The position numbers and the translations under genes are program-made. Below, piece after piece: positions 1-64,000 of a stretch of DNA of 64,000 bases. Each line of letters starts with the position of its first letter. Positions within the stretch are counted from its first letter, which is position 1. The stretch is from Eukaryota sp. GEM-RC1 (lineage: Eukaryota), in NCBI GenBank assembly GCA_040285855.1, contig JAUFOQ010000002.1:2232001-2296000 (forward strand), read 5' to 3'. The notes beneath the pieces were generated by a model that was given only the letters and a program-made list of their open reading frames with translations, was not told the origin of the DNA and searched no databases.

Positions 1-849
1 TGAATGGAGTTTCGTTTCAATTACAGAGAGTTTTCAATTACAGAGAGTTCCTATAAATCTACCCTAAACTAAATACAACCTCCACACTTATTCCAGAACA
101 TCAAATATGTTATTAAGTAGTCTACAAGAGCAAATTAACAAGTCTGATCCACAAAACAACTACCATGAATGCTCGGACTTAAACAAATGTTATTAGCTTG
201 ACTCAAATTAATCATCCCGCTTTTTAAAAAAGATTTTTACATAATATCGACAGTACTCATTATACAATGGTACATACACAGTGTTTCGTTCATATTTCGT
301 AAGGGTGACAAAAAAAATGTTGCTCCCTCATTTTTTCCCGCACTACTGGAAGATCTATCATCACTTGATTTAGAGCAGTGAAGTCATTATACTAATGCAC
401 TAGTATTTGAACACAATAGGAGAAAATTCTCTAAAAATGATTCAGTTCTTTTTTTTGAGGAAAGGTTCTGCAGTTACAGTTTCTGTATTTTGATCATCTT
501 CAAAATATTGACGAGCATGCTTTTGTATTTGACTTTTGGTTGATGTTCAGTACTTTGTATGATATATTGAAGTTGATGATGGAAAAAACCAGAAGAGTAC
601 TGTAGGATTTATGAAAAACAACAACGTCTTCCTCTGTTTCTACACTAACATCAATATATGGCAGCTAGCTATAGATGCGACACCCAGAATACAGCATAAA
701 GTTGACTTCAATGTTTCAATTAGGTCTCAAAAACTGTTTCAATTGTTTCCAATTTTCAATTTGGTATTGTTTTACTCAATGGCATGGGTTTTTGTTGCAA
801 TTTCAGAGAGTTTTCAATTACAGGGGTTGCAATTAGAGAGAGTTTACTG
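1..849. mobile_element. Right part of a non-autonomous Tc1/mariner-pogo-like DNA transposon (left end outside window)
   Basis: Ends ...GAGAGAGTTTACTG|TA at 849 (CAGT-type TIR plus TA). The motif CAATTACAGAGAG is repeated at 19-47 and, with variants, at 798-843, like subterminal transposase-binding repeats. Confidence 0.55.
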
Positions 850-1059
850 TATTATGTGTATTTTGTATTAATACAAGGAACTTCGCACAGACTTTCTTTC
901 ATTTCTTTTCAAGTCAACCCCAATATTTTAAATAACGATATCCATCAAGAACTTCTCTTCTTGAAAGTACTAACAGCTTTTATCTTAATCATCTCCGTGG
1001 TGAAATAGGAAATCTTTCTCCTGAGCTATGGTCAACTTGCTTTCCTGTTGATATCAAAG

Positions 1060-2007
1060 AAATTCCATGTCGAAACATTTTGTCTTTAAAGTTTGCTTTA
1101 AAAAAGCAACAAAATCATTTGTTAAAATATTTTGAAAGTTTAGATTTTACAGTCCGTCTTAGCTCGGATAAGGAAAAAATCCAGCTTTCGCTAATTTTTT
1201 AATTGATTTAAGGAGAGTTCTGCTGTGGCATTAATTGATCAAATTCCACAAGTTTATGGTTTGTTATTAAATGATCATCAATGGACCACTACTATGAGAC
1301 TTCGTTGTTATTTATGGCCGTATAATTTGCCAAATGATCTTCAATGTAGTTGTGGAAAACAATTAACGTTTTCTCATCTGTTAAGTTGTAATCGCTACAT
1401 AACTTACCGAACGTGTATGCATGATGCTGTAAGAGATCAAATACATGCTATGTGTAAGTCTTACAAAATTGAGTCATTTGTTGAACCACTTCTAAGATCT
1501 TTAGAACCAAGTAATAATTGTTATGTCGAAAAACAGAACCAATTTTTTGGTAAACGAAGAGCAGATGTTGTTGTCTCTTCTTCTGCAGACAAATTGTTTG
1601 TTGTTGATGTAGTGTCAGTGGATGTTTGTAAAAAGACATCTTTAAAGAATGCTTAATCTGAAACTTCCTCTTTAGACATTTGTGAACAAGCCAAGCAGGA
1701 TAAGTTCAAGAAACCATTGATGGCTGTAAAACATGTTGAATACGAATTATGCCCTTTGCTGTTTCAATTTACGGACGTTTAGGAAAAAGTGCATTGAATT
1801 TTTTAAACGATTTCGGAAAAATCGTTAAAAATAGAATGAACAAACGTTTTGATCATGTTATGATTGAATCGCATCCTTTTTACTGTTTTTAAAACAATTC
1901 CCCTAATCATCTCCAAAACTTTATTAGCAGTGAGTTCCTTTTATGAGGACAAAGCTGTTGCAAAGTTTGATAGCGACGGGTGCTGTTTTAATGATATCAA
2001 ATTTTAG
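1060..2007 (+). mobile_element. 5'-truncated, decayed non-LTR retrotransposon (CRE/R2-type REL endonuclease C-terminus), family A
   Basis: ORF 1225-1656 has CSCG..HLLSC..MHDAVRD, EPLL and RRADVVV..VDV. The continuation (EQAKQDK..PFAVSIYG) is broken by a stop and frameshift. High identity to the inverted copy at 12623-13540. Confidence 0.8.
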
Positions 2008-2929
2008 TTGTTTGATCTATTACATTTATAATAAAAGAAAAGTTACCTAGAAAAAGGAACTTTTTTCGTATTTTTGTGGTATTATTAGAATTAGTACTGT
2101 ATTTAGTTATTAGCATTCGGTCTTAGTCATTCTATCAATTGTTACAAATGCACTTTCCACTCACAAAAATACTGTTTGTGTACCAGATTCAGTACATGTA
2201 TATTTCTGCAAAAGTAGGTACAATAGTAGTATGAAGTTGAGTGTGCCCAAACAATTGCAATTCGTCTAACTCTGTTATGACTCAACAACACTGTCATCAT
2301 CTCCCACTAAACTGTCTTCATCTTCACTGCGCGGATATCAGCACAACAACGTAATCTCTGACAACCTCCTATAGGATAGGTGCTCGTTGAAATGAAGAGT
2401 CAAGGGGCATGATAATTATTTTTTCTGAAAAATCAGGGGAGATACTGCTTTATGAGCGTCTTTAAATGCACTGCTTTACTAACGAGAACTGTAAACAAAT
2501 AAACGAATTTAGAAGTTGTATACTTTTCAGTTCATAAAAATCTTGAGTGCTCACCCACTCACTAACACAATATTTGGTTTTTGGTGAGTTTCTATAGTAT
2601 AAAACCAAAGTTTAATCGTTCTGGCGTGAAAGCGATGAAACGTAGAAAGTTTCTCGCAACATCACTTTGAAGTATAGTTGATTATTATAAATGGTCTTAG
2701 CAAGGGAACAGATATGTTACCATCCGAAATACAACTGAAATACACTCTTGAGATAGAAGATGTGCATTAGTATTCATTGTATTTGTATTTGTATTAATAT
2801 AGATGCATGAAGTTGTTTTTCACATCTATGGTTTGTCAGATTGTTGGTCGATGTTTTAGTATTTCAATATCCAAACTGTGTGTAACGAAGACTTGATGTG
2901 GAGTTATTAGTATTTCCTTTGTTATTATT

Positions 2930-3430
2930 GATGATATTTTGTAGTTGTAATTCTAATTAAACGGCGTTTTTCAAGACGACAAACAGTAACTCACCTATAG
3001 TACAGCTTTAGCGACGATTCGGTGAATTGTTGTACAAAAAGGATAAACTATACTAACATATGATCAAAACGGTTGTTCATCCTCTATTTACGATCCTTGT
3101 TAACATCATTAAGACAATTGAGTCCACTTTTTCCTAAACGATCGTAAATTGATACATCCAAAGTACACATTTCATAATCAACACGTTTCACATGTTTAAG
3201 AGTCATCAATGGTTTTTTGTACTTATCTTGTGTTTCCATAGCTTATTGAAGATCATTTAACAATAGACCGTAAACCTGCGTGATTTAAATTTGATTAACA
3301 ACAGAAGTCTTCTTTAAATCAGTTTAAAAATTTGCGACTATTGGATTCTCTTGACTGTGTTTCTCAATCAGAATCTATGGTTAGGAGGCTCAATGGAGTT
3401 CCGAAATCCAAAAGCCCTAATATCTGGCAG
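2930..3430 (-). mobile_element. Internally deleted fragment of family A REL retrotransposon
   Basis: Reverse complement matches 1225-1280 and 1700-1860 (e.g. TTTACGATCGTTTAGGAAAAAGTG vs TTTACGGACGTTTAGGAAAAAGTG). Confidence 0.65.
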
Positions 3431-3590
3431 AATATACACTTCAAGTTTGTTTAGATATGGTTCTATTGAGTAAGATCAGTATTATCTGTATTTGTGATGT
3501 GATATACCTCAAATATCACACATATCACAAAATGCAAAAAAGTGTGATACCGAAGTATGCATACTATGTACTACTAGTAGTAGTAGATAC

Positions 3591-5117
3591 CATGGAACGC
3601 AAATGTTCCGTACCGTGGCGATTTGGGCGTACCGTACCGTACCGTACGTGCGTACGTACAATACAAGTACCGGTACTGTTCTTTTGACCGACTAAATTAA
3701 GTATTACTTTTTTTAACATTATGATCCAATTTGATATTTTAACAGTCCATCGTCATAAATTCTACCGTTAAACAATGCTCAGGATATCAAAATTGTGATT
3801 GTCACACTTATTCAAATTTAGGGGACGTCATTTGCTGACTACAACTTCTCCAAAATGACATTTTTACGTAAGAAGCTCAGCAATCGCTCGCAATCAACAA
3901 TAGTAGTAACTTCTTCGAATCGCAATGCATTTATGAGTGGATACGATGGAATATGTCAATGATAAAGGGCCCAAAAACCCACAGATTGGATTTCTAATCG
4001 ATTATAAGTTGCAGAATTAAATTGTATTTAGTACAGTGTTTGACGAGGCAATGAACCTCCACTCCAAAAATGGTATTTGTAAATCCATTACGATTATTTA
4101 TAAATAGGCTTTTATTAAAATCAAATGACATCGGTACGGATAAAATAAATCTTTACGTACAGTCTACCCTCCAAATAGTGACATTTCTGAATAGTGACAC
4201 CCTCTATATAGTGACACTTTTCCTCTACCCGACTTTTTGTTGACTCCACCAACTTCTTCATGATCAAATAAACCACATGTTTGTCTTTCTCTGCACATAC
4301 ACAACACCCACATTCTTCACGTGCATCCTATTTCTACCAGAATTTGGCAAGATTCTAACCGTTTCACTCTGATGTCACTTTTATATCATATATAGCACTA
4401 TAAGTCAAACGGTCTCCGTTAGAACGAAGATTAAGACCTTTGGATATACACCGTGATGGTGACTTCTAAAAGCAAGAAAGTTGTCTGAGAGGAATACTTC
4501 CTCCTTGCCAACACTGAATATGTCATTTAGGGGATACATGCATGTTGCTGGGAGAAACTAGGATGTTCATCACATCAGTTTCCCCTTACAACAAGCAAAA
4601 AAAGAGGAAAGAGGTGTTGGAATTGGTTCTTGCGACACTTCGTTTACGGTCTGATGGTGTTTTCACACATCTTCTCTTCAAATTTCACTTACACATCCGA
4701 AGTTGATCAACATAACAAATCCGTATATATCTCCTCATTTCTCTCTCCAAATGACTCATTATCATTCCCTTAGACGGATTGAGTGTCTAAGATCTTCCTA
4801 TGTTTGATGGATGTTGACAAACAGTCTATTTTCTCTCACTTTGCCTGCCTCCATTATTCTCATCCTCCTTTCTCATCCTCCTTTTCAGTTGTGATACCAC
4901 TGATAGGATCAAAAGGTGCACAGTTGGTTCAATAGTATAGTTTATCAGCAATAAAGCCCATACGTTCGTATAGTAGACGCACGATCTATTTCCCTCGATA
5001 TAGTGACACCCTCTATATATGACTGCCGCTGGGGTGTCACTAATTAGAGGGTAGACTGTACCGATCCGTACTGTACGGACAGTACGTACGGTACGTACCA
5101 AAGATTTGCGCACATTG
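3591..5117. mobile_element. Non-autonomous hAT-like element
   Basis: Perfect 8-bp TSD GTAGATAC (3583-3590, 5118-5125). Imperfect TIR CATGGAACGCAAAT / ATTTGCGCACATTG. Subterminal CCGTAC/CGTAC arrays at both ends. Confidence 0.8.
4160..5058. mobile_element. pogo/Tigger-like element nested in the hAT element (decayed internal sequence)
   Basis: TA on both sides. TIR CAGTCTACCCTC...TAGTGACA / TGTCACTA...GAGGGTAGACTG. Internal ATAGTGACAC repeats. Confidence 0.8.
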
Positions 5118-5139
5118 GTAGATACATGTATTTTATTAA

Positions 5140-7221
5140 GGGATTTATGCAGATTTCATCACTAATATACATTAATTGCATTTTTCATCTAATATTACTT
5201 TATTTTGCAATCATTGTTTCAACTCATAAAACCTATTTCGTTGGACAGTTTCTCCTGTCATGACCAACTTGGTCACAATTTCTACACTTACGTTGTCGTG
5301 GTCTTGGTGCTGAACCATCTACTACTGTTGGTATCATACTGCTGGCACCTTGCTGCAACACAATCCACTCTGGGCAGTTTCTTCTGTCGTGCCCAATAAT
5401 TCTACAATGACCACATCTACGTGGGGAGAGAGGCATTGCTTCCTGATTCTCTTCCGTTGCTGCTGCGTCAGGTTCTACTTCTTCACTGTCGCTACTCGCA
5501 TCCTTCTCATCGAATCTCTTTTGATTAAAGCGTTTACTACGTGAGTACTTGTCCTTACGTGAAATTGGCGGACGACCTGGCATTACTGTATCTAAAGGAG
5601 GAAACACATCACTTTCTAGTTCTTCGATATTCCTTCTATAGTCGATTGGATAAAATTCGCCATCATACGTCTTCTTAAAATTAGTAACTAAATAGTAGGG
5701 AGACACTAAAGATCTGGGGTGAATTCTAACACGTCTCGAAACTGACATTACGTGAATACATGGCACATCATGTTGTTTCCAGAATCCGCAACTGCACGTT
5801 TTGTACTTCAGATCCACAGAAAACACAAATTCGTTTTCTCTCACGGAATACAAACTGTCGGAGAACGTGGTTACTTCTAAACTGCGAGCTCTCAATATCG
5901 ACGGCAACAAATACTCTTCAACATCATCAACGAATTCTCCATGCATCTTCATTGATTCATCTTTTCTTCTTCTGAACAAATGAGTCATTGCTTCAAAGAT
6001 ACCGTTAACCATTGAAGTCACTGACAAAGAGCGAACTGGAAGAAGCCATGCATTTAAGGATTCAATGATATTGGAGGTGAGTTGTCCATATCTATTCCCT
6101 TCAAAGTGTACTGTCGACCAAGATTCTTTCGGAGCTGACTCTTCCAAATAAGTATAACCCACTGGGCACTGGATTTGAAGGAGCTGCCAATAGCGGTCAA
6201 ATTCGTTTAACGTACTCGCTCTTGCACATTTCCAAAACAATTTCATTGCTTTCTTTCCACCTCTGAACGAGAGATTGTCACTGAGATGTTTACAGCACAC
6301 AGAGTGGTAGGTTTCTTCACCAAAAACTTCGACCAGCGTACGGGATATGGCTGGATTTCTGTCACTAATAAATACTGTTTTGTCGTTGATTGCAAAATTG
6401 TCATTCAAATTCTCCAAAAAGCTTCTCCAATTTATTACATTTTCCGTTCGAGTAATTTCAAAAGCTATAGGAAAGAAATGTCCGTTGGCATCAATGCCAG
6501 CAGCAGCCAACAATGTTCCCTTGTATTTGGACCTCAGATGAGTTCCATCTATCACGATAACAGGCCTTAAAAACTCAAATCCTTTCACAAGAGGTTGAAA
6601 AGTAAAGAAAAAGCGCTCAAATGTGCCATCAGGTGCAACATTCAGCTTAAAAGGAGAGTTGGGATTAGTGGAGTTGAGACTTTGGAAAAAGGGTTCCAGA
6701 ATGGTGTATGAGGTATCTAAAGAACCATAAAGTAGTTCGTTAGTGGCCTCTAGAGCTCGACAGGCTTTACTCGGACTTATATCAATAAAGTACTTGGTTT
6801 TCAGCTTCCTAGCAAATACAGATGGACTGGTAATCTTTCCACCTCTTACTTCTTCTGCCATTAAAATGGCACAGATTTGTTTAGGCAAGGTCGTAAAACA
6901 TAAGGATTGGCAGGAAGCAATGTGATCGACAAACTTTCTTATTTCCCATTCGTGGGTGTCTGTGTCCTGAAAACAGTGGATGTAACAGGGACAAGGTGTA
7001 GAGGAGCCACATCGTTTATCCCAACGGTTCTGGTTTTTCTGAGTTATGTCGAAGCTTTTATCACTCGAAAGGAACCAAGAGTAAACATCATGCTGCAAGT
7101 GTTGGATGTTTGTATAAGAATGACCTTGTTGAAGAGTTGTATTAGTTGTAGTCATTAGCAAAAGAGTATTGATGTTAAATGAATTGTTATTTACTTATGT
7201 GATGTAAATTGACGATTTCCC
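5140..7221 (-). mobile_element. Compact autonomous Mutator-like element (MULE)
   Basis: Perfect 9-bp TSD TTTTATTAA (5131-5139, 7222-7230). GGGA...TCCC termini with a degenerate TIR. Single intact transposase ORF. Confidence 0.9.
5233..7161 (-). CDS. MULE/MuDR DDE transposase with SWIM finger and two CCHC zinc knuckles
   Basis: VIVIDGTHLRSKYKGTLL, FISDRN, CCKH, TSNIIESLN, CSCGFWKQHDVPCIH, CGHCRIIGHDRRNC, CRNCDQVGHDRRNC. Confidence 0.93.
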   Translation of the reverse strand: MLMTTTNTTLQQGHSYTNIQHLQHDVYSWFLSSDKSFDITQKNQNRWDKRCGSSTPCPCYIHCFQDTDTHEWEIRKFVDHIASCQSLCFTTLPKQICAILMAEEVRGGKITSPSVFARKLKTKYFIDISPSKACRALEATNELLYGSLDTSYTILEPFFQSLNSTNPNSPFKLNVAPDGTFERFFFTFQPLVKGFEFLRPVIVIDGTHLRSKYKGTLLAAAGIDANGHFFPIAFEITRTENVINWRSFLENLNDNFAINDKTVFISDRNPAISRTLVEVFGEETYHSVCCKHLSDNLSFRGGKKAMKLFWKCARASTLNEFDRYWQLLQIQCPVGYTYLEESAPKESWSTVHFEGNRYGQLTSNIIESLNAWLLPVRSLSVTSMVNGIFEAMTHLFRRRKDESMKMHGEFVDDVEEYLLPSILRARSLEVTTFSDSLYSVRENEFVFSVDLKYKTCSCGFWKQHDVPCIHVMSVSRRVRIHPRSLVSPYYLVTNFKKTYDGEFYPIDYRRNIEELESDVFPPLDTVMPGRPPISRKDKYSRSKRFNQKRFDEKDASSDSEEVEPDAAATEENQEAMPLSPRRCGHCRIIGHDRRNCPEWIVLQQGASSMIPTVVDGSAPRPRQRKCRNCDQVGHDRRNCPTK

Positions 7222-7301
7222 TTTTATTAATGATTTCTCTTAAGTTACAATCACATTTGATTCACAAGTGGTGTGATCACGTGTGATTGTGATCCACAAG
7301 T

Positions 7302-7384
7302 ATGGTCAAAAGTACAGTAACAGTACATGTACCGTACGTACGGTACGCTAAAATCGCTCCGGTACGGAACATATGCATTCCGTG
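7302..7384 (-). mobile_element. Solo terminus of the hAT-like family of 3591-5117
   Basis: Reverse complement CACGGAATGCATATGTTCCGTACCGGAGCGATTTTAGCGTACCGTAC matches 3591-3690. Confidence 0.7.
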
Positions 7385-7468
7385 ATTGCAAGTCATAATT
7401 TTCACGGATAGAAATAAATTTACTGGAAACTACTGGTAGTTTAATAGACATTTACAAACTATGTGTAT

Positions 7469-8693
7469 CTACATCGGTGGAGCATAGACCTGGGGTTCCC
7501 CTTGATACATACCTGATGGTTGCTGATACATATTGTTGTTATTCACCACAACAGTTGGCTGAGGAGCTGGTTGAATGAGGTTTTGAGTTTCTGAAGAAGA
7601 CGAACGGTTCTTACCAATGCAAGCAGCCAACATGCAAATACAGATGGAAACAGCGAAAAGACAGACACTAATAATAGCCAGCGGTTGACCCCAATCAGCA
7701 GGATACTTGGTTTCTTCAAAAGTAATATCACTAACCGTGTTTCCTGTGTGAGTACCTTCCAAAATAATCTTCTCATCAGATCCACGATTAATAGGGACAA
7801 TACAATATGGATCTTGTTCAAGATGGCAAATGGTTTCACATCCAGAAACGTCAAAAGTACGCAAAAAGGCATTCCAGGAAACCTGTCCATCAGCAGAAAA
7901 GACAGAGTACAGATTTTCAAACACCCAGAAATAAGCATCAGTCTTAGTAGAGGTTAGGGTATTAGACACTTGTCTCGCATAACGATAATCTTGTTCTGAA
8001 TAGAAGGAATCACCATTAACAAACCTCTGCATATAATTGTTTCCACGAATAAGGTAGAAATCGATTGGTTTGGACAGAGTTGCAGAGTACTCCACATCTA
8101 GGGTTATGAACAGCAGAAAAGAACATACACGAGTATCGGTTGAGGTTGAGTTGATAATACTCATATCGGTCGCCATAAACAGAAATTGGCCGGGTCATTT
8201 CAACTTTCGTATAACCGTCATTATAGCCAGGTGCTCCGTTGCACTTGTAGATTATTCCACCGTAATTGTTACTCTTGAAGCGGACTTCAGACACTTTCAT
8301 CGTATCTAAGTTCTCAAAAAGCAAAGTTGACTTAGGGATGACAGTGAGGACACGGTTACTGTTGGAGTAACTGCCGGCTATCAATCCAACGACAAGAAGA
8401 ACAATGAAGACAAACGCAAAACAGCAGCAGCAATTGTAGGACGCAGGACTCCAGTACCAGACTGGAGATGGACCGAACCAAGTAGATGAATAGAATCGAG
8501 GGCCTCCCCAATAGCTAGAGCCGTGATAAGAACTTCCATGCCAGCGACTTCCAGAGCCATGAGATCGAAAACTGGATCCACCACCAGAGAAGCGAGACCC
8601 TCCACCGCTTGATCTAAAACCTCCACCGCTTGACCTAAAACCTCCTCCTGATGAGAATCCTCCACTTCGACTTCCACCACCATGAAATCCCAT
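7469..8693 (-). CDS. Two-TM membrane protein with Gly/Ser-rich N-terminus; one 31-nt intron (8098-8128)
   Basis: Removing GTATGT...CCCTAG (31 nt) joins ORF 8016-8720 and ORF 7469-8176 in frame (RYS-Y-VEYSAT). Two hydrophobic Cys-flanked segments. Confidence 0.75.
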
Positions 8694-8981
8694 TTGTTGA
8701 TAGTTGAGAGAGAAATGCAAATTATAATCTCACAATCAACATCTGATATTGTCATTATGTGATTCATCCATCCTTTTGTACTTGTTGTTCTAGAACTATC
8801 ATCCACTGTGGTGGTTCTGTTTCTGCATTATCTCCTTTGAGAAACTGCTTGGTATAATCAAGTGTAATGGAAGCTAAGCAGCTTCATCCTCATAGATCTG
8901 TATAAAAATCTGGAAATCTATTTTTGTTGAGTGATCAGAAATGTCAACCCGCTCAGTTCTATCAGTAGTACAATGGTCTAA

Positions 8982-10490
<1,509 letters not shown>

Positions 10491-10943
10491 TCACTTCACT
10501 CCATTTGTAATAAATAATTAATTTCGTTTTCAACTAAAATGAGTATTGAAAATTAGAGCCTGAAATAACTCATGCTGATGTGGGGTTACACGCTAAGCCA
10601 ATACTGCTGGAGAGTGAGATTCTACAATAGTTAGCAACTCGAGAAGTAATTTCTCTGCCTGATTGAAAGAATCCCCTCCTAGACTGCTGTATAGAGCAAA
10701 AACTCACTTGATTATTACTTTCAGTCACAAACAACACATACTCAAGAAATTGTGACCAGACGATATTATATGTATTTTGATCTGTTGGAGCGACAGTGGG
10801 AGTGATTCATTAAGACTTGATCCAATTTTGGCAATAGATTTGGCTTGTCAGTTGAATATTCAAATATCAAAACCCTGTATCCTCAGAGAATTAACATATT
10901 GACTAGGTGACTTAAATCTCTAATTCTTTTGGAACAAATTATG

Positions 10944-12401
10944 GGCTAGATCTATACGTGTGACAAATGAAATTTGCAATTCTTATACGTGTGACAAAAT
11001 GGCCAACTTTTTCTTATACGTGTGACAACTACAATGTACACAGCAATGGTTCTCAACCTTCTATCTTTTCGCAACAACTTCTTGTAATGATGATACATCA
11101 GCAGTGGACATAAAGCTTGTCAACAATGACTTCTTTTGTACTAAATGACCTTAGGTTCCTTAGCTCAATGACCTCCATGGGAATCTTTAGATAAAAGATC
11201 TCCTTGAGTGTTCTCATTGGTGTAGCACAGTCAAAGGCCTCCGTTGTAAACACAAACTTGTTGATCTTAACTCCATTGGCTCGGAGCTTGCTGTAAGCCT
11301 CTTTTATGTGTGGTCAAATCGAGACACTCTTTCTGTATTGAATCATATTCAACAGGTGGGTTCTATACACCCCAGCAGCAAACAAAGCCTCTTAATCTCG
11401 TTTGGAACATGATCACGTGGTTTTTTACAAAGCCTGTTGATATCAAGCAGACTTTCATTGTTTTCCCTTCCAATGTGATGAGTGTGTAACTCCTCTTTCA
11501 ACTCAATTTTGTGCTTTCAAGAGATTCCCTCTTATGTACAACTTCTGTGCTTTGATTTAATCACAACAAAGCTAACACGACTGATTCACACTTAATATGT
11601 ATTGCTCTTTTTTAACTATAAAGATGTTTTTTTGTTGTTCTTTAAAATTCATGATCGAAATTCAAATTCTGTCACACGTATAGGCAGGGGTTGGAAATAT
11701 TGCATTGACAATATATTGGATTGTTCTTTTGGGAAATCAATACAATTATATTGCTTGTTTGGGAAACCAATACAATACTATTGTTCATATTGTATTGGAA
11801 ATTATTGGAGAAGTCATTTGATCGTTTTCAAAAGTTATACTGCATTTAGATGTAACAACAATACTTTACACTCTAAATAAACAAAACAATTCTTACTCAT
11901 CACTATTCGCTTCGTCACCTTCTGGACACCAATGTTGTCCACACATTTCACTGACCGTCGAAAAGATCCCAGAGTTCGTTGCTGTAGTGGCCACACTTCA
12001 GTGTTTTCAGACACCGGGCTATTGGGAGCATCCTCCACGATGGTTTCTCCATCAGCATTGGTGCGGACAAGCCCGTGCTCAAGTCCAAGATATTTGAAAA
12101 ATAGCAGAGGCAACTCCTTGTTTGAGCGGTCTGCCATAGATTGACAGTGAGAGTAGTGAGAAGAGTGAAGTGACTTTATTCTCTTCTAAAACCAATATGA
12201 AATCAATACTGGCAATATATTGCAATACAACAATAAACAGCAATAAGGAACAATACAATACAATACAGGGCTTAAGCTACCAATTGCATATTGGTACCAA
12301 TATATTGAAGATATTGTATTGTCAATGCAATATTTCCAACCCCTGCGTATAGGAAATCTGAAATTCCAAATTCAAATTCTGTCACACGTATAGCCGTTCT
12401 C
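10944..12401 (-). mobile_element. Non-autonomous DNA transposon (9-bp TSD, Mutator-like)
   Basis: TSD CAAATTATG (10935-10943, 12402-12410). Repeated inverted TATACGTGTGACA motifs at both ends. Second, inverted copy at 31868-32637. Confidence 0.75.
11685..12345. mobile_element. hAT-type MITE nested in 10944-12401
   Basis: TIR CAGGGGTTGGAAATATTGCATTGACAATA. 8-bp TSD CGTATAGG (11677-11684, 12346-12353). Absent from the 31868 copy of the host element. Confidence 0.9.
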
Positions 12402-12622
12402 CAAATTATGTTGGAGATAATTTGTAAATTTATGAATTAGTGTGACATCTAAAAAGGACAGATTCAAACACAGTTGAACAGAACCGATTAAACCTGCTAT
12501 GAACTGAACCATTCTAGATTTAACATTTCTACTAGTATATCGTCTTGAGAAAGTTTAAGTATATTATGTTCTTTAGTTGTTTTTACACACTTAATTTATT
12601 CAAAATCTAATAGACTAAACAA

Positions 12623-13780
12623 CTAAAATTTGATATCATTAAAACAACATCCGTCGCTATCAAATCTTACAACAGGTTCGTCCCCATAAAAGGAACTCAC
12701 AGCTAGTAAAGCTTTGGAGATGATTAGGGGAATTGTTTTAAAAACAGTAAAACGATACGATTCAACCATAACGTACGGTCAAAACGTTTGTTCATCCTAT
12801 TTTTTCCGATTTTTCCGAAATCGTTTCAAAAATTTAATGCACTTTTTCCTAAACGGCCATAGATTGAAACAGCAAAAGTGTATACTTCGTAATCAACATG
12901 TTTTACATGCTTTAGAGCCATCAATGGTTTCTTGAACTTATCCTGTTTGGCTTGTTCATAAATGTCTAAAGGGGAAGTTTCAGAGTAAGGATTCTTTAAA
13001 AATGTCTTTTTACAAACATCAACTGACACTACATCGACAACAAACAATTTTTCTGAAGAAGAAATGATAACAACATCTGCCCTTGTTTACCAAATAATTG
13101 GTTCGATTTTTCATCATCACAGTTATTATTTGGTTGGAAAGATCTTAGAAGTGGTTCAACAAATGATTCAATTTTGTAAGACTTACACATAGCATGTATT
13201 AGGTCTCTTACAGCATCATGCATACACGTTCGATAAGTTATGTAGCGATAACAACTTAACAAATGAGAAAACGTTAATTGTTTTCCACAGCTACATTGAA
13301 GATCTTTTGGTAGATTGTAGGGCTTTAAATAACAACGAAGTTCATCGTAGTGGTCCATTGATGATCATTTAATAATAGACCATACACTTGTGGAATTTGA
13401 TTAATTAATGCCACATCAGAACTCTCCTTTAAAACTATTAAAAATTACCGAAAGCTTGATTTTTTCCTTAGCCGAGCTAAGTGTAAAATCTAAACTTTCG
13501 AAATATTTTAATAGATGATTCTACAGCATCTTTAAAGCCAATGTTCTTTAGTGATACGCGATATGTATCAAAATTGTGGAGAAACCTTTCTGCGTTTCCG
13601 AATCGTTTTTGGATAATATACATCCAAATCACAATTTCTCCATTTTTATGGAATTGGAAACGATTTTTTATTTAGACTGTTCTTTACATCTATTCATAAC
13701 GTTCTCATAACATAAATGTTTCAACTCAATAGTGTCGCTTTGGAACGTTTACCTTCAATTGCTTTATTTATTGCAAAACA
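12623..13780 (-). mobile_element. Decayed REL non-LTR retrotransposon, family A
   Basis: ORFs 13029-13358 and 12826-13047 are near-identical to the 1225-1900 translation. Confidence 0.8.
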
Positions 13781-14616
13781 AGAGGGTCAAATTGAAGAGC
13801 CTATTTTGTTACCAGTGCTATTAATATTCCAAATTTCTGCTTGTTGTTCTACAATGTTGCCACACGTTTTCCGAATTGAATGGCCAGGTTCTTGATAAAA
13901 ATGTTGTTTACTATGATTCAAAATGATATCGTTTTTTAGTCATCCTTAATTATACTCCCCTGATAAGTGCTATTAATATATAGCCTATATAAGCCGCATA
14001 CATACGGTTTCTTTTTCGTTGTATTCTTTAAACCACTCATTATTGTTGTAGAGGAGAAAAGGAACTGTATACTGTACTTATTCTTACCTCCAATGACTGA
14101 ACAACAAACTCATCAGCCCCCAACACCTCATGCCACCCCTATCCGACAATCTTCAAAATCTCTTCCAACAACACCTGTTTTTGTGTCAAAACAAGATAGT
14201 GATTTCCTCGAATCGTTCAAAGAAAAGCTGACAGAACTGGAAATGACTCTGCAACACAGCTCCCCGTCTGATAAAAACCAATGAAATGTCGATCGACACC
14301 TGTACATCTATCTTTTTTTATCATATCATCTCTTCTCTTTGTATCTTCCCAATAAACAACCTAACTGCTCGTATTCTCTTAGTTAGATCTGTGTGAGCAG
14401 GCTCGTTATGACGCTCTTTTGTGAACACAACAATAGAATTTCTTTTCCTATGTTTCTTGTTTTACAACAATATGTATGTGATGAATGCCAGTTGATCCAG
14501 CCGAGTGATTTGATATCGAACAGTTTGTTAGGATAGAGGCATGTTTATGCGATGCTGTACAGGGTTGTAGAGGGTTTTATCTCCCTAGTGATATGTAGCA
14601 TGGGAGGGAAAAAATA

Positions 14617-14640
14617 TGGAGGAGCAGGGTTTTGATCCCC

Positions 14641-14684
<44 letters not shown>

Positions 14685-14689
14685 CCCCC
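14617..14689 (-). tRNA. trnA-AGC: tRNA-Ala (AGC)
   Basis: GGGGGTG TA GCTC AATTGGTA GAGC G CGCGC TTAGCAT GCGCG AGGTA CGGGG ATCAAAA CCCTG CTCCTCC A. G3:U70 identity pair. Downstream T6 Pol III terminator. Confidence 0.95.
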
Positions 14690-14843
14690 TGATATGTAAT
14701 GCAGTGTTCGGTCCCCGCCTTGTAGCGTATTTGCTATTGTGTATTACAATATGTTATCACCAAAAACAGGATTTATGATCAATCAGTGAAATAAATGCTT
14801 TGCAGAAAACAGTAACTAACATACACTAACTAAAGTATCTAAA

Positions 14844-15450
14844 CTATGATCTTTCACCAAACAACTTACCTAAAATTGAATTAAAATATCTGTGCATTGA
14901 ACGAAACAACGCAAACGTTAACCTACTCAAACAGAAATGTTCATTGAAAACTTTACCGTACTCAGAACACAATTTACCAAAGGAAGTTTAGAAACTCTGT
15001 GCAGCTGGTCCAACATTACCGTATTTCGACATTGCAAATTGAAACACAAAAGAATTGCCTGTCCACGTTCACTTGGTTAATTAAGTGGCAGAACTTTGTA
15101 TTTTTACCTTTTCAGCCACTTCAAGAGCACAAAAATCATCATCAAAATTTTTGGAAATAGATCTTGAATTACAAGGATCAACAAATGTGAAATCCATGAA
15201 AATTTCCTGTCAAGATAATCAAGGACCAATCAAATCACCACGACTTCTATCAACTTTTGGCTGATCGGAAAGATTAGCAAGTAAAGGTTCATTTTTCCAT
15301 GAAAACCATTAGCTTTAAACATATCCAAACAGGTATCCCGGATACTGTTGTGAATAATTGATCTAAAATGAATAAATTGATGACAGTTAACTAAATGATG
15401 AAAATTTGAAGCCTTTGAACGACCACAAGGCCATGGAGAATGCTTCAAGA
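14844..15450 (-). mobile_element. Decayed REL non-LTR retrotransposon 3' fragment, family B
   Basis: CGRS..HHLVNC..IHNSIRDTCLDMFKANGFHGK, followed by frameshifted RGDLIGP and DFTFVDP motifs. Same family as 19726-20325. Confidence 0.75.
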
Positions 15451-16070
15451 AATGCTTCTTTCTTTTCTTGTAATAATACCTTTGAGAGATCATATGTTCC
15501 TGAAACTTTGGGAATACTTCGGCTACTGTTAAATTCATTGTTGTAAATGAATTTGTTTCTCTGTAAACATTATACGACATGTACTAGTATACAGTATGTA
15601 TCCAACAAAATGAGTACTAATATTTTGGCACTCATGTTGTCAGCCATTTTACATTCAGTTTGGATCTAAAAACAATTGTCCAACAACCTTAGGTGGTGTA
15701 ATCATGAGGGAAAGGGTAGAATAGTGAATATGATACACATGTCAGATTTGTTGTTGAAATGTTTCAAGTCTGTACTAACAGTTGTACTGTGTAATACCTA
15801 ACACCAAATCAATTGCGATAATAGGTATAATCTGCAAGACACTTTTCTGAAGTATAAAGGTGATGTAGCACCGTTTTTGATATTACTACGTTAAGTTTTG
15901 AAAAATTGTGATGCAATTCTGAAAGTCATCAGATCAATTTTGCTCTCTCAAAGTTCAGAAGATGGATCGTTTGATGACTAAAGTAGTTGTTTTGAAAAGA
16001 GAATACTGTACATTGTTGAACATGAATCGAAACAAATTCAATGAAAAATTGCCAAATTCACTGCCTCTCA

Positions 16071-17324
16071 ATGAGTAACCAACAACTGGAGTCAACATTA
16101 CAAAGGTTGCAGCATATTGACACAGACTTGGAGAACATCGAGGTGGATACCAATGATGTTGTCTTCTCCAAATCTTCCAAGGATCTTCATTCACCCGATC
16201 TATCCATCAATGACTTAGTACTTGCTCAAAACACTTTCATAGAAAAGGCTTCAAAGGCTCTATCACCATACAATTCTACATACTTACCCGCTCCCACAGC
16301 ATCTTCAACACCTGGACAACCAACGTCAACACAGGCTAAACCACATGTTTTTCAAGATACCTGGTCCGTGGACCATGAGTTCCAATCATTCATTAAATCA
16401 CATGAACTTTCGGATGAATCCGATCAGGACGACGACCTTCTAAATGATGTTCAACGACGTTTAGCTCTGTTTAATTCTGAAGACTTCAAAGTCCATCGTC
16501 TCACCAAGAGGCAAAGGTTCCGTGTTGCAATCATATCAGTCATTTTTGCCAACTCTCTCCAACGTTATGCTCGAAGTTCTCGAAGGTTACTACTATCAGA
16601 AATGACCCACTTGTTTCATTCATTCTCAGATCGGTCTATTCTATGTTACAACAAAATTCTTTTGTATCCACTGCAGGCTACAATAGAGCTTAATCAACGT
16701 CTCATACCCTCTCTTTCAAAGTTGTTGTTTTTCTTAAAGGAGAAGTCTAATAGGAAAAATGTTTCCAAGATCCAAACTCGTATGGTAGCACTTACATCAT
16801 GTCTCAGCGAATCAGGCGAGAAGTTTGTAGAACGAGAAAAAGGAGTTATCAAGTTTCTCCAACGTCTCTGTAGTCATCGAAAGTTCCTGCCATGTGACGT
16901 CATCAAAGCTCCATACAGTTCTGCTCTCGGTATTGGAGACCGATTGCGTCTAGATGAAACAGTTTCTGAGCGGGATCTCATTATAGTGTGTTTCTACTTT
17001 GTCTACTCTTCCCTTCTAAAATTGCTGATAGATCCCATGGAGAACAGTACAACATCAGACCAGGAAGTTGTTAGCCCCTTTGCTAAAGAAAACTGTGTGG
17101 TAATGGCTTCTTTTGTGGATTATATCTTTCGTTTCTGTGGAGCTGAACTACTGCAGGCGAATGAACTTCCTCCGTCGATATATGCTGACCAGGGCTTAGA
17201 AGACCAGGTACTTGTGAATTATCTCCGATTTATGAACCCAACAATATTCGGAAAATGTGTAGATAACGTAAAGGTTTTTATACTGTCCATATCACGGGCA
17301 GTACATAATCTGAAATGTACATAG
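16071..17324 (+). CDS. Hypothetical protein
   Basis: Long uninterrupted ORF (~420 aa) with host-like composition. No motif recognised. Confidence 0.75.
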   Translation: MSNQQLESTLQRLQHIDTDLENIEVDTNDVVFSKSSKDLHSPDLSINDLVLAQNTFIEKASKALSPYNSTYLPAPTASSTPGQPTSTQAKPHVFQDTWSVDHEFQSFIKSHELSDESDQDDDLLNDVQRRLALFNSEDFKVHRLTKRQRFRVAIISVIFANSLQRYARSSRRLLLSEMTHLFHSFSDRSILCYNKILLYPLQATIELNQRLIPSLSKLLFFLKEKSNRKNVSKIQTRMVALTSCLSESGEKFVEREKGVIKFLQRLCSHRKFLPCDVIKAPYSSALGIGDRLRLDETVSERDLIIVCFYFVYSSLLKLLIDPMENSTTSDQEVVSPFAKENCVVMASFVDYIFRFCGAELLQANELPPSIYADQGLEDQVLVNYLRFMNPTIFGKCVDNVKVFILSISRAVHNLKCT

Positions 17325-17465
17325 TCTGTGTTTTGCATTGTATATTAATATTAAAGAGATATAATCAGAAATGGTGTTGACAATAGTAGGAGCTATGAGA
17401 GATATCAGATGAGTATTGTGAAGGGTCTAGTATAGAGAAGGTGCTTAAGGATGGATGATGACAGA

Positions 17466-17758
17466 TCAAGGTTTGACGAGCTTCTCTGCACGGTTTCTCA
17501 GGTCAAGCTTTTTTTGTTTGCGTTTAGTCATTCTTTCAGCTGCAATGTCTTTCTTGGCTTTGAGATGATGTTCTCGATCAGCTTCGGCTTTGAGCTTTAA
17601 AGCTTCATCTGTTTGAACTTGAGAAGCAACTTTGTTGGCGATTTCCAACATAAGTTTGGTGGTATTTAAGGAAGCTTCTGAAGGTTTCTTTGACTTTTTA
17701 TGTGTAGAAGAACATTGAGATAGTTTGCTGGATTTCTTTTGTTTTTGGAATGCACCAT
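17466..17758 (-). CDS. Small basic Lys-rich protein (possibly nucleolar); one homopolymer frameshift near the 5' end
   Basis: ORF 17466-17651 extends upstream (KQKKSSKLSQCSSTHKKSKKP) to an ATG near 17758 if one A is restored. Confidence 0.5.
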
Positions 17759-17842
17759 TGAAGGACTAAAAACAATTTGCAGAAATACAATCTTCAAGAC
17801 AAGAATGTTGAATTTTCTAAGAAAAATCCGTAGCCTAAGAAA

Positions 17843-18311
17843 TAGAGCTCAGGTTGATGAAATCAAGCATCAGATTTCATGGAAAGTCACTTGTGAGAAT
17901 ATGCAAAGACGTATTGAAGTTTCAACCACACATGGTTTTCAAGGTAAGGAATCTGATGTGGTCTATATCAGTACTGTACGTACTTGGCAGAACAATAAAG
18001 AACAAGATTTGCAAAGTTTGGGTTTCTTAACAGACTATCGTCGACTGAATGTTATGTTGACAAGATCCAGGTATGCAAATATTATTTATGGAGATCTAAA
18101 CCTTCTCAAAACCAATGAAATGTGGGAGGTCTTGGTCGGATATTACTCTAATACTTCAGACAACTGCGACACTTATTTTAATAAATCAAAACTTGCAATG
18201 TTGACAGCACAAGCTGCAAGGTTATGTGCTTTTAACGATGACGAGCTCCTAGAAAGCCAATTGGAGCTGTCAGAAAAACATGACGACGACACAATGGATG
18301 ATGTCAATTAG
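17843..18311 (+). pseudogene. UPF1/DNA2/Sen1-like SF1 helicase C-terminal fragment (5' deleted)
   Basis: IEVSTTHGFQGKESD, GFLTDYRRLNVMLTRSR. Near-identical to 41123-41590. Confidence 0.85.
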
Positions 18312-18638
18312 ATTGCTTCATGGATTTAGGTAAGTTTTCCACAGTGATGTGGAATCATTTATACACATAGTTTTGTACTTATAGAATAAATATTGTTTTC
18401 TTTTTTCCAATTTCACATCATATACCATATACTGTTAGTTACAATTAGTGCGACATCAACTGTTGTTGTATCAGTGACATATTCTCAAACTTGTCAAGAT
18501 GTCAACATGTCAATGTAGACATTAACCACAAATAGTTCAAACAGAAATTTAAGATCATTCGCTTAGTGAGATGTCTATCGACTTCGTGTTGGTTAGATAT
18601 CTCACTGTGCTTCGTCTCCCCACTGTCAGGAGCCTTCT

Positions 18639-19700
18639 ATGGGTCTTTTGATCCTCAGATCACTCCTTTGCTTGGTTTGTTGCTTTATTTTTACTCAAGA
18701 CCGTCCGGTCTTCCAGAAGATTTTCATGGGTCCGTCGATCCTCAAATCTCTTCTGTTTTTGTTTTGTTTCTGTTATAGTACTCCATACTGTACTGGTTCT
18801 TGTTGTTCTTGCTGTATTACAAAAACCAAATTAAATCTCCAGTCATCACAATTTCTCCGTGATTTGACTATTGATGGAGACATAGAGTCAAACCCTGGCC
18901 CAGAAACTGCTTTTGTTGGTATTGATCTTCTTGGTGATGAAACATGGCTAGAATCTTCACATTTAAATTTTGGACATCACTTGATAGCACAAAAGTATCC
19001 TTTTGCTGCGGAGATTATAGGAGATTTCGACCCTATGGAGTTTGGCAGAGCTATACGAAATCAAGATAATTTGGCCGATGTTTCTGCAACCATTAAATCT
19101 AAAAATGTTGGTAAAGTGTTAGTAGTAATGCCTATTAATGATGCTATAACTGCATTATTTCTTGGAAGTCATTGGGGACTTGCTATTTACGATCTTGCTT
19201 TGAGTCGCTTGTATTTCGCAGATTCCCTTAATGGAAAAATGTTCTTAAATTCAACGAAAGAACATGTAGCACGTGCTAGCAATCTTTTCATCCTCACAAT
19301 CTAAGTGTACCACAACAAAACAATGACTATGATTGTGGGATTTTTGTTTTATATGTGATTGAAACTTTGTATAAAAGCTTCAATAACCAGCTTTTGAATC
19401 AAGTTGATTTGCAGCATAAACTTCCAATATTGGCGGAGAAAGTGCAATCACTGCAAGAATTGATCAATAACAACGACCCAGAAACTGAGCCAAAACAATT
19501 AGAAGACGCAAAGAATGACTATCAAAATGCCGTCAATCAGTTGATAGTTATTGATTTGAAGTATAAACTTCCAATATCGGCGGAGAAAGTGCAATCACTG
19601 CAAGAATTAATCAATAACAACGACCCAGAAACTCAGGTAAAGCATTTAGAAAAGGCACAGAATGACTATCAAAATGCCATCAATCAGTTTTACACAGAAT
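18639..19700 (+). CDS. Hydrophobic/Cys-rich leader + 2A peptide + Ulp1/C48 protease (variant a; frameshift ~19300)
   Basis: LRDLTIDGDIESNPGP (D-x-E-x-N-P-G-P at 18879-18902). PINDA..SHWGLAIYD, FADSL, then VPQQNNDYDCGIFVL in the next frame. Confidence 0.8.
19404..19689 (+). repeat. In-frame tandem duplication, period 147 nt (49 aa)
   Basis: DLQHKLPILAEKVQSLQELINNNDPETE... is repeated as DLKYKLPISAEKVQSLQELINNNDPETQ... Confidence 0.9.
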
Positions 19701-19725
19701 ACAATCGGTTGTTAGGTTTAAGTCA

Positions 19726-20325
19726 TTGTACCGCATTCACCACATGTCAATTCGATTTATCTTATCAAATCTTATCTTTAGTCTTCGAGATACATGTTTG
19801 GAAATGTTTAAGGCAAATGGTTTCCATGGCAAAGTCGAACCATTACTTTCTCATCTTTCAGATCACCCTGATTCTACTCAGAAACGTGGTGATTTTATTG
19901 GCCCTTGGTTGTCATGCCAAGAAATTGTTGTTGATTTTACGACCGTTGATCCTTGCAAAGCTTCAGCTATTGCCAACATTTTGAATCCCTCAAATGATCC
20001 GCTGAAAGACGCTGAGAACGCCAAAGTGTCTAAGTATGGACATCAAGTTGCTGCATTGAATTCACGAAGACACAATAATATCGTCTTTCAGCCTTTTGCA
20101 GTTTCATTGTACGGAAATTTCGGTTCTTCTACCAAGGAGTTTTTAAGTTTATTTGAAAATTTGTGTTCAGAACTTGGCAAGAAGTTTAACAGATCGTACT
20201 GGAAGAGTAAATTTGCTTTTTCGATTTTTAGGTCTATGTATAGATATGTTGATTCCATTTTGTCCAAGTTGTTTGGAGGCAACTACTTTTCGGAATTAGG
20301 TAGTTCGTTTGATAATTTGTTTTAA
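19726..20325 (+). CDS. REL endonuclease domain of family B non-LTR retrotransposon (no RT upstream)
   Basis: LRDTCLEMF..EPLL..RGDFIGPW..VVDFTTVDP..AENAKVSKY..FQPFAVSLYG. Confidence 0.8.
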   Translation: MYRIHHMSIRFILSNLIFSLRDTCLEMFKANGFHGKVEPLLSHLSDHPDSTQKRGDFIGPWLSCQEIVVDFTTVDPCKASAIANILNPSNDPLKDAENAKVSKYGHQVAALNSRRHNNIVFQPFAVSLYGNFGSSTKEFLSLFENLCSELGKKFNRSYWKSKFAFSIFRSMYRYVDSILSKLFGGNYFSELGSSFDNLF

Positions 20326-20355
20326 TAGTGTTTATCTATTTGTACTTAACTTATT

Positions 20356-21402
20356 ATGTGTTTTTCTCCGCACATAAATCCGTTTTTTTCTTATCAAACT
20401 TTTGATCCCACAGTATACAGGACTATGTTAAATAATGAAATAAGGAAATACCTAGGGTTACCTACTGATGTTCATTCAACCCAATCTCAACAACAAATGA
20501 ATATATCTGTTGGTACTTCTGAAATATCTCAACCTTCAACTCTTATGTCATCTCCTGATGAAATTCCAGATTCAAATCCCAATGCTCTGACACAAAGTGA
20601 ATTACAACAGGTTTCAGAAGCAATCCAATCTTTGTCTCCTGATGGATGGATTGTCGACGATTGTGTTAATTGGTACTCTCGACATTTGATGGAGATATAT
20701 GGAGTTGATTTAAACGCCTTTGTAACTCCTGGATCTGTTCAATCATTTTTAGTTCATGAAAATCAATCTCTTCACCAATTTTTCATCAACAAAATTATTC
20801 AGGCAAATTCTAGATATCTGTTTCTTCCTATAAATGACGCATTGATTAACGAAAGTTCTGGTTTACATTGGGGTTTGATTGTAATCGATACACATGATGA
20901 ACTTTTCATCTTTCTCGATCCTCTTTATGATGTTGAAGATCACAGACAAGATGTTGGTAAGAATTTACATGAAATTAATTCGTTTTTGAATCAAGTTATT
21001 TCGAAAGTAGATGAAACTCTTCATCAACTCAATTATCGACTCATTATTGTTCCAGTGATAGAGAAGCAAACACCAAATGATTGTGGAATTTATGTTCTTG
21101 AGTATATGAGAGGACTTTTAGAACTTCTCACTTCACATGAATTATCAGATCAACCTCTTATTCAAGCTGCTGGTATATTGTTGCAAAACTCTATCAATGC
21201 TCAAGAGAGTAGGCAAGTAATAAAATTGTATCTTCAATCTTTACAACCGACTATAGTTCCACCTACACTTCCTCAGCAACAACATAGTAGATCGGACACT
21301 GGAAAGAAAAAATCTCCCAAAACTAATCAACCTGCTGGAAAAGAAATAAATCTTGCGATTCTGAACCTTCTACACGTATGTCATCTCGTCGTAAAACTCT
21401 AG
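20356..21402 (+). CDS. Ulp1/C48 cysteine protease (variant b), probably N-terminal part of the exo-Fanzor polyprotein
   Basis: WIVDDCVNWY, LFLPIND..GLHWGLIVID, FLDPL, KQTPNDCGIYVL (H-D-C triad with oxyanion Q). Confidence 0.85.
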   Translation: MCFSPHINPFFSYQTFDPTVYRTMLNNEIRKYLGLPTDVHSTQSQQQMNISVGTSEISQPSTLMSSPDEIPDSNPNALTQSELQQVSEAIQSLSPDGWIVDDCVNWYSRHLMEIYGVDLNAFVTPGSVQSFLVHENQSLHQFFINKIIQANSRYLFLPINDALINESSGLHWGLIVIDTHDELFIFLDPLYDVEDHRQDVGKNLHEINSFLNQVISKVDETLHQLNYRLIIVPVIEKQTPNDCGIYVLEYMRGLLELLTSHELSDQPLIQAAGILLQNSINAQESRQVIKLYLQSLQPTIVPPTLPQQQHSRSDTGKKKSPKTNQPAGKEINLAILNLLHVCHLVVKL

Positions 21403-24400
21403 AAGTAACTAATAAAATTTCATCAAGTTATTCTTCTTCATCTGACACATCCGTCAAAAACTCAAAAGCACGACGACTAGAGCGAAAACCAAAAAAGTGT
21501 CATTCGTCAGAAATTCATCGTCCGCAAGAACAAGTTTCTAAACGTCAACAGAGACTGTATAACCAATCTAGTGGTTGTACAAAATTCCCGAAAACTGACG
21601 AAGAATGTCAAAGCTCGCAAGTAGTTGATGGTTCAACTGATTCTTTGAATGAATTTCCTGAAATTCCAGTTGTTAAAGGAAAAAAGGAAAAAGAATCAAG
21701 AATTCCATTTATTGACATTGCAACTGATACTGTTGTTGATGACAACCTTCCTACAGTTTTTATAATTGATATTGAAACAAGAAATATCAATGAGAGAATT
21801 CCTACACGAGTGAACAAAGAATTGAATGAACATCGTAGAACGGAAAAGAGTCTTTGAAACAGAGAAGATCTCTAATGAATGATTTTGAGAAAGAAGCTCA
21901 CGACCTTGATTTTCTCGCAGATCAACAAATCATCATGATCTCTGTCATTATTGCAAAATTGCAACCCAATGGTGAATTACAATTTGACAGCTCAATCGTT
22001 ATTTACACTGACTACAACTATAAAATCAAATTCAGTGAATCAGAAACACCAGCTTTTCAATTAGATCTTTTGGACTTCCCAAATGAAAATGAATTATTGG
22101 TTAAGTACGCTAATATTGTTAGTCAATATAAACCAATTGCTTTTATTGGACATAATATTTTCAATTTTGACTTGCCCATAATTGACAATAGAATGTGGGC
22201 TCTTGACCTTCCTCTTTTAACAAGTCCAAATCCAATTCAGTTACCTTTACACAGTAGATGGCTGGATATCATAAAAGATCACAATGGTTTTACAGTTTTG
22301 GATACCTTTTGTTTGCAAAGAAGTATATTGGTCTCAAGTATGGTTGTAGTCTAGCCAATTTATCTTGGAATTTACTTTCTGAACCTAAATTGAAATTGGA
22401 TAAAGACTTGGATCACTTACTCCCAGTTGATTGTTTAAGAAATGATAAAAGAATGAAAACTCTAATCAACTACTGTCTTCATGATTCAATTTCGGCGTTT
22501 AAATTGTTTATTTTATTTCAAAAAGACAAAATTGTTTTTCAATCATGGGCTTCTATTAAAACTTCAGTTGTTAGTGTGGTAAAACATCAAGAACTTCAAG
22601 TTGCCATGCTTTTAGGATCTCAGTTCTACAATGCTTTAAGACAACAGACTACAATGTGTGTTAAAGAATATTTGTTGGCTCGCTATCGTCTTGGACAAGA
22701 TTTGTCTCAGTTTGATTACAAGTTGTTTTATCATACAATGCTTTCAATTAGAAATCTTTCATCTGAAGTTCATGAATTCAAAATTCCAAATAATCATCCT
22801 ATATCAAGAATTGATATAGATCTTCGTGATTTTGTTGCTGGAGAAGGAATCTATACTGCCAATTCAAACTACCCCGGATATAAGCACTGTGTCACTGATA
22901 CATTTGGCACATATCATATACCAGAACTTGATTTTGATCACATCAGTAGAGCTTTTGAATACACCACTCAGTATGAAATGTGGCCTGCGTTTGAACTAAA
23001 TATCCGCCGCAATTATGAGTTGTACATTAAAAGATTTATCAATACAGTAATGGGTAAGAAGGAGTTTGAAAAGGGAATGAAGAAGAAACGTAATTTGGTT
23101 TTAGGTCCAGAACTTGCAGGACTAACAGGACGTGAAGCTCAAAAGTTCACTAGTTACTTCAGATTTCGCTTAAAGATATTGAAAGATCAGATTTTGTATC
23201 GACCTAGAGATGAAGCCTTACAGTATATTAATTCTTTTAATTCTGCCACTCACCCTGAAAACGTTAAGTTTATTGATGAAGTTTCTAAAGTTTTTGATGA
23301 TGATTTCAGTATGTTAATATTTGACCAGATTAATTCTCTCATGGCTGATAAAATTCCAGAATTACTTCAAAGATTTAACATCATATTTCCTACTTCAATC
23401 TCTACAAACGACAATGAAACTGTGGACGTCCTTAATTTACTTTACACAGTTCAGGAGTACCCACTTCATTTTCTTAGAAATTCTCTTCAAATCTCAGATT
23501 ACTTGGAATCAAAGGGTGCTAAGTTGTATAATGTAATTCCTCTAAGTTTAGAGAATACTCCCTGTTTTTTCCCAATAGATACTAGAACTCTTTGGGGACT
23601 GGCTAAGCACTGTTTTGGATATAAGAACAATAATAAGAAGACTGGTCCTTTACATTCAAAAGTGACTAATTACATGTCTGCTAATCAGATCACCAACATG
23701 ACCCATTCTCAACAACAAGATTACTGGAAAACATGGTTTAACTGTGAGGACAGAAGTTTTGAGAAAGCCAATTTTGAATTCAACAACTATGCTGTAACTG
23801 ATGGAATTTCGCTTTGTTTTCAATTTGTGAGAAAGGATCTGAAAGGAATGAAATGTAAACCTGATTGAAGTAAAGCTTCAGTAAAAGTACAATATTTCAA
23901 TGAATGTGATAGGTCTGATTTTATTTCTAAACAAATGGTTTATGTGGACATTGGAAAGAGAGATATGCTACAACTTGCATCTAAATCAAATAGGGAAACT
24001 CAAAATCCTCTAAAGAAATACAACTTCTTACGATTGACGTATGCTGAGTGGTCTAGAGTTTCAAGAAAGCATAAAAGAATCCACCAGTACCTTGTTAGAA
24101 GGAGATCAGGTACTAGTCCCTCAGGTCAGACGAAGACTATTGAGGAATGGAACACTTGGTTAGGTGAAGATCACAATTCCAAAACTGTTAATTACAATAA
24201 ATTTAGAAAGTTTATTCTGGCTAAATGTATTCACTACAATGCAACTAAAGACTTCTATGCTTTGCATATATGGAGGATTCACAAAATCCAAAATCATGTT
24301 CATAAGCAAAAGACAGAGTCTAAATTGGTTAACAGCATTGTAAAAACTTTTGGTAAGCGTGACAAAATCGTACTACATGTATTGGTGATTTAGGCCAGAA

Positions 24401-24807
24401 GCCAATCACCAACTTAAAACACAGTCCACCATCCAGAACTAAGACTTGGACTTCATTCTTTCAGAGAAATGGTTTTCTAACAGTGTTGAATGATGAGAGA
24501 AACACTTCGTCAAAGTGTCCAGAATGTCATGAAGATGTTTTTGAAACTTCCATTGAGGTTGTCAACCCAAAGCCCAAATCCAGAGAGAAAAGAGAATGGA
24601 TTCATCCACATGGCTTACTAGAGTGTAAGAGCAAACATTGTCTGGGAGAAGTCAAGAAACGATTGAAAGAAAAAAAGAAAAGGGCATACAGTGCCCAGTC
24701 AAATGTATTGGAATCGCAACAAGATGGCTTGTTTGAACATGATGAACATGTTCGAGCATTGGATGAGTGGTAGTTATGAGAGAGTGGAGTATTTGTGTAG
24801 AAATTAG
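21378..24807 (+). pseudogene. DEDDy 3'-5' exonuclease fused to Fanzor1 (copy 1; frameshifts plus TGA at 23866)
   Basis: ExoI IIDIET, ExoII GHNIFNFD, ExoIII YCLHD. Fanzor1 motifs PIDTRTL and YAVTDGISL, RuvC-I VYVDIGKRD, RuvC-II NDERNTSSKCPEC, HGLLECKSKHC. Shifted frame gives YWNRNKMACLNM...ERVEYLCRN*. Confidence 0.85.
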
Positions 24808-24883
24808 CTTTATGTATTTTTGTTAGCTGGCTGGTGAAACCCGGCCATATTTGGTTAAGTCCATGAGAAAAAGATTCTATCTG
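24780..24883 (+). ncRNA. Candidate Fanzor omegaRNA (scaffold to 24863 plus flanking guide)
   Basis: Non-coding tail conserved between copies. Hairpin TGGCTGG-TGAAAC-CCGGCCA (24828-24847). Homology ends abruptly at the element end. The 5' boundary is a guess. Confidence 0.55.
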
Positions 24884-25609
24884 TAGTTATGTACATTTTG
24901 TAGACTTAATTTAACCTATTAAGACTCCGGTTTTACAGTTCTAAGTTAGAACTTCTAACCCACATGTACTACATGTTGAAATAGTGGTGTTCAGAAGTTG
25001 ATTCTGTGATCAACCGTTCTTTGGATACTGACTTGGTGATTTTGATTTTACAAATCATGTATGTACTCAACTTTGAAGTTATGACTTACTGTTGATCCAG
25101 ATTCTAGTAGTTGCATTTGGCAATATCAATAAACTTGGAATAGGAGAATATGCGGATTTCTCACCATCAAATGTTCTTTACCAATGTCTACCAGCAACGG
25201 TTCATCAAGTCAGTTCAAAGACAAATTCAACCCGACTGTTTATCTCATGGAATCAATCGACAGCGGTTAGCAAAAGTAGAATCTCTCGCACAGACATTTG
25301 ACAGTCTTACTTCCGTAAATCCTGAATCAGGAGCCAGTTTTGACGTTTTACTTTACCATCACTTTCGACCAATAGAATTCTGTAATATAGAGAACTCGTA
25401 TCAACACAATCATGATTGGCCTGTCACATTGCAGAAACCTATTTCTTCAAAACGATCCCATAATAGTACCTCACAGTCAAAAACTACTGACACTGATGCA
25501 GTTTTGCAACAGAACCATGCTCTGGCTTTTTCAGAATTTATAGCTCTTTGGCGAAATGTCGAATCGTGACTTTGAATTTCAATTTGTTTGGAACGTATAG
25601 TCATTCTCC

Positions 25610-26242
25610 ATGGTCTTTTCTAGGTCTGCTTCACTCATAAATTTGAATCCAAGTAGTACAAATCCTCAATCAGGGTCTCGTCATAAAGATATTCCGTTGA
25701 AGTACAGACATGGTAGAGGTATGGTGAGCAACTTTGTGGCTCAACAGAAGATCTCCAACATCTCTGATCCAAACTCATCAGCCTGCTTTGTGGAAGACAT
25801 GTTTACTCCAGAGCCAGTATCTCCTTTGAAACAATCTCCCCCCAAACAATTGCAAAAGTCGCAATCTAGAACCAGTCTGTTCACAAATGGGTCCAAAAAT
25901 CTCTCTTCACCTTCGTTGCTTCTGAGACGTAGTAAAAGCAATTTAGATTTAGGAATACGATCGCCAACGGGCTCTAATCTGACATTGAACACGAGTAGGT
26001 CCTCAGCCGCTGACTCAAAACCTCAAGAGGATAAATCGTTTCTCTCTAACCCTAAACACATGACTCTTACCATTCCTGAACCAGAATCTCCTGTGACGCG
26101 TGATAGATCAATGACGTCACTCTTTGGTAATGGCAGTTCTAGTGCAAACTTCTTTAAGCTTTCGTCCACAATCATTGAATCAGCGACTCGAGATTTAGAT
26201 CTGGATTCTCCGGTATCCCCCCTTGCGTTTGACGATTTTTGA
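25610..26242 (+). CDS. Ser/Pro-rich hypothetical protein, paralogue of 33121-33753
   Basis: Shared FSRSASLINLN, RHKDIPLKY, EDKSFL.NP, NFFKLSSTIIESAT.DLD, FDDF*. Both are 210 aa. Confidence 0.8.
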   Translation: MVFSRSASLINLNPSSTNPQSGSRHKDIPLKYRHGRGMVSNFVAQQKISNISDPNSSACFVEDMFTPEPVSPLKQSPPKQLQKSQSRTSLFTNGSKNLSSPSLLLRRSKSNLDLGIRSPTGSNLTLNTSRSSAADSKPQEDKSFLSNPKHMTLTIPEPESPVTRDRSMTSLFGNGSSSANFFKLSSTIIESATRDLDLDSPVSPLAFDDF

Positions 26243-26452
26243 GTGTAAATATATATCCTTTTTGACTCTTGTTTTATTTAAATCTGTCATTTATGACAAT
26301 AGAGATCAATCAGTCAAGTTAAAGGAACAGAAATGGCATAATAATTGAATTATTATCATCACGATTTGTAAAATGTGGCACTTGCATGAAAACATTCCAG
26401 ATAGATTGGAAAACGCACTAAAAACTATAAAATAATGAAACAATCTCTCTGT

Positions 26453-28558
26453 CTAATGTCGCTTTTTTAACTTTTCCAAAAATTTCTTTTTAATTTTCAA
26501 ATCAGTTTTTGCAGGACACTCAGGAAAATGTTCGTCATCAAGATCATAATACTCAGGGGCCAACTCCAACAGCCACCGTCCATCAATAGCTGTGACAGTC
26601 CTAATAAAGTTCTGTGAAGTCTTGACAAACTCATTGAACAGAACCCATGAGGGAGCTGAAGAAAGAGAATTAAGACAAGAAGAAGGATGAATGGAAACTT
26701 CTTGATTGTCCTTGATTGTCAAATACTTTCCTTTTTTGAACATATGGGCAGCCTGTGAGAAAAACCCTCCAACAATAGACTTTTTGATCTTATCTACCCA
26801 ATCAGATGAGTTGAAGTCAACAGAAGCCAATGGCAGGTCAAGTTTCTGACAGAGTTTCTCCAGCTGATTTCGAATCCTCTCCGCTTGTTGCAACGACCTT
26901 TTCGAGACAAAACGTGTCACAGCCCAATCAGAAACGTCATAGTTCCTCATATACTCAAGGTATACATTAAGCAATGCCAAATGATCACTATCGTATTTAA
27001 AAAACTCTTGGTGAGCCTCATCTGCTTCTTTCCTTCTATCTGAAGGTCTCAGCAACAGTGGTGGGACTGATAGAAGAGAAGCAATGGTAATGGCTTCATT
27101 CCCACAATTTAAATTAAACTGGGGATCACATGCTAGAATAATCATTTTTGATAGTTGTGGATCTAGAGGAAGCTCAGCTAGTTTAGCTCCCAAATCAGTG
27201 AGCTGTACCTCGTCGTTGATTGCACCTAAAAAGGAAAGTAGCTCAAGTGCCCTCATCATTGTTTCTGGAGCCGGTGGATCAGGAAAGTCAAACGTCACCA
27301 GGTTTTTAACTCCTAACTTGAGCATCTGCAATACTACTGCAGTAATATCACACCTCAACATCTCTGGCCATGTCTGTTCTATCAACTTCTCTTTATACGC
27401 CTTCTCTGTATACAATCTGTAACACTTCCCCGCTTGAGTTCGACCTGCTCTTCCAGCTCGCTGTTTTGCAGAGGCCTTTGAGATCGGAATGACTGGTAAT
27501 GACTCTATTCTAGTCCTTGGATTGTAGAACTTTTGTTTACAGAAACCCGGATCAACAACGTAGACAACTCCTTCGATAGTAATAGAAGTCTCAGCAATGT
27601 TAGTGCTGATAACCACCTTCCTACCATTACGAGGCCCTGGTTCGAAGACCCGTTGTTGAGCTGAGAAGGGAAGTGCAGCGTAGAGTGGGAGGACTCTGCA
27701 AGAACCTCCAGTTCCAGGTTCTTGAGTTAAAATGGCGGAAATCTCTCTACACGCCTGTTCAATCTCTTCCTCTCCAGTCAAAAACAATAGAATATCCCCT
27801 GGTCCTTCTTCTTGATGGATCTGTACGACTGTTCTGATTGCTGCTTCTAGATAATCCCTCTCAGGCTGGTCCAAGTACTTAACATCAACTGGAAAGAGTC
27901 TTCCAGGGACAGTAAGAAGAGGAGCATTAGGGAAGTAAGAAGTGAACTTCTCTGAGTTGAGGGTAGCACTCATTACGATTACTCTGAGATCAGGACGTTG
28001 AGGAAGGAGGGACTTGAGGATGCCAAGGAGAACGTCAGTAGCAACTGTTCGTTCATGAGCTTCATCTACTATGACAATCTTGTATCTTGATAGTAAAGGA
28101 TCATTCATGAGTTCACGAAGAAGCATTCCATCAGTTAAATAGGTTAAACGAGTCTTTTCTGACGTCATGTCATCAAATCTGATTGAATACCCAACGTGAT
28201 CACCAAGGACGGTGTCAAGTTCTTCTGCAACTCGAGCAGCAACTGAAGTGGCAGCGACACGTCTAGGTTGGGTACAGCAGATACCGAGATCTCCCACAAG
28301 AGGTGATAGTAGAAGAAACTGAGGAACCTGTGTTGTCTTTCCAGAACCAGTTTCACCAACTAATACAGTAACTTGGTTCTTTTCAACAGATGACAGTAAT
28401 TTATCCTTAAAAGACCAAATTGGAAGCTCCTGACGTCGTTTGAGAAGTTGCCAATACCGACCGGAGAAGTCTTCATCAGTGAGTTGATTGATGTAAGAAG
28501 AGTCATTGGACATGGAAGAGGATGAATGTCTGGATTGTTTTAAGGGTGGAGGAGACAT
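26453..28558 (-). CDS. DHX15: Pre-mRNA splicing DEAH-box helicase Prp43/DHX15
   Basis: GETGSGKTTQ, TQPRRVAA, DEAHERT, SAT, STNIAETS, QRAGRAGR, FPDPPAPETMMRALE, YLTIKDNQ. Confidence 0.93.
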   Translation of the reverse strand: MSPPPLKQSRHSSSSMSNDSSYINQLTDEDFSGRYWQLLKRRQELPIWSFKDKLLSSVEKNQVTVLVGETGSGKTTQVPQFLLLSPLVGDLGICCTQPRRVAATSVAARVAEELDTVLGDHVGYSIRFDDMTSEKTRLTYLTDGMLLRELMNDPLLSRYKIVIVDEAHERTVATDVLLGILKSLLPQRPDLRVIVMSATLNSEKFTSYFPNAPLLTVPGRLFPVDVKYLDQPERDYLEAAIRTVVQIHQEEGPGDILLFLTGEEEIEQACREISAILTQEPGTGGSCRVLPLYAALPFSAQQRVFEPGPRNGRKVVISTNIAETSITIEGVVYVVDPGFCKQKFYNPRTRIESLPVIPISKASAKQRAGRAGRTQAGKCYRLYTEKAYKEKLIEQTWPEMLRCDITAVVLQMLKLGVKNLVTFDFPDPPAPETMMRALELLSFLGAINDEVQLTDLGAKLAELPLDPQLSKMIILACDPQFNLNCGNEAITIASLLSVPPLLLRPSDRRKEADEAHQEFFKYDSDHLALLNVYLEYMRNYDVSDWAVTRFVSKRSLQQAERIRNQLEKLCQKLDLPLASVDFNSSDWVDKIKKSIVGGFFSQAAHMFKKGKYLTIKDNQEVSIHPSSCLNSLSSAPSWVLFNEFVKTSQNFIRTVTAIDGRWLLELAPEYYDLDDEHFPECPAKTDLKIKKKFLEKLKKRH

Positions 28559-28600
28559 TTTTGAAAGAAAGAGGGTCTTTGTTGACGAGTCTCCTGATAT

Positions 28601-29437
28601 ATGCAGTCTCTTCTGCTAGACTCTCTACATTCTGTAGCCAAAGCCAGTAGAACATCCACTTCTATACATTCTCCTCGAATATCATCATCGCCACCAAACA
28701 AGTCAGAAAATGTACATCTATCTTTAGATCCAAACTTTTCTCCTTTATTGCCATGCTCACCTCCATCTACTCATAGGCCATCGTCTAGTCGATTTCGTGT
28801 TGAACTTAAGCCTTTTATTCCTTCACATCCACTGAAGACTAAGGTAACGCCGTCTGGACTCCCCAATTTAATTGCGAAGTTACCATCTCTTTCTACTTCT
28901 ACTAGTGATGCAGGACAGAAGTTTTTCACTCCATCACAGGTCTCAACAAGATACTTTTCTCAAATGTCAGACTCTCGAACCGACAATAACCGAAATAATA
29001 TGAAAAGAAAAACAACGGAAAGGGAGAAACTTAAACCTCAAAAACCAAGGTTATCAAAAACTCCCACAGTTACTTTTGAGAGAGATTCAGATCACAATTT
29101 AAAAGTTAATGATAAATTCATGGCTGAACGTGCTGTTGACTCTTTGCCTAGACCAAAACCATTTCCCAAGAACTCATTTTCACCAAGAAACATTAGTAAA
29201 ATATCGTCAAAGAAAGCTAAAAGTGGATCAGTGAAGGCGTCAAGTTCTACTTTATCAAATCTTCCACAGTTTCCTAAATATTCAGATTCTCATCTTAGTG
29301 AAAGTTTACCAACACCTATTCGGTATCAGTTTGTTCCTGGGAAAGTTTCAAAAACTTCTGAAACTCACAGTGAACCCTCGACGAGAGAAAATTCTTTAAT
29401 TTTTTCCAGAATTAATTTGATTTTGAATACTATTTGA
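28601..29437 (+). CDS. Ser/Pro/Lys-rich hypothetical protein
   Basis: 278-aa ATG ORF divergent from DHX15 across a 42-bp gap. Confidence 0.65.
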   Translation: MQSLLLDSLHSVAKASRTSTSIHSPRISSSPPNKSENVHLSLDPNFSPLLPCSPPSTHRPSSSRFRVELKPFIPSHPLKTKVTPSGLPNLIAKLPSLSTSTSDAGQKFFTPSQVSTRYFSQMSDSRTDNNRNNMKRKTTEREKLKPQKPRLSKTPTVTFERDSDHNLKVNDKFMAERAVDSLPRPKPFPKNSFSPRNISKISSKKAKSGSVKASSSTLSNLPQFPKYSDSHLSESLPTPIRYQFVPGKVSKTSETHSEPSTRENSLIFSRINLILNTI

Positions 29438-30921
29438 CTGAGATTCTATTTCAATTTTTTACAATTATTTTTCTGTTTTTCAGTGTATTTTTATTTTCTT
29501 GTTCGGTGGTTGTTTCCATTTGTTGGATCTCAGGTTTTTGTATCAGGTATCTGTTGGAATTGTTATTTTTGATCTTTCATTGATATCAAATTATTTTACG
29601 TTTTTTAAATTATTGAGTTTTTTGCTACTCTACGTCTTCCAATGATTGATCGATGTTTTTTAATTTTCTTGAATAGTTTCTTTGGTCGAAGTGCTTTCAA
29701 CTTTGTTTATTTTATTTGTTTAATTATTCGGTACTATTTAGAATATCTACCAACTAGTTCGCTGTTATTCAACTTATAAAATTGTAAATGAGTTCTTTAG
29801 CTGTTCAGTGATTAGATTCAGTTTGTCCTCAAATTTTAATTTTAACTTCCTGATTCACATGTTCCAAATAATTGTAAGTAACACAGTTTTGAATATTACC
29901 ACATCGTTTTCCTCAATTACTACAATGTAGATACACCTCACGTTACAGTAGTCAATTGAATAAGGCAGACCGAAAACACCCTTAAGTTTAAGAGATGAAC
30001 TTATTTGGGACATCTCTTTGATCTTTTTAATATTGAAAACAGTGGTTTAATTCTATAAATGAATTAACACATATTATTTCAGAATATATGAATGGTGGAA
30101 CTCAAACTTCGCATTGAATGGGTATATACATTAGAAATACTATTAGGAGTGCCTAAGATTGCTCAGCCACTGCTTCGTGACGTCATTGTGACGGTGAAGT
30201 CGTGTACAATCCTAGTTAAACCCAATTTGAATTTCAACAGTCGCATTCGTATTTCAATAAAGAAATATTTGAAAAAACGTAGATGATACCTTCGGGCACA
30301 AAGGACACTAATACCTTTGGCTAACTTACATCTCAAAGTACTCTCTTCATCTTAAGATATTGATTACGTTATCTTAAAGATCACGTGATTGGTCAAAAGA
30401 AGAAACTCGTACTTGTATGAAAAAGCCATAGCAATATACCTGGTATCTTAACTAAAGTCATCATGGAGTATCTTTTGGATGTGGTGGGAGATATAATGTA
30501 TTACATATATATGGTCACAACCTTTTCTGCAATAACCTTTTATGTATCGGTGGCATTTTCAACTTGGTTCTCTTCATAAGAAGTTGAAACAATCCAAGAC
30601 TACATACCAATAGTTTCTGTCTCAATGGGTGGGTGAGTCTCAATTGCATTGGCTTGTTAAGTGTGTCACATAATTGATCAGGTAACCAAAAACCCATTGG
30701 AAAATTGGCCGCATTTTGACGTCAAAGAGAACACAATAAAACAATTCATAACGGAAGAAGCAGAAAAGAAGCAGAAAAAAAGTACGATATACGGATGTGA
30801 TCCTTTTGGAAAAGAAGTTTGGGAAAGTTGGTTTCAATTCTGGGCAATTTTGTCGAATTCAACCATCCTTTAGTCTCTTCAAATGTACCGTATCAATTCC
30901 AGCTAGTTCTCACTGCAGATC

Positions 30922-31668
30922 ATGTATCCGAATCCCCAAGGATCGTCTCCTCCTCAAATTCAAGGAGCTGGCTCTCCACAAGAACAATGGTATCCAAATC
31001 CAATTCAAGGAGCTAGCCCTTTGCAACACCAGGCCCTTCCTCCTCAGATCCACGGCTCTAGTCAAGTACCTCCTCAAGATGACTCCAAAAAACGTACACT
31101 GATTTCGACAACCATCACTGTTGTGTTGGTGGTAATGGCTGTTGTCGTTATTCTTGGTGTACTTAGTGGTAACGCTGAGTCTCCTGATGAGGAGGATCAA
31201 TTGTATGTGCATCGTCAAGTGGCCTTCACCGTTTCCGATTTTCCAAACGTTTACATGTTTGCAGTCGACTACGATGCTCGTGTGCTGTACACTCACCAGA
31301 ACGATGAATACGTTGGGAATCATGAGAGCATAACAAAACTAACCGACAGCAGAAGATACGAAAAATTCACTGCTTACACCGTGGACATGTGTTTTGGTAC
31401 AGACGCAACTCCAGATCAACTGTATTATGCCAGTCATATAATTGACGTGTTGCCACCCAAGGATGCCAAAATAGATGGTAGTAAAACCGTCAGTGGCATT
31501 TCGTGTGACGTTTACCTATCTGCCGACCATGACCAACGTTGGTGTGTTGCTGATGGATTTGTTGTTGAAGTGGAAGACAATGTCGGCACATCCCTTGTTA
31601 CCAATCACGAAAAGTTGACCCAAGACTCATGGTATTTTGATGAGTACAAACTCTGTCCAGACCTATAA
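30922..31668 (+). CDS. Single-pass (type II) membrane protein with Pro/Gln-rich repeats and Cys-containing ectodomain
   Basis: YPNPQG/YPNPIQG repeats, TM segment ITVVLVVMAVVVILGVL, ATG-to-stop ORF of 248 aa. Confidence 0.75.
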   Translation: MYPNPQGSSPPQIQGAGSPQEQWYPNPIQGASPLQHQALPPQIHGSSQVPPQDDSKKRTLISTTITVVLVVMAVVVILGVLSGNAESPDEEDQLYVHRQVAFTVSDFPNVYMFAVDYDARVLYTHQNDEYVGNHESITKLTDSRRYEKFTAYTVDMCFGTDATPDQLYYASHIIDVLPPKDAKIDGSKTVSGISCDVYLSADHDQRWCVADGFVVEVEDNVGTSLVTNHEKLTQDSWYFDEYKLCPDL

Positions 31669-31867
31669 TCCTCATTTTTTCATCTCGAGTACACATGTAG
31701 TCTACAAAAATAAACGTATGTATGATCATTTTTGCAAGAAGTGACTGGAACCCATCGATTGTGGAAACAGTCTGCTCAAATGGATTATATTGTTATTTGT
31801 GTAAAGTACAGAATTAACAGGTACATGTAGATTGGTCGAAGCATTCGAAATGCTAATAATACTGTAA

Positions 31868-32637
31868 GAGAACGGCTATCCGTGTAACAGAATTTGAATT
31901 TCGAATATGAACTTTATGGATCAACATAAAATCATCTTTATAGATCAAAAAGAGCAATGTATATTATGTGTGAAACATCGTGTTAGCTTTATTGTGATCA
32001 AGTCAACGCACAGAAGTTGTACATAAAAGGGAATCTCTTGAAATCATAAAATAGGTAACAGAGGTGAGATATACACTTATCAATGGAAGACAAGGCAATG
32101 CTACGAGTGTGTGTGCGTGATAACAACAGGCTTCGTATACGTGATCATGTGGCAAACGAGATTAAGTGGCTTTATTTGCTGCTGGGATGCAAATAATCCA
32201 GCTGTTGAATATGATTCAATAAAGAAAGAGTGTTTCGATTTGACCATACATCAAAGACGCTTACAGCAAGCTCCGAGTCATTGGAGATAAGTTCAACAAG
32301 TTTGAGTTTAAAAAGGAGGCCATTGATGGTTCTACACTAATGAGAACACTCAAGGAGATCTTTTGTCTAAAGATTCCTAGGTAGGTCATTTAGTACAAAA
32401 GAAGAAAGTCTCCTTCAAACGAGGTCAAACAAGTCATTGTTGACAAGTTTTAATTCCACTGCTGATGTATCATCATATACAAAAGAAGTTGTTGCGAAAG
32501 GAGTAACATGTAGAATGTTGAGAACCATTGCTATGTACAATGTACATTGTAGTTGTCACACGTATAAGAAAAAGTTGGCCATTTTGTCACACGTAAAAGG
32601 ATTTCAAATTTCAGTTGTCACACGTAGAGATCTAGCC
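31868..32637 (+). mobile_element. Second (inverted, uninterrupted) copy of the 10944-12401 element
   Basis: Ends GAGAACGGCTAT... and ...GTCACACGTAGAGATCTAGCC. Internal sequence homologous to the reverse complement of 11000-11600. No TSD visible. Confidence 0.8.
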
Positions 32638-33120
32638 TTGCGTTCAATAGCATCGCAATTTGAACTTGTGTTACAAACAATCTCTTTGAAATGCATTTAT
32701 TTCATTTACAACTTGGCTCGACAATTGGTCAATGAAGAAACACAATGATCTAGTAGAACATTGAATCAATAAAACAATCAAATAGGAGACACAATTACAT
32801 GTACAAAATTTTGACGTATCTGAAACGCCGAGCATTTTCTAGATTCCGGTAGTAGATATAAAAGTTTTCACAGTGAAACAAATGTATTCCATATAAATGA
32901 CGTACATGCATTCTGCTTTGTCAGCACCAATTGAAATAGAAGAGCTGATGTCTAGAATGACTCAAGCCAAGAAAGACACAGTTCGAATACAGAACAAGAC
33001 GACTGTAATGGGTTTGCATTTCGTGATAGATGACTAACCGGTGTGAGGAGTTGGTGTGAGGTTGGAAGTTTAGACCCTGAAATCAGCATTGATTTTGGTC
33101 TGATCAATGCATAGGTTAGT

Positions 33121-33753
33121 ATGCCGTTTTCTCGTTCTGCATCACTTATAAATCTGAATCTAGGTTGTACGAGTCCTTCGTCAGAATCTCGCCACAAAGA
33201 TATACCACTGAAGTACTGGCATAACAAGGCATCGCCGAGTAACTTTGATACCCAACAAAAGAGCAGCAATGCTTCAGATACAAAGGGAGACTCCGGTGCT
33301 TGGTTTTCAGAAGACATCGTTTCTCCTTCAAGACAACCTCCACCAAAACAACTTCTCAAATCACAGTCTTTTACCACTGTGTTGCCAAGTAGTGGACCCA
33401 GAACTTACCACCCCCGTTCATTACTTCTGAGGCGCAACCAAAGTAGTACTTTACTTGGAATCACGTCACCGTCTAAGCCCAGCTGGATGTCAGAATCCCA
33501 CCGATCTTCGCTAACTGATTCAACACCAAATGAGGAAGATAAGTCGTTCCTTACCAATCCCAGACACAACATTCTCCACCTTTCTAAGCCAGAATCTCCT
33601 TGCGACAGATCAATGTCATCCCTCTTTGGTGACGGTAGCTCTAGTACAAACTTCTTCAAACTGTCGTCCACAATCATTGAATCGGCAACACAAGATCTTG
33701 ATTCGGATTCGTACGTGTCTAATCTGTCACTCTCTGGCTTTGATGACTTTTGA
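33121..33753 (+). CDS. Ser/Pro-rich hypothetical protein, paralogue of 25610-26242
   Basis: See 25610-26242. Confidence 0.8.
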   Translation: MPFSRSASLINLNLGCTSPSSESRHKDIPLKYWHNKASPSNFDTQQKSSNASDTKGDSGAWFSEDIVSPSRQPPPKQLLKSQSFTTVLPSSGPRTYHPRSLLLRRNQSSTLLGITSPSKPSWMSESHRSSLTDSTPNEEDKSFLTNPRHNILHLSKPESPCDRSMSSLFGDGSSSTNFFKLSSTIIESATQDLDSDSYVSNLSLSGFDDF

Positions 33754-34045
33754 ATCTACCATTCCTGAGACTATCTTGCTCTCAGCCAACGGAAACCTGG
33801 GTTCTAGCAACTGAAATGTACGTACACTAATTAAGAAATTCTTTTGAAAGGACAATTTAAAAACAACTACATTATAACTACTAGTACTGTCGGCAATCTT
33901 AGTTGAAGTGCTTATCGAGCTGACAATTGGATACAACAACTACTCTTAGTTGACTACGATAACCTTTAACCAAACAATGACTTTATCCACCCAAAAACAA
34001 CAGAAAACCAAAATAATTTACACAACACCATTGATTATATACATA

Positions 34046-35844
34046 CTAAAGACTCTTCCAAGTTACCACGTTCTTTTTGGCATTGTCTTTCATTTCCTGA
34101 AGCCCTTCCATGATAAAGAAGGAAAGAGCCTCAATCAATGGTAGGACAACACCCTCAATGAACTTTACTTGCAAATCCTGTAAATTGACTATCTCTTGGC
34201 CTCCTCCAGGGAAAATGATTGACTGTAGTCCATGAACTTGTTCAGTTTCGCTTTGGCCAATAAACTCCTGAATTAGTTGATAGGCCCAAGTTCGAGCAAT
34301 TTCAAAGGGACGACATGGATTACTGATGTCAGACACTTTGAGTATTCCTTGACACAGTAGAAGTCTGTTTTCTGGTGAAGAAGATATGCACGATATCTTT
34401 GCAGAGAGAGGGTCAACATCCAGCGGACAAGTCTTCATGACTGCATTTAGATTGGATAAAAACTTGCCGTGTGTTCCCATGTCAGTTCCCAGAATGCAGT
34501 TGATCAGAACTGTTCGAAAACGATTCCATTGAGAAACTGGTAAGTGATTCACGAAATTGTTTTCTTCTTTGATTAGGAGAATGGAGGCTCTTGAAGCATG
34601 GTGATTCTCTAACACAGACATATGGTTAGTTATGATAGTACTACATACATGTCATTGTAAATAAATGCCAATGGACTTTTTGCTTGTATCAAAAAAAGCA
34701 TTGTTTAGCCCCGGATGTTCAACGTCATGACTGGGATAAGGAGGTATATTCATTGACAAACCAAAGAGCGGAGACCATGAGCGCAAATTGTTCTATAGGT
34801 TCAATGATTCCAAAATCATGAATTCTGTTAATAAGGTAAAATGTGACTTGAGAAACATCGACGGCGTGTGTGAAGTTATGGTAAGGCACTGGACGATAAT
34901 GTCTAGTGTTAGATTGAAAGAATGCAGGCAAACCGTGAAACATCAACAACAAAGTTTCTCAACTTTCCCCTATCAACATTGAAGTGATTAATTAGACCAA
35001 GACCATCCAACATCTCAATGTAGATATTCACTAACTGTCCATTGTCCATAGAAAATGGATCAAATTGCCACGTCATTAGCTCTTGTGCTGAAAGAGATGG
35101 GCGAAGAGAGATGGATTTTCTTCTCGTTGCTGTCTGTGGACCTGGAATAGTTTCCAGCTCCAATCCTTCTAATTCAAACAGGAGGTGAAACACATCAAAT
35201 TCAGAACTAGACGGACCGTGTTCTCCCATATGTTGCAAGATCTCGCTGACTTGCTCTTGTGCTCTTTTGGTTGATTGACTAAATGATGGCATAAATACTA
35301 AATCTGACATTAAAGACCGCAACCCTGATGTCATCTCCCCTATTCTCCTCTTGAGGAGTTCTACTTCCTGTATCGACTCCTCATACATTCTCTTCCACAC
35401 TAATGCTTTAGACTCCAACTCTTTGAACTTATCAATAGAAACAGTTGAGATGGTTTTTGATACCAAATCAATTCTTCTTCTAACTGTTGCAAAGATCACT
35501 GGTTTCAAAAGATAGTCTTCAGCACCTGCTTCTACACAGCGAATAACCATTGATGGGTCATCAAAAGCTGACATAATTACTACAGGAATTCGTTTAAAGT
35601 TTTCGGTTGATTTAATGTTTTTTAGAAGTTCATATCCATCCATTTCAGGCATCATATCTTTGATTACTGTAATACATTACATACAATCAGAAATAATCAG
35701 ATCTGTACGACTGTGTTCCTGTGCAAGAATCGCCAAAGCAACTTTACCGTTTTCAGCGACCGAGGTAGACGATTTACATTGTCGGCACATAGCTGCAACT
35801 GAACGACGAGTGACAGCATCGTCATCAACTATAAGTACATGCAT
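34046..35844 (-). CDS. Response-regulator receiver + class I cyclic nucleotide phosphodiesterase (RegA-like), four tiny introns
   Basis: MHVLIVDD, SDYMMPEMDG, DYLLKP, PYHNFTHA, CHDVEHPG, SVLENHH, GTDM, KVSDISN. Introns 35658-35684, 34903-34933, 34731-34761, 34620-34648. One extra T in a T-run near 34695. Confidence 0.9.
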
Positions 35845-36074
35845 TAGATAAGGGTAAGGAAAGGACACTACGAGGTTTTCAAAATTGAGGAGTTCTAATA
35901 GAGAAAAAGGTAGTTGAACGGTTGAATCTATTTAATTCTTATTTTAGTTCAATTACTAATAATTGTGATACAGAAAGAATATTGGATTTCTCTCCAAAAG
36001 ATAATCACAAACCACTTCTAACGAAACTTAAAAATATATTTAATATATTTATTGATGAAAAATGTGTATTTTTT

Positions 36075-36175
36075 GGATTGTTCTAATAGAGAAGTGGACT
36101 TAACCAAATATGGCTGGGTTTCACCAGCCAGCTAACAAAAATAAAACTAATTTCTACTCAGATACTCTACTCTCT
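36075..36175 (-). ncRNA. Candidate Fanzor omegaRNA, copy 2
   Basis: Hairpin TGGCTGG-TGAAAC-CCAGCCA (36111-36130), conserved tail to 36095, then divergent flank CTTCTCTATTAGAACAATCC. Confidence 0.55.
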
Positions 36176-39100
36176 CATCACTACCATTCATCCAGTGTTC
36201 GAACATGTTCATCATGTTCAAACAAGACATCTTGTTTCGATTCCAATACATTTGACTGGGCACTGTATGCCCTTTCTTTTCCCCCTTTCAATCGATTCTT
36301 TACTTCTCCCAGACAATGTTCACTCTTACACTCTAGTAAGCCATGTGGGTGAATCCATTCTCTTTTCTCTCTTGATTTGGGCTTTGGGTTAACAACCTCA
36401 ATAGAAGTTTCAAAAACATCTTCATGACATTCTGGACACTTGGACGAAGTGTTTCTCTGATCATTCATAACTGTTAAAAAACCGTTTCTCTGAAAGAATG
36501 AAGTCCAAGTCTTAGTTCTGGATGGTGGACTGTGTTTTAAGTTGGACATTGGCTTCTGACCTAAATCACCAATACATAGTACGATTTTGTCCCGCTTACC
36601 AAAAGTTTTTACAATGCTGTTAACCAATTTAGACTCTGTCTTTTGCTTATGGACATGATTTTGGATTTTGTGAATCCTCCATATATGCAAAGCATAGAAA
36701 TCTTTAGTTGCATTGTAGTGAATACATTTAGCCAGAATAAACTTTCTAAATTTATTGTAATTAACAGTTTTAGAATTGTGATCTTCACCTAACCAGGTGT
36801 TCCATTCCTCAATTTTCATTGTCACAGTTATTGGATTATCATCACCTGCTCTCACGGTAGTAGTACCTGATCTCCTTCTAACAAGGTACTGGTGGATTCT
36901 TTTATGCTTTCTTGAAACTCTAGACCACTCAGCATATGTCAATCGTAAGAAGTTGTATTTCTTTAAAGGATTTTGAGTTTCTCTATTTGATTTAGATGCA
37001 AGTTGTAGCATATCTCTTTTCCAATGTCCACATAAACCATTTGTTTAGAAATAAAATCAGACCTATCACATTCATTGAAATATTGTACTTTTACTGAAGC
37101 TTTACTTGAATCAGGTTTACATTTCATTCCTTTCAAATCCTTTCTCACAAATTGAAAACAAATCGAAATTCCATCAGTTACAGCATAGTTGTTGAATTCA
37201 AAATTGGCTTTGTCAAAACTTCTGTCATCATAGTTAAACCATCTTTTCCAGTAATCCTGTTGTTGAGAATGGGTCAAGTTTTTAATCTGATCAGTAGACA
37301 TGTAATTAGTCACTTTTGAATGTAAAGGACCAATCTTCTTATCATTATTCTTATATCCAAAACAGTGCTTAGCCAGTCCCCAAAGAGTTCTAGTGTCTAT
37401 TGGGAAAAAACAGGGAGTATTCTCTAAACTTAGAGGAATTACATTATACAACTTAGCACCCTTTGATTCCAAGTAATCTGAGATTTGAAGAGAATTTCTT
37501 AGAAAATGAAGTGGATACTCCTGAATTGTGTAAAGTAAATTATGAACGTCTACAGTTTCATTGTCGTTAGTAGTGATTGTAGCAGGAAATATGATGTTAA
37601 ATCTTTGAAGTAATTCTGGAATTTTATCAGCCATTAGAGAATTAACCTGTTCAAATATTAACATACTGAAATCATCATCAAAAACTTTAGAAACTTCATC
37701 AATAAACTTATCATTTTCAGGGTGAGTGGCAGAGTTAAAAGAATTAATATACTGTAAGGCTTCATTTCTAGGTCGATACAAAATCTGATCTTTCAACATC
37801 TTTAAACGAAATCTGAAGTAACTAGTGAACTTTTGAGCTTCACGTCCTGTTAGTGTTCTGGACCTAAAACTAAATTACGTTTCTTCTTCATTCCCTTTTC
37901 AAACTCTTTCTTACCCATTATTGTATTGATAAATCTTTTAATGTACAACTCATAATTGCGACGAATATTTAGTTCAAACGCAGGCCACATTTCATACTGA
38001 GTAGTGTATTCAAAAGCTCTACTGATATGATCAAAATCAAGTTCTGGTATATGACATTGGCAAATGTATCAGTAACACAGTGCTTATATCCGGGGTAGTT
38101 TGAATTGGCAGTATAGATTCCTTCTCCAGTAACAAAATCACGAAGATCTGTATCAATTGTTGATATAGGATAATTGTTGTAAATTTTGAATCCATGAACT
38201 TCAGATGAAAGATTTCTAATTGAAAGCATTGTATGATAAAACAACTTGTAATCAAACTTAGACAAATCTTGTCCAAGACGATAGCGAGCCAACAGATATT
38301 CTTTAACACACATTGTAGTCTGTTGTCTTAACGCATTGTAGAACTGAGATCCTAAAAGCATTGCATCTTGAACTTCTTGATGTTTTACCACACTAACAAC
38401 TGAAGTTTTAATAGAAGCCCATGATTGAAAAACAATTTTGTCTTTTTGAAATAAAATAAACAATTTAAACGCCAGAATTGAATCATGAAGGCAGTAGTTG
38501 ATTAGAGTTTTCATTCTTTTATCATTTCTTAAACAATCAACTGGGAGTAAGTGATCCAAGTCTTTATCCAATTTCAATTTGGGTTCAGAAAGTAAATTCC
38601 AAGATAAATTGGCTAGACTACAACCATACTTGAGACCAATATGCTTTTTTGCAAACAAGAAGGTATCCAAAACTGTAAAACCATTGTGATCTTTTATGAT
38701 ATCCAGCCATCTACTATGTAAAGGTAACTCAATTGGATTTGGATTTGTTAAAAGAGGAAGGTCAAGAGCCCACATTCTATTGTCAATTATGGGCAAATCA
38801 AAATTGAAAATGTTATGTCCAATAAAAGCATTTGGTGTATATTGATTAACAATATTAGCGTACTTAACCCATAATTCGTTTTCATTTGGGAAGTCCAAAA
38901 GATCTAATGGAAAAGCTGGTGTTTCTGATTCACTGAATTTGATTTTATAGTTGTAGTCAGTGTAAAGAACGATTGAGCTGTCAAATTGTAACTCACCATT
39001 GGATTGTAATTTTGCAATAATGACAGAGATCATGATGATTTGTTGATCTGCGAGAAAATCAATGTCGTGAGCTTCTTTCTCAAAATCATTCATTAACAAT

Positions 39101-39590
39101 CTTCTCTGTTTCAAAGACTCTTTTCCGTTCTACGATGTTCATTCAATTCTTTGTTCACTCGTGTAGGAATTCTCTCATTGATGTTTCTTGTTTCAATATC
39201 AATTATAAAAACTGTAGGAAGGGAGTCATCAACAACAGTATCAGTTGCAATGTCAATAAATGGAGTTCTTGATTCTTTTTCCTTTTTTCCTTTAACAACT
39301 GGAATTTCAGGAAATTCATGCAAAGAATCAGTTGAACCTTCAACTACTTGCGAACTTTGACATTCTTCGTCAGTTTTCGGGAATTTTGTACAACCACTAG
39401 ATTGATATATACAGTCTCTGTTGACGTTTAGAAACTTGTTCTTGTGGACGATGAATTTCTGACGAATGACACTTTTTGGTTTTCGTTCTAGCCGTCGTGC
39501 TTTAGAGTTTTTGACGGATGAGTCAGATGTTTAAGAATAACTTGATGAAATTTTATTAGTTACTTCTAGAGTTTTACGACGAGATGACAG
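36147..39590 (-). pseudogene. DEDDy exonuclease-Fanzor1 fusion (copy 2; several indels)
   Basis: Same motifs as copy 1. RuvC-II reads NDQRNTS and RuvC-III reads WNRNKMSCLNM. It reads through the 23866 stop and the 22310 and 24375 frameshifts of copy 1. Confidence 0.85.
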
Positions 39591-40765
39591 ACGTGTAGTA
39601 CTTTCAGAAGTGTCAGAAGATTTATTTCTTTTCCAGCAGGTTGATTAGTTTTGGAACATTGTGTCTTTCTTCTATCAGTAGAAACTTGAGTTGTTTGTTG
39701 AACTTCCATTGTTTGTTGTACAATTTCTCCAGACAAGATTGAATTTAAAATTTGTTGAGCAACAGATCGATGTTGACCAGTGTGAGTGTCAATGATGAGA
39801 TTCAAAATCATTTTCCTCATTTCTAGAGCATCATATTCATTGAACAATCGAACTTGAAGTAGAATTACATTGATATCTAGTGACGCTTGTTCAAATTCAA
39901 CAAATTTACTCATGTACTCTAAAATAAAAGGTCCACAGTCACCTTGTGTTTGGTGTTGAGTTACGAAAAGCCTTCCTAAATAATGATAATTGAAAGGAAA
40001 AAACACACGCTCATGAAATTGTCTAATAACATCTTCGCAACGACCTAAAGTATCTGAAAACTTTTGATGTTGATTTTGAGTAAACATTGGATCAAGGGAA
40101 TAGTATCTTTTTCTCTTAATATCACAAATCAACAGAGTCCAGTGAGTAGCTTCATTATTAAAGAAACCATCGTTTATTGGAATAAACAAATATTGTTTGG
40201 TTGGTGGTCTGGAAGAATTCATCAAATCTAAGGTTTCTTGAAATAGTTTGTGAAGATGCCAACGATCTCTTTCTTCTTCAGCCAAATTGTCCTCTGTTAT
40301 TGCAACTGACAATGCTTCACACGAGAGATATGAACATTTAACACTATGTTCAGTAATGTATTGTCCATAAAAGTCTACAATAGTGGTCCATAACCAACTA
40401 TGAGGTAGCAAAGAATCAATATTGGAATGATTTTCAATTAGATCGGGTCCAGGATTAGACTCAATGTCCCCGTCCATAGTCAAATCACGGAGAAATTGTG
40501 ATGACTGGAGATTTATTTTGAATTTTGTAATGCAACAAGCACAACAAGAACCACTACAGTATGGAGTACTATAACAAAAACAAAAAAGAAATAGAAGAGA
40601 TTTGAGGATCGAGGGACCCATGAAAATCTTCATAAAGACCTGACGGTCTTGAGTGTAATGACAAAAGAAAACAAAAACAGAAGAGATTTGAGGATCGACG
40701 GACCCAAGAAAATCTTCTGGAAGACCTGACGGTCTTGAGTGTAATGACAAAAACAAACCAAGCAA
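39566..40765 (-). CDS. Leader + 2A peptide + Ulp1/C48 protease (variant c)
   Basis: LRDLTMDGDIESNPGP (40445-40468). LFIPIND..THWTLLICD, SLDPM, HQTQGDCGPFIL. Confidence 0.85.
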   Translation of the reverse strand: MLGLFLSLHSRPSGLPEDFLGSVDPQISSVFVFFCHYTQDRQVFMKIFMGPSILKSLLFLFCFCYSTPYCSGSCCACCITKFKINLQSSQFLRDLTMDGDIESNPGPDLIENHSNIDSLLPHSWLWTTIVDFYGQYITEHSVKCSYLSCEALSVAITEDNLAEEERDRWHLHKLFQETLDLMNSSRPPTKQYLFIPINDGFFNNEATHWTLLICDIKRKRYYSLDPMFTQNQHQKFSDTLGRCEDVIRQFHERVFFPFNYHYLGRLFVTQHQTQGDCGPFILEYMSKFVEFEQASLDINVILLQVRLFNEYDALEMRKMILNLIIDTHTGQHRSVAQQILNSILSGEIVQQTMEVQQTTQVSTDRRKTQCSKTNQPAGKEINLLTLLKVLHVCHLVVKL

Positions 40766-41122
40766 AGGAGTGATCTGAGGATCAAAAAACCCATGGAAGG
40801 CTCCTGACAGTGGGGGAGACGAAGCACAGTGAGATATCTAACCAACACGAAGTCGATAGACATCTCACTAAGCGAATGATCTTAAATTTCTGTTTGAACT
40901 ATTTGTGGTTAATGTCTACATTGACATGTTGACATCTTGACAAGTTTGAGAATATGTCACTGATACAATAACAGTTGATGTCGTACTAATTGTAACTAAC
41001 AGTATATGGTATATGATGTGAAATTGGAAAAAAGAAAACAATATTTATTCTATAAGTACAAAACTATGTGTATAAATGATTCCACATCACTGTGGAAAAC
41101 TTACCTAAATCCATGAAGCAAT

Positions 41123-41914
41123 CTAATTGACATCATCCATGGTGTCGTCGTCATGTTTTTCTGACAGCTCCAATTGGCTTTCTAGGAGCTCCTCATCGTT
41201 AAAAGCACATAACCTTGCAGCTTGTGCTGTCAACATTGCAAGTTTTGATTTATTAAAATCAGTGTCGCAGTTGTCTGAAGTATTAGAGTAATATCCGACC
41301 AAGACCTCCCACATTTCATTGGTTTTGAGAAGGTTTAGATCTCCATAAATAATATTTGCATACCTGGATCTTGTCAACATAACATTCAGTCGACGATAGT
41401 CTGTTAAGAAACCCAAACTTTGCAAATCTTGTTCTTTATTGTTCTGCCAAGTACGTACAGTACTGATATAGACCACATCAGATTCCTTACCTTGAAAACC
41501 ATGTGTGGTTGAAACTTCAATACGTCTTTGCATATTCTCACAAGTGACTTTCCATGAAATCTGATGCTTGATTTCATCAACCTGAGCTCTATAAGGAGTT
41601 AAAATTGCAATTGATTCAACTGTAATATTGGCATTCATGAATTCAAGAACATCATCAACAATGGTCTGTGCTTCAGCCACATTGAGTAAGCTACCAGACA
41701 ACTGGTCAGAGTAAATTGCTGTTGAGCGCAATGTATCTACAAACCTTCTTCGTGGAATATCTAATAAATTGGTAGGTTCAACAGTTTCAATTTTCGAGTC
41801 ATACCAATATTGATTGGAAAAGTGCCACAATTCTTTACACTGACGATACTGTGGCATCAAAGTCGTGGACCGTTGTTCAAAGTCTTTCATTGTACCCTGT
41901 AAATGCGGGAACAC
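41123..41914 (-). CDS. UPF1/DNA2/Sen1-like SF1 helicase, C-terminal RecA2 half only
   Basis: LMPQYR, FSNQYWY, NVAEA, IAILTPYRAQV, HGFQGKESD, RRLNVMLTRSR. No Walker A/B. Confidence 0.88.
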   Translation of the reverse strand: MFPHLQGTMKDFEQRSTTLMPQYRQCKELWHFSNQYWYDSKIETVEPTNLLDIPRRRFVDTLRSTAIYSDQLSGSLLNVAEAQTIVDDVLEFMNANITVESIAILTPYRAQVDEIKHQISWKVTCENMQRRIEVSTTHGFQGKESDVVYISTVRTWQNNKEQDLQSLGFLTDYRRLNVMLTRSRYANIIYGDLNLLKTNEMWEVLVGYYSNTSDNCDTDFNKSKLAMLTAQAARLCAFNDEELLESQLELSEKHDDDTMDDVN

Positions 41915-42080
41915 AATCTGAGGATCAAAAGACCCAAGGAAAGTGTCCCTAAGACCTGATGGTCTTTTAGATTTGAAAGAAGAAGATCAGAGAAAAGAAT
42001 ATCAGAGTTGAGAAGAATGCGGGAACACAATCTGAGGATCAAAAGACCCAATGAAAGTGTCCCTAAGACCTGATGGTCTT
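41901..42080 (-). repeat. Two copies of a double-hairpin repeat unit (also at 40595-40800 and 18638-18752)
   Basis: AAGACC-n4-GGTCTT-n14-TGGGTC-n4-GATCC-TCARAT. Confidence 0.8.
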
Positions 42081-42530
42081 GGAAAGGAGAGAAAAGAATA
42101 TTAGAGAAAAGAAGATCAGAGTTGAGAATATGAGAGAAAAGAAGGATGCGGGAGACAAGAACAAGACAGAATGAAACAGAAGAGATAGAAAAGTAAGTAA
42201 GACGACACATGAAACAAAACAAATGATATGGCATAAGGTCAGATGCTTCTTGGTTTGAGGAACATATTCTCTTCCTACAGTGGGTTATCACTATTTCTTA
42301 GGCTACGGATTCTAAGATTTCTCAATTTCTTTAGATTTTATGGTCAAACCAAAACTTACTTTTGTTACAGGAAATCCTAACAAACTTCGTGAAGAAGTTT
42401 CTTCTCTAGACTCGGATCAACTTTAAGCAGGTCGTGAAATTGATTCACACCAAACATACATTTTGGAGCCGTTATCATTGAGAATTGTACAATTGGCATG
42501 GTAATACAAACTGATACATTCTATAAATAC

Positions 42531-42987
42531 CTATGTTCGGAGTCACCTCAACACGTGTTGAATGGTGTTGGTCAGAACTTCAACACGTGTTGGATATGTC
42601 ATTCTTCTATGTCACTTCAATGAAATTGGCTAAATTTCTACTGTTCTTGATAAAACTATATTGACTAAAGGTAGAAAATTCAAGTTTACTTAAATGTATG
42701 GATTATTGATGAGCTTTTCATGTTATCAGTTCTGGAATCGTTTAAAATCAGTGTTGGTGTCATGACTCATCAGGACCTTTACCCCAAAATAAATTCACTT
42801 TCCTCTAATCATATGAATATAAGACCAACATCAGTTCTAATTTATCAACTTGGTTCGGGTGTAACATGAGTGAAAATGGATGTGTTTTTCTGTTGGTTGA
42901 TCTTAAAGTGAGTTATTCTGTTCTTCTGCTCAGAATTTATTCAACACGTGTTGAATATTTTCCAACACCGTGTTGAACCGAACATAG
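42531..42987. mobile_element. MITE with 8-bp TSD
   Basis: TIR CTATGTTCGG/CCGAACATAG. TSD ATAAATAC (42523-42530, 42988-42995). Palindromic TCAACACGTGTTGA repeats. Partial inverted copy at 45465-45794. Confidence 0.85.
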
Positions 42988-43094
42988 ATAAATACAGTTT
43001 CACGCTAAATAGATCAATAATTTTGACTGTGATAGCCATTGCAGGGAACGCCAATACATATATATATTTTGCACTATTTTCCATGTGCAATATT

Positions 43095-43727
43095 CAGGGC
43101 TCTTCAAAACTGAATTGACAATCAGTTAATTGAAAAATTGATTGGCAGCTGTTTTTCAGCCCCAATTAATTGGGGTGTGTTTTTAGCCTTAACTTAGCAA
43201 ATTTTGGTCAGCATTGTTGCCAATTATCCACAAACAGACACTTGAAGAATTTTCACATTTTATCCTTTAACCTATCCCAAAGACCTATTCCTTAAATGGT
43301 TTGACCAAATGACCGCAAAACTCTTGTTCTCGCGCTCTTCACCGATCACGACTTTCGATCTCTTGATCGAAAAGGGACTCCGTACAAATGCTGTTGTGAA
43401 ATGGTCGGGCATCAACAAAAAGTATGACCAACACATGAATATATCGCTCTTTTTGAGATTTAGCAGCTCTTTATGTTACATTAAGGACTTTAGAACATTG
43501 TGATCTACAAATGTTGTCGACGAAAGTTCGGACGAACAGTGAAAATTATTTTAAATTATTTTAGATTGTATTTATAGATAATTATAAAACATTAACTTTG
43601 AACTTTGTTTTGTTATGTCAGTGAATATGATGAAAAACAATTGGCAATTAATTGCAATAATTGGAAAATTGATTGGGAGCTATTTTCCGATTTCAATTAA
43701 TTGCCAATTCAGTTTTGAAGAGCCCTG
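43095..43727. mobile_element. hAT-type non-autonomous element
   Basis: Perfect 23-bp TIR CAGGGCTCTTCAAAACTGAATTG. TSD GCAATATT (43087-43094, 43728-43735). Confidence 0.9.
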
Positions 43728-44492
43728 GCAATATTTATTGACTGAGATTGCGATATTTGAATTTATATGATTGAATTCAAAACACTTAGAGTTGAGATCA
43801 CCCACATATATTTGACATGATCTGCAGTTATTTATTGACTGTTAGGTTGTTCTTTTCACCAATTGTTTCAATATCACATCGCAGTCAATCAAAAACAATA
43901 TGAAATATGGTATAATAGCAAGTACCTGGACTTTATTTTCATAAATCTTACCATGACCCAACAATACTGCTTATTAAGGCTAAACGAAAGCTAAAAATCC
44001 ATCGCCGTCCTTGTGTGCGGCTTGTGATTAAGCCAGTCAGTCTTGATAAACATCTGTTTCTAAACAAAAGCGTGAGTTGGGACCCAGCACATCTTTTAGA
44101 TAAATTATTTGAACTAAACAAAGATTAGTTTTTAATAGAAGTAGAATCTCGTGAAGACATTGTACAGTCAGCAGGAAACACGGTTGAACTTGAAGACAAT
44201 ATTTGAGAGTGATGGAATTAATGTATATTAGAAAAGTCTGTTTCAAAAACCTGAGTTTTAAAATCAATTATGACAAATGACATGAGAAATATTAGTCAAC
44301 AAAGAATAACAAAAAAACTATATTTGGAAACTGAATCAGTTAGTGTATTCATCAATTTGTTCAAAAAGCTTAGGTAGTTGTTATGCTGGAACGAATGGTG
44401 GATAGGAAAAGAGAAAGAAAAACCACTTCATCATGGAACCAATATATACAAACACCGTTAAAATACAAAAAAATACATGCTACTAATTAATT

Positions 44493-45269
44493 TTACAAGA
44501 AATTCAGCTCCTTAAATTTATCAACATATCTCTGATTCTTTTCCACATTTAAAATTTCCCGATGTTGACCAGCCAAAGAATCTTTCGACTTAGTTCGTGG
44601 TCGATTCTTCTTAACTTTTGGAGATGACGTTACCATCACTGGTTTCAATTTCAAACACTCAACTTCATATGATTTGTGTTTAATTAAAAGATCATGGTCA
44701 ACTGACTCCTTAATTGTCTGTTGAAATAATATGTCCTTCACCGCTTCCTTAGCTCTGCTTACAGATCGTCGCTTCTTCTGTGAGCAATTCTCAGCCACCT
44801 TAACTTCTTCATCGATCCTCTCAGTATCAGCCACGAGGTTGATGAGGAAGGGGGAGGTATGAGTCCTTTTCTTCCATTTAGAAACAACAGTCTTCTCATA
44901 GTCGCACTTCCGTTCAAAGGCTTCTTCTCGAGAGGACAAAAGTACAGATTTATTGCGTTGTCGATCTTTGGTGGCTTTCGCTTTGATTTTATTGGTTTCT
45001 TCATTGGTAGTGGAGTCCATGAGGTTGGGCATTGTGTCGCGGAGGAAGCTTATGGAGGATAGGGCGGATGAAACGTTGGAAGATCTTGCAGAAACAGGAG
45101 GTCTTGCTGATCGAGAGGTGAGAGCAGAAGCGCATTGTGGTAGTTTGGCGGGAGAAGAAGTGCTTCTAAGGCGAGGAGTCTTGAAGGGCGGATGTTTAAT
45201 GTGCTTTAATGATGCAGCAAGAGGTGAATCTCGTAAATTAGGGGGCAACTTACTCAGATTTGTTGCCAT
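44493..45269 (-). CDS. Basic hypothetical protein with coiled-coil
   Basis: 258-aa ATG ORF. No motif recognised. Confidence 0.7.
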   Translation of the reverse strand: MATNLSKLPPNLRDSPLAASLKHIKHPPFKTPRLRSTSSPAKLPQCASALTSRSARPPVSARSSNVSSALSSISFLRDTMPNLMDSTTNEETNKIKAKATKDRQRNKSVLLSSREEAFERKCDYEKTVVSKWKKRTHTSPFLINLVADTERIDEEVKVAENCSQKKRRSVSRAKEAVKDILFQQTIKESVDHDLLIKHKSYEVECLKLKPVMVTSSPKVKKNRPRTKSKDSLAGQHREILNVEKNQRYVDKFKELNFL

Positions 45270-45344
45270 AATTGTTCAAAGAGTGGAGATGAAGAGGACT
45301 TATATGAACTGGAAATTGAGACAGTTTTTTCTATTTTTGGTCTA

Positions 45345-45460
45345 AAGTAAAATATGAAAGTGAAGCCCCGGGGTTGTCCATATAAGCCCCATCTTAAAAT
45401 CGGCTACTATTACGTGGGGGCTACTATTACGTGGAGGGGCTTCAATTTCATATTTTATTT
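45345..45460. mobile_element. Very short TA-flanked MITE
   Basis: TAAAATATGAAAGTGAAGCCCC / GGGGCTTCAATTTCATATTTTA inverted repeats. Internal GGCTACTATTACGTGG x2. Confidence 0.65.
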
Positions 45461-45464
45461 TATG

Positions 45465-45794
45465 TTCAAATAAATTCTGAGCATGAGAATAGAATAACTC
45501 ACTTTAAGATCAACCAACGGAAAAACACATCTGTTTTTCACTCATGTTACAGCCGAACCAAGTTGATAAATTGGAACTGATTTTCAATAATTCCAGAACT
45601 GATAACAAGAAGAGCTCATCAATAATCCATACATTTAAGTAAACTGGAATTTTCTACCTTTTTCAATAGTTTTATCAAGAACAGTAGAAATTTACACAAA
45701 TTCATGGAATTGACACAGAAGAATGGTGTATCCAACACGTGTTGGACTTCTCGAAAACACCATTCAACACGTGTTGAGGTAACTCCGAATATAG
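45465..45794 (-). mobile_element. Truncated inverted copy of the 42531-42987 MITE
   Basis: Reverse complement homology, ending ...GGTAACTCCGAATATAG. Confidence 0.8.
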
Positions 45795-47079
45795 ACTTTT
45801 TTGCAGAGCCAACACACTTTTCAGAAATAGAAGGCGCACAGTTTAACATACATTTTGATCATAGAATGTTCACCCAAAAAATATCCGTTTGTAAAATTAG
45901 GTCAAAATAAGTAATTCTTCATTAAGTATTGAATGATCGTGCACAGGAAAATATTCGCCACAATCACCAATCTCACCCTCATATATGTTGTATTTACTGT
46001 CTTAATTTTTTTCTCACAATCTCGGTTTATCATATCTTGTTTAAGCATTCAAATTTCTTCACGTTGTTCTGTCATGACATGAACACCAAGTAGCATTTTT
46101 CTGCTAAAATTTAGCTTGGTGATTCAATAACATTCACATTCTCTGTTTTGATTTGTTCAATTTACTGTTGCAATTTTTGGTTATTTCATTGATTCAGTAG
46201 CTTTTAAATTATTCTATGTTTGTGACCATTTATGCCGCATTTTTAAGAAGGCTTTCATTTGTATATAACTGTTGAGGTTACTTCAACATTGGTGTTTGTA
46301 ATGACTCCAACAGTGCGCCGGCCAAATTCTCTGTTAAAGCAATAGAATAGAATACGAATCGAAAAAATAGTGTGCTAAATTTGACTTCCGTTTGGCACTC
46401 CAACTAATTGTTATTCCCATTTTGTTTTGCTATTATGCTCTTTTTAACCAAACAGAATCATTATGTGAGGACTGAAATGTTTCAAATTCGAATTGTGGTC
46501 TCCAATTTAACAGGTATTGTGACTGATGTTTCTTACACTGCATAGTCACTTAAAAAACATTAGGATCACAGGGTAGCTGCATTTTTGTCCACTGGACTTT
46601 GGTGAATATGGAAATAGTCCTAATACAAGCAATTATTAACATAAAACAGGCATACCATTTGCGATGCTTGTGTTGAAAAACTGTGACGAATCTTCAAAGG
46701 TAGCGTTTGACTAATCTATGTAATCAGTTCTTTTCATAATAATCAGGTTATACCCACGTATGAAATGACCTGGTTCTGTACATGGAAGTGAACATGAGTG
46801 GGTCAAAATTAATGTGATTTAATTAAAGTCATTACAAACTGGCACGAATCAATGTCAGAACTGTTGTGGAGTTTTCACTGTTTTCATTTGAAATGAATCC
46901 CATGATCTAGATCCAACTGATTGTTATGGTTACAGTAGTGATCATGAATCACTATTAAACCTTCCTAGTAATTAGGGCTTCATGTCTCTTGTAATTTGAT
47001 ATTGACATCTACAATAGCAATGTTCATAGATTTAATTAAACAGTCGAATATTCATCATTTATAACAATTCTTGCATATA

Positions 47080-48279
47080 CTACAACACAACACAACCCAC
47101 ATCGTCTTGTGCGCTAATGTGATTGACAACAGAAGTTGTTCCTTTTCCAAAACATCCTTCTGTTTCACGTCCCCAGGCAATTGCCTTTTCAGAGGACCCA
47201 GACTCTTGTATACCAAGGCAATGTCTTGCATTACAACTAATAGAGGACAGACCGGAAATCCCTGGTGACATTATAGAAGTTGAGGTGGTAGTGGAACCAA
47301 GAACACCAAAATAGTTACTTCCTCCACCACGAACAACTCCATCAGCACGCAGTATTAAGACAGCAGATCTTGCTGTTTCGATCGCAAGAGGACGAGAGCC
47401 AAAGTTTACTCTGGATACTGCTATATTGGAATGTTCTAGATCTCCGGAGAGCAATTGTCCTAATCCATTCGCTCCCCACGAAAAAAGGCGATAACCGTCG
47501 GAATGCTTTTGGAGGGCAATACTAAATGAAGCTCCAGCGGCAATATCAACAACATTACCAAGATTATTTGTTCCCCAAAAGGTTCCCGGGGTTTGAACTG
47601 TTTTCCAGCTTGTTGTGGATGAAAATGAGCCATCGCCCAGTTGTCCCAAGTTATTGGATCCTCTAGATCTTACGGTCCCATCAGATCTCAAGACAAGCAA
47701 ATGATTGCTTCCTATAGAGACTTTTGAGACCCCACTGGAGTATGTGTAGTGGATAGGGTCGATCACGTCTACATCAATTGATTGTAGTTGAAAACTGAGA
47801 TTGCTCCCCCAAACACACACGTAACGGTTACCTCCAATGGCTGCAGATGAGTGGGTTCCGGCAAACACATCCATGACTGGATCTCCTCCACAAGAAGACA
47901 TTATTCTGGTGAAGGAACTTTGATAGTGTGTTGTATATCCAAGACCTAATTGTCCAGCATAATTTGCTCCAACTCCTTGTACGTTGCCATTATTCATTAA
48001 CACAATGATGTGGTCGTTTCCACTGACAACAGACTTGACACCATTAAGAACAGCATGGGGAATAGTATGATTACCCGAATGGCCAAGGATTCCGTAGTCT
48101 AGAGTACCGAAGGTGAACAGATGACCAGAAGCAGTCAGTACAGCAGAAGCAGCAGAGGATGCCGCTACTTGAATGGTGGTATCAAATCTGTTATCTCGGA
48201 ATGATGCTGTGATTTCGGTATCACGATCATAGCCTAAAGCTCCAAGCTTTATCCACCAAGTAGTTCGTTGGGTACCCAT
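47080..48279 (-). CDS. RCC1/BLIP-II repeat domain (probably C-terminal part of one gene with 48361-49835)
   Basis: Repeated GxNxxGQLG and H/F-x-hydrophobic motifs (GANYAGQLG, GSNNLGQLG, WGANGLGQL). Confidence 0.85.
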   Translation of the reverse strand: MGTQRTTWWIKLGALGYDRDTEITASFRDNRFDTTIQVAASSAASAVLTASGHLFTFGTLDYGILGHSGNHTIPHAVLNGVKSVVSGNDHIIVLMNNGNVQGVGANYAGQLGLGYTTHYQSSFTRIMSSCGGDPVMDVFAGTHSSAAIGGNRYVCVWGSNLSFQLQSIDVDVIDPIHYTYSSGVSKVSIGSNHLLVLRSDGTVRSRGSNNLGQLGDGSFSSTTSWKTVQTPGTFWGTNNLGNVVDIAAGASFSIALQKHSDGYRLFSWGANGLGQLLSGDLEHSNIAVSRVNFGSRPLAIETARSAVLILRADGVVRGGGSNYFGVLGSTTTSTSIMSPGISGLSSISCNARHCLGIQESGSSEKAIAWGRETEGCFGKGTTSVVNHISAQDDVGCVVL

Positions 48280-48360
48280 AACGGTTAATTGATATTGAAG
48301 CCCAGGAAGAAGATGATCCTTTGCAGCAGTACCAAAACTGAAATAATTCCTTCACGTCTA

Positions 48361-49835
48361 CTATCGTACGACGTATAAGGAATGGGTCTTGAAAAGACAG
48401 TTGAAGTCGGCCGATTGAACAGCAGAATAGACTTCGTTAAGACTTGTTGTCAGTTCAGAACGTAATACAATATTCAAGCTTACCACTAGATCCGTTGAGT
48501 CTGAAGCAGATCCTTTTGTTAGGGATATCCTGTAACTTGTGCCTGATGAAAGGGTAGCAACTGCTATAGTATCCACTCCCTTACTTCGTTGTGTTAAACC
48601 CTGACTGATAATCAATCTCAGCGCCTCGTTGACTTCGGAATCACTGTTTGTTTCCACTACTAAATTGATATGGTCATTCAAGATAGCATTGAGAGCTTCC
48701 ATGGCTTCACTAACGGCAATCTCATTGAGATAACTGAATTCAAAGGAAAAGAGACCCCTGGCTGTAGCATAATCATAGGTCAAGGTCACTTCGAAGACGG
48801 AGTGGTCCTCTATGTGATGAGCAGAGACGGAGATCTTGGAAGCATCAGAGTGAGAACTATCATCCAAAAGAGCTGAAAAGTGAGCTTCAACCTTCTGTTC
48901 CATGGCTTCAACAGTATAGGAGTCCACATAGATCTTGAATTGAGGTGCATGATTGTCACTGAGAACTTTCAAGATGTCATCGACAACCGTCTGCATTCGA
49001 TATTCTAGAGACACGGCAACTTCATGTGATTCTTTTGCTCCTTGGTACTCAAGAGTAATCAGGTACCTATCATTTTGATTCACAAGTTTGACTTCAACAT
49101 GAACAGCAGGCAAGTTATGTTGTAAAAATTGTTCAACATCGTTCTTTGGATAGCCATCGCCATGTGCGATAATCGCTTGAAAGGATAGTGAATTCACCGA
49201 TGTTTGAACATATTCTTTCACAGCACTCTCCTTTTGACTCTTTGAGGAAACAGGTTCTTTTGAGGTTACTACAATCTCTCCAGTGGGATACGTAGCCTGA
49301 AGTTCGGTCTGTATGGTGGACGTAAAGGCAGTGTTAGAGAGGGACAATACATAGTATCTTGGTGATACCCAGGTTGAAAAGGACAAAAACCCTGTGGATT
49401 TGACGTGTACCCTCAGTGGCTCGGAGGGCTCATAGTACACTTGAACGTTAACGTCTAAGTCAGACACTATTCGCTTACAGTAAGCTTCACATGCATCAAA
49501 GATGTCCGTTTTTGAAAAGGAGTCCACGTGTGTGTTTCTAATTCCTTTTGAGAGTCTTTCAGAAGCTAGGGAAAGATCGCCACGAAGACTGAGGACAAGA
49601 GCCACGATGGCGATTGCGGTGATCAAACCAATGGAACCAAAGAGACAGTGTTTTAGACGGAACCTTCGCTTTCTGTAAATGGGTGGGTTGATATGGTGGT
49701 AGATTGGAGCAGTTGGTATCTAGGGTCAGTGAACAATTAACACATACATGTACTGGTGACATCCCAGGAACGGGTGCATTAGCACCAACAGTATGCGTAT
49801 ACAAATGCGATCCTTGTTGCGTAGTGGAATTCATT
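48361..49835 (-). CDS. Membrane-anchored protein, likely N-terminal part of the RCC1-repeat gene (frameshifted/intronic joins)
   Basis: Adjacent same-strand ORFs 49559-49924 and 48361-49626 with a TM segment at the junction. Only an 81-bp gap to the RCC1 ORF. Confidence 0.6.
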
Positions 49836-50821
49836 TTTTTATGCAGTATGAGCTCAAATTCTCCTTCCCAGAACATTTGCCAAAAACACGTGAGTGTTAA
49901 GACCTCCTTCATGACACATTTCATCTTTTGTAGCTTACTTCACACACGGTGTACTGGCATCTATTAGCCTAAACGCGGCGATTAAGAACTTGTCCGAACC
50001 AGAAGTGTTTTCACCACATTCTTTATCTATATCATGTAAGATCTTGAACGTTGTGATCGTTGTTGTTTAAACACATGTGTTCTCCTTCTTCCCAGTAGAT
50101 CATCTAAAATAGTAAATGGTGTACTGTTTGTACGATCTTAAACTTAAAATACCTTTAATGTTTCACATATATAGTTTCCCTTTTAAACACAAGTTGTCCA
50201 CAATACGAATTAAACTGTTTGCAAATCATTTACACAATACAAGAACCATGTTATTGTACCAAAATTCTCTCTTACAGCACAACCAAATTTGGAAACATGT
50301 AAGAACAAAATCCAAAGTTTCCCAAAGTCCCAATAAAAAATTTAGCGATAAGAATAAACTTGAAGAAAAAGTATGTACATGTAACATTGAAATTCGATAC
50401 AAAAAAGCAAACTCTGGTACAAACGTATCAATTGTGGAAAACAAATGCCAAAACTTAAGACAATAGCCAACCGAGATTATTACCAAATTGCAAATTTGTA
50501 GGTCCAGCATAATACAACAAGTACCCGAATAATTATGAATCTTTATTTTTTCAATTTGGATAATTGACAGTATTAAAATATACATCTTCTTGAGACAAAT
50601 CAAAAAATGCCACAATGGGCACCTGATCTAGAATTTGCAAACCGAGTGTCAAATCAAACTAATGTCAACATTTACTTCATCCCGTTCTGTTCAGCCTTGT
50701 TGTTAAACAGCCATTTTTCATATTCCAGTTTGAATCAAAATCATTAATATCGTCACATATCGTTGTCACATTTTTGAACTGGTTTTCGTATTTGTTGCAG
50801 CAACAAATACAATGATAAAAT

Positions 50822-52287
50822 TTATTCAACTATTTCAAGAACTTGGTCGGAATTACGCATAAAGAAATATGGATAATAATTCCCGTTATTTAATTTGGGA
50901 AGTGGGCCACTAAGATCAATTGAAGAGCTACTCAACGACTGAATTGTTAGAGTTTCATCGATTAAATTTGCTGTAATTTCGAGTTCTTCATCACGATTCC
51001 ACTGAGCTTTGTTTCCTGAAAGACCGCCAAAAACATGACCTCCACAACTGTGAAAGGTATGTGCTTTGGCATAACAACAAACATCACTACCAAACTTTGA
51101 TTCGTCAATGACTCCAACAACAATATGCTTATCATCTCCTTCAAACCTTAACTTCCACGTGTACACATTTCCTGGAAGAAGTGGCTCTTCACCCAAGATA
51201 TTTCTATACCAAGAGCCAGAAGCATCTACGGCAACTCTCTTTCCGGCCTTGCTGACTTGTAATTGAGCATTCTTTCTCACTTGTGAGAATCTAATCATGT
51301 TTGACGGTTGAACCTGCTTGCCTTTTGCGGCTTGCAGTACTTCATAATTATTCAAAACCTCAACAATTTCGCTAATTTTAGGTCGTAAAAGGGTTCAACG
51401 TTTAAACACCTCAATATCATCTCCTTCAAACTGCTTGGTGTTGATCTCCCAAAAGGCAGTGCTTTTCCCTCACGCTTAGCATCTACAATTGAAAAGGCAT
51501 CTTCTTCACCAAATGCAGTCTTGTTTTCAAATAGTTCATAAAGGCAAACTCCAAGGGAATAAATATCACACAAGGGAGAAAGAACTTTTTTGAATTGTTC
51601 TGGAGCTGCGTAGTTGTAGGTCATGGCAAAGTTGTGGTTGAGAGTTGTGGTGTTTAAATTTTTGGCTGTACCGAAATCTGCTACTCTGACATGGTCATCT
51701 ACAAGAAGGACGTTGGCTGGTTTGAGATCACCATGGATTACAGATTTAAAGTGGAGGAATTTCACCCCTTGGCACAACTCCAAGGCGTATCTTAAAGTTG
51801 TCAAGGAGAGAGTGTTTGGACAGGGAATACAGGAGGAAGCCTTTTCCATCACGATCCCAATAGTGTCTGAGAAGAAGGAGATTCCAAAGACACGTAGAAT
51901 GGACGGATGGTTTAAGTTGATCAGGAGGTTCAGCTCTCGTTGAAGACGGATCCTTCCTGGCTCCGTAAGAGACACCATTTTAACAGCAACAGGGAGGCCT
52001 GACCACTCAGCAGCGTAAACTACAGCGCATCCTCCAGTAGCAATCTTTTCTCCCAGTACGATCTGTTCTGAAGGAATATCGGGACAAAGGTCACCATCGC
52101 GCGCAGCTTGGACAAGATCTTGAAGAGCAAAATTGACCTTCTTCTCATCCAAACATTTGACAAAGCAGAGAGGGCATTTTGTCAAAAGCGCAGAACATTC
52201 TGCACAAGTTGTATGACCGGAGCTACAAATTAGTAGGGGAATACGTTCAGATAGGTTGAAAGGGTTACCGCACCCAAAACAATCCAT
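50822..52287 (-). CDS. RING finger + TKL-like Ser/Thr kinase + SPRY/B30.2-like domain (one homopolymer frameshift ~51390)
   Basis: CFGC..CSSGHTTCAEC..CPLC, VAVK, HGDLKPAN, DFG, APE. Restoring one T gives ..LRPKISEIVEVLNNY joining ORF 50822-51355. Confidence 0.85.
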
Positions 52288-52372
52288 AACTTGAGAAATG
52301 ACAAGGAAAATTTTAATTTTAAAGAAAGCCCATACATTTCCTTCACTTCCTGACACCATCACTTGACCTAAA

Positions 52373-52821
52373 ATGAGATTTCTCGTTCTAGTTTCCGCTC
52401 TAGTTATTATGTGCTCATGTTCGCCTTCTTATTCCTTCACAGTAAAGAACATGAATCAATCTTCCACACTTCGCTTAGGTAGTCATAGCGTGACAGGTTT
52501 GGTGTAGTAGTTCCTCATTATAGGTCGATGGAAAACAGTTCCTTCTCATTTCATAGGACCAAGATCCCATGCCGACGTCCGCTTTGATGGAAACTTAGCC
52601 CGAGTGAATTACATCGAGAAAGGTATCAACGTCCATTGTAGCTCACTCTAGGTTTCTTCCGTGACAAGTCGATTACAATGAAAGTAGGATATGCTGATTC
52701 CACCACGAACTACTGTTCTACAGGTACATTTATTAACAACATGTGCTACTCTTGCTCACTGTGTGACTCTGTTGATGCAGCTGGCACCCACGTTTTTTTC
52801 AGTATCAATACTTGGTTCTAA
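52373..52821 (+). CDS. Small secreted protein (130 aa), three exons; not in ORF track
   Basis: Signal peptide MRFLVLVSALVIMCSC. Introns 52497-52523 (27 nt) and 52623-52651 (29 nt), both GT..TAG, give a 393-nt ATG-to-TAA ORF. Confidence 0.75.
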
Positions 52822-53401
52822 TCATACTGTGTAATTCTTCACAGCGTTTGCTTAATAAAGATCAAACATCGAACCCAATACATTTCACTTCTAAAGGGAG
52901 TCTTGTAATAATAAGATAATTAACTCCTACCTTTTTAAAGAAACGATGTTCCAGTGATTAAATGATGACGTGATTGATTTGCAGAATAGTTCACGTTATG
53001 CACTTCTAACATTGTGGGTTCAACACAACAACAAAGATAACTAACATTGGACACAACAACAAACAAATATATGAACTTTCATGTGCACATTAAGAAAAAG
53101 AAAAAAGTATTCATTTCATTAGTATTTAAAATTAGTCTCACTTAGTCTAAAGTGTTGTAACATACAAGATACTACACATACAATTTGAATTGTTCTTGAC
53201 AAAACCCAATTCAATTAGTTTAAGTTTCTATTTCTTTTTTGGTTCTGTGACTTCTGTCATAATTTGCTTAGGTGAAAACCCGAAAACCGCCATTAATTAG
53301 CAAATTACGGAGAACAAACTCACCTTAATTTGGTATGTGCAAATTCTCGTCAGGTTATAACTTAAAGAAAATTGTGTTTCTAAATCAAAATTTAAAAACC
53401 C

Positions 53402-54091
53402 CTACTGATTCCATTTCTTCAATAATGACTGAAAGTTCTGTATTAAATCTACATCAGGCAGACCCTCTAAATGTCTTAGTAAACAAGAAACAAAGAACTG
53501 TTGAAACTGAAGAGGCATCCGAAAGATGCAAGAATGTAGTTGATGACAGACCAATCTAAGCAAGAAACCATGGTTAGAGAGCGAAGGAAGGAGTTGGACG
53601 AAAGTAGAAACACCATGCTCAACTAGAGTAATCGGTCTGTGAGTTAAAGTTAGCTGATTAGAAGTAAGAAGGAGGATACTGAACAAGAGATGAAAGCAGC
53701 AGAGCAAAGTAATGGTGTGCATTGACAGTTTGGAGGATTGGGAAAGCTCACTCAGAGATTTTCCTAGGGTTGTGATACAATTTCGCATTAACACTTCAAG
53801 TTGTGTGGTTAACAGAGAGGTATCGTGATAGTTTAGATGTTGAATCAGAACAGAAATGAAAACATTGGCACAACATATTTGAGCTGGATTAGATGAAGAG
53901 AGGAACGAGGAGATTTTGTTGATCGTAGTGGCAACCTCAATACTAGAAGGGTCTATGGACTCTGCAGATTGACGGAGATTGGCAAAATAGCCCAAAACAG
54001 ATCGTGAATCAAGAACAACATCACTAGAATATGACGGCAAAGAAGCAGAAAAAGACAGTAGGTCTTCAAGGGAGATTTGGGGAAGAATCAT
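53402..54091 (-). CDS. Hypothetical helical protein
   Basis: ~230-aa Leu/Ser-rich ORF divergent from the ATPase gene. Confidence 0.65.
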   Translation of the reverse strand: MILPQISLEDLLSFSASLPSYSSDVVLDSRSVLGYFANLRQSAESIDPSSIEVATTINKISSFLSSSNPAQICCANVFISVLIQHLNYHDTSLLTTQLEVLMRNCITTLGKSLSELSQSSKLSMHTITLLCCFHLLFSILLLTSNQLTLTHRPITLVEHGVSTFVQLLPSLSNHGFLLRLVCHQLHSCIFRMPLQFQQFFVSCLLRHLEGLPDVDLIQNFQSLLKKWNQ

Positions 54092-54161
54092 TGAGGTTTG
54101 GAATTTTTGATCAATCACCTTCTACAAACAACTGTTGTAGTTCTACTACTAAGAGTCTTCC

Positions 54162-56657
54162 ATGCACTTTAACATTGTGCAGGCAGCCACTGTTACTCAA
54201 GCTTTAGGCCATGTACTCACTCCACTTCTTGGTGATGATGGATTTGAAATCAATGATGATATGAGTATAGATGTTCATTGTAAGATAGATCCCACAATCC
54301 TCAACGAAGCCATCAAGTCTTGTGGTTTCGAGTTGGTCCTCGAGGACCCTCCTCAATTCATCTCCTTTTACAAGAAGTTCATCAAATATCTTCCAGCACT
54401 ATCAATGCTGATGTTTGTTGTCACATTTGTAGTAGATACACAGCTTCGCTCCCTCACTGAGGCCATTGAACTGTCTAAAGAAGCCTCTATTGTTCTCCGC
54501 ATCCTGTACTCCACTTCCTGCCTTCTATCTACAATAGCACAAGGCCATCCACTACTTCACTCCATCACAACTTGCACTTTGGATCTTCACTATCTTGTGT
54601 CAGTCGCTGTTGTAGGTGGACTCATACTCCAGGAGTTCTTTGATGCTTCCCTTACTTCTCTCATATTCGTTTTTGCCACTAGAATAGAGGAAAGTACCAT
54701 AATCAAAACCAAGAACGCTGTTGCTGATCTCATCTCTCTCATCCCCACCAAGGCTCTCGTTGTTGGTGAACTTAAACCTCTTCCTCGAATCTACAAATCT
54801 AGAAGAAAGTCCTCAGTCTATGATGACGTTCCCACACTACAGAAATCATATTCATCATTTGAACTAACACGAAGCCCAGGAATGAAAGAAAACGTTCTCT
54901 CTACAATGACACTTCCTTCAAAACCAAAACCCACCATGAAGAGACAGAACGTCTCCAAATATTTTAGTTCTCTTGATGTTATACCAGAGGAGGATTACAT
55001 AGTAAAAACTTCAGATCTTCCTGAACATACGGCATTAGAAGATAATATTCCCATTACTGTACCTTCAGCCTGTTTATCCGTTGGAACAATTGTGTTAGTT
55101 AGAAAAGATGGTGTGATACCAGTCGATGGAGTTGTCGTTGATGGAGAGTCTACAGTTGATGAGTCGATTTTGTCTGGTGATAAGACACCAATCAAAAAGA
55201 GATTGGGAGGCGACGTGTTCGCTGGTACTAAGAATCTCACTCGTCCTCTTAAGATTAGAGTTTCTGCTCTTTCCTCTGAATCAGTCTTAAGTAACGTCAT
55301 CCACTCAGTGGTCGAGAGTAGTGAGAGGAGATCACGGAGAGCTGCGTGGATTAAGCAGTTTGCAAAGACTTATACGCCGATAGTATTCGTGTTGGGGCTT
55401 TTAGTAGCGATAATTCCACCATTCACATTTAGATTTTTTAATATTTCAATTCTAGACCTCTCACTAGAAGAATCATTCCTTAGAATGCTTTTAATTCTCG
55501 TAGCTGGTTGTCCTTATTCCCTAGTCCTCTCCTACCCCATTGCTCTCTTCTCCGCCTCTTCCCTCTGTTCAAAGAATGGTCTCGTGATTAACTCAGGGTC
55601 AGCTCTAGAGAGTGCAGCTTCAACCAAGGTCTGCGTGTTTGACAAGAATGGATCACTTACCTGCCCTCATGCTGAGATTGAACACGTGGTTGCGTTTGAT
55701 GACGTGATCAAGGGTGGTATTTTGACCCCTGATGACGTGTTGCTGTTGGCGGGCAGTCTTGAAGGTAGTTGTTCTCATAAGTTTTCAGTTGCTATTACTA
55801 AAGAAGCAATGAAAAGGAATAAGCGACTGTTAGATCTGGGGACGGAGCTCGACGAGTCTCTTGGTTGCGAAGGAATTTTAGAATTAGATTCGGATCATCC
55901 AAAATTTGAATTATTTAAAGAATTTAATGGGAAGGTTATTTGGTCGGGGTCTTTACCTTATAGTAAGATTAGAGTTGATCAAGAGTCTCATAATTATAAG
56001 ATTTTGACCACAATTGCACGTGATTTTGGTCGTGATGAGATTTCTCCGATTGCTGTGGGGGTCGACAATCAAGTAATTGGAGTGATTGGTATCTTGGATA
56101 AGATTAGGCAGGACTCATACCAATCAGTACGCCAACTGATTGCTTTGAAGTTGGAAGTTGCTGTTATTTCTGCTGATGTTGAAAGTGATGTTCAACGAGT
56201 TGCAAATATTTTAAAAATTCCTCATTATTTTGGAGAATTAACAATGGAAGAGAAAGTTTCTCAACTAAAGTCTCTTCAGGAACGATATGGTGTGACCTTA
56301 GCCATCGGTGATGCTTTTCATGATTCCAAACTACTGGCCCATGCTGACGTCAGCATTGCCTTATCAAGTGGATCAAAATTCGCTGAAGCAAGTGCTGATG
56401 GTATTCTGTTTAGTAATAAGCTTCAGACTTTACCATGGTTTGTTTCTCTTGCTCGAAGGACAGTCAATATTATACGATTCAATGTATTTGGGTCAATAAC
56501 ATTTAAAGTTTTAAAATTGATACTAATTACTTCAAAAGGAGGAACCTTGACTGAAGTCTTGGTTTTTGATATTATAGCTAGTTTAGTTGTTGTTTTGAAT
56601 TCACTACGGATATCGACATTCAAAGGTCCTGATTTTACAGATAAATGTTGTGTGTGA
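54162..56657 (+). CDS. P1B-type heavy-metal ATPase-like protein with degenerate catalytic motifs
   Basis: IPVDGVVVDGESTVDESILSGD, VFAGT, GCPYSL, FDKNGSLT, DKIR, IGDAFHD. Confidence 0.85.
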   Translation: MHFNIVQAATVTQALGHVLTPLLGDDGFEINDDMSIDVHCKIDPTILNEAIKSCGFELVLEDPPQFISFYKKFIKYLPALSMLMFVVTFVVDTQLRSLTEAIELSKEASIVLRILYSTSCLLSTIAQGHPLLHSITTCTLDLHYLVSVAVVGGLILQEFFDASLTSLIFVFATRIEESTIIKTKNAVADLISLIPTKALVVGELKPLPRIYKSRRKSSVYDDVPTLQKSYSSFELTRSPGMKENVLSTMTLPSKPKPTMKRQNVSKYFSSLDVIPEEDYIVKTSDLPEHTALEDNIPITVPSACLSVGTIVLVRKDGVIPVDGVVVDGESTVDESILSGDKTPIKKRLGGDVFAGTKNLTRPLKIRVSALSSESVLSNVIHSVVESSERRSRRAAWIKQFAKTYTPIVFVLGLLVAIIPPFTFRFFNISILDLSLEESFLRMLLILVAGCPYSLVLSYPIALFSASSLCSKNGLVINSGSALESAASTKVCVFDKNGSLTCPHAEIEHVVAFDDVIKGGILTPDDVLLLAGSLEGSCSHKFSVAITKEAMKRNKRLLDLGTELDESLGCEGILELDSDHPKFELFKEFNGKVIWSGSLPYSKIRVDQESHNYKILTTIARDFGRDEISPIAVGVDNQVIGVIGILDKIRQDSYQSVRQLIALKLEVAVISADVESDVQRVANILKIPHYFGELTMEEKVSQLKSLQERYGVTLAIGDAFHDSKLLAHADVSIALSSGSKFAEASADGILFSNKLQTLPWFVSLARRTVNIIRFNVFGSITFKVLKLILITSKGGTLTEVLVFDIIASLVVVLNSLRISTFKGPDFTDKCCV

Positions 56658-57260
56658 TGATGTGTTCCAGATTCAATCTAGTCCTTCTATGATTGGGTTG
56701 TCTCTCACGAGTTTTTGGGTTCAGTGCCCTTTTAACTAATAAAATCTACTCAGCAAGTCTCCAAACGGTCATAATCACACATCATATACCTTACAAAATC
56801 AACTAGAACGGTTTTCAATCACATACAGTGTAACTCATTGTTTTCCAGTAAACAAACCTTTCAACAATAGAATAGCCTGACTGTTAACCTTGGGTAATGT
56901 TCACGTTGATTATTAATAAGCCATTATTGGCATGTGCTTAAATTAGTTCCGATCGATTGTTCAAAAATAGTAAATCATTTTTGTTGCATCGACTTTATCT
57001 CGTCACGTACTTCCTAATCAAAAAACTTGGTGTCTTCTACATATGAAGGAGAAAAGTTGGCGGTATACCATTTACTAGTATCTGTTTGATGAACAAAAGT
57101 AAAATTGTGGAAAATTGAGGTACAATTGTCATCTTAAAAACTAGATTTTAGTAACAACGTCGTTCAATCAAGGACAAAGATAAATGTTGCAAACATAGTT
57201 TCCAGTTGACAACAGAACATAGAATACCCCACGAAACATTGTTTCGAATAATTTAAATAT

Positions 57261-58983
57261 TTACAAATCCAACAAGTCTTCTGTATGTCGATAGAATTCT
57301 TCCTTTTCTTTAAGTATTTCCTCAAGTTCCGACACTTTGGCTTCTAACTGTTTAATAACAGAGTTCTTTCCTTCTATTGTTTGTTTAGCCATAGCTTCTA
57401 ATTTGGAAAGTTGTTCATCGGCAGCAGTTTTTAACTGTTGCTTGAGAGTGGAAAGTTCGGTCTCGTGACTGGCAATCAGGTTATTGATCTCTTCTTCTTT
57501 GATTGTGAGCTGATGTTGCAGGTTTTCAAATTGTTCTTGATTGTGACTGAATTTGGAAGCTAGCCTGACTTCTAATGACTTCTTTTCATTAGAAATCTCC
57601 TCAATTCTAGCTTCTAATTCCTCTTTTCACTGTTAAAATCAGTAATTTTTTGTTCCAAAACTTTAGAGTGTTCCGAAATCTCCCCTTCAAGTCTTGATTT
57701 CTCCTCCACAATCAGCTCATATTTTGACCTCCAATCACTCCTTTCCTTGGCAATCTGATCTCTTTTCGACTCATTCTCCTTCTTCAGTTGTTCCTCTTTA
57801 ATTCTATACTGTTCTGCTAATTCCCTTTCAATCTCTAAATTCTCCTTTTCCAACTCCCCAACTAAGTCTTCAAGTTTCTCTTCTACTTGTTTGGTTACGA
57901 GCTCCTTGACTTCCTTGTCTTTCTCTTCAATCAAGAGTAGACGTTCTTGAGCAACTTTAGTATTAACTTTAGAGTCTAAGTCGAGTCTCCAATCTTGGTT
58001 CAATTTTAAAATTTCATTTGTTTTAGTTTCGAGTTCAGACTCCAAATTTTCAATTTTTGCATCAATTTAGATTCTTTTTGAACAAATGCTGCTCTTTCAG
58101 TTTCAAATCGTTTAAACTGTTCATTTTCTTCATTTGTCCAAGTAAGTCTGTTTTCAGCGAGAATTCTCGTGACTTCTTCTCTATGACGTCTCCTAAGCTC
58201 ATTAATCTCGTCATCATGACGATCTTGTAAAGTAGAAATCTTATGTCTAGACAACTCTCTTTCCCTTTCCAATGCAGCAAGTCGTTCATCAGTCAAACTC
58301 TTTCTGATCTCTTCTACCTCCGATGCCAGTCGTTGATTGAACTGTGATTTCACCCCTGCAACTTCCCTCTCATACTCCTCCTTTAATCGTCTCTCACTAT
58401 CTTTGTGATTAGATATGAGCCTCGCAAGTTCGGGCTCAATTCCTTTCACAGTAGATTCTCTTACCTCTTGAATCTTTTTCTGCATAATTTTATCACATCG
58501 ATGACGTTCGTGAGTTCGAGCTGCAAGTGCGGCTCTTTCAGACTCCTTCTTAGAATGCTCAGTGGCGATTGAAAGTTTCTTTTTCATATCATGTTTAAGT
58601 TGTTCTATTGAAGTAAGAGCAGATTCTAAGTCTTTTGATAAACGTTCTTTCTCTTCGAGTACTGTTGATATCTTTTTTAGATAGGATTCCAGTTTGGATT
58701 TTTCATGGGATATTTTGGATTCATATTGGTCTTTTTGACCTGATAGCATCCCTTCAAGAGCCATGACTTTCTGTTGTAACCGAGAAACTTCATTCTCAGC
58801 AGTAAGAGAACGTTCTTTGAGAATCTCTATTCGACGACGGGCTCTTTCTATTATATCTTTGTGATTGTGAGGAGTAGGAGTTGAGTATTCGAAAGTACGA
58901 GATGCAGAGAGAGAAACGGTTGAAGCATTATCAGAAAGGAAGTTTGCGAAAGAAGACGCTCTCTTGTCAAAGTCATCGGTCAT
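57261..58983 (-). CDS. CEP131/AZI1-like centriolar coiled-coil protein (two homopolymer frameshifts)
   Basis: VRESTVKGIEPELARLISNHK resembles the conserved CEP131 motif. Three abutting coiled-coil frames end ..TEDLLDL*. Confidence 0.65.
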
Positions 58984-59059
58984 TAAATGATGGTAGTTGG
59001 TTTATGAGATGGAGATTGGTGGAAGTACAGCACAAAAATTTGGTACAGCAGTGTTTAAC

Positions 59060-59470
59060 ATGCAAGTTCTTGAGTCTATTACTGGTATTGTCACTCCTTT
59101 TGAAATTGTCCGACACATACAACGTCACAGAGATGTCAGAAATCGCTCCATGAAGAGTACACTATCAGAACCTCTCTCAGTTGTTCATGTTGAAGAACAA
59201 CTGGCAGATTATCTTGCTTACTACTTCTACTTAGAAGAGGATAACATCAAAAGCGTTATTCAACAGCTTCAACAAATGACTTTATCCCGGTTTGAAATCG
59301 CCAACATACTATGTGAGCTTCCTACTTCCGTTCCTCATGCTATGCGTATCATTGAGGAGTGTGAAGAGAGATATACTACTGCTGACGTTGAACAAATACT
59401 CTCTGTCTTGGAACATGATGTTTTCAGGCCTTTGTTTGCAAAACTACAAGCCAACGAGGGATCTTCTTGA
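59060..59470 (+). CDS. RNA polymerase III subunit RPC9/C17 (Rpb4 family)-like
   Basis: MQVL..VTPFEI N-terminus, then LSRFEIANI..LPTS..IIEECEERY..VEQIL. Confidence 0.7.
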   Translation: MQVLESITGIVTPFEIVRHIQRHRDVRNRSMKSTLSEPLSVVHVEEQLADYLAYYFYLEEDNIKSVIQQLQQMTLSRFEIANILCELPTSVPHAMRIIEECEERYTTADVEQILSVLEHDVFRPLFAKLQANEGSS

Positions 59471-59882
59471 GTTTATTACCATCCATAGTTCTCCTTGTTC
59501 ATTGTTTTCACAAATCCAAGGAGTGTAACAGATCCTGAATCAGAGTTTTAGTTTTATTGAAACACTCTGAAGTCCTTTCATTATGCAACTTCTGAACTTG
59601 GAATGGTTAAGATTGATGAATTGTAGGAGCATCTACTTTTGCCAGAATTCGTTTTCATTTTCTATTTTTAATTGCTAAATTTATGATTCTGACAAGGGTA
59701 TTATCTCGATAAAGATGTGCTATGGAAATTAAATAAAAAGCAAATAAATTTTTTTTTCCACATCAAAGCTAGTCAGTGAAATAAATGCATTTGCAGAAGT
59801 TAGATTGGAAAAAGAAAGATTTTTTCTGCCTAGGCACATTCCTGGTTTCCTTTGTCGTTTGGTTTCAACATCTCTTGACTAA

Positions 59883-62800
59883 ATGACCAAAAGTCAACTG
59901 CTAGCATCTATCTTGTGCAATACTGATCCACTACTCTGTAAATTACCCTTCAACATCCTTGTCGATTTCCATGCACAACACCTCAAATCCCCAATTGATG
60001 TCATAAATACCATCGTACCCAGTCTTTTCCCCTGTATAGATTCACTCAACTATGATAGGTTTGTCTCATCCCGCGTTCTTTCCCTTACTCTATTCAACCA
60101 AGAACTCCTCTATTTCTCCAAACCTATAGAATTCAACACTTCTCTTCAACAAAACCCTACTTCACCAGACATCATTTACACTTCCTCTGTCCCTGACTTC
60201 CTCTCCACTCTATCTTCCCAGATACAGTCTACCCTGCACTCCCACACCACTATCATATCTTCTTCCTTACCCACCATTACCTCTTCTCAGGCCCTTGGGT
60301 CGCTATTTGCCAATCATTTATCTGTCTCTTGTCTCTATGCGTTTTGGTCATTTTATAGTGTTTATCAGAATAAAAAGAATTCAAAAGTCTTGTCGACAAC
60401 GATTTCTCGATTAAAGTCGTTGTTGACAACCGCGTCATCAGAAGAGGTCAAAAGAACGGCTCAGTATTGCCTAGTTCTCTATGTGATGTTGATTAATGAC
60501 CCAGTCAATAACTTTGAGTTGATTGAGTCTGACTCTTTGTCTGTTCGATTGAATGACGTATCTGTTCCAATCACTTTTGATTGTTTTTCTAACTCACCAC
60601 TTCCTTTTGAAGGTATTGGTCAAGTTTTCCATTCAAAACTACTTGAATCCACAGTCAACTCTTGGTGGACTAATGATGAAAGTGTGGTGTTTTCTGACAG
60701 TTCGCCTTATTTTATTAATGAAATGACTTCATTTTGTCAGTTGTTTACATTGTCGTTGAATACTTTTGAATTGAAATATTCTGAATTATCTCAATTGTCT
60801 TTAGATTGGCAGATTAGCAAGTTTTTACTTTCTTGTTTGGTTTCTGATTTATCAATTATCAATTTAACTTCAGAATTACTTTCTGAACTCGACTTAAATT
60901 TGTTATTTCAGCAGTTAAATTATTTAAATAATTTGTCCATCAATCTAGAGAATGATTTCCCACTTCCTAATGCTCAAAAATTAAATTCTGATTATTTTAA
61001 AAATCTATCAGATGGGGCTCCCAGGTTTAAAATATTTGTTCTGTCGGATCCCTTACCAATCAAATTTGATCTCTTTACTCACATTTCAATCCAACCACCC
61101 TCCTCAAACATCGACATTTCAGCTCAAATACTCACGTCATCACTTTCCTCTTTAGGTTTCATTGACGGATATTCCCTCTCTCTAAAAGTAATCAACACCA
61201 TCAATCAAATCATCGGTCAAAATCACGACCTCATCAACGCCACCCTTCTTCTTTCTTTCTTCACTTGCTCTTACTTCTCTGTTAACTTCAGCATTTGTTC
61301 TACTGAGGATCCTTCAATAGACAAGACAAGTTCAAGAAAAATGGATACTCGTAGATCTTCTATTACTACAATGAACACTGTGGATTCTTCATTAGCCAAT
61401 CTATCAGTGTCGTTATTGATGGGGCTCATGGTTGTGACTCTTTCTTCTTCTGATCAAGCAAGTGATGACGTGATGCAATTGATTAATGGACTTTTTCCGA
61501 GTGATGTATTGGGGAAGATGAAGTCTCTGTATGAATCATCAATGGAATTAAAAGTTCGACTGTTTGAAAAATTTAAAAAATCCAAAATGTTGGTAGAATT
61601 GAAACTTTTTTGTTTTAATTTGTTTGAGTATATTCAATACAAACAAATGATCAACTTAACTGATTCATTTATGGTTAATGTTATCAACAGTCAGATTGAT
61701 ATTTCTTTAGTTGTGCAAGCAATCTATTTATTAGGCAATTGCTTTGGGAAAAAGATTTTGATTTTTGCCACAATTGATGATTTTTTAAAATTTAGTGCTT
61801 CCACGGATAATCATTGGATTATTTTTCCTTTTGACACGCAGAAACATGATTGTTCTCGATTTTTAAATTTGTCAAAATCTTGTGTTTTCTTCCAAATTTG
61901 TACGAATATGACACAAATTTTGAATTATCCTACTTTTATTATCAATTTTCCCCTACAAACACCTTCTAGTTTACCACTACCACTCATTGATGTCCCATAT
62001 TTAATATTGTCAAAATATTCGAATATCGACTTCGAAGATCCTATCACAACAATTAACGATCTTTTGACCAAAATTTTAGAAATATTTAAATCCCACACAT
62101 TTGCCAACACATTAATGCTCAATGTATCTCTAAAGAACTTCAAAAGCATATGTCTTTCTCTTCTACCACCAGTTATTAACCCCCAATCACTGACCCTCAC
62201 TCACGTCACCAGAGCTCTTCTACTTTCCTTTTTCACCATATACACCAATTCATCCACTGACCCCTCTCTCCCTAATTCTCTCTCTTCCACTCTTCACCAA
62301 CACTTTCCTTCTGATGTCCCTCAAATCACCAAAGTAGAAGAAGTGTATCGTCCCCTTGAAACTGCTGAATCAGTTGCATCATCACAAGCTTCTGATTCTG
62401 CCAACACCCAGTCAGATTACAGTTACGATTCAGAAGAAGAGGAAGAAATAGAATTAATTGAGAAGCATATTCCTTCTTTAGAATCTTTTGCTCTCGATCC
62501 GTTAACTGGAGAATGGGTTTCACTTGATTTAATGTTTTCCCCTAGGTCACTGCTTTCTATTACTCACAGTGAACCTTTTTGTTTGTATTCCTGTCATTTG
62601 ATGGCTCCTTGTACTACTTTTACAGCAATTCATTCTTCATCAAGATGCGCAGGGAAAAAGTCGATTGTAAAGCTGCTGACGCGATCTGAAAGGTTCGATG
62701 GAGGGCAGAATTCATCTTATCAGGCTCTTACTTCTAGATTAGTTACTGAAACAGCCAGAAAACGAAAGAAAGACCAAAAAGATCAAAGTGAAGACGCTTT

Positions 62801-63689
62801 ACACCCAAACTCTCTCCTTGTTCATGTCGAAAAGGAGTCTATGTTTAGTGTTGATACTCTGGTTCAGTCTTTGATTAGGCAGTTGTCATCGCATGAGCTC
62901 AATCATTTTGGAACTGATTTGACAGTTGATTTTCCATTGTTTTCTTCTGTGCTGCTGATTGAGATTGATGATGATACTTCACAGGCAGTTTCAGATGCTT
63001 TGTTGTCGCTATTGGACAAAAACTGTATTGGTGACAAGATTTTCAAATTTTCAAAAATTTATCTTGTCGCTACAAGTTCAACATTCTCTACCTTTTCTTC
63101 ATACTTTTTAGACCGTTGTTCTTTTGTGTTCAAGCCAGCTATAGGTTTTGAAGCACTACAATCAATCATTTTTGATCAAGTATCGTCATCTCAGGTCGCC
63201 AGTTTAGAACTGCGACAAAGTTTCTCGTTAGGATTGTCTAAGTTAATATTTACCTGTCAGGAAAAATGGCAGGAAATGCCAAACACGTGTGTCAACGTCA
63301 CCACCGCAATCAAAATTGTTAAATATGTTAATGCTGAGCTCTACAATCACAAAATCACAGTATTTCCAAAATTGTTAGATCAAATAATTGAAATTATTTT
63401 GGGATCTCAAATTTCTTTTGACGAGGACTTCTTTGCTGAATTGGCTACAGATGTGTATTCCTGTTTTCAGCACTTTAATGAAGATTTTTCTGAAAAACAT
63501 GATTCTGCTAGATGGTTTTCTACTGGCGTTTTAGGAAAGTATGACGTTAACAAGACAATTAAAAAGTTGATTGATGAAGAGAAACATTTTTGTAGCTTCT
63601 TGCTACGTGTTTTGGTTGATAACTACGAAACTTCTTCTGGTTATAATGATTTAATTCTTGATGTTTCCAAAAATTGCATCACTTTTTGA
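59883..63689 (+). CDS. Large protein resembling a highly degenerate dynein heavy-chain motor region; may continue past the stop via a frameshift
   Basis: 1268-aa ORF with colinear dynein-like segments (SLSSLGFIDGYSLSLK; ALDPLTGEWVSL; AGKKSIV; LLIEIDD; FLDRCSFV). No canonical Walker A. Confidence 0.5.
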   Translation: MTKSQLLASILCNTDPLLCKLPFNILVDFHAQHLKSPIDVINTIVPSLFPCIDSLNYDRFVSSRVLSLTLFNQELLYFSKPIEFNTSLQQNPTSPDIIYTSSVPDFLSTLSSQIQSTLHSHTTIISSSLPTITSSQALGSLFANHLSVSCLYAFWSFYSVYQNKKNSKVLSTTISRLKSLLTTASSEEVKRTAQYCLVLYVMLINDPVNNFELIESDSLSVRLNDVSVPITFDCFSNSPLPFEGIGQVFHSKLLESTVNSWWTNDESVVFSDSSPYFINEMTSFCQLFTLSLNTFELKYSELSQLSLDWQISKFLLSCLVSDLSIINLTSELLSELDLNLLFQQLNYLNNLSINLENDFPLPNAQKLNSDYFKNLSDGAPRFKIFVLSDPLPIKFDLFTHISIQPPSSNIDISAQILTSSLSSLGFIDGYSLSLKVINTINQIIGQNHDLINATLLLSFFTCSYFSVNFSICSTEDPSIDKTSSRKMDTRRSSITTMNTVDSSLANLSVSLLMGLMVVTLSSSDQASDDVMQLINGLFPSDVLGKMKSLYESSMELKVRLFEKFKKSKMLVELKLFCFNLFEYIQYKQMINLTDSFMVNVINSQIDISLVVQAIYLLGNCFGKKILIFATIDDFLKFSASTDNHWIIFPFDTQKHDCSRFLNLSKSCVFFQICTNMTQILNYPTFIINFPLQTPSSLPLPLIDVPYLILSKYSNIDFEDPITTINDLLTKILEIFKSHTFANTLMLNVSLKNFKSICLSLLPPVINPQSLTLTHVTRALLLSFFTIYTNSSTDPSLPNSLSSTLHQHFPSDVPQITKVEEVYRPLETAESVASSQASDSANTQSDYSYDSEEEEEIELIEKHIPSLESFALDPLTGEWVSLDLMFSPRSLLSITHSEPFCLYSCHLMAPCTTFTAIHSSSRCAGKKSIVKLLTRSERFDGGQNSSYQALTSRLVTETARKRKKDQKDQSEDALHPNSLLVHVEKESMFSVDTLVQSLIRQLSSHELNHFGTDLTVDFPLFSSVLLIEIDDDTSQAVSDALLSLLDKNCIGDKIFKFSKIYLVATSSTFSTFSSYFLDRCSFVFKPAIGFEALQSIIFDQVSSSQVASLELRQSFSLGLSKLIFTCQEKWQEMPNTCVNVTTAIKIVKYVNAELYNHKITVFPKLLDQIIEIILGSQISFDEDFFAELATDVYSCFQHFNEDFSEKHDSARWFSTGVLGKYDVNKTIKKLIDEEKHFCSFLLRVLVDNYETSSGYNDLILDVSKNCITF

Positions 63690-64000
63690 TTTGAATGTTT
63701 TCCCCTTTGTTCTGATACGAACTTGTGATTCTTCTAGAATTTCTTTTTGCCATTCTCTACTTAAGGTTGCTTCAATGTGTTGTAGCAAAGATTTGTATTT
63801 CTATGATAGTCAATTAAATTTGATGGAATTGCCGCAATCAAGTCTTGTATTGATTTCTGATGACTGGAGCTCTGCTGATTTTAATCAAATTTTAGTTAAA
63901 TTGACCCCTTTCATGATGAAATTGTCTTTAGTTTTTTCGTTTGATGATGAAAGTCCTCTCTTGCCTATATTTAAAAATTCTAGTTTGTTTTCAAAATCTT

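Follow-up and report, generated by a model that had tools for sequence, protein, structure and literature searches.

The window, a 64,000-nucleotide stretch of Eukaryota sp. GEM-RC1 DNA, contains two broken copies (A and B) of a mobile element in which a PolB-type DEDDy exonuclease is joined in frame to a Fanzor1 body. Judged from its sequence, the joined protein probably cuts DNA under RNA guidance and trims the ends, which would help the element copy itself. The join and its catalytic residues recur in a clade of relatives that is under purifying selection, with variable modules in front. Coordinates are collected in Table 1.

Table 1. Features of the two element copies (positions in the window)
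Feature	Copy	Position	Strand	Details
Element	A	17825..24863	+	21-mer at 5' end and sharp 3' end in common with copy B
SF1 helicase C-terminal fragment, Upf1/IGHMBP2-like	A	17842..18311	+	Pfam AAA_12 E 8.4e-20
Structured repeat, two, upstream of 2A	A	18634..18747	+	
2A-like motif DGDIESNPGP	A	18873..18902	+	predicted ribosome skipping
C48 protease 1	A	18903..19400	+	H, D, C motifs; Pfam C48 E 2.6e-6 on C-terminal part
Two 147-nt repeats	A	19404..19689	+	encode likely coiled-coil spacer
Nested 629-bp insertion	A	19760..20398	+	10-bp duplication at 19760-19769 and 20389-20398
C48 protease 2, SENP8/NEDP1-like	A	20623..21240	+	H-D-C intact; Pfam E 1.2e-9
Low-complexity linker	A	21345..21740	+	other frame than protease 2
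PolB-type DEDDy exonuclease	A	21741..22554	+	Pfam PF03104 E 3e-13
Exonuclease motifs	A	ExoI 21762, ExoII 22148, ExoIII 22471	+	breaks near 21845 and 22309
Fanzor1 body	A	22555..24807	+	RuvC-I 23938, RuvC-II Glu near 24495, C4 zinc finger, RuvC-III WNRN 24709
3' hairpin (24829-24846) and conserved end	A	24829..24863	+	candidate omegaRNA 3' part
Element	B	36095..42311	-	from alignment with copy A
Fanzor1 body	B	36147..38412	-	RuvC-II is Gln; RuvC-III WNRN
DEDDy exonuclease	B	38413..39227	-	Pfam E 2.4e-11; break near 39125
Linker	B	39228..39626	-	in-frame stop near 39533; two compensating indels
Single C48 protease, directly after 2A	B	39791..40441	-	H-D-C intact; Pfam E 2.1e-10
2A-like motif DGDIESNPGP	B	40445..40474	-	predicted ribosome skipping
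Structured repeat, three, upstream of 2A	B	40600..40799	-	
SF1 helicase C-terminal fragment	B	41123..41986	-	Pfam AAA_12 E 1.7e-36; TIGR00376 E 4.9e-30
Structured repeat, two, upstream of helicase fragment	B	41916..42056	-	

As an earlier note on this DNA had reported, Peptidase_C48, DNA_pol_B_exo1 and Fanzor1 follow one another on one strand in both copies. The exonuclease has ExoI DxE, ExoII NxxxD and ExoIII YxxxD in each. The acidic motifs described before (IIDIET, GHNIFNFD, YCLHD) are thus present, but they are split over three frames in copy A and two in copy B; in P0008, P0051, P0200, P0201 and P0218 the motifs share one frame. A PolB exonuclease fold was found, and sequence and fold matches alike are to exonuclease domains of family B DNA polymerases (PF03104). 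Unlike in those enzymes, the polymerase domain is missing and the body of a predicted RNA-guided nuclease directly follows the exonuclease; an NCBIfam Pol II match covers the exonuclease part only and lies far below the cut-off. The junction is in frame, as claimed: YCLHD continues into the Fanzor N-terminus (ORFs 22258-23868 and 37969-39129).

The C-terminal region matches SpuFz1 in a PDB profile search (E 7.5e-14) and has the Fanzor1 fold (WED, REC, RuvC, TNB), which bears out its earlier assignment. The RuvC-I Asp lies in VYVDIG in both copies. In copy A and in six paralogs the RuvC-II Glu (NDERNTSSKC) precedes the zinc finger by six residues, whereas copy B has Gln there; this rearranged Glu position defines Fanzor1 (PMC13565253). 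Across the clade, the RuvC-I Asp and the RuvC-II Glu are kept. The C4 zinc finger of the TNB reads KCPEC and LLECKS.HC in both copies, with a weak PF07282 match (E 0.014). The third RuvC residue, absent from the earlier account, is Asn in both copies; WNRN aligns with WNRD of SpuFz1; taken letter by letter, the 'RD' in the 2013 motif is not matched. This residue is Asn in all 10 clade-like matches where it was read, versus Asp in 98 of 150 matches. A dead RuvC domain on account of the Asn was considered and became less probable given the precedent of GtFz1, in which a D-E-N triad is active (PMC11423790). Downstream of the body, the 3' hairpin is kept between the two copies through a G-U/A-U change. 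The 120-nt 3' region folds no better than its shuffles (z 0.34 to -1.04; two copies only), and the putative guides have no further perfect match in the window.

The length of ~1,400 residues proposed earlier agrees with copy B, in which 2A to stop spans about 1,432 codons. The proposal that a consensus of the copies gives one ORF fails, because three frame breaks are common to both copies, so that neither reads through the other there: between protease and linker (about 21340 in A, 39630 in B), between ExoI and ExoII (about 21845 and 39125), and between zinc finger and RuvC-III (about 24680 and 36280). Read-through of the first is seen in none of the 15 members listed for the subfamily to which the window copies belong. 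Splicing is rejected at the second, because the paralogs P0008 and P0053 encode residues across it. Programmed -1 frameshifting was rejected at the third, where the shift required, worked out by hand, is +1. Of the eight copies that reach the third break, six remain in the frame without RuvC-III and P0012 alone reads through it, so this may be a genuine lesion, and a widespread one in the subfamily; most of the common breaks would be homopolymer under-calls. Each copy also carries private lesions. Protease 1 of copy A has a frameshift near 19290; the Fanzor1 body of copy A has a stop at 23866 and a break near 24375 besides the common one near 24680, and that of copy B has breaks near 38057, 37854 (a 7-nt deletion) and 37017 besides the common one near 36280. 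Both window copies are probably inactive. Host introns, by eye, are apparently 27-31 nt long.

In front of the linker the two copies differ. By alignment they are mosaic, with 98% identity at the 5' end, unrelated proteases and 94% identity at the 3' end; 700 bp preceding the helicase fragment of copy B are absent from A, with a 4-bp microhomology. The 2A site noted before stands, with a D(V/I)ExNPGP motif in both copies. The motif varies in eight relatives, four of which have His in place of Glu. A motif of this kind close to the beginning of the ORF is known from non-LTR retrotransposons (L1Tc, APE-type; works cited in PMC12338488), whereas here it lies in a Fanzor element that has no reverse transcriptase, at a variable place with respect to the protease. 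The structured repeats could not be parsed by hand as a hammerhead. Metagenome matches to them (L001 and L002, near-identical to each other around the match) were set aside as chance, with no other similarity to the element and no Rfam family.

All three window proteases score above the Pfam cut-off for C48, and the H-D-C motifs are present in both copies, as claimed (match spans 20350-21402 in A, E 1.2e-9; 39566-40837 in B, E 2.1e-10). The proteases of the two copies nevertheless differ in sequence: they have no blastn match, and the copy B protease is 30% identical in amino acids to protease 2. Nor does the protease named in the earlier note directly follow 2A in copy A, where another protease, the coiled-coil repeats and the 629-bp insertion intervene. 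The label deSUMOylase is not favoured, because SENP8/NEDP1 (1XT9, 2BKQ) is the best match by six orders of magnitude in the PDB profile search (E 1.2e-13, versus 6.8e-7 for SENP1 and 1.5e-5 for Ulp1); the C48 H-D-C triad and the W...PIND...HW.L pattern are shared with it. Ulp1 domains of Ginger1 and Mutator transposons are likewise accessory proteases within mobile elements (PMC2836005), but here the protease is joined to an exonuclease-Fanzor rather than a DDE transposase, is single or tandem, and is swapped between copies.

Relatives were read as proteins from gene models, so their joins may include predicted introns. The linker-less exonuclease-Fanzor junction recurs in subfamilies 20-40% identical under three organism labels, and is the only constant part. 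Of 10 informative proteins, six have 2A directly before the linker or exonuclease, the protease being absent or upstream of 2A (the latter in P0221), and one carries a DEAH helicase instead of the protease. Three predicted proteins (P0209, P0066, P0224) contain protease, exonuclease and Fanzor1 with no 2A between protease and exonuclease. P0209 lacks the linker and ExoI; residues 1-322 and most of 335-498 of its predicted fold have pLDDT < 50, so the model is uninformative about the protease. The P0224 protease alone gives weak matches, SENP5 first (E 0.0017). The linker has no match among the longer proteins in what was a weak search, since P0008 hides inside another cluster, and the whole of P0201 has no usable match in ESM Atlas. 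A FastTree tree, from which 10 of 109 rows were left out as too short, groups P0206, which is truncated, with P0066, both having long branches.

The element does not have the features of a TIR (DDE) DNA transposon. Neither copy has terminal inverted repeats (ends agree at 12 and 15 of 40 positions), no target-site duplication was found at the junctions of either copy, and a Pfam search of the ORFs found no transposase; SpuFz1, by comparison, has 30-nt terminal inverted repeats (PMC10432273). Non-LTR retrotransposon features are likewise lacking, with no reverse transcriptase, A-rich tail or duplication by Pfam and end alignment. The 3' hairpin and missing duplication fit Helitron ends, although Pfam gives no HUH match in the ORFs and the CTRR end is missing. 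If of Helitron type, the element may be non-autonomous. The Helitron2-borne elements CRe-1, 2 and 3, non-autonomous carriers of Fanzor, likewise combine a 3' hairpin with 5' parts that vary (PMC3627910); the two copies here show neither RepHel nor clear asymmetric inverted repeats nor a target-site duplication. The only target-site duplication within the element surrounds the nested 629-bp piece, whose flanks share one reading frame. This piece is the 3' part of a separate multicopy element, has no Pfam match, and resembles the RLE end of non-LTR retrotransposons; the ATG at 20356 sits in its 3' tail. Metagenome and viral contigs yielded no confirmed related locus, and Rfam gave nothing credible at positions 14000-46500 apart from one tRNA.

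We propose, with middling confidence, that the exonuclease-Fanzor1 cuts empty insertion sites by guide RNA and trims their 3' ends so that repair copies the element back. Specifically, transcription of an omegaRNA would continue through the 3' hairpin into the flank, the source of the guide as in other Fanzors, and a D-E-N RuvC, active as in GtFz1, would cut empty copies of the insertion site. Cutting some way into the guide-matching flank would leave a short 3' tail on one end that mismatches the donor beside the element. Pol delta proofreading can remove such 3' tails in yeast gene conversion. The tethered proofreading-type exonuclease would act in the same way, and repair would then copy the element into the trimmed site. 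Homing of this kind accounts for retention, not for spread to new sites. SENP8-like proteases and helicases would be interchangeable accessory cargo, co-translated and left fused or freed by 2A, that may act on host NEDD8/ubiquitin-like pathways and would not be the purpose of the guide. A broader version, tentative and rather doubtful, describes a transposase-free RNA-guided element whose exonuclease-Fanzor alone cuts and trims targets, host recombination copying the element, and whose front works as a virus-like expression platform with plug-in parts (structured repeats, 2A, swappable SENP8-like proteases, RNA helicases), able to tether different enzymes to a eukaryotic DNA binder that is programmable.

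The exonuclease might instead mature the guide, trimming the 3' end of read-through omegaRNA to guide length and leaving DNA cutting to an ordinary Fanzor1. DEDD enzymes include RNA 3' trimmers, and the fusion is rigid and constant. Fanzor omegaRNAs require a defined 3' end and include 14-15 nt of the variable flank (PMC13565253). We consider this role unlikely, as the matches are to DNA polymerase exonucleases and no such domain was found on other Fanzor1 matches. Slightly less probable is a nuclease-weak RNA-guided DNA binder whose effector is the exonuclease or the cargo (a TldR-like repurposing): the clade-wide RuvC-III Asn and the many copies in the window's subfamily that lose RuvC-III by frame point to it, while the conserved RuvC-I Asp and RuvC-II Glu and the activity of GtFz1 argue against it.

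Fanzor-guided multi-enzyme delivery, as proposed in the earlier note, holds insofar as the three domains share one predicted protein in P0209, P0066 and P0224, but only exonuclease-Fanzor is constant. In its strict form, an obligate polyprotein would bring deSUMOylase and end-trimming activity to guide-chosen loci and so escape silencing. The shared domain order of the window copies and the recurrence of Ulp1/OTU proteases across many transposons (PMC2836005) would suit this; the placement of 2A, the DEAH helicase substitution and proteases that differ between copies and match SENP8 best make it improbable, a shade more so than the weak binder. Because the protease is so often absent or upstream of 2A, or replaced, programmable protease delivery is not the defining function of the family. 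Least probable is that the joins are incidental: a gene-capturing transposon would have collected decayed gene fragments, which gene prediction then stitched together, and they would have no joint function. The helicase fragment, nested insertion, many lesions and mosaic copies in the window, and the reliance on gene models for relatives, are compatible with this. Since the exonuclease-Fanzor junction recurs, is in frame in the window DNA itself and is under purifying selection, it is tenable only for the front modules.

Our literature search found no description of a protease-exonuclease-Fanzor architecture; within it, described Fanzor1 proteins are stand-alone nucleases carried by transposons. 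Compared with the solved SpuFz1 (8GKH), PpFz1 (9CF0) and GtFz1 (9CER), an exonuclease domain of ~250 residues is fused where those proteins start, the D-E-N triad is fixed across the clade, extending the single case of GtFz1, and 2A-linked protease or helicase modules lie upstream. In this old and diversified clade the second nuclease domain has preserved its catalytic residues, and the N-terminus accommodates whole enzymes. The clade offers a natural counterpart to engineered exonuclease-Cas fusions and marks a permissive fusion site on Fanzor1. Since it is possible to inactivate the exonuclease separately, one can test what eukaryotic Fanzors do once they have cut and whether homing explains their persistence. 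No reconstruction is needed, because unbroken natural relatives exist (P0201, P0051 and P0218).

The window is eukaryotic and AT-rich, and its host genes are intact (tubulin, DEAH helicase and P-type ATPase; Pfam). Self-comparison of the window reveals one element in two copies, A and B, on opposite strands. The copies have 21 nt in common at the 5' side and a sharply defined common 3' end, and both are mosaics. Specifically, the helicase fragment and spacer are 98% identical, the 2A (ribosome-skipping) leader is 84% identical, and the linker, exonuclease and Fanzor are 94% identical, while the protease regions are unrelated at the DNA level. The two proteases are 30% identical in amino-acid sequence. 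Neither copy shows a terminal inverted repeat or target-site duplication at its ends, and no element ORF matches transposase or reverse transcriptase families in Pfam. In fold and catalytic layout, the predicted element protein qualifies as a Fanzor1, with putative omegaRNA and cleavage; by the features tested, the element is neither a TIR transposon nor a retrotransposon, and its protein is no polymerase.

Coordinates of the two element copies and of other features in the window
Feature	Coordinates	Strand	Basis or remark
Copy A	17825-24863	+	self-comparison, end alignment
Copy B	36095-42311	-	self-comparison, end alignment
Structured motif, seven copies	18634-18747 (+); 40600-40799 (-); 41916-42056 (-)		upstream of helicase fragment and of 2A
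MULE transposase with SWIM and CCHC fingers	5233-7194	-	Pfam; 10 kb from copy A
Long inverted repeats (~340 bp, 88-91%)	42531-45794		220 bp from copy B 5' end
Unannotated 260-codon ORF	44493-45275		flanked by these repeats
Further repeat pairs, 73-88% identical	1092-2035 / 12595-13541; 10944-11683 / 31876-32637; 26010-26208 / 33515-33710		
1,268-codon ORF	59883-63689	+	without Pfam match
Response-regulator receiver domain joined to cyclic-nucleotide phosphodiesterase	34046-35860	-	Pfam

The domains, motifs and junction described in the earlier note are borne out. Peptidase_C48 and DNA_pol_B_exo1 score above the Pfam cut-off in both copies, all motifs that it named are found in both, and the ExoIII-to-Fanzor junction is in frame within each copy. 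Its single consensus ORF is not recovered: three frame breaks (break 1, protease-linker; break 2, ExoI-ExoII; break 3, zinc finger-RuvC-III) are common to both copies, in addition to private lesions in copy A (stop at 23866; breaks near 22309 and 24375) and copy B (stop near 39533; breaks near 38057, 37854 and 37017; Gln at RuvC-II). The shared breaks point to homopolymer under-calling, because six of seven GGAAAAGA sites in the two copies carry a frame break, copy A has fewer A5 runs per A4 run than the remainder of the window (65:9 versus 638:228, p 0.007), a shortage greater than the few breaks alone account for, and related predicted proteins read through break 2 (P0008, P0053) and break 3 (P0012). 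Against under-calling, six of the eight copies reaching break 3 keep to the frame in which RuvC-III is lost, and of the 15 cluster members listed, not one reads through break 1.

The feature described in the earlier note starts at 20356, which falls inside the 3' tail of a nested insert. In copy A, 2A is followed by an extra protease, a repeat and an insertion of 629 bp that sits between 10-bp duplicated flanks. This insert is a member of a separate 18-member family, one member of which extends across the same 3' tail before it diverges. Because both flanks of the insertion are in one reading frame, copy A originally read 2A, protease, spacer, protease. Two remnants of one multicopy element lie at 19760-20398 (+) and ~14734-15380 (-), the latter adjoining a tRNA gene (14617-14689); they resemble the zinc-knuckle/RLE end of non-LTR retrotransposons.

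What precedes the exonuclease is readable in ten stored relatives, the remaining ones beginning in the linker or later; all are gene models, seen as predicted proteins and not as DNA. Three of the ten have a C48 protease before the exonuclease without an intervening 2A: P0066 (motifs and a weak HMM match, no Pfam match), P0209 (extending to the Fanzor end, without linker and ExoI) and P0224, whose two tandem proteases are similar to those of copies B and A and are joined to a different exonuclease subfamily. In six (P0008, P0061, P0205, P0206, P0218, P0221), the linker or exonuclease is immediately preceded by 2A; P0221 additionally has a protease upstream of its 2A. The tenth, P0200, has a DEAH helicase in front and no 2A; this predicted protein of 2,027 residues carries a DEAH-box helicase, followed by linker, exonuclease and an entire Fanzor1. 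Judged from these predicted proteins, the lasting unit is exonuclease-Fanzor1, and proteases, a helicase and 2A are swappable front modules. Searched against the PDB, a profile built from the window's three proteases hits SENP8 (E 1.2e-13), SENP1 (6.8e-7) and Ulp1 (1.5e-5); P0224 as a lone query gives weak matches only. SENP8/NEDP1 is specific for NEDD8, and Ginger1, Mutator and Helitron elements are known to carry Ulp1 and OTU domains as accessories (PMC2836005).

The structured motif (seven matches versus 0.01 expected) has a fixed inner hairpin and internal loops, and outer stems of three differing sequences, all of which pair. Seven of 14 pairs are changed on both sides, and none of 500 shuffles attains the covariation score, although the copies are related to one another. 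The motif has no match in Rfam and may act as a promoter or as a signal for translation or protein binding.

The window proteins belong to an 18-member cluster at 90%, whose members listed with names are NCBI hypothetical proteins of 'Eukaryota sp. GEM-RC1', an unclassified eukaryote. A profile of P0008 and P0012 matches 576 proteins at E <=0.001 and 15 at E <=1e-30; ten matches checked carry three related organism labels, GEM-RC1, TZLM1-RC and TZLM3-RCL. The clade-exonuclease HMM has nine matches among 150 proteins listed, and the seven whose labels were checked bear one of these three. Seven long matches outside the clade have no exonuclease or protease in Pfam. P0051, P0200, P0201 and P0218 each contain every exonuclease and RuvC motif within one predicted protein. 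In a FastTree phylogeny of the C-terminal half of the Fanzor, with 99 of 109 rows retained, a single branch (SH 99) holds 14 of 15 lineage rows, the truncated P0206 falling outside. The exonuclease domains of seven subfamilies share only 20-40% identity, so that the fusion is old and conserved.

In characterised Fanzors, the 3'-end transcript gives a scaffold and a flank guide (PMC13565253). By analogy, a transcript over the element 3' end would provide a scaffold and flank-derived guide. A hairpin lies 17 nt from the 3' end in both copies, but the 3' region folds no better than shuffles. Trimming of the guide by the fused exonuclease is an unlikely alternative role. TnpB-type systems cut empty sites, leading to gene conversion that restores the element; for Fanzor1, the same source lists sequence-specific cutting and not homing itself (PMC13565253). 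Because an empty-site cut would fall within the guide-matching flank, one broken end would, we infer, carry a short 3' tail absent from the donor beside the element. In yeast, invading 3' ends are chewed back by Pol delta proofreading (PMC9477423), and a tethered PolB-type exonuclease would remove such a tail on the spot. We give even chances to RNA-guided cutting with exonuclease trimming of the 3' tail, after which host repair would recopy the element. The 14 nt past the copy B 3' end, a candidate guide (36080-36093, -), recur ~190 bp downstream at 35892-35905 (-), upstream of the phosphodiesterase gene.

That the Fanzor is a cleavage-weak binder is quite unlikely. The observation and the interpretation of the earlier note each hold in part. 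The obligate three-enzyme protein of the earlier note is decidedly unlikely: its architecture is real and apparently undescribed, but the protease is swappable. Incidental joining of exonuclease, Fanzor and front modules is the least probable account; between copies A and B, the exonuclease has a dN/dS of 0.31 (p 0.0056), the Fanzor one of 0.22 (p 3e-13) and the linker one of 0.41 (p 0.078).

Judged from titles and the openings of abstracts, no paper in the literature searched describes a natural Fanzor/TnpB fusion with a protease or exonuclease. Term look-up in the main texts of PMC10530073, PMC3627910, PMC10711439 and PMC13565253 reveals neither an exonuclease nor a protease fusion of natural origin, and in that of PMC10432273 neither 'fused' nor 'fusion' occurs. 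The protease-exonuclease-Fanzor1 architecture is apparently undescribed, although Fanzor catalogues in supplements or Repbase entries could hold such proteins. Elsewhere in the window, the receiver-phosphodiesterase gene has, by eye, apparent introns of 27-31 nt.
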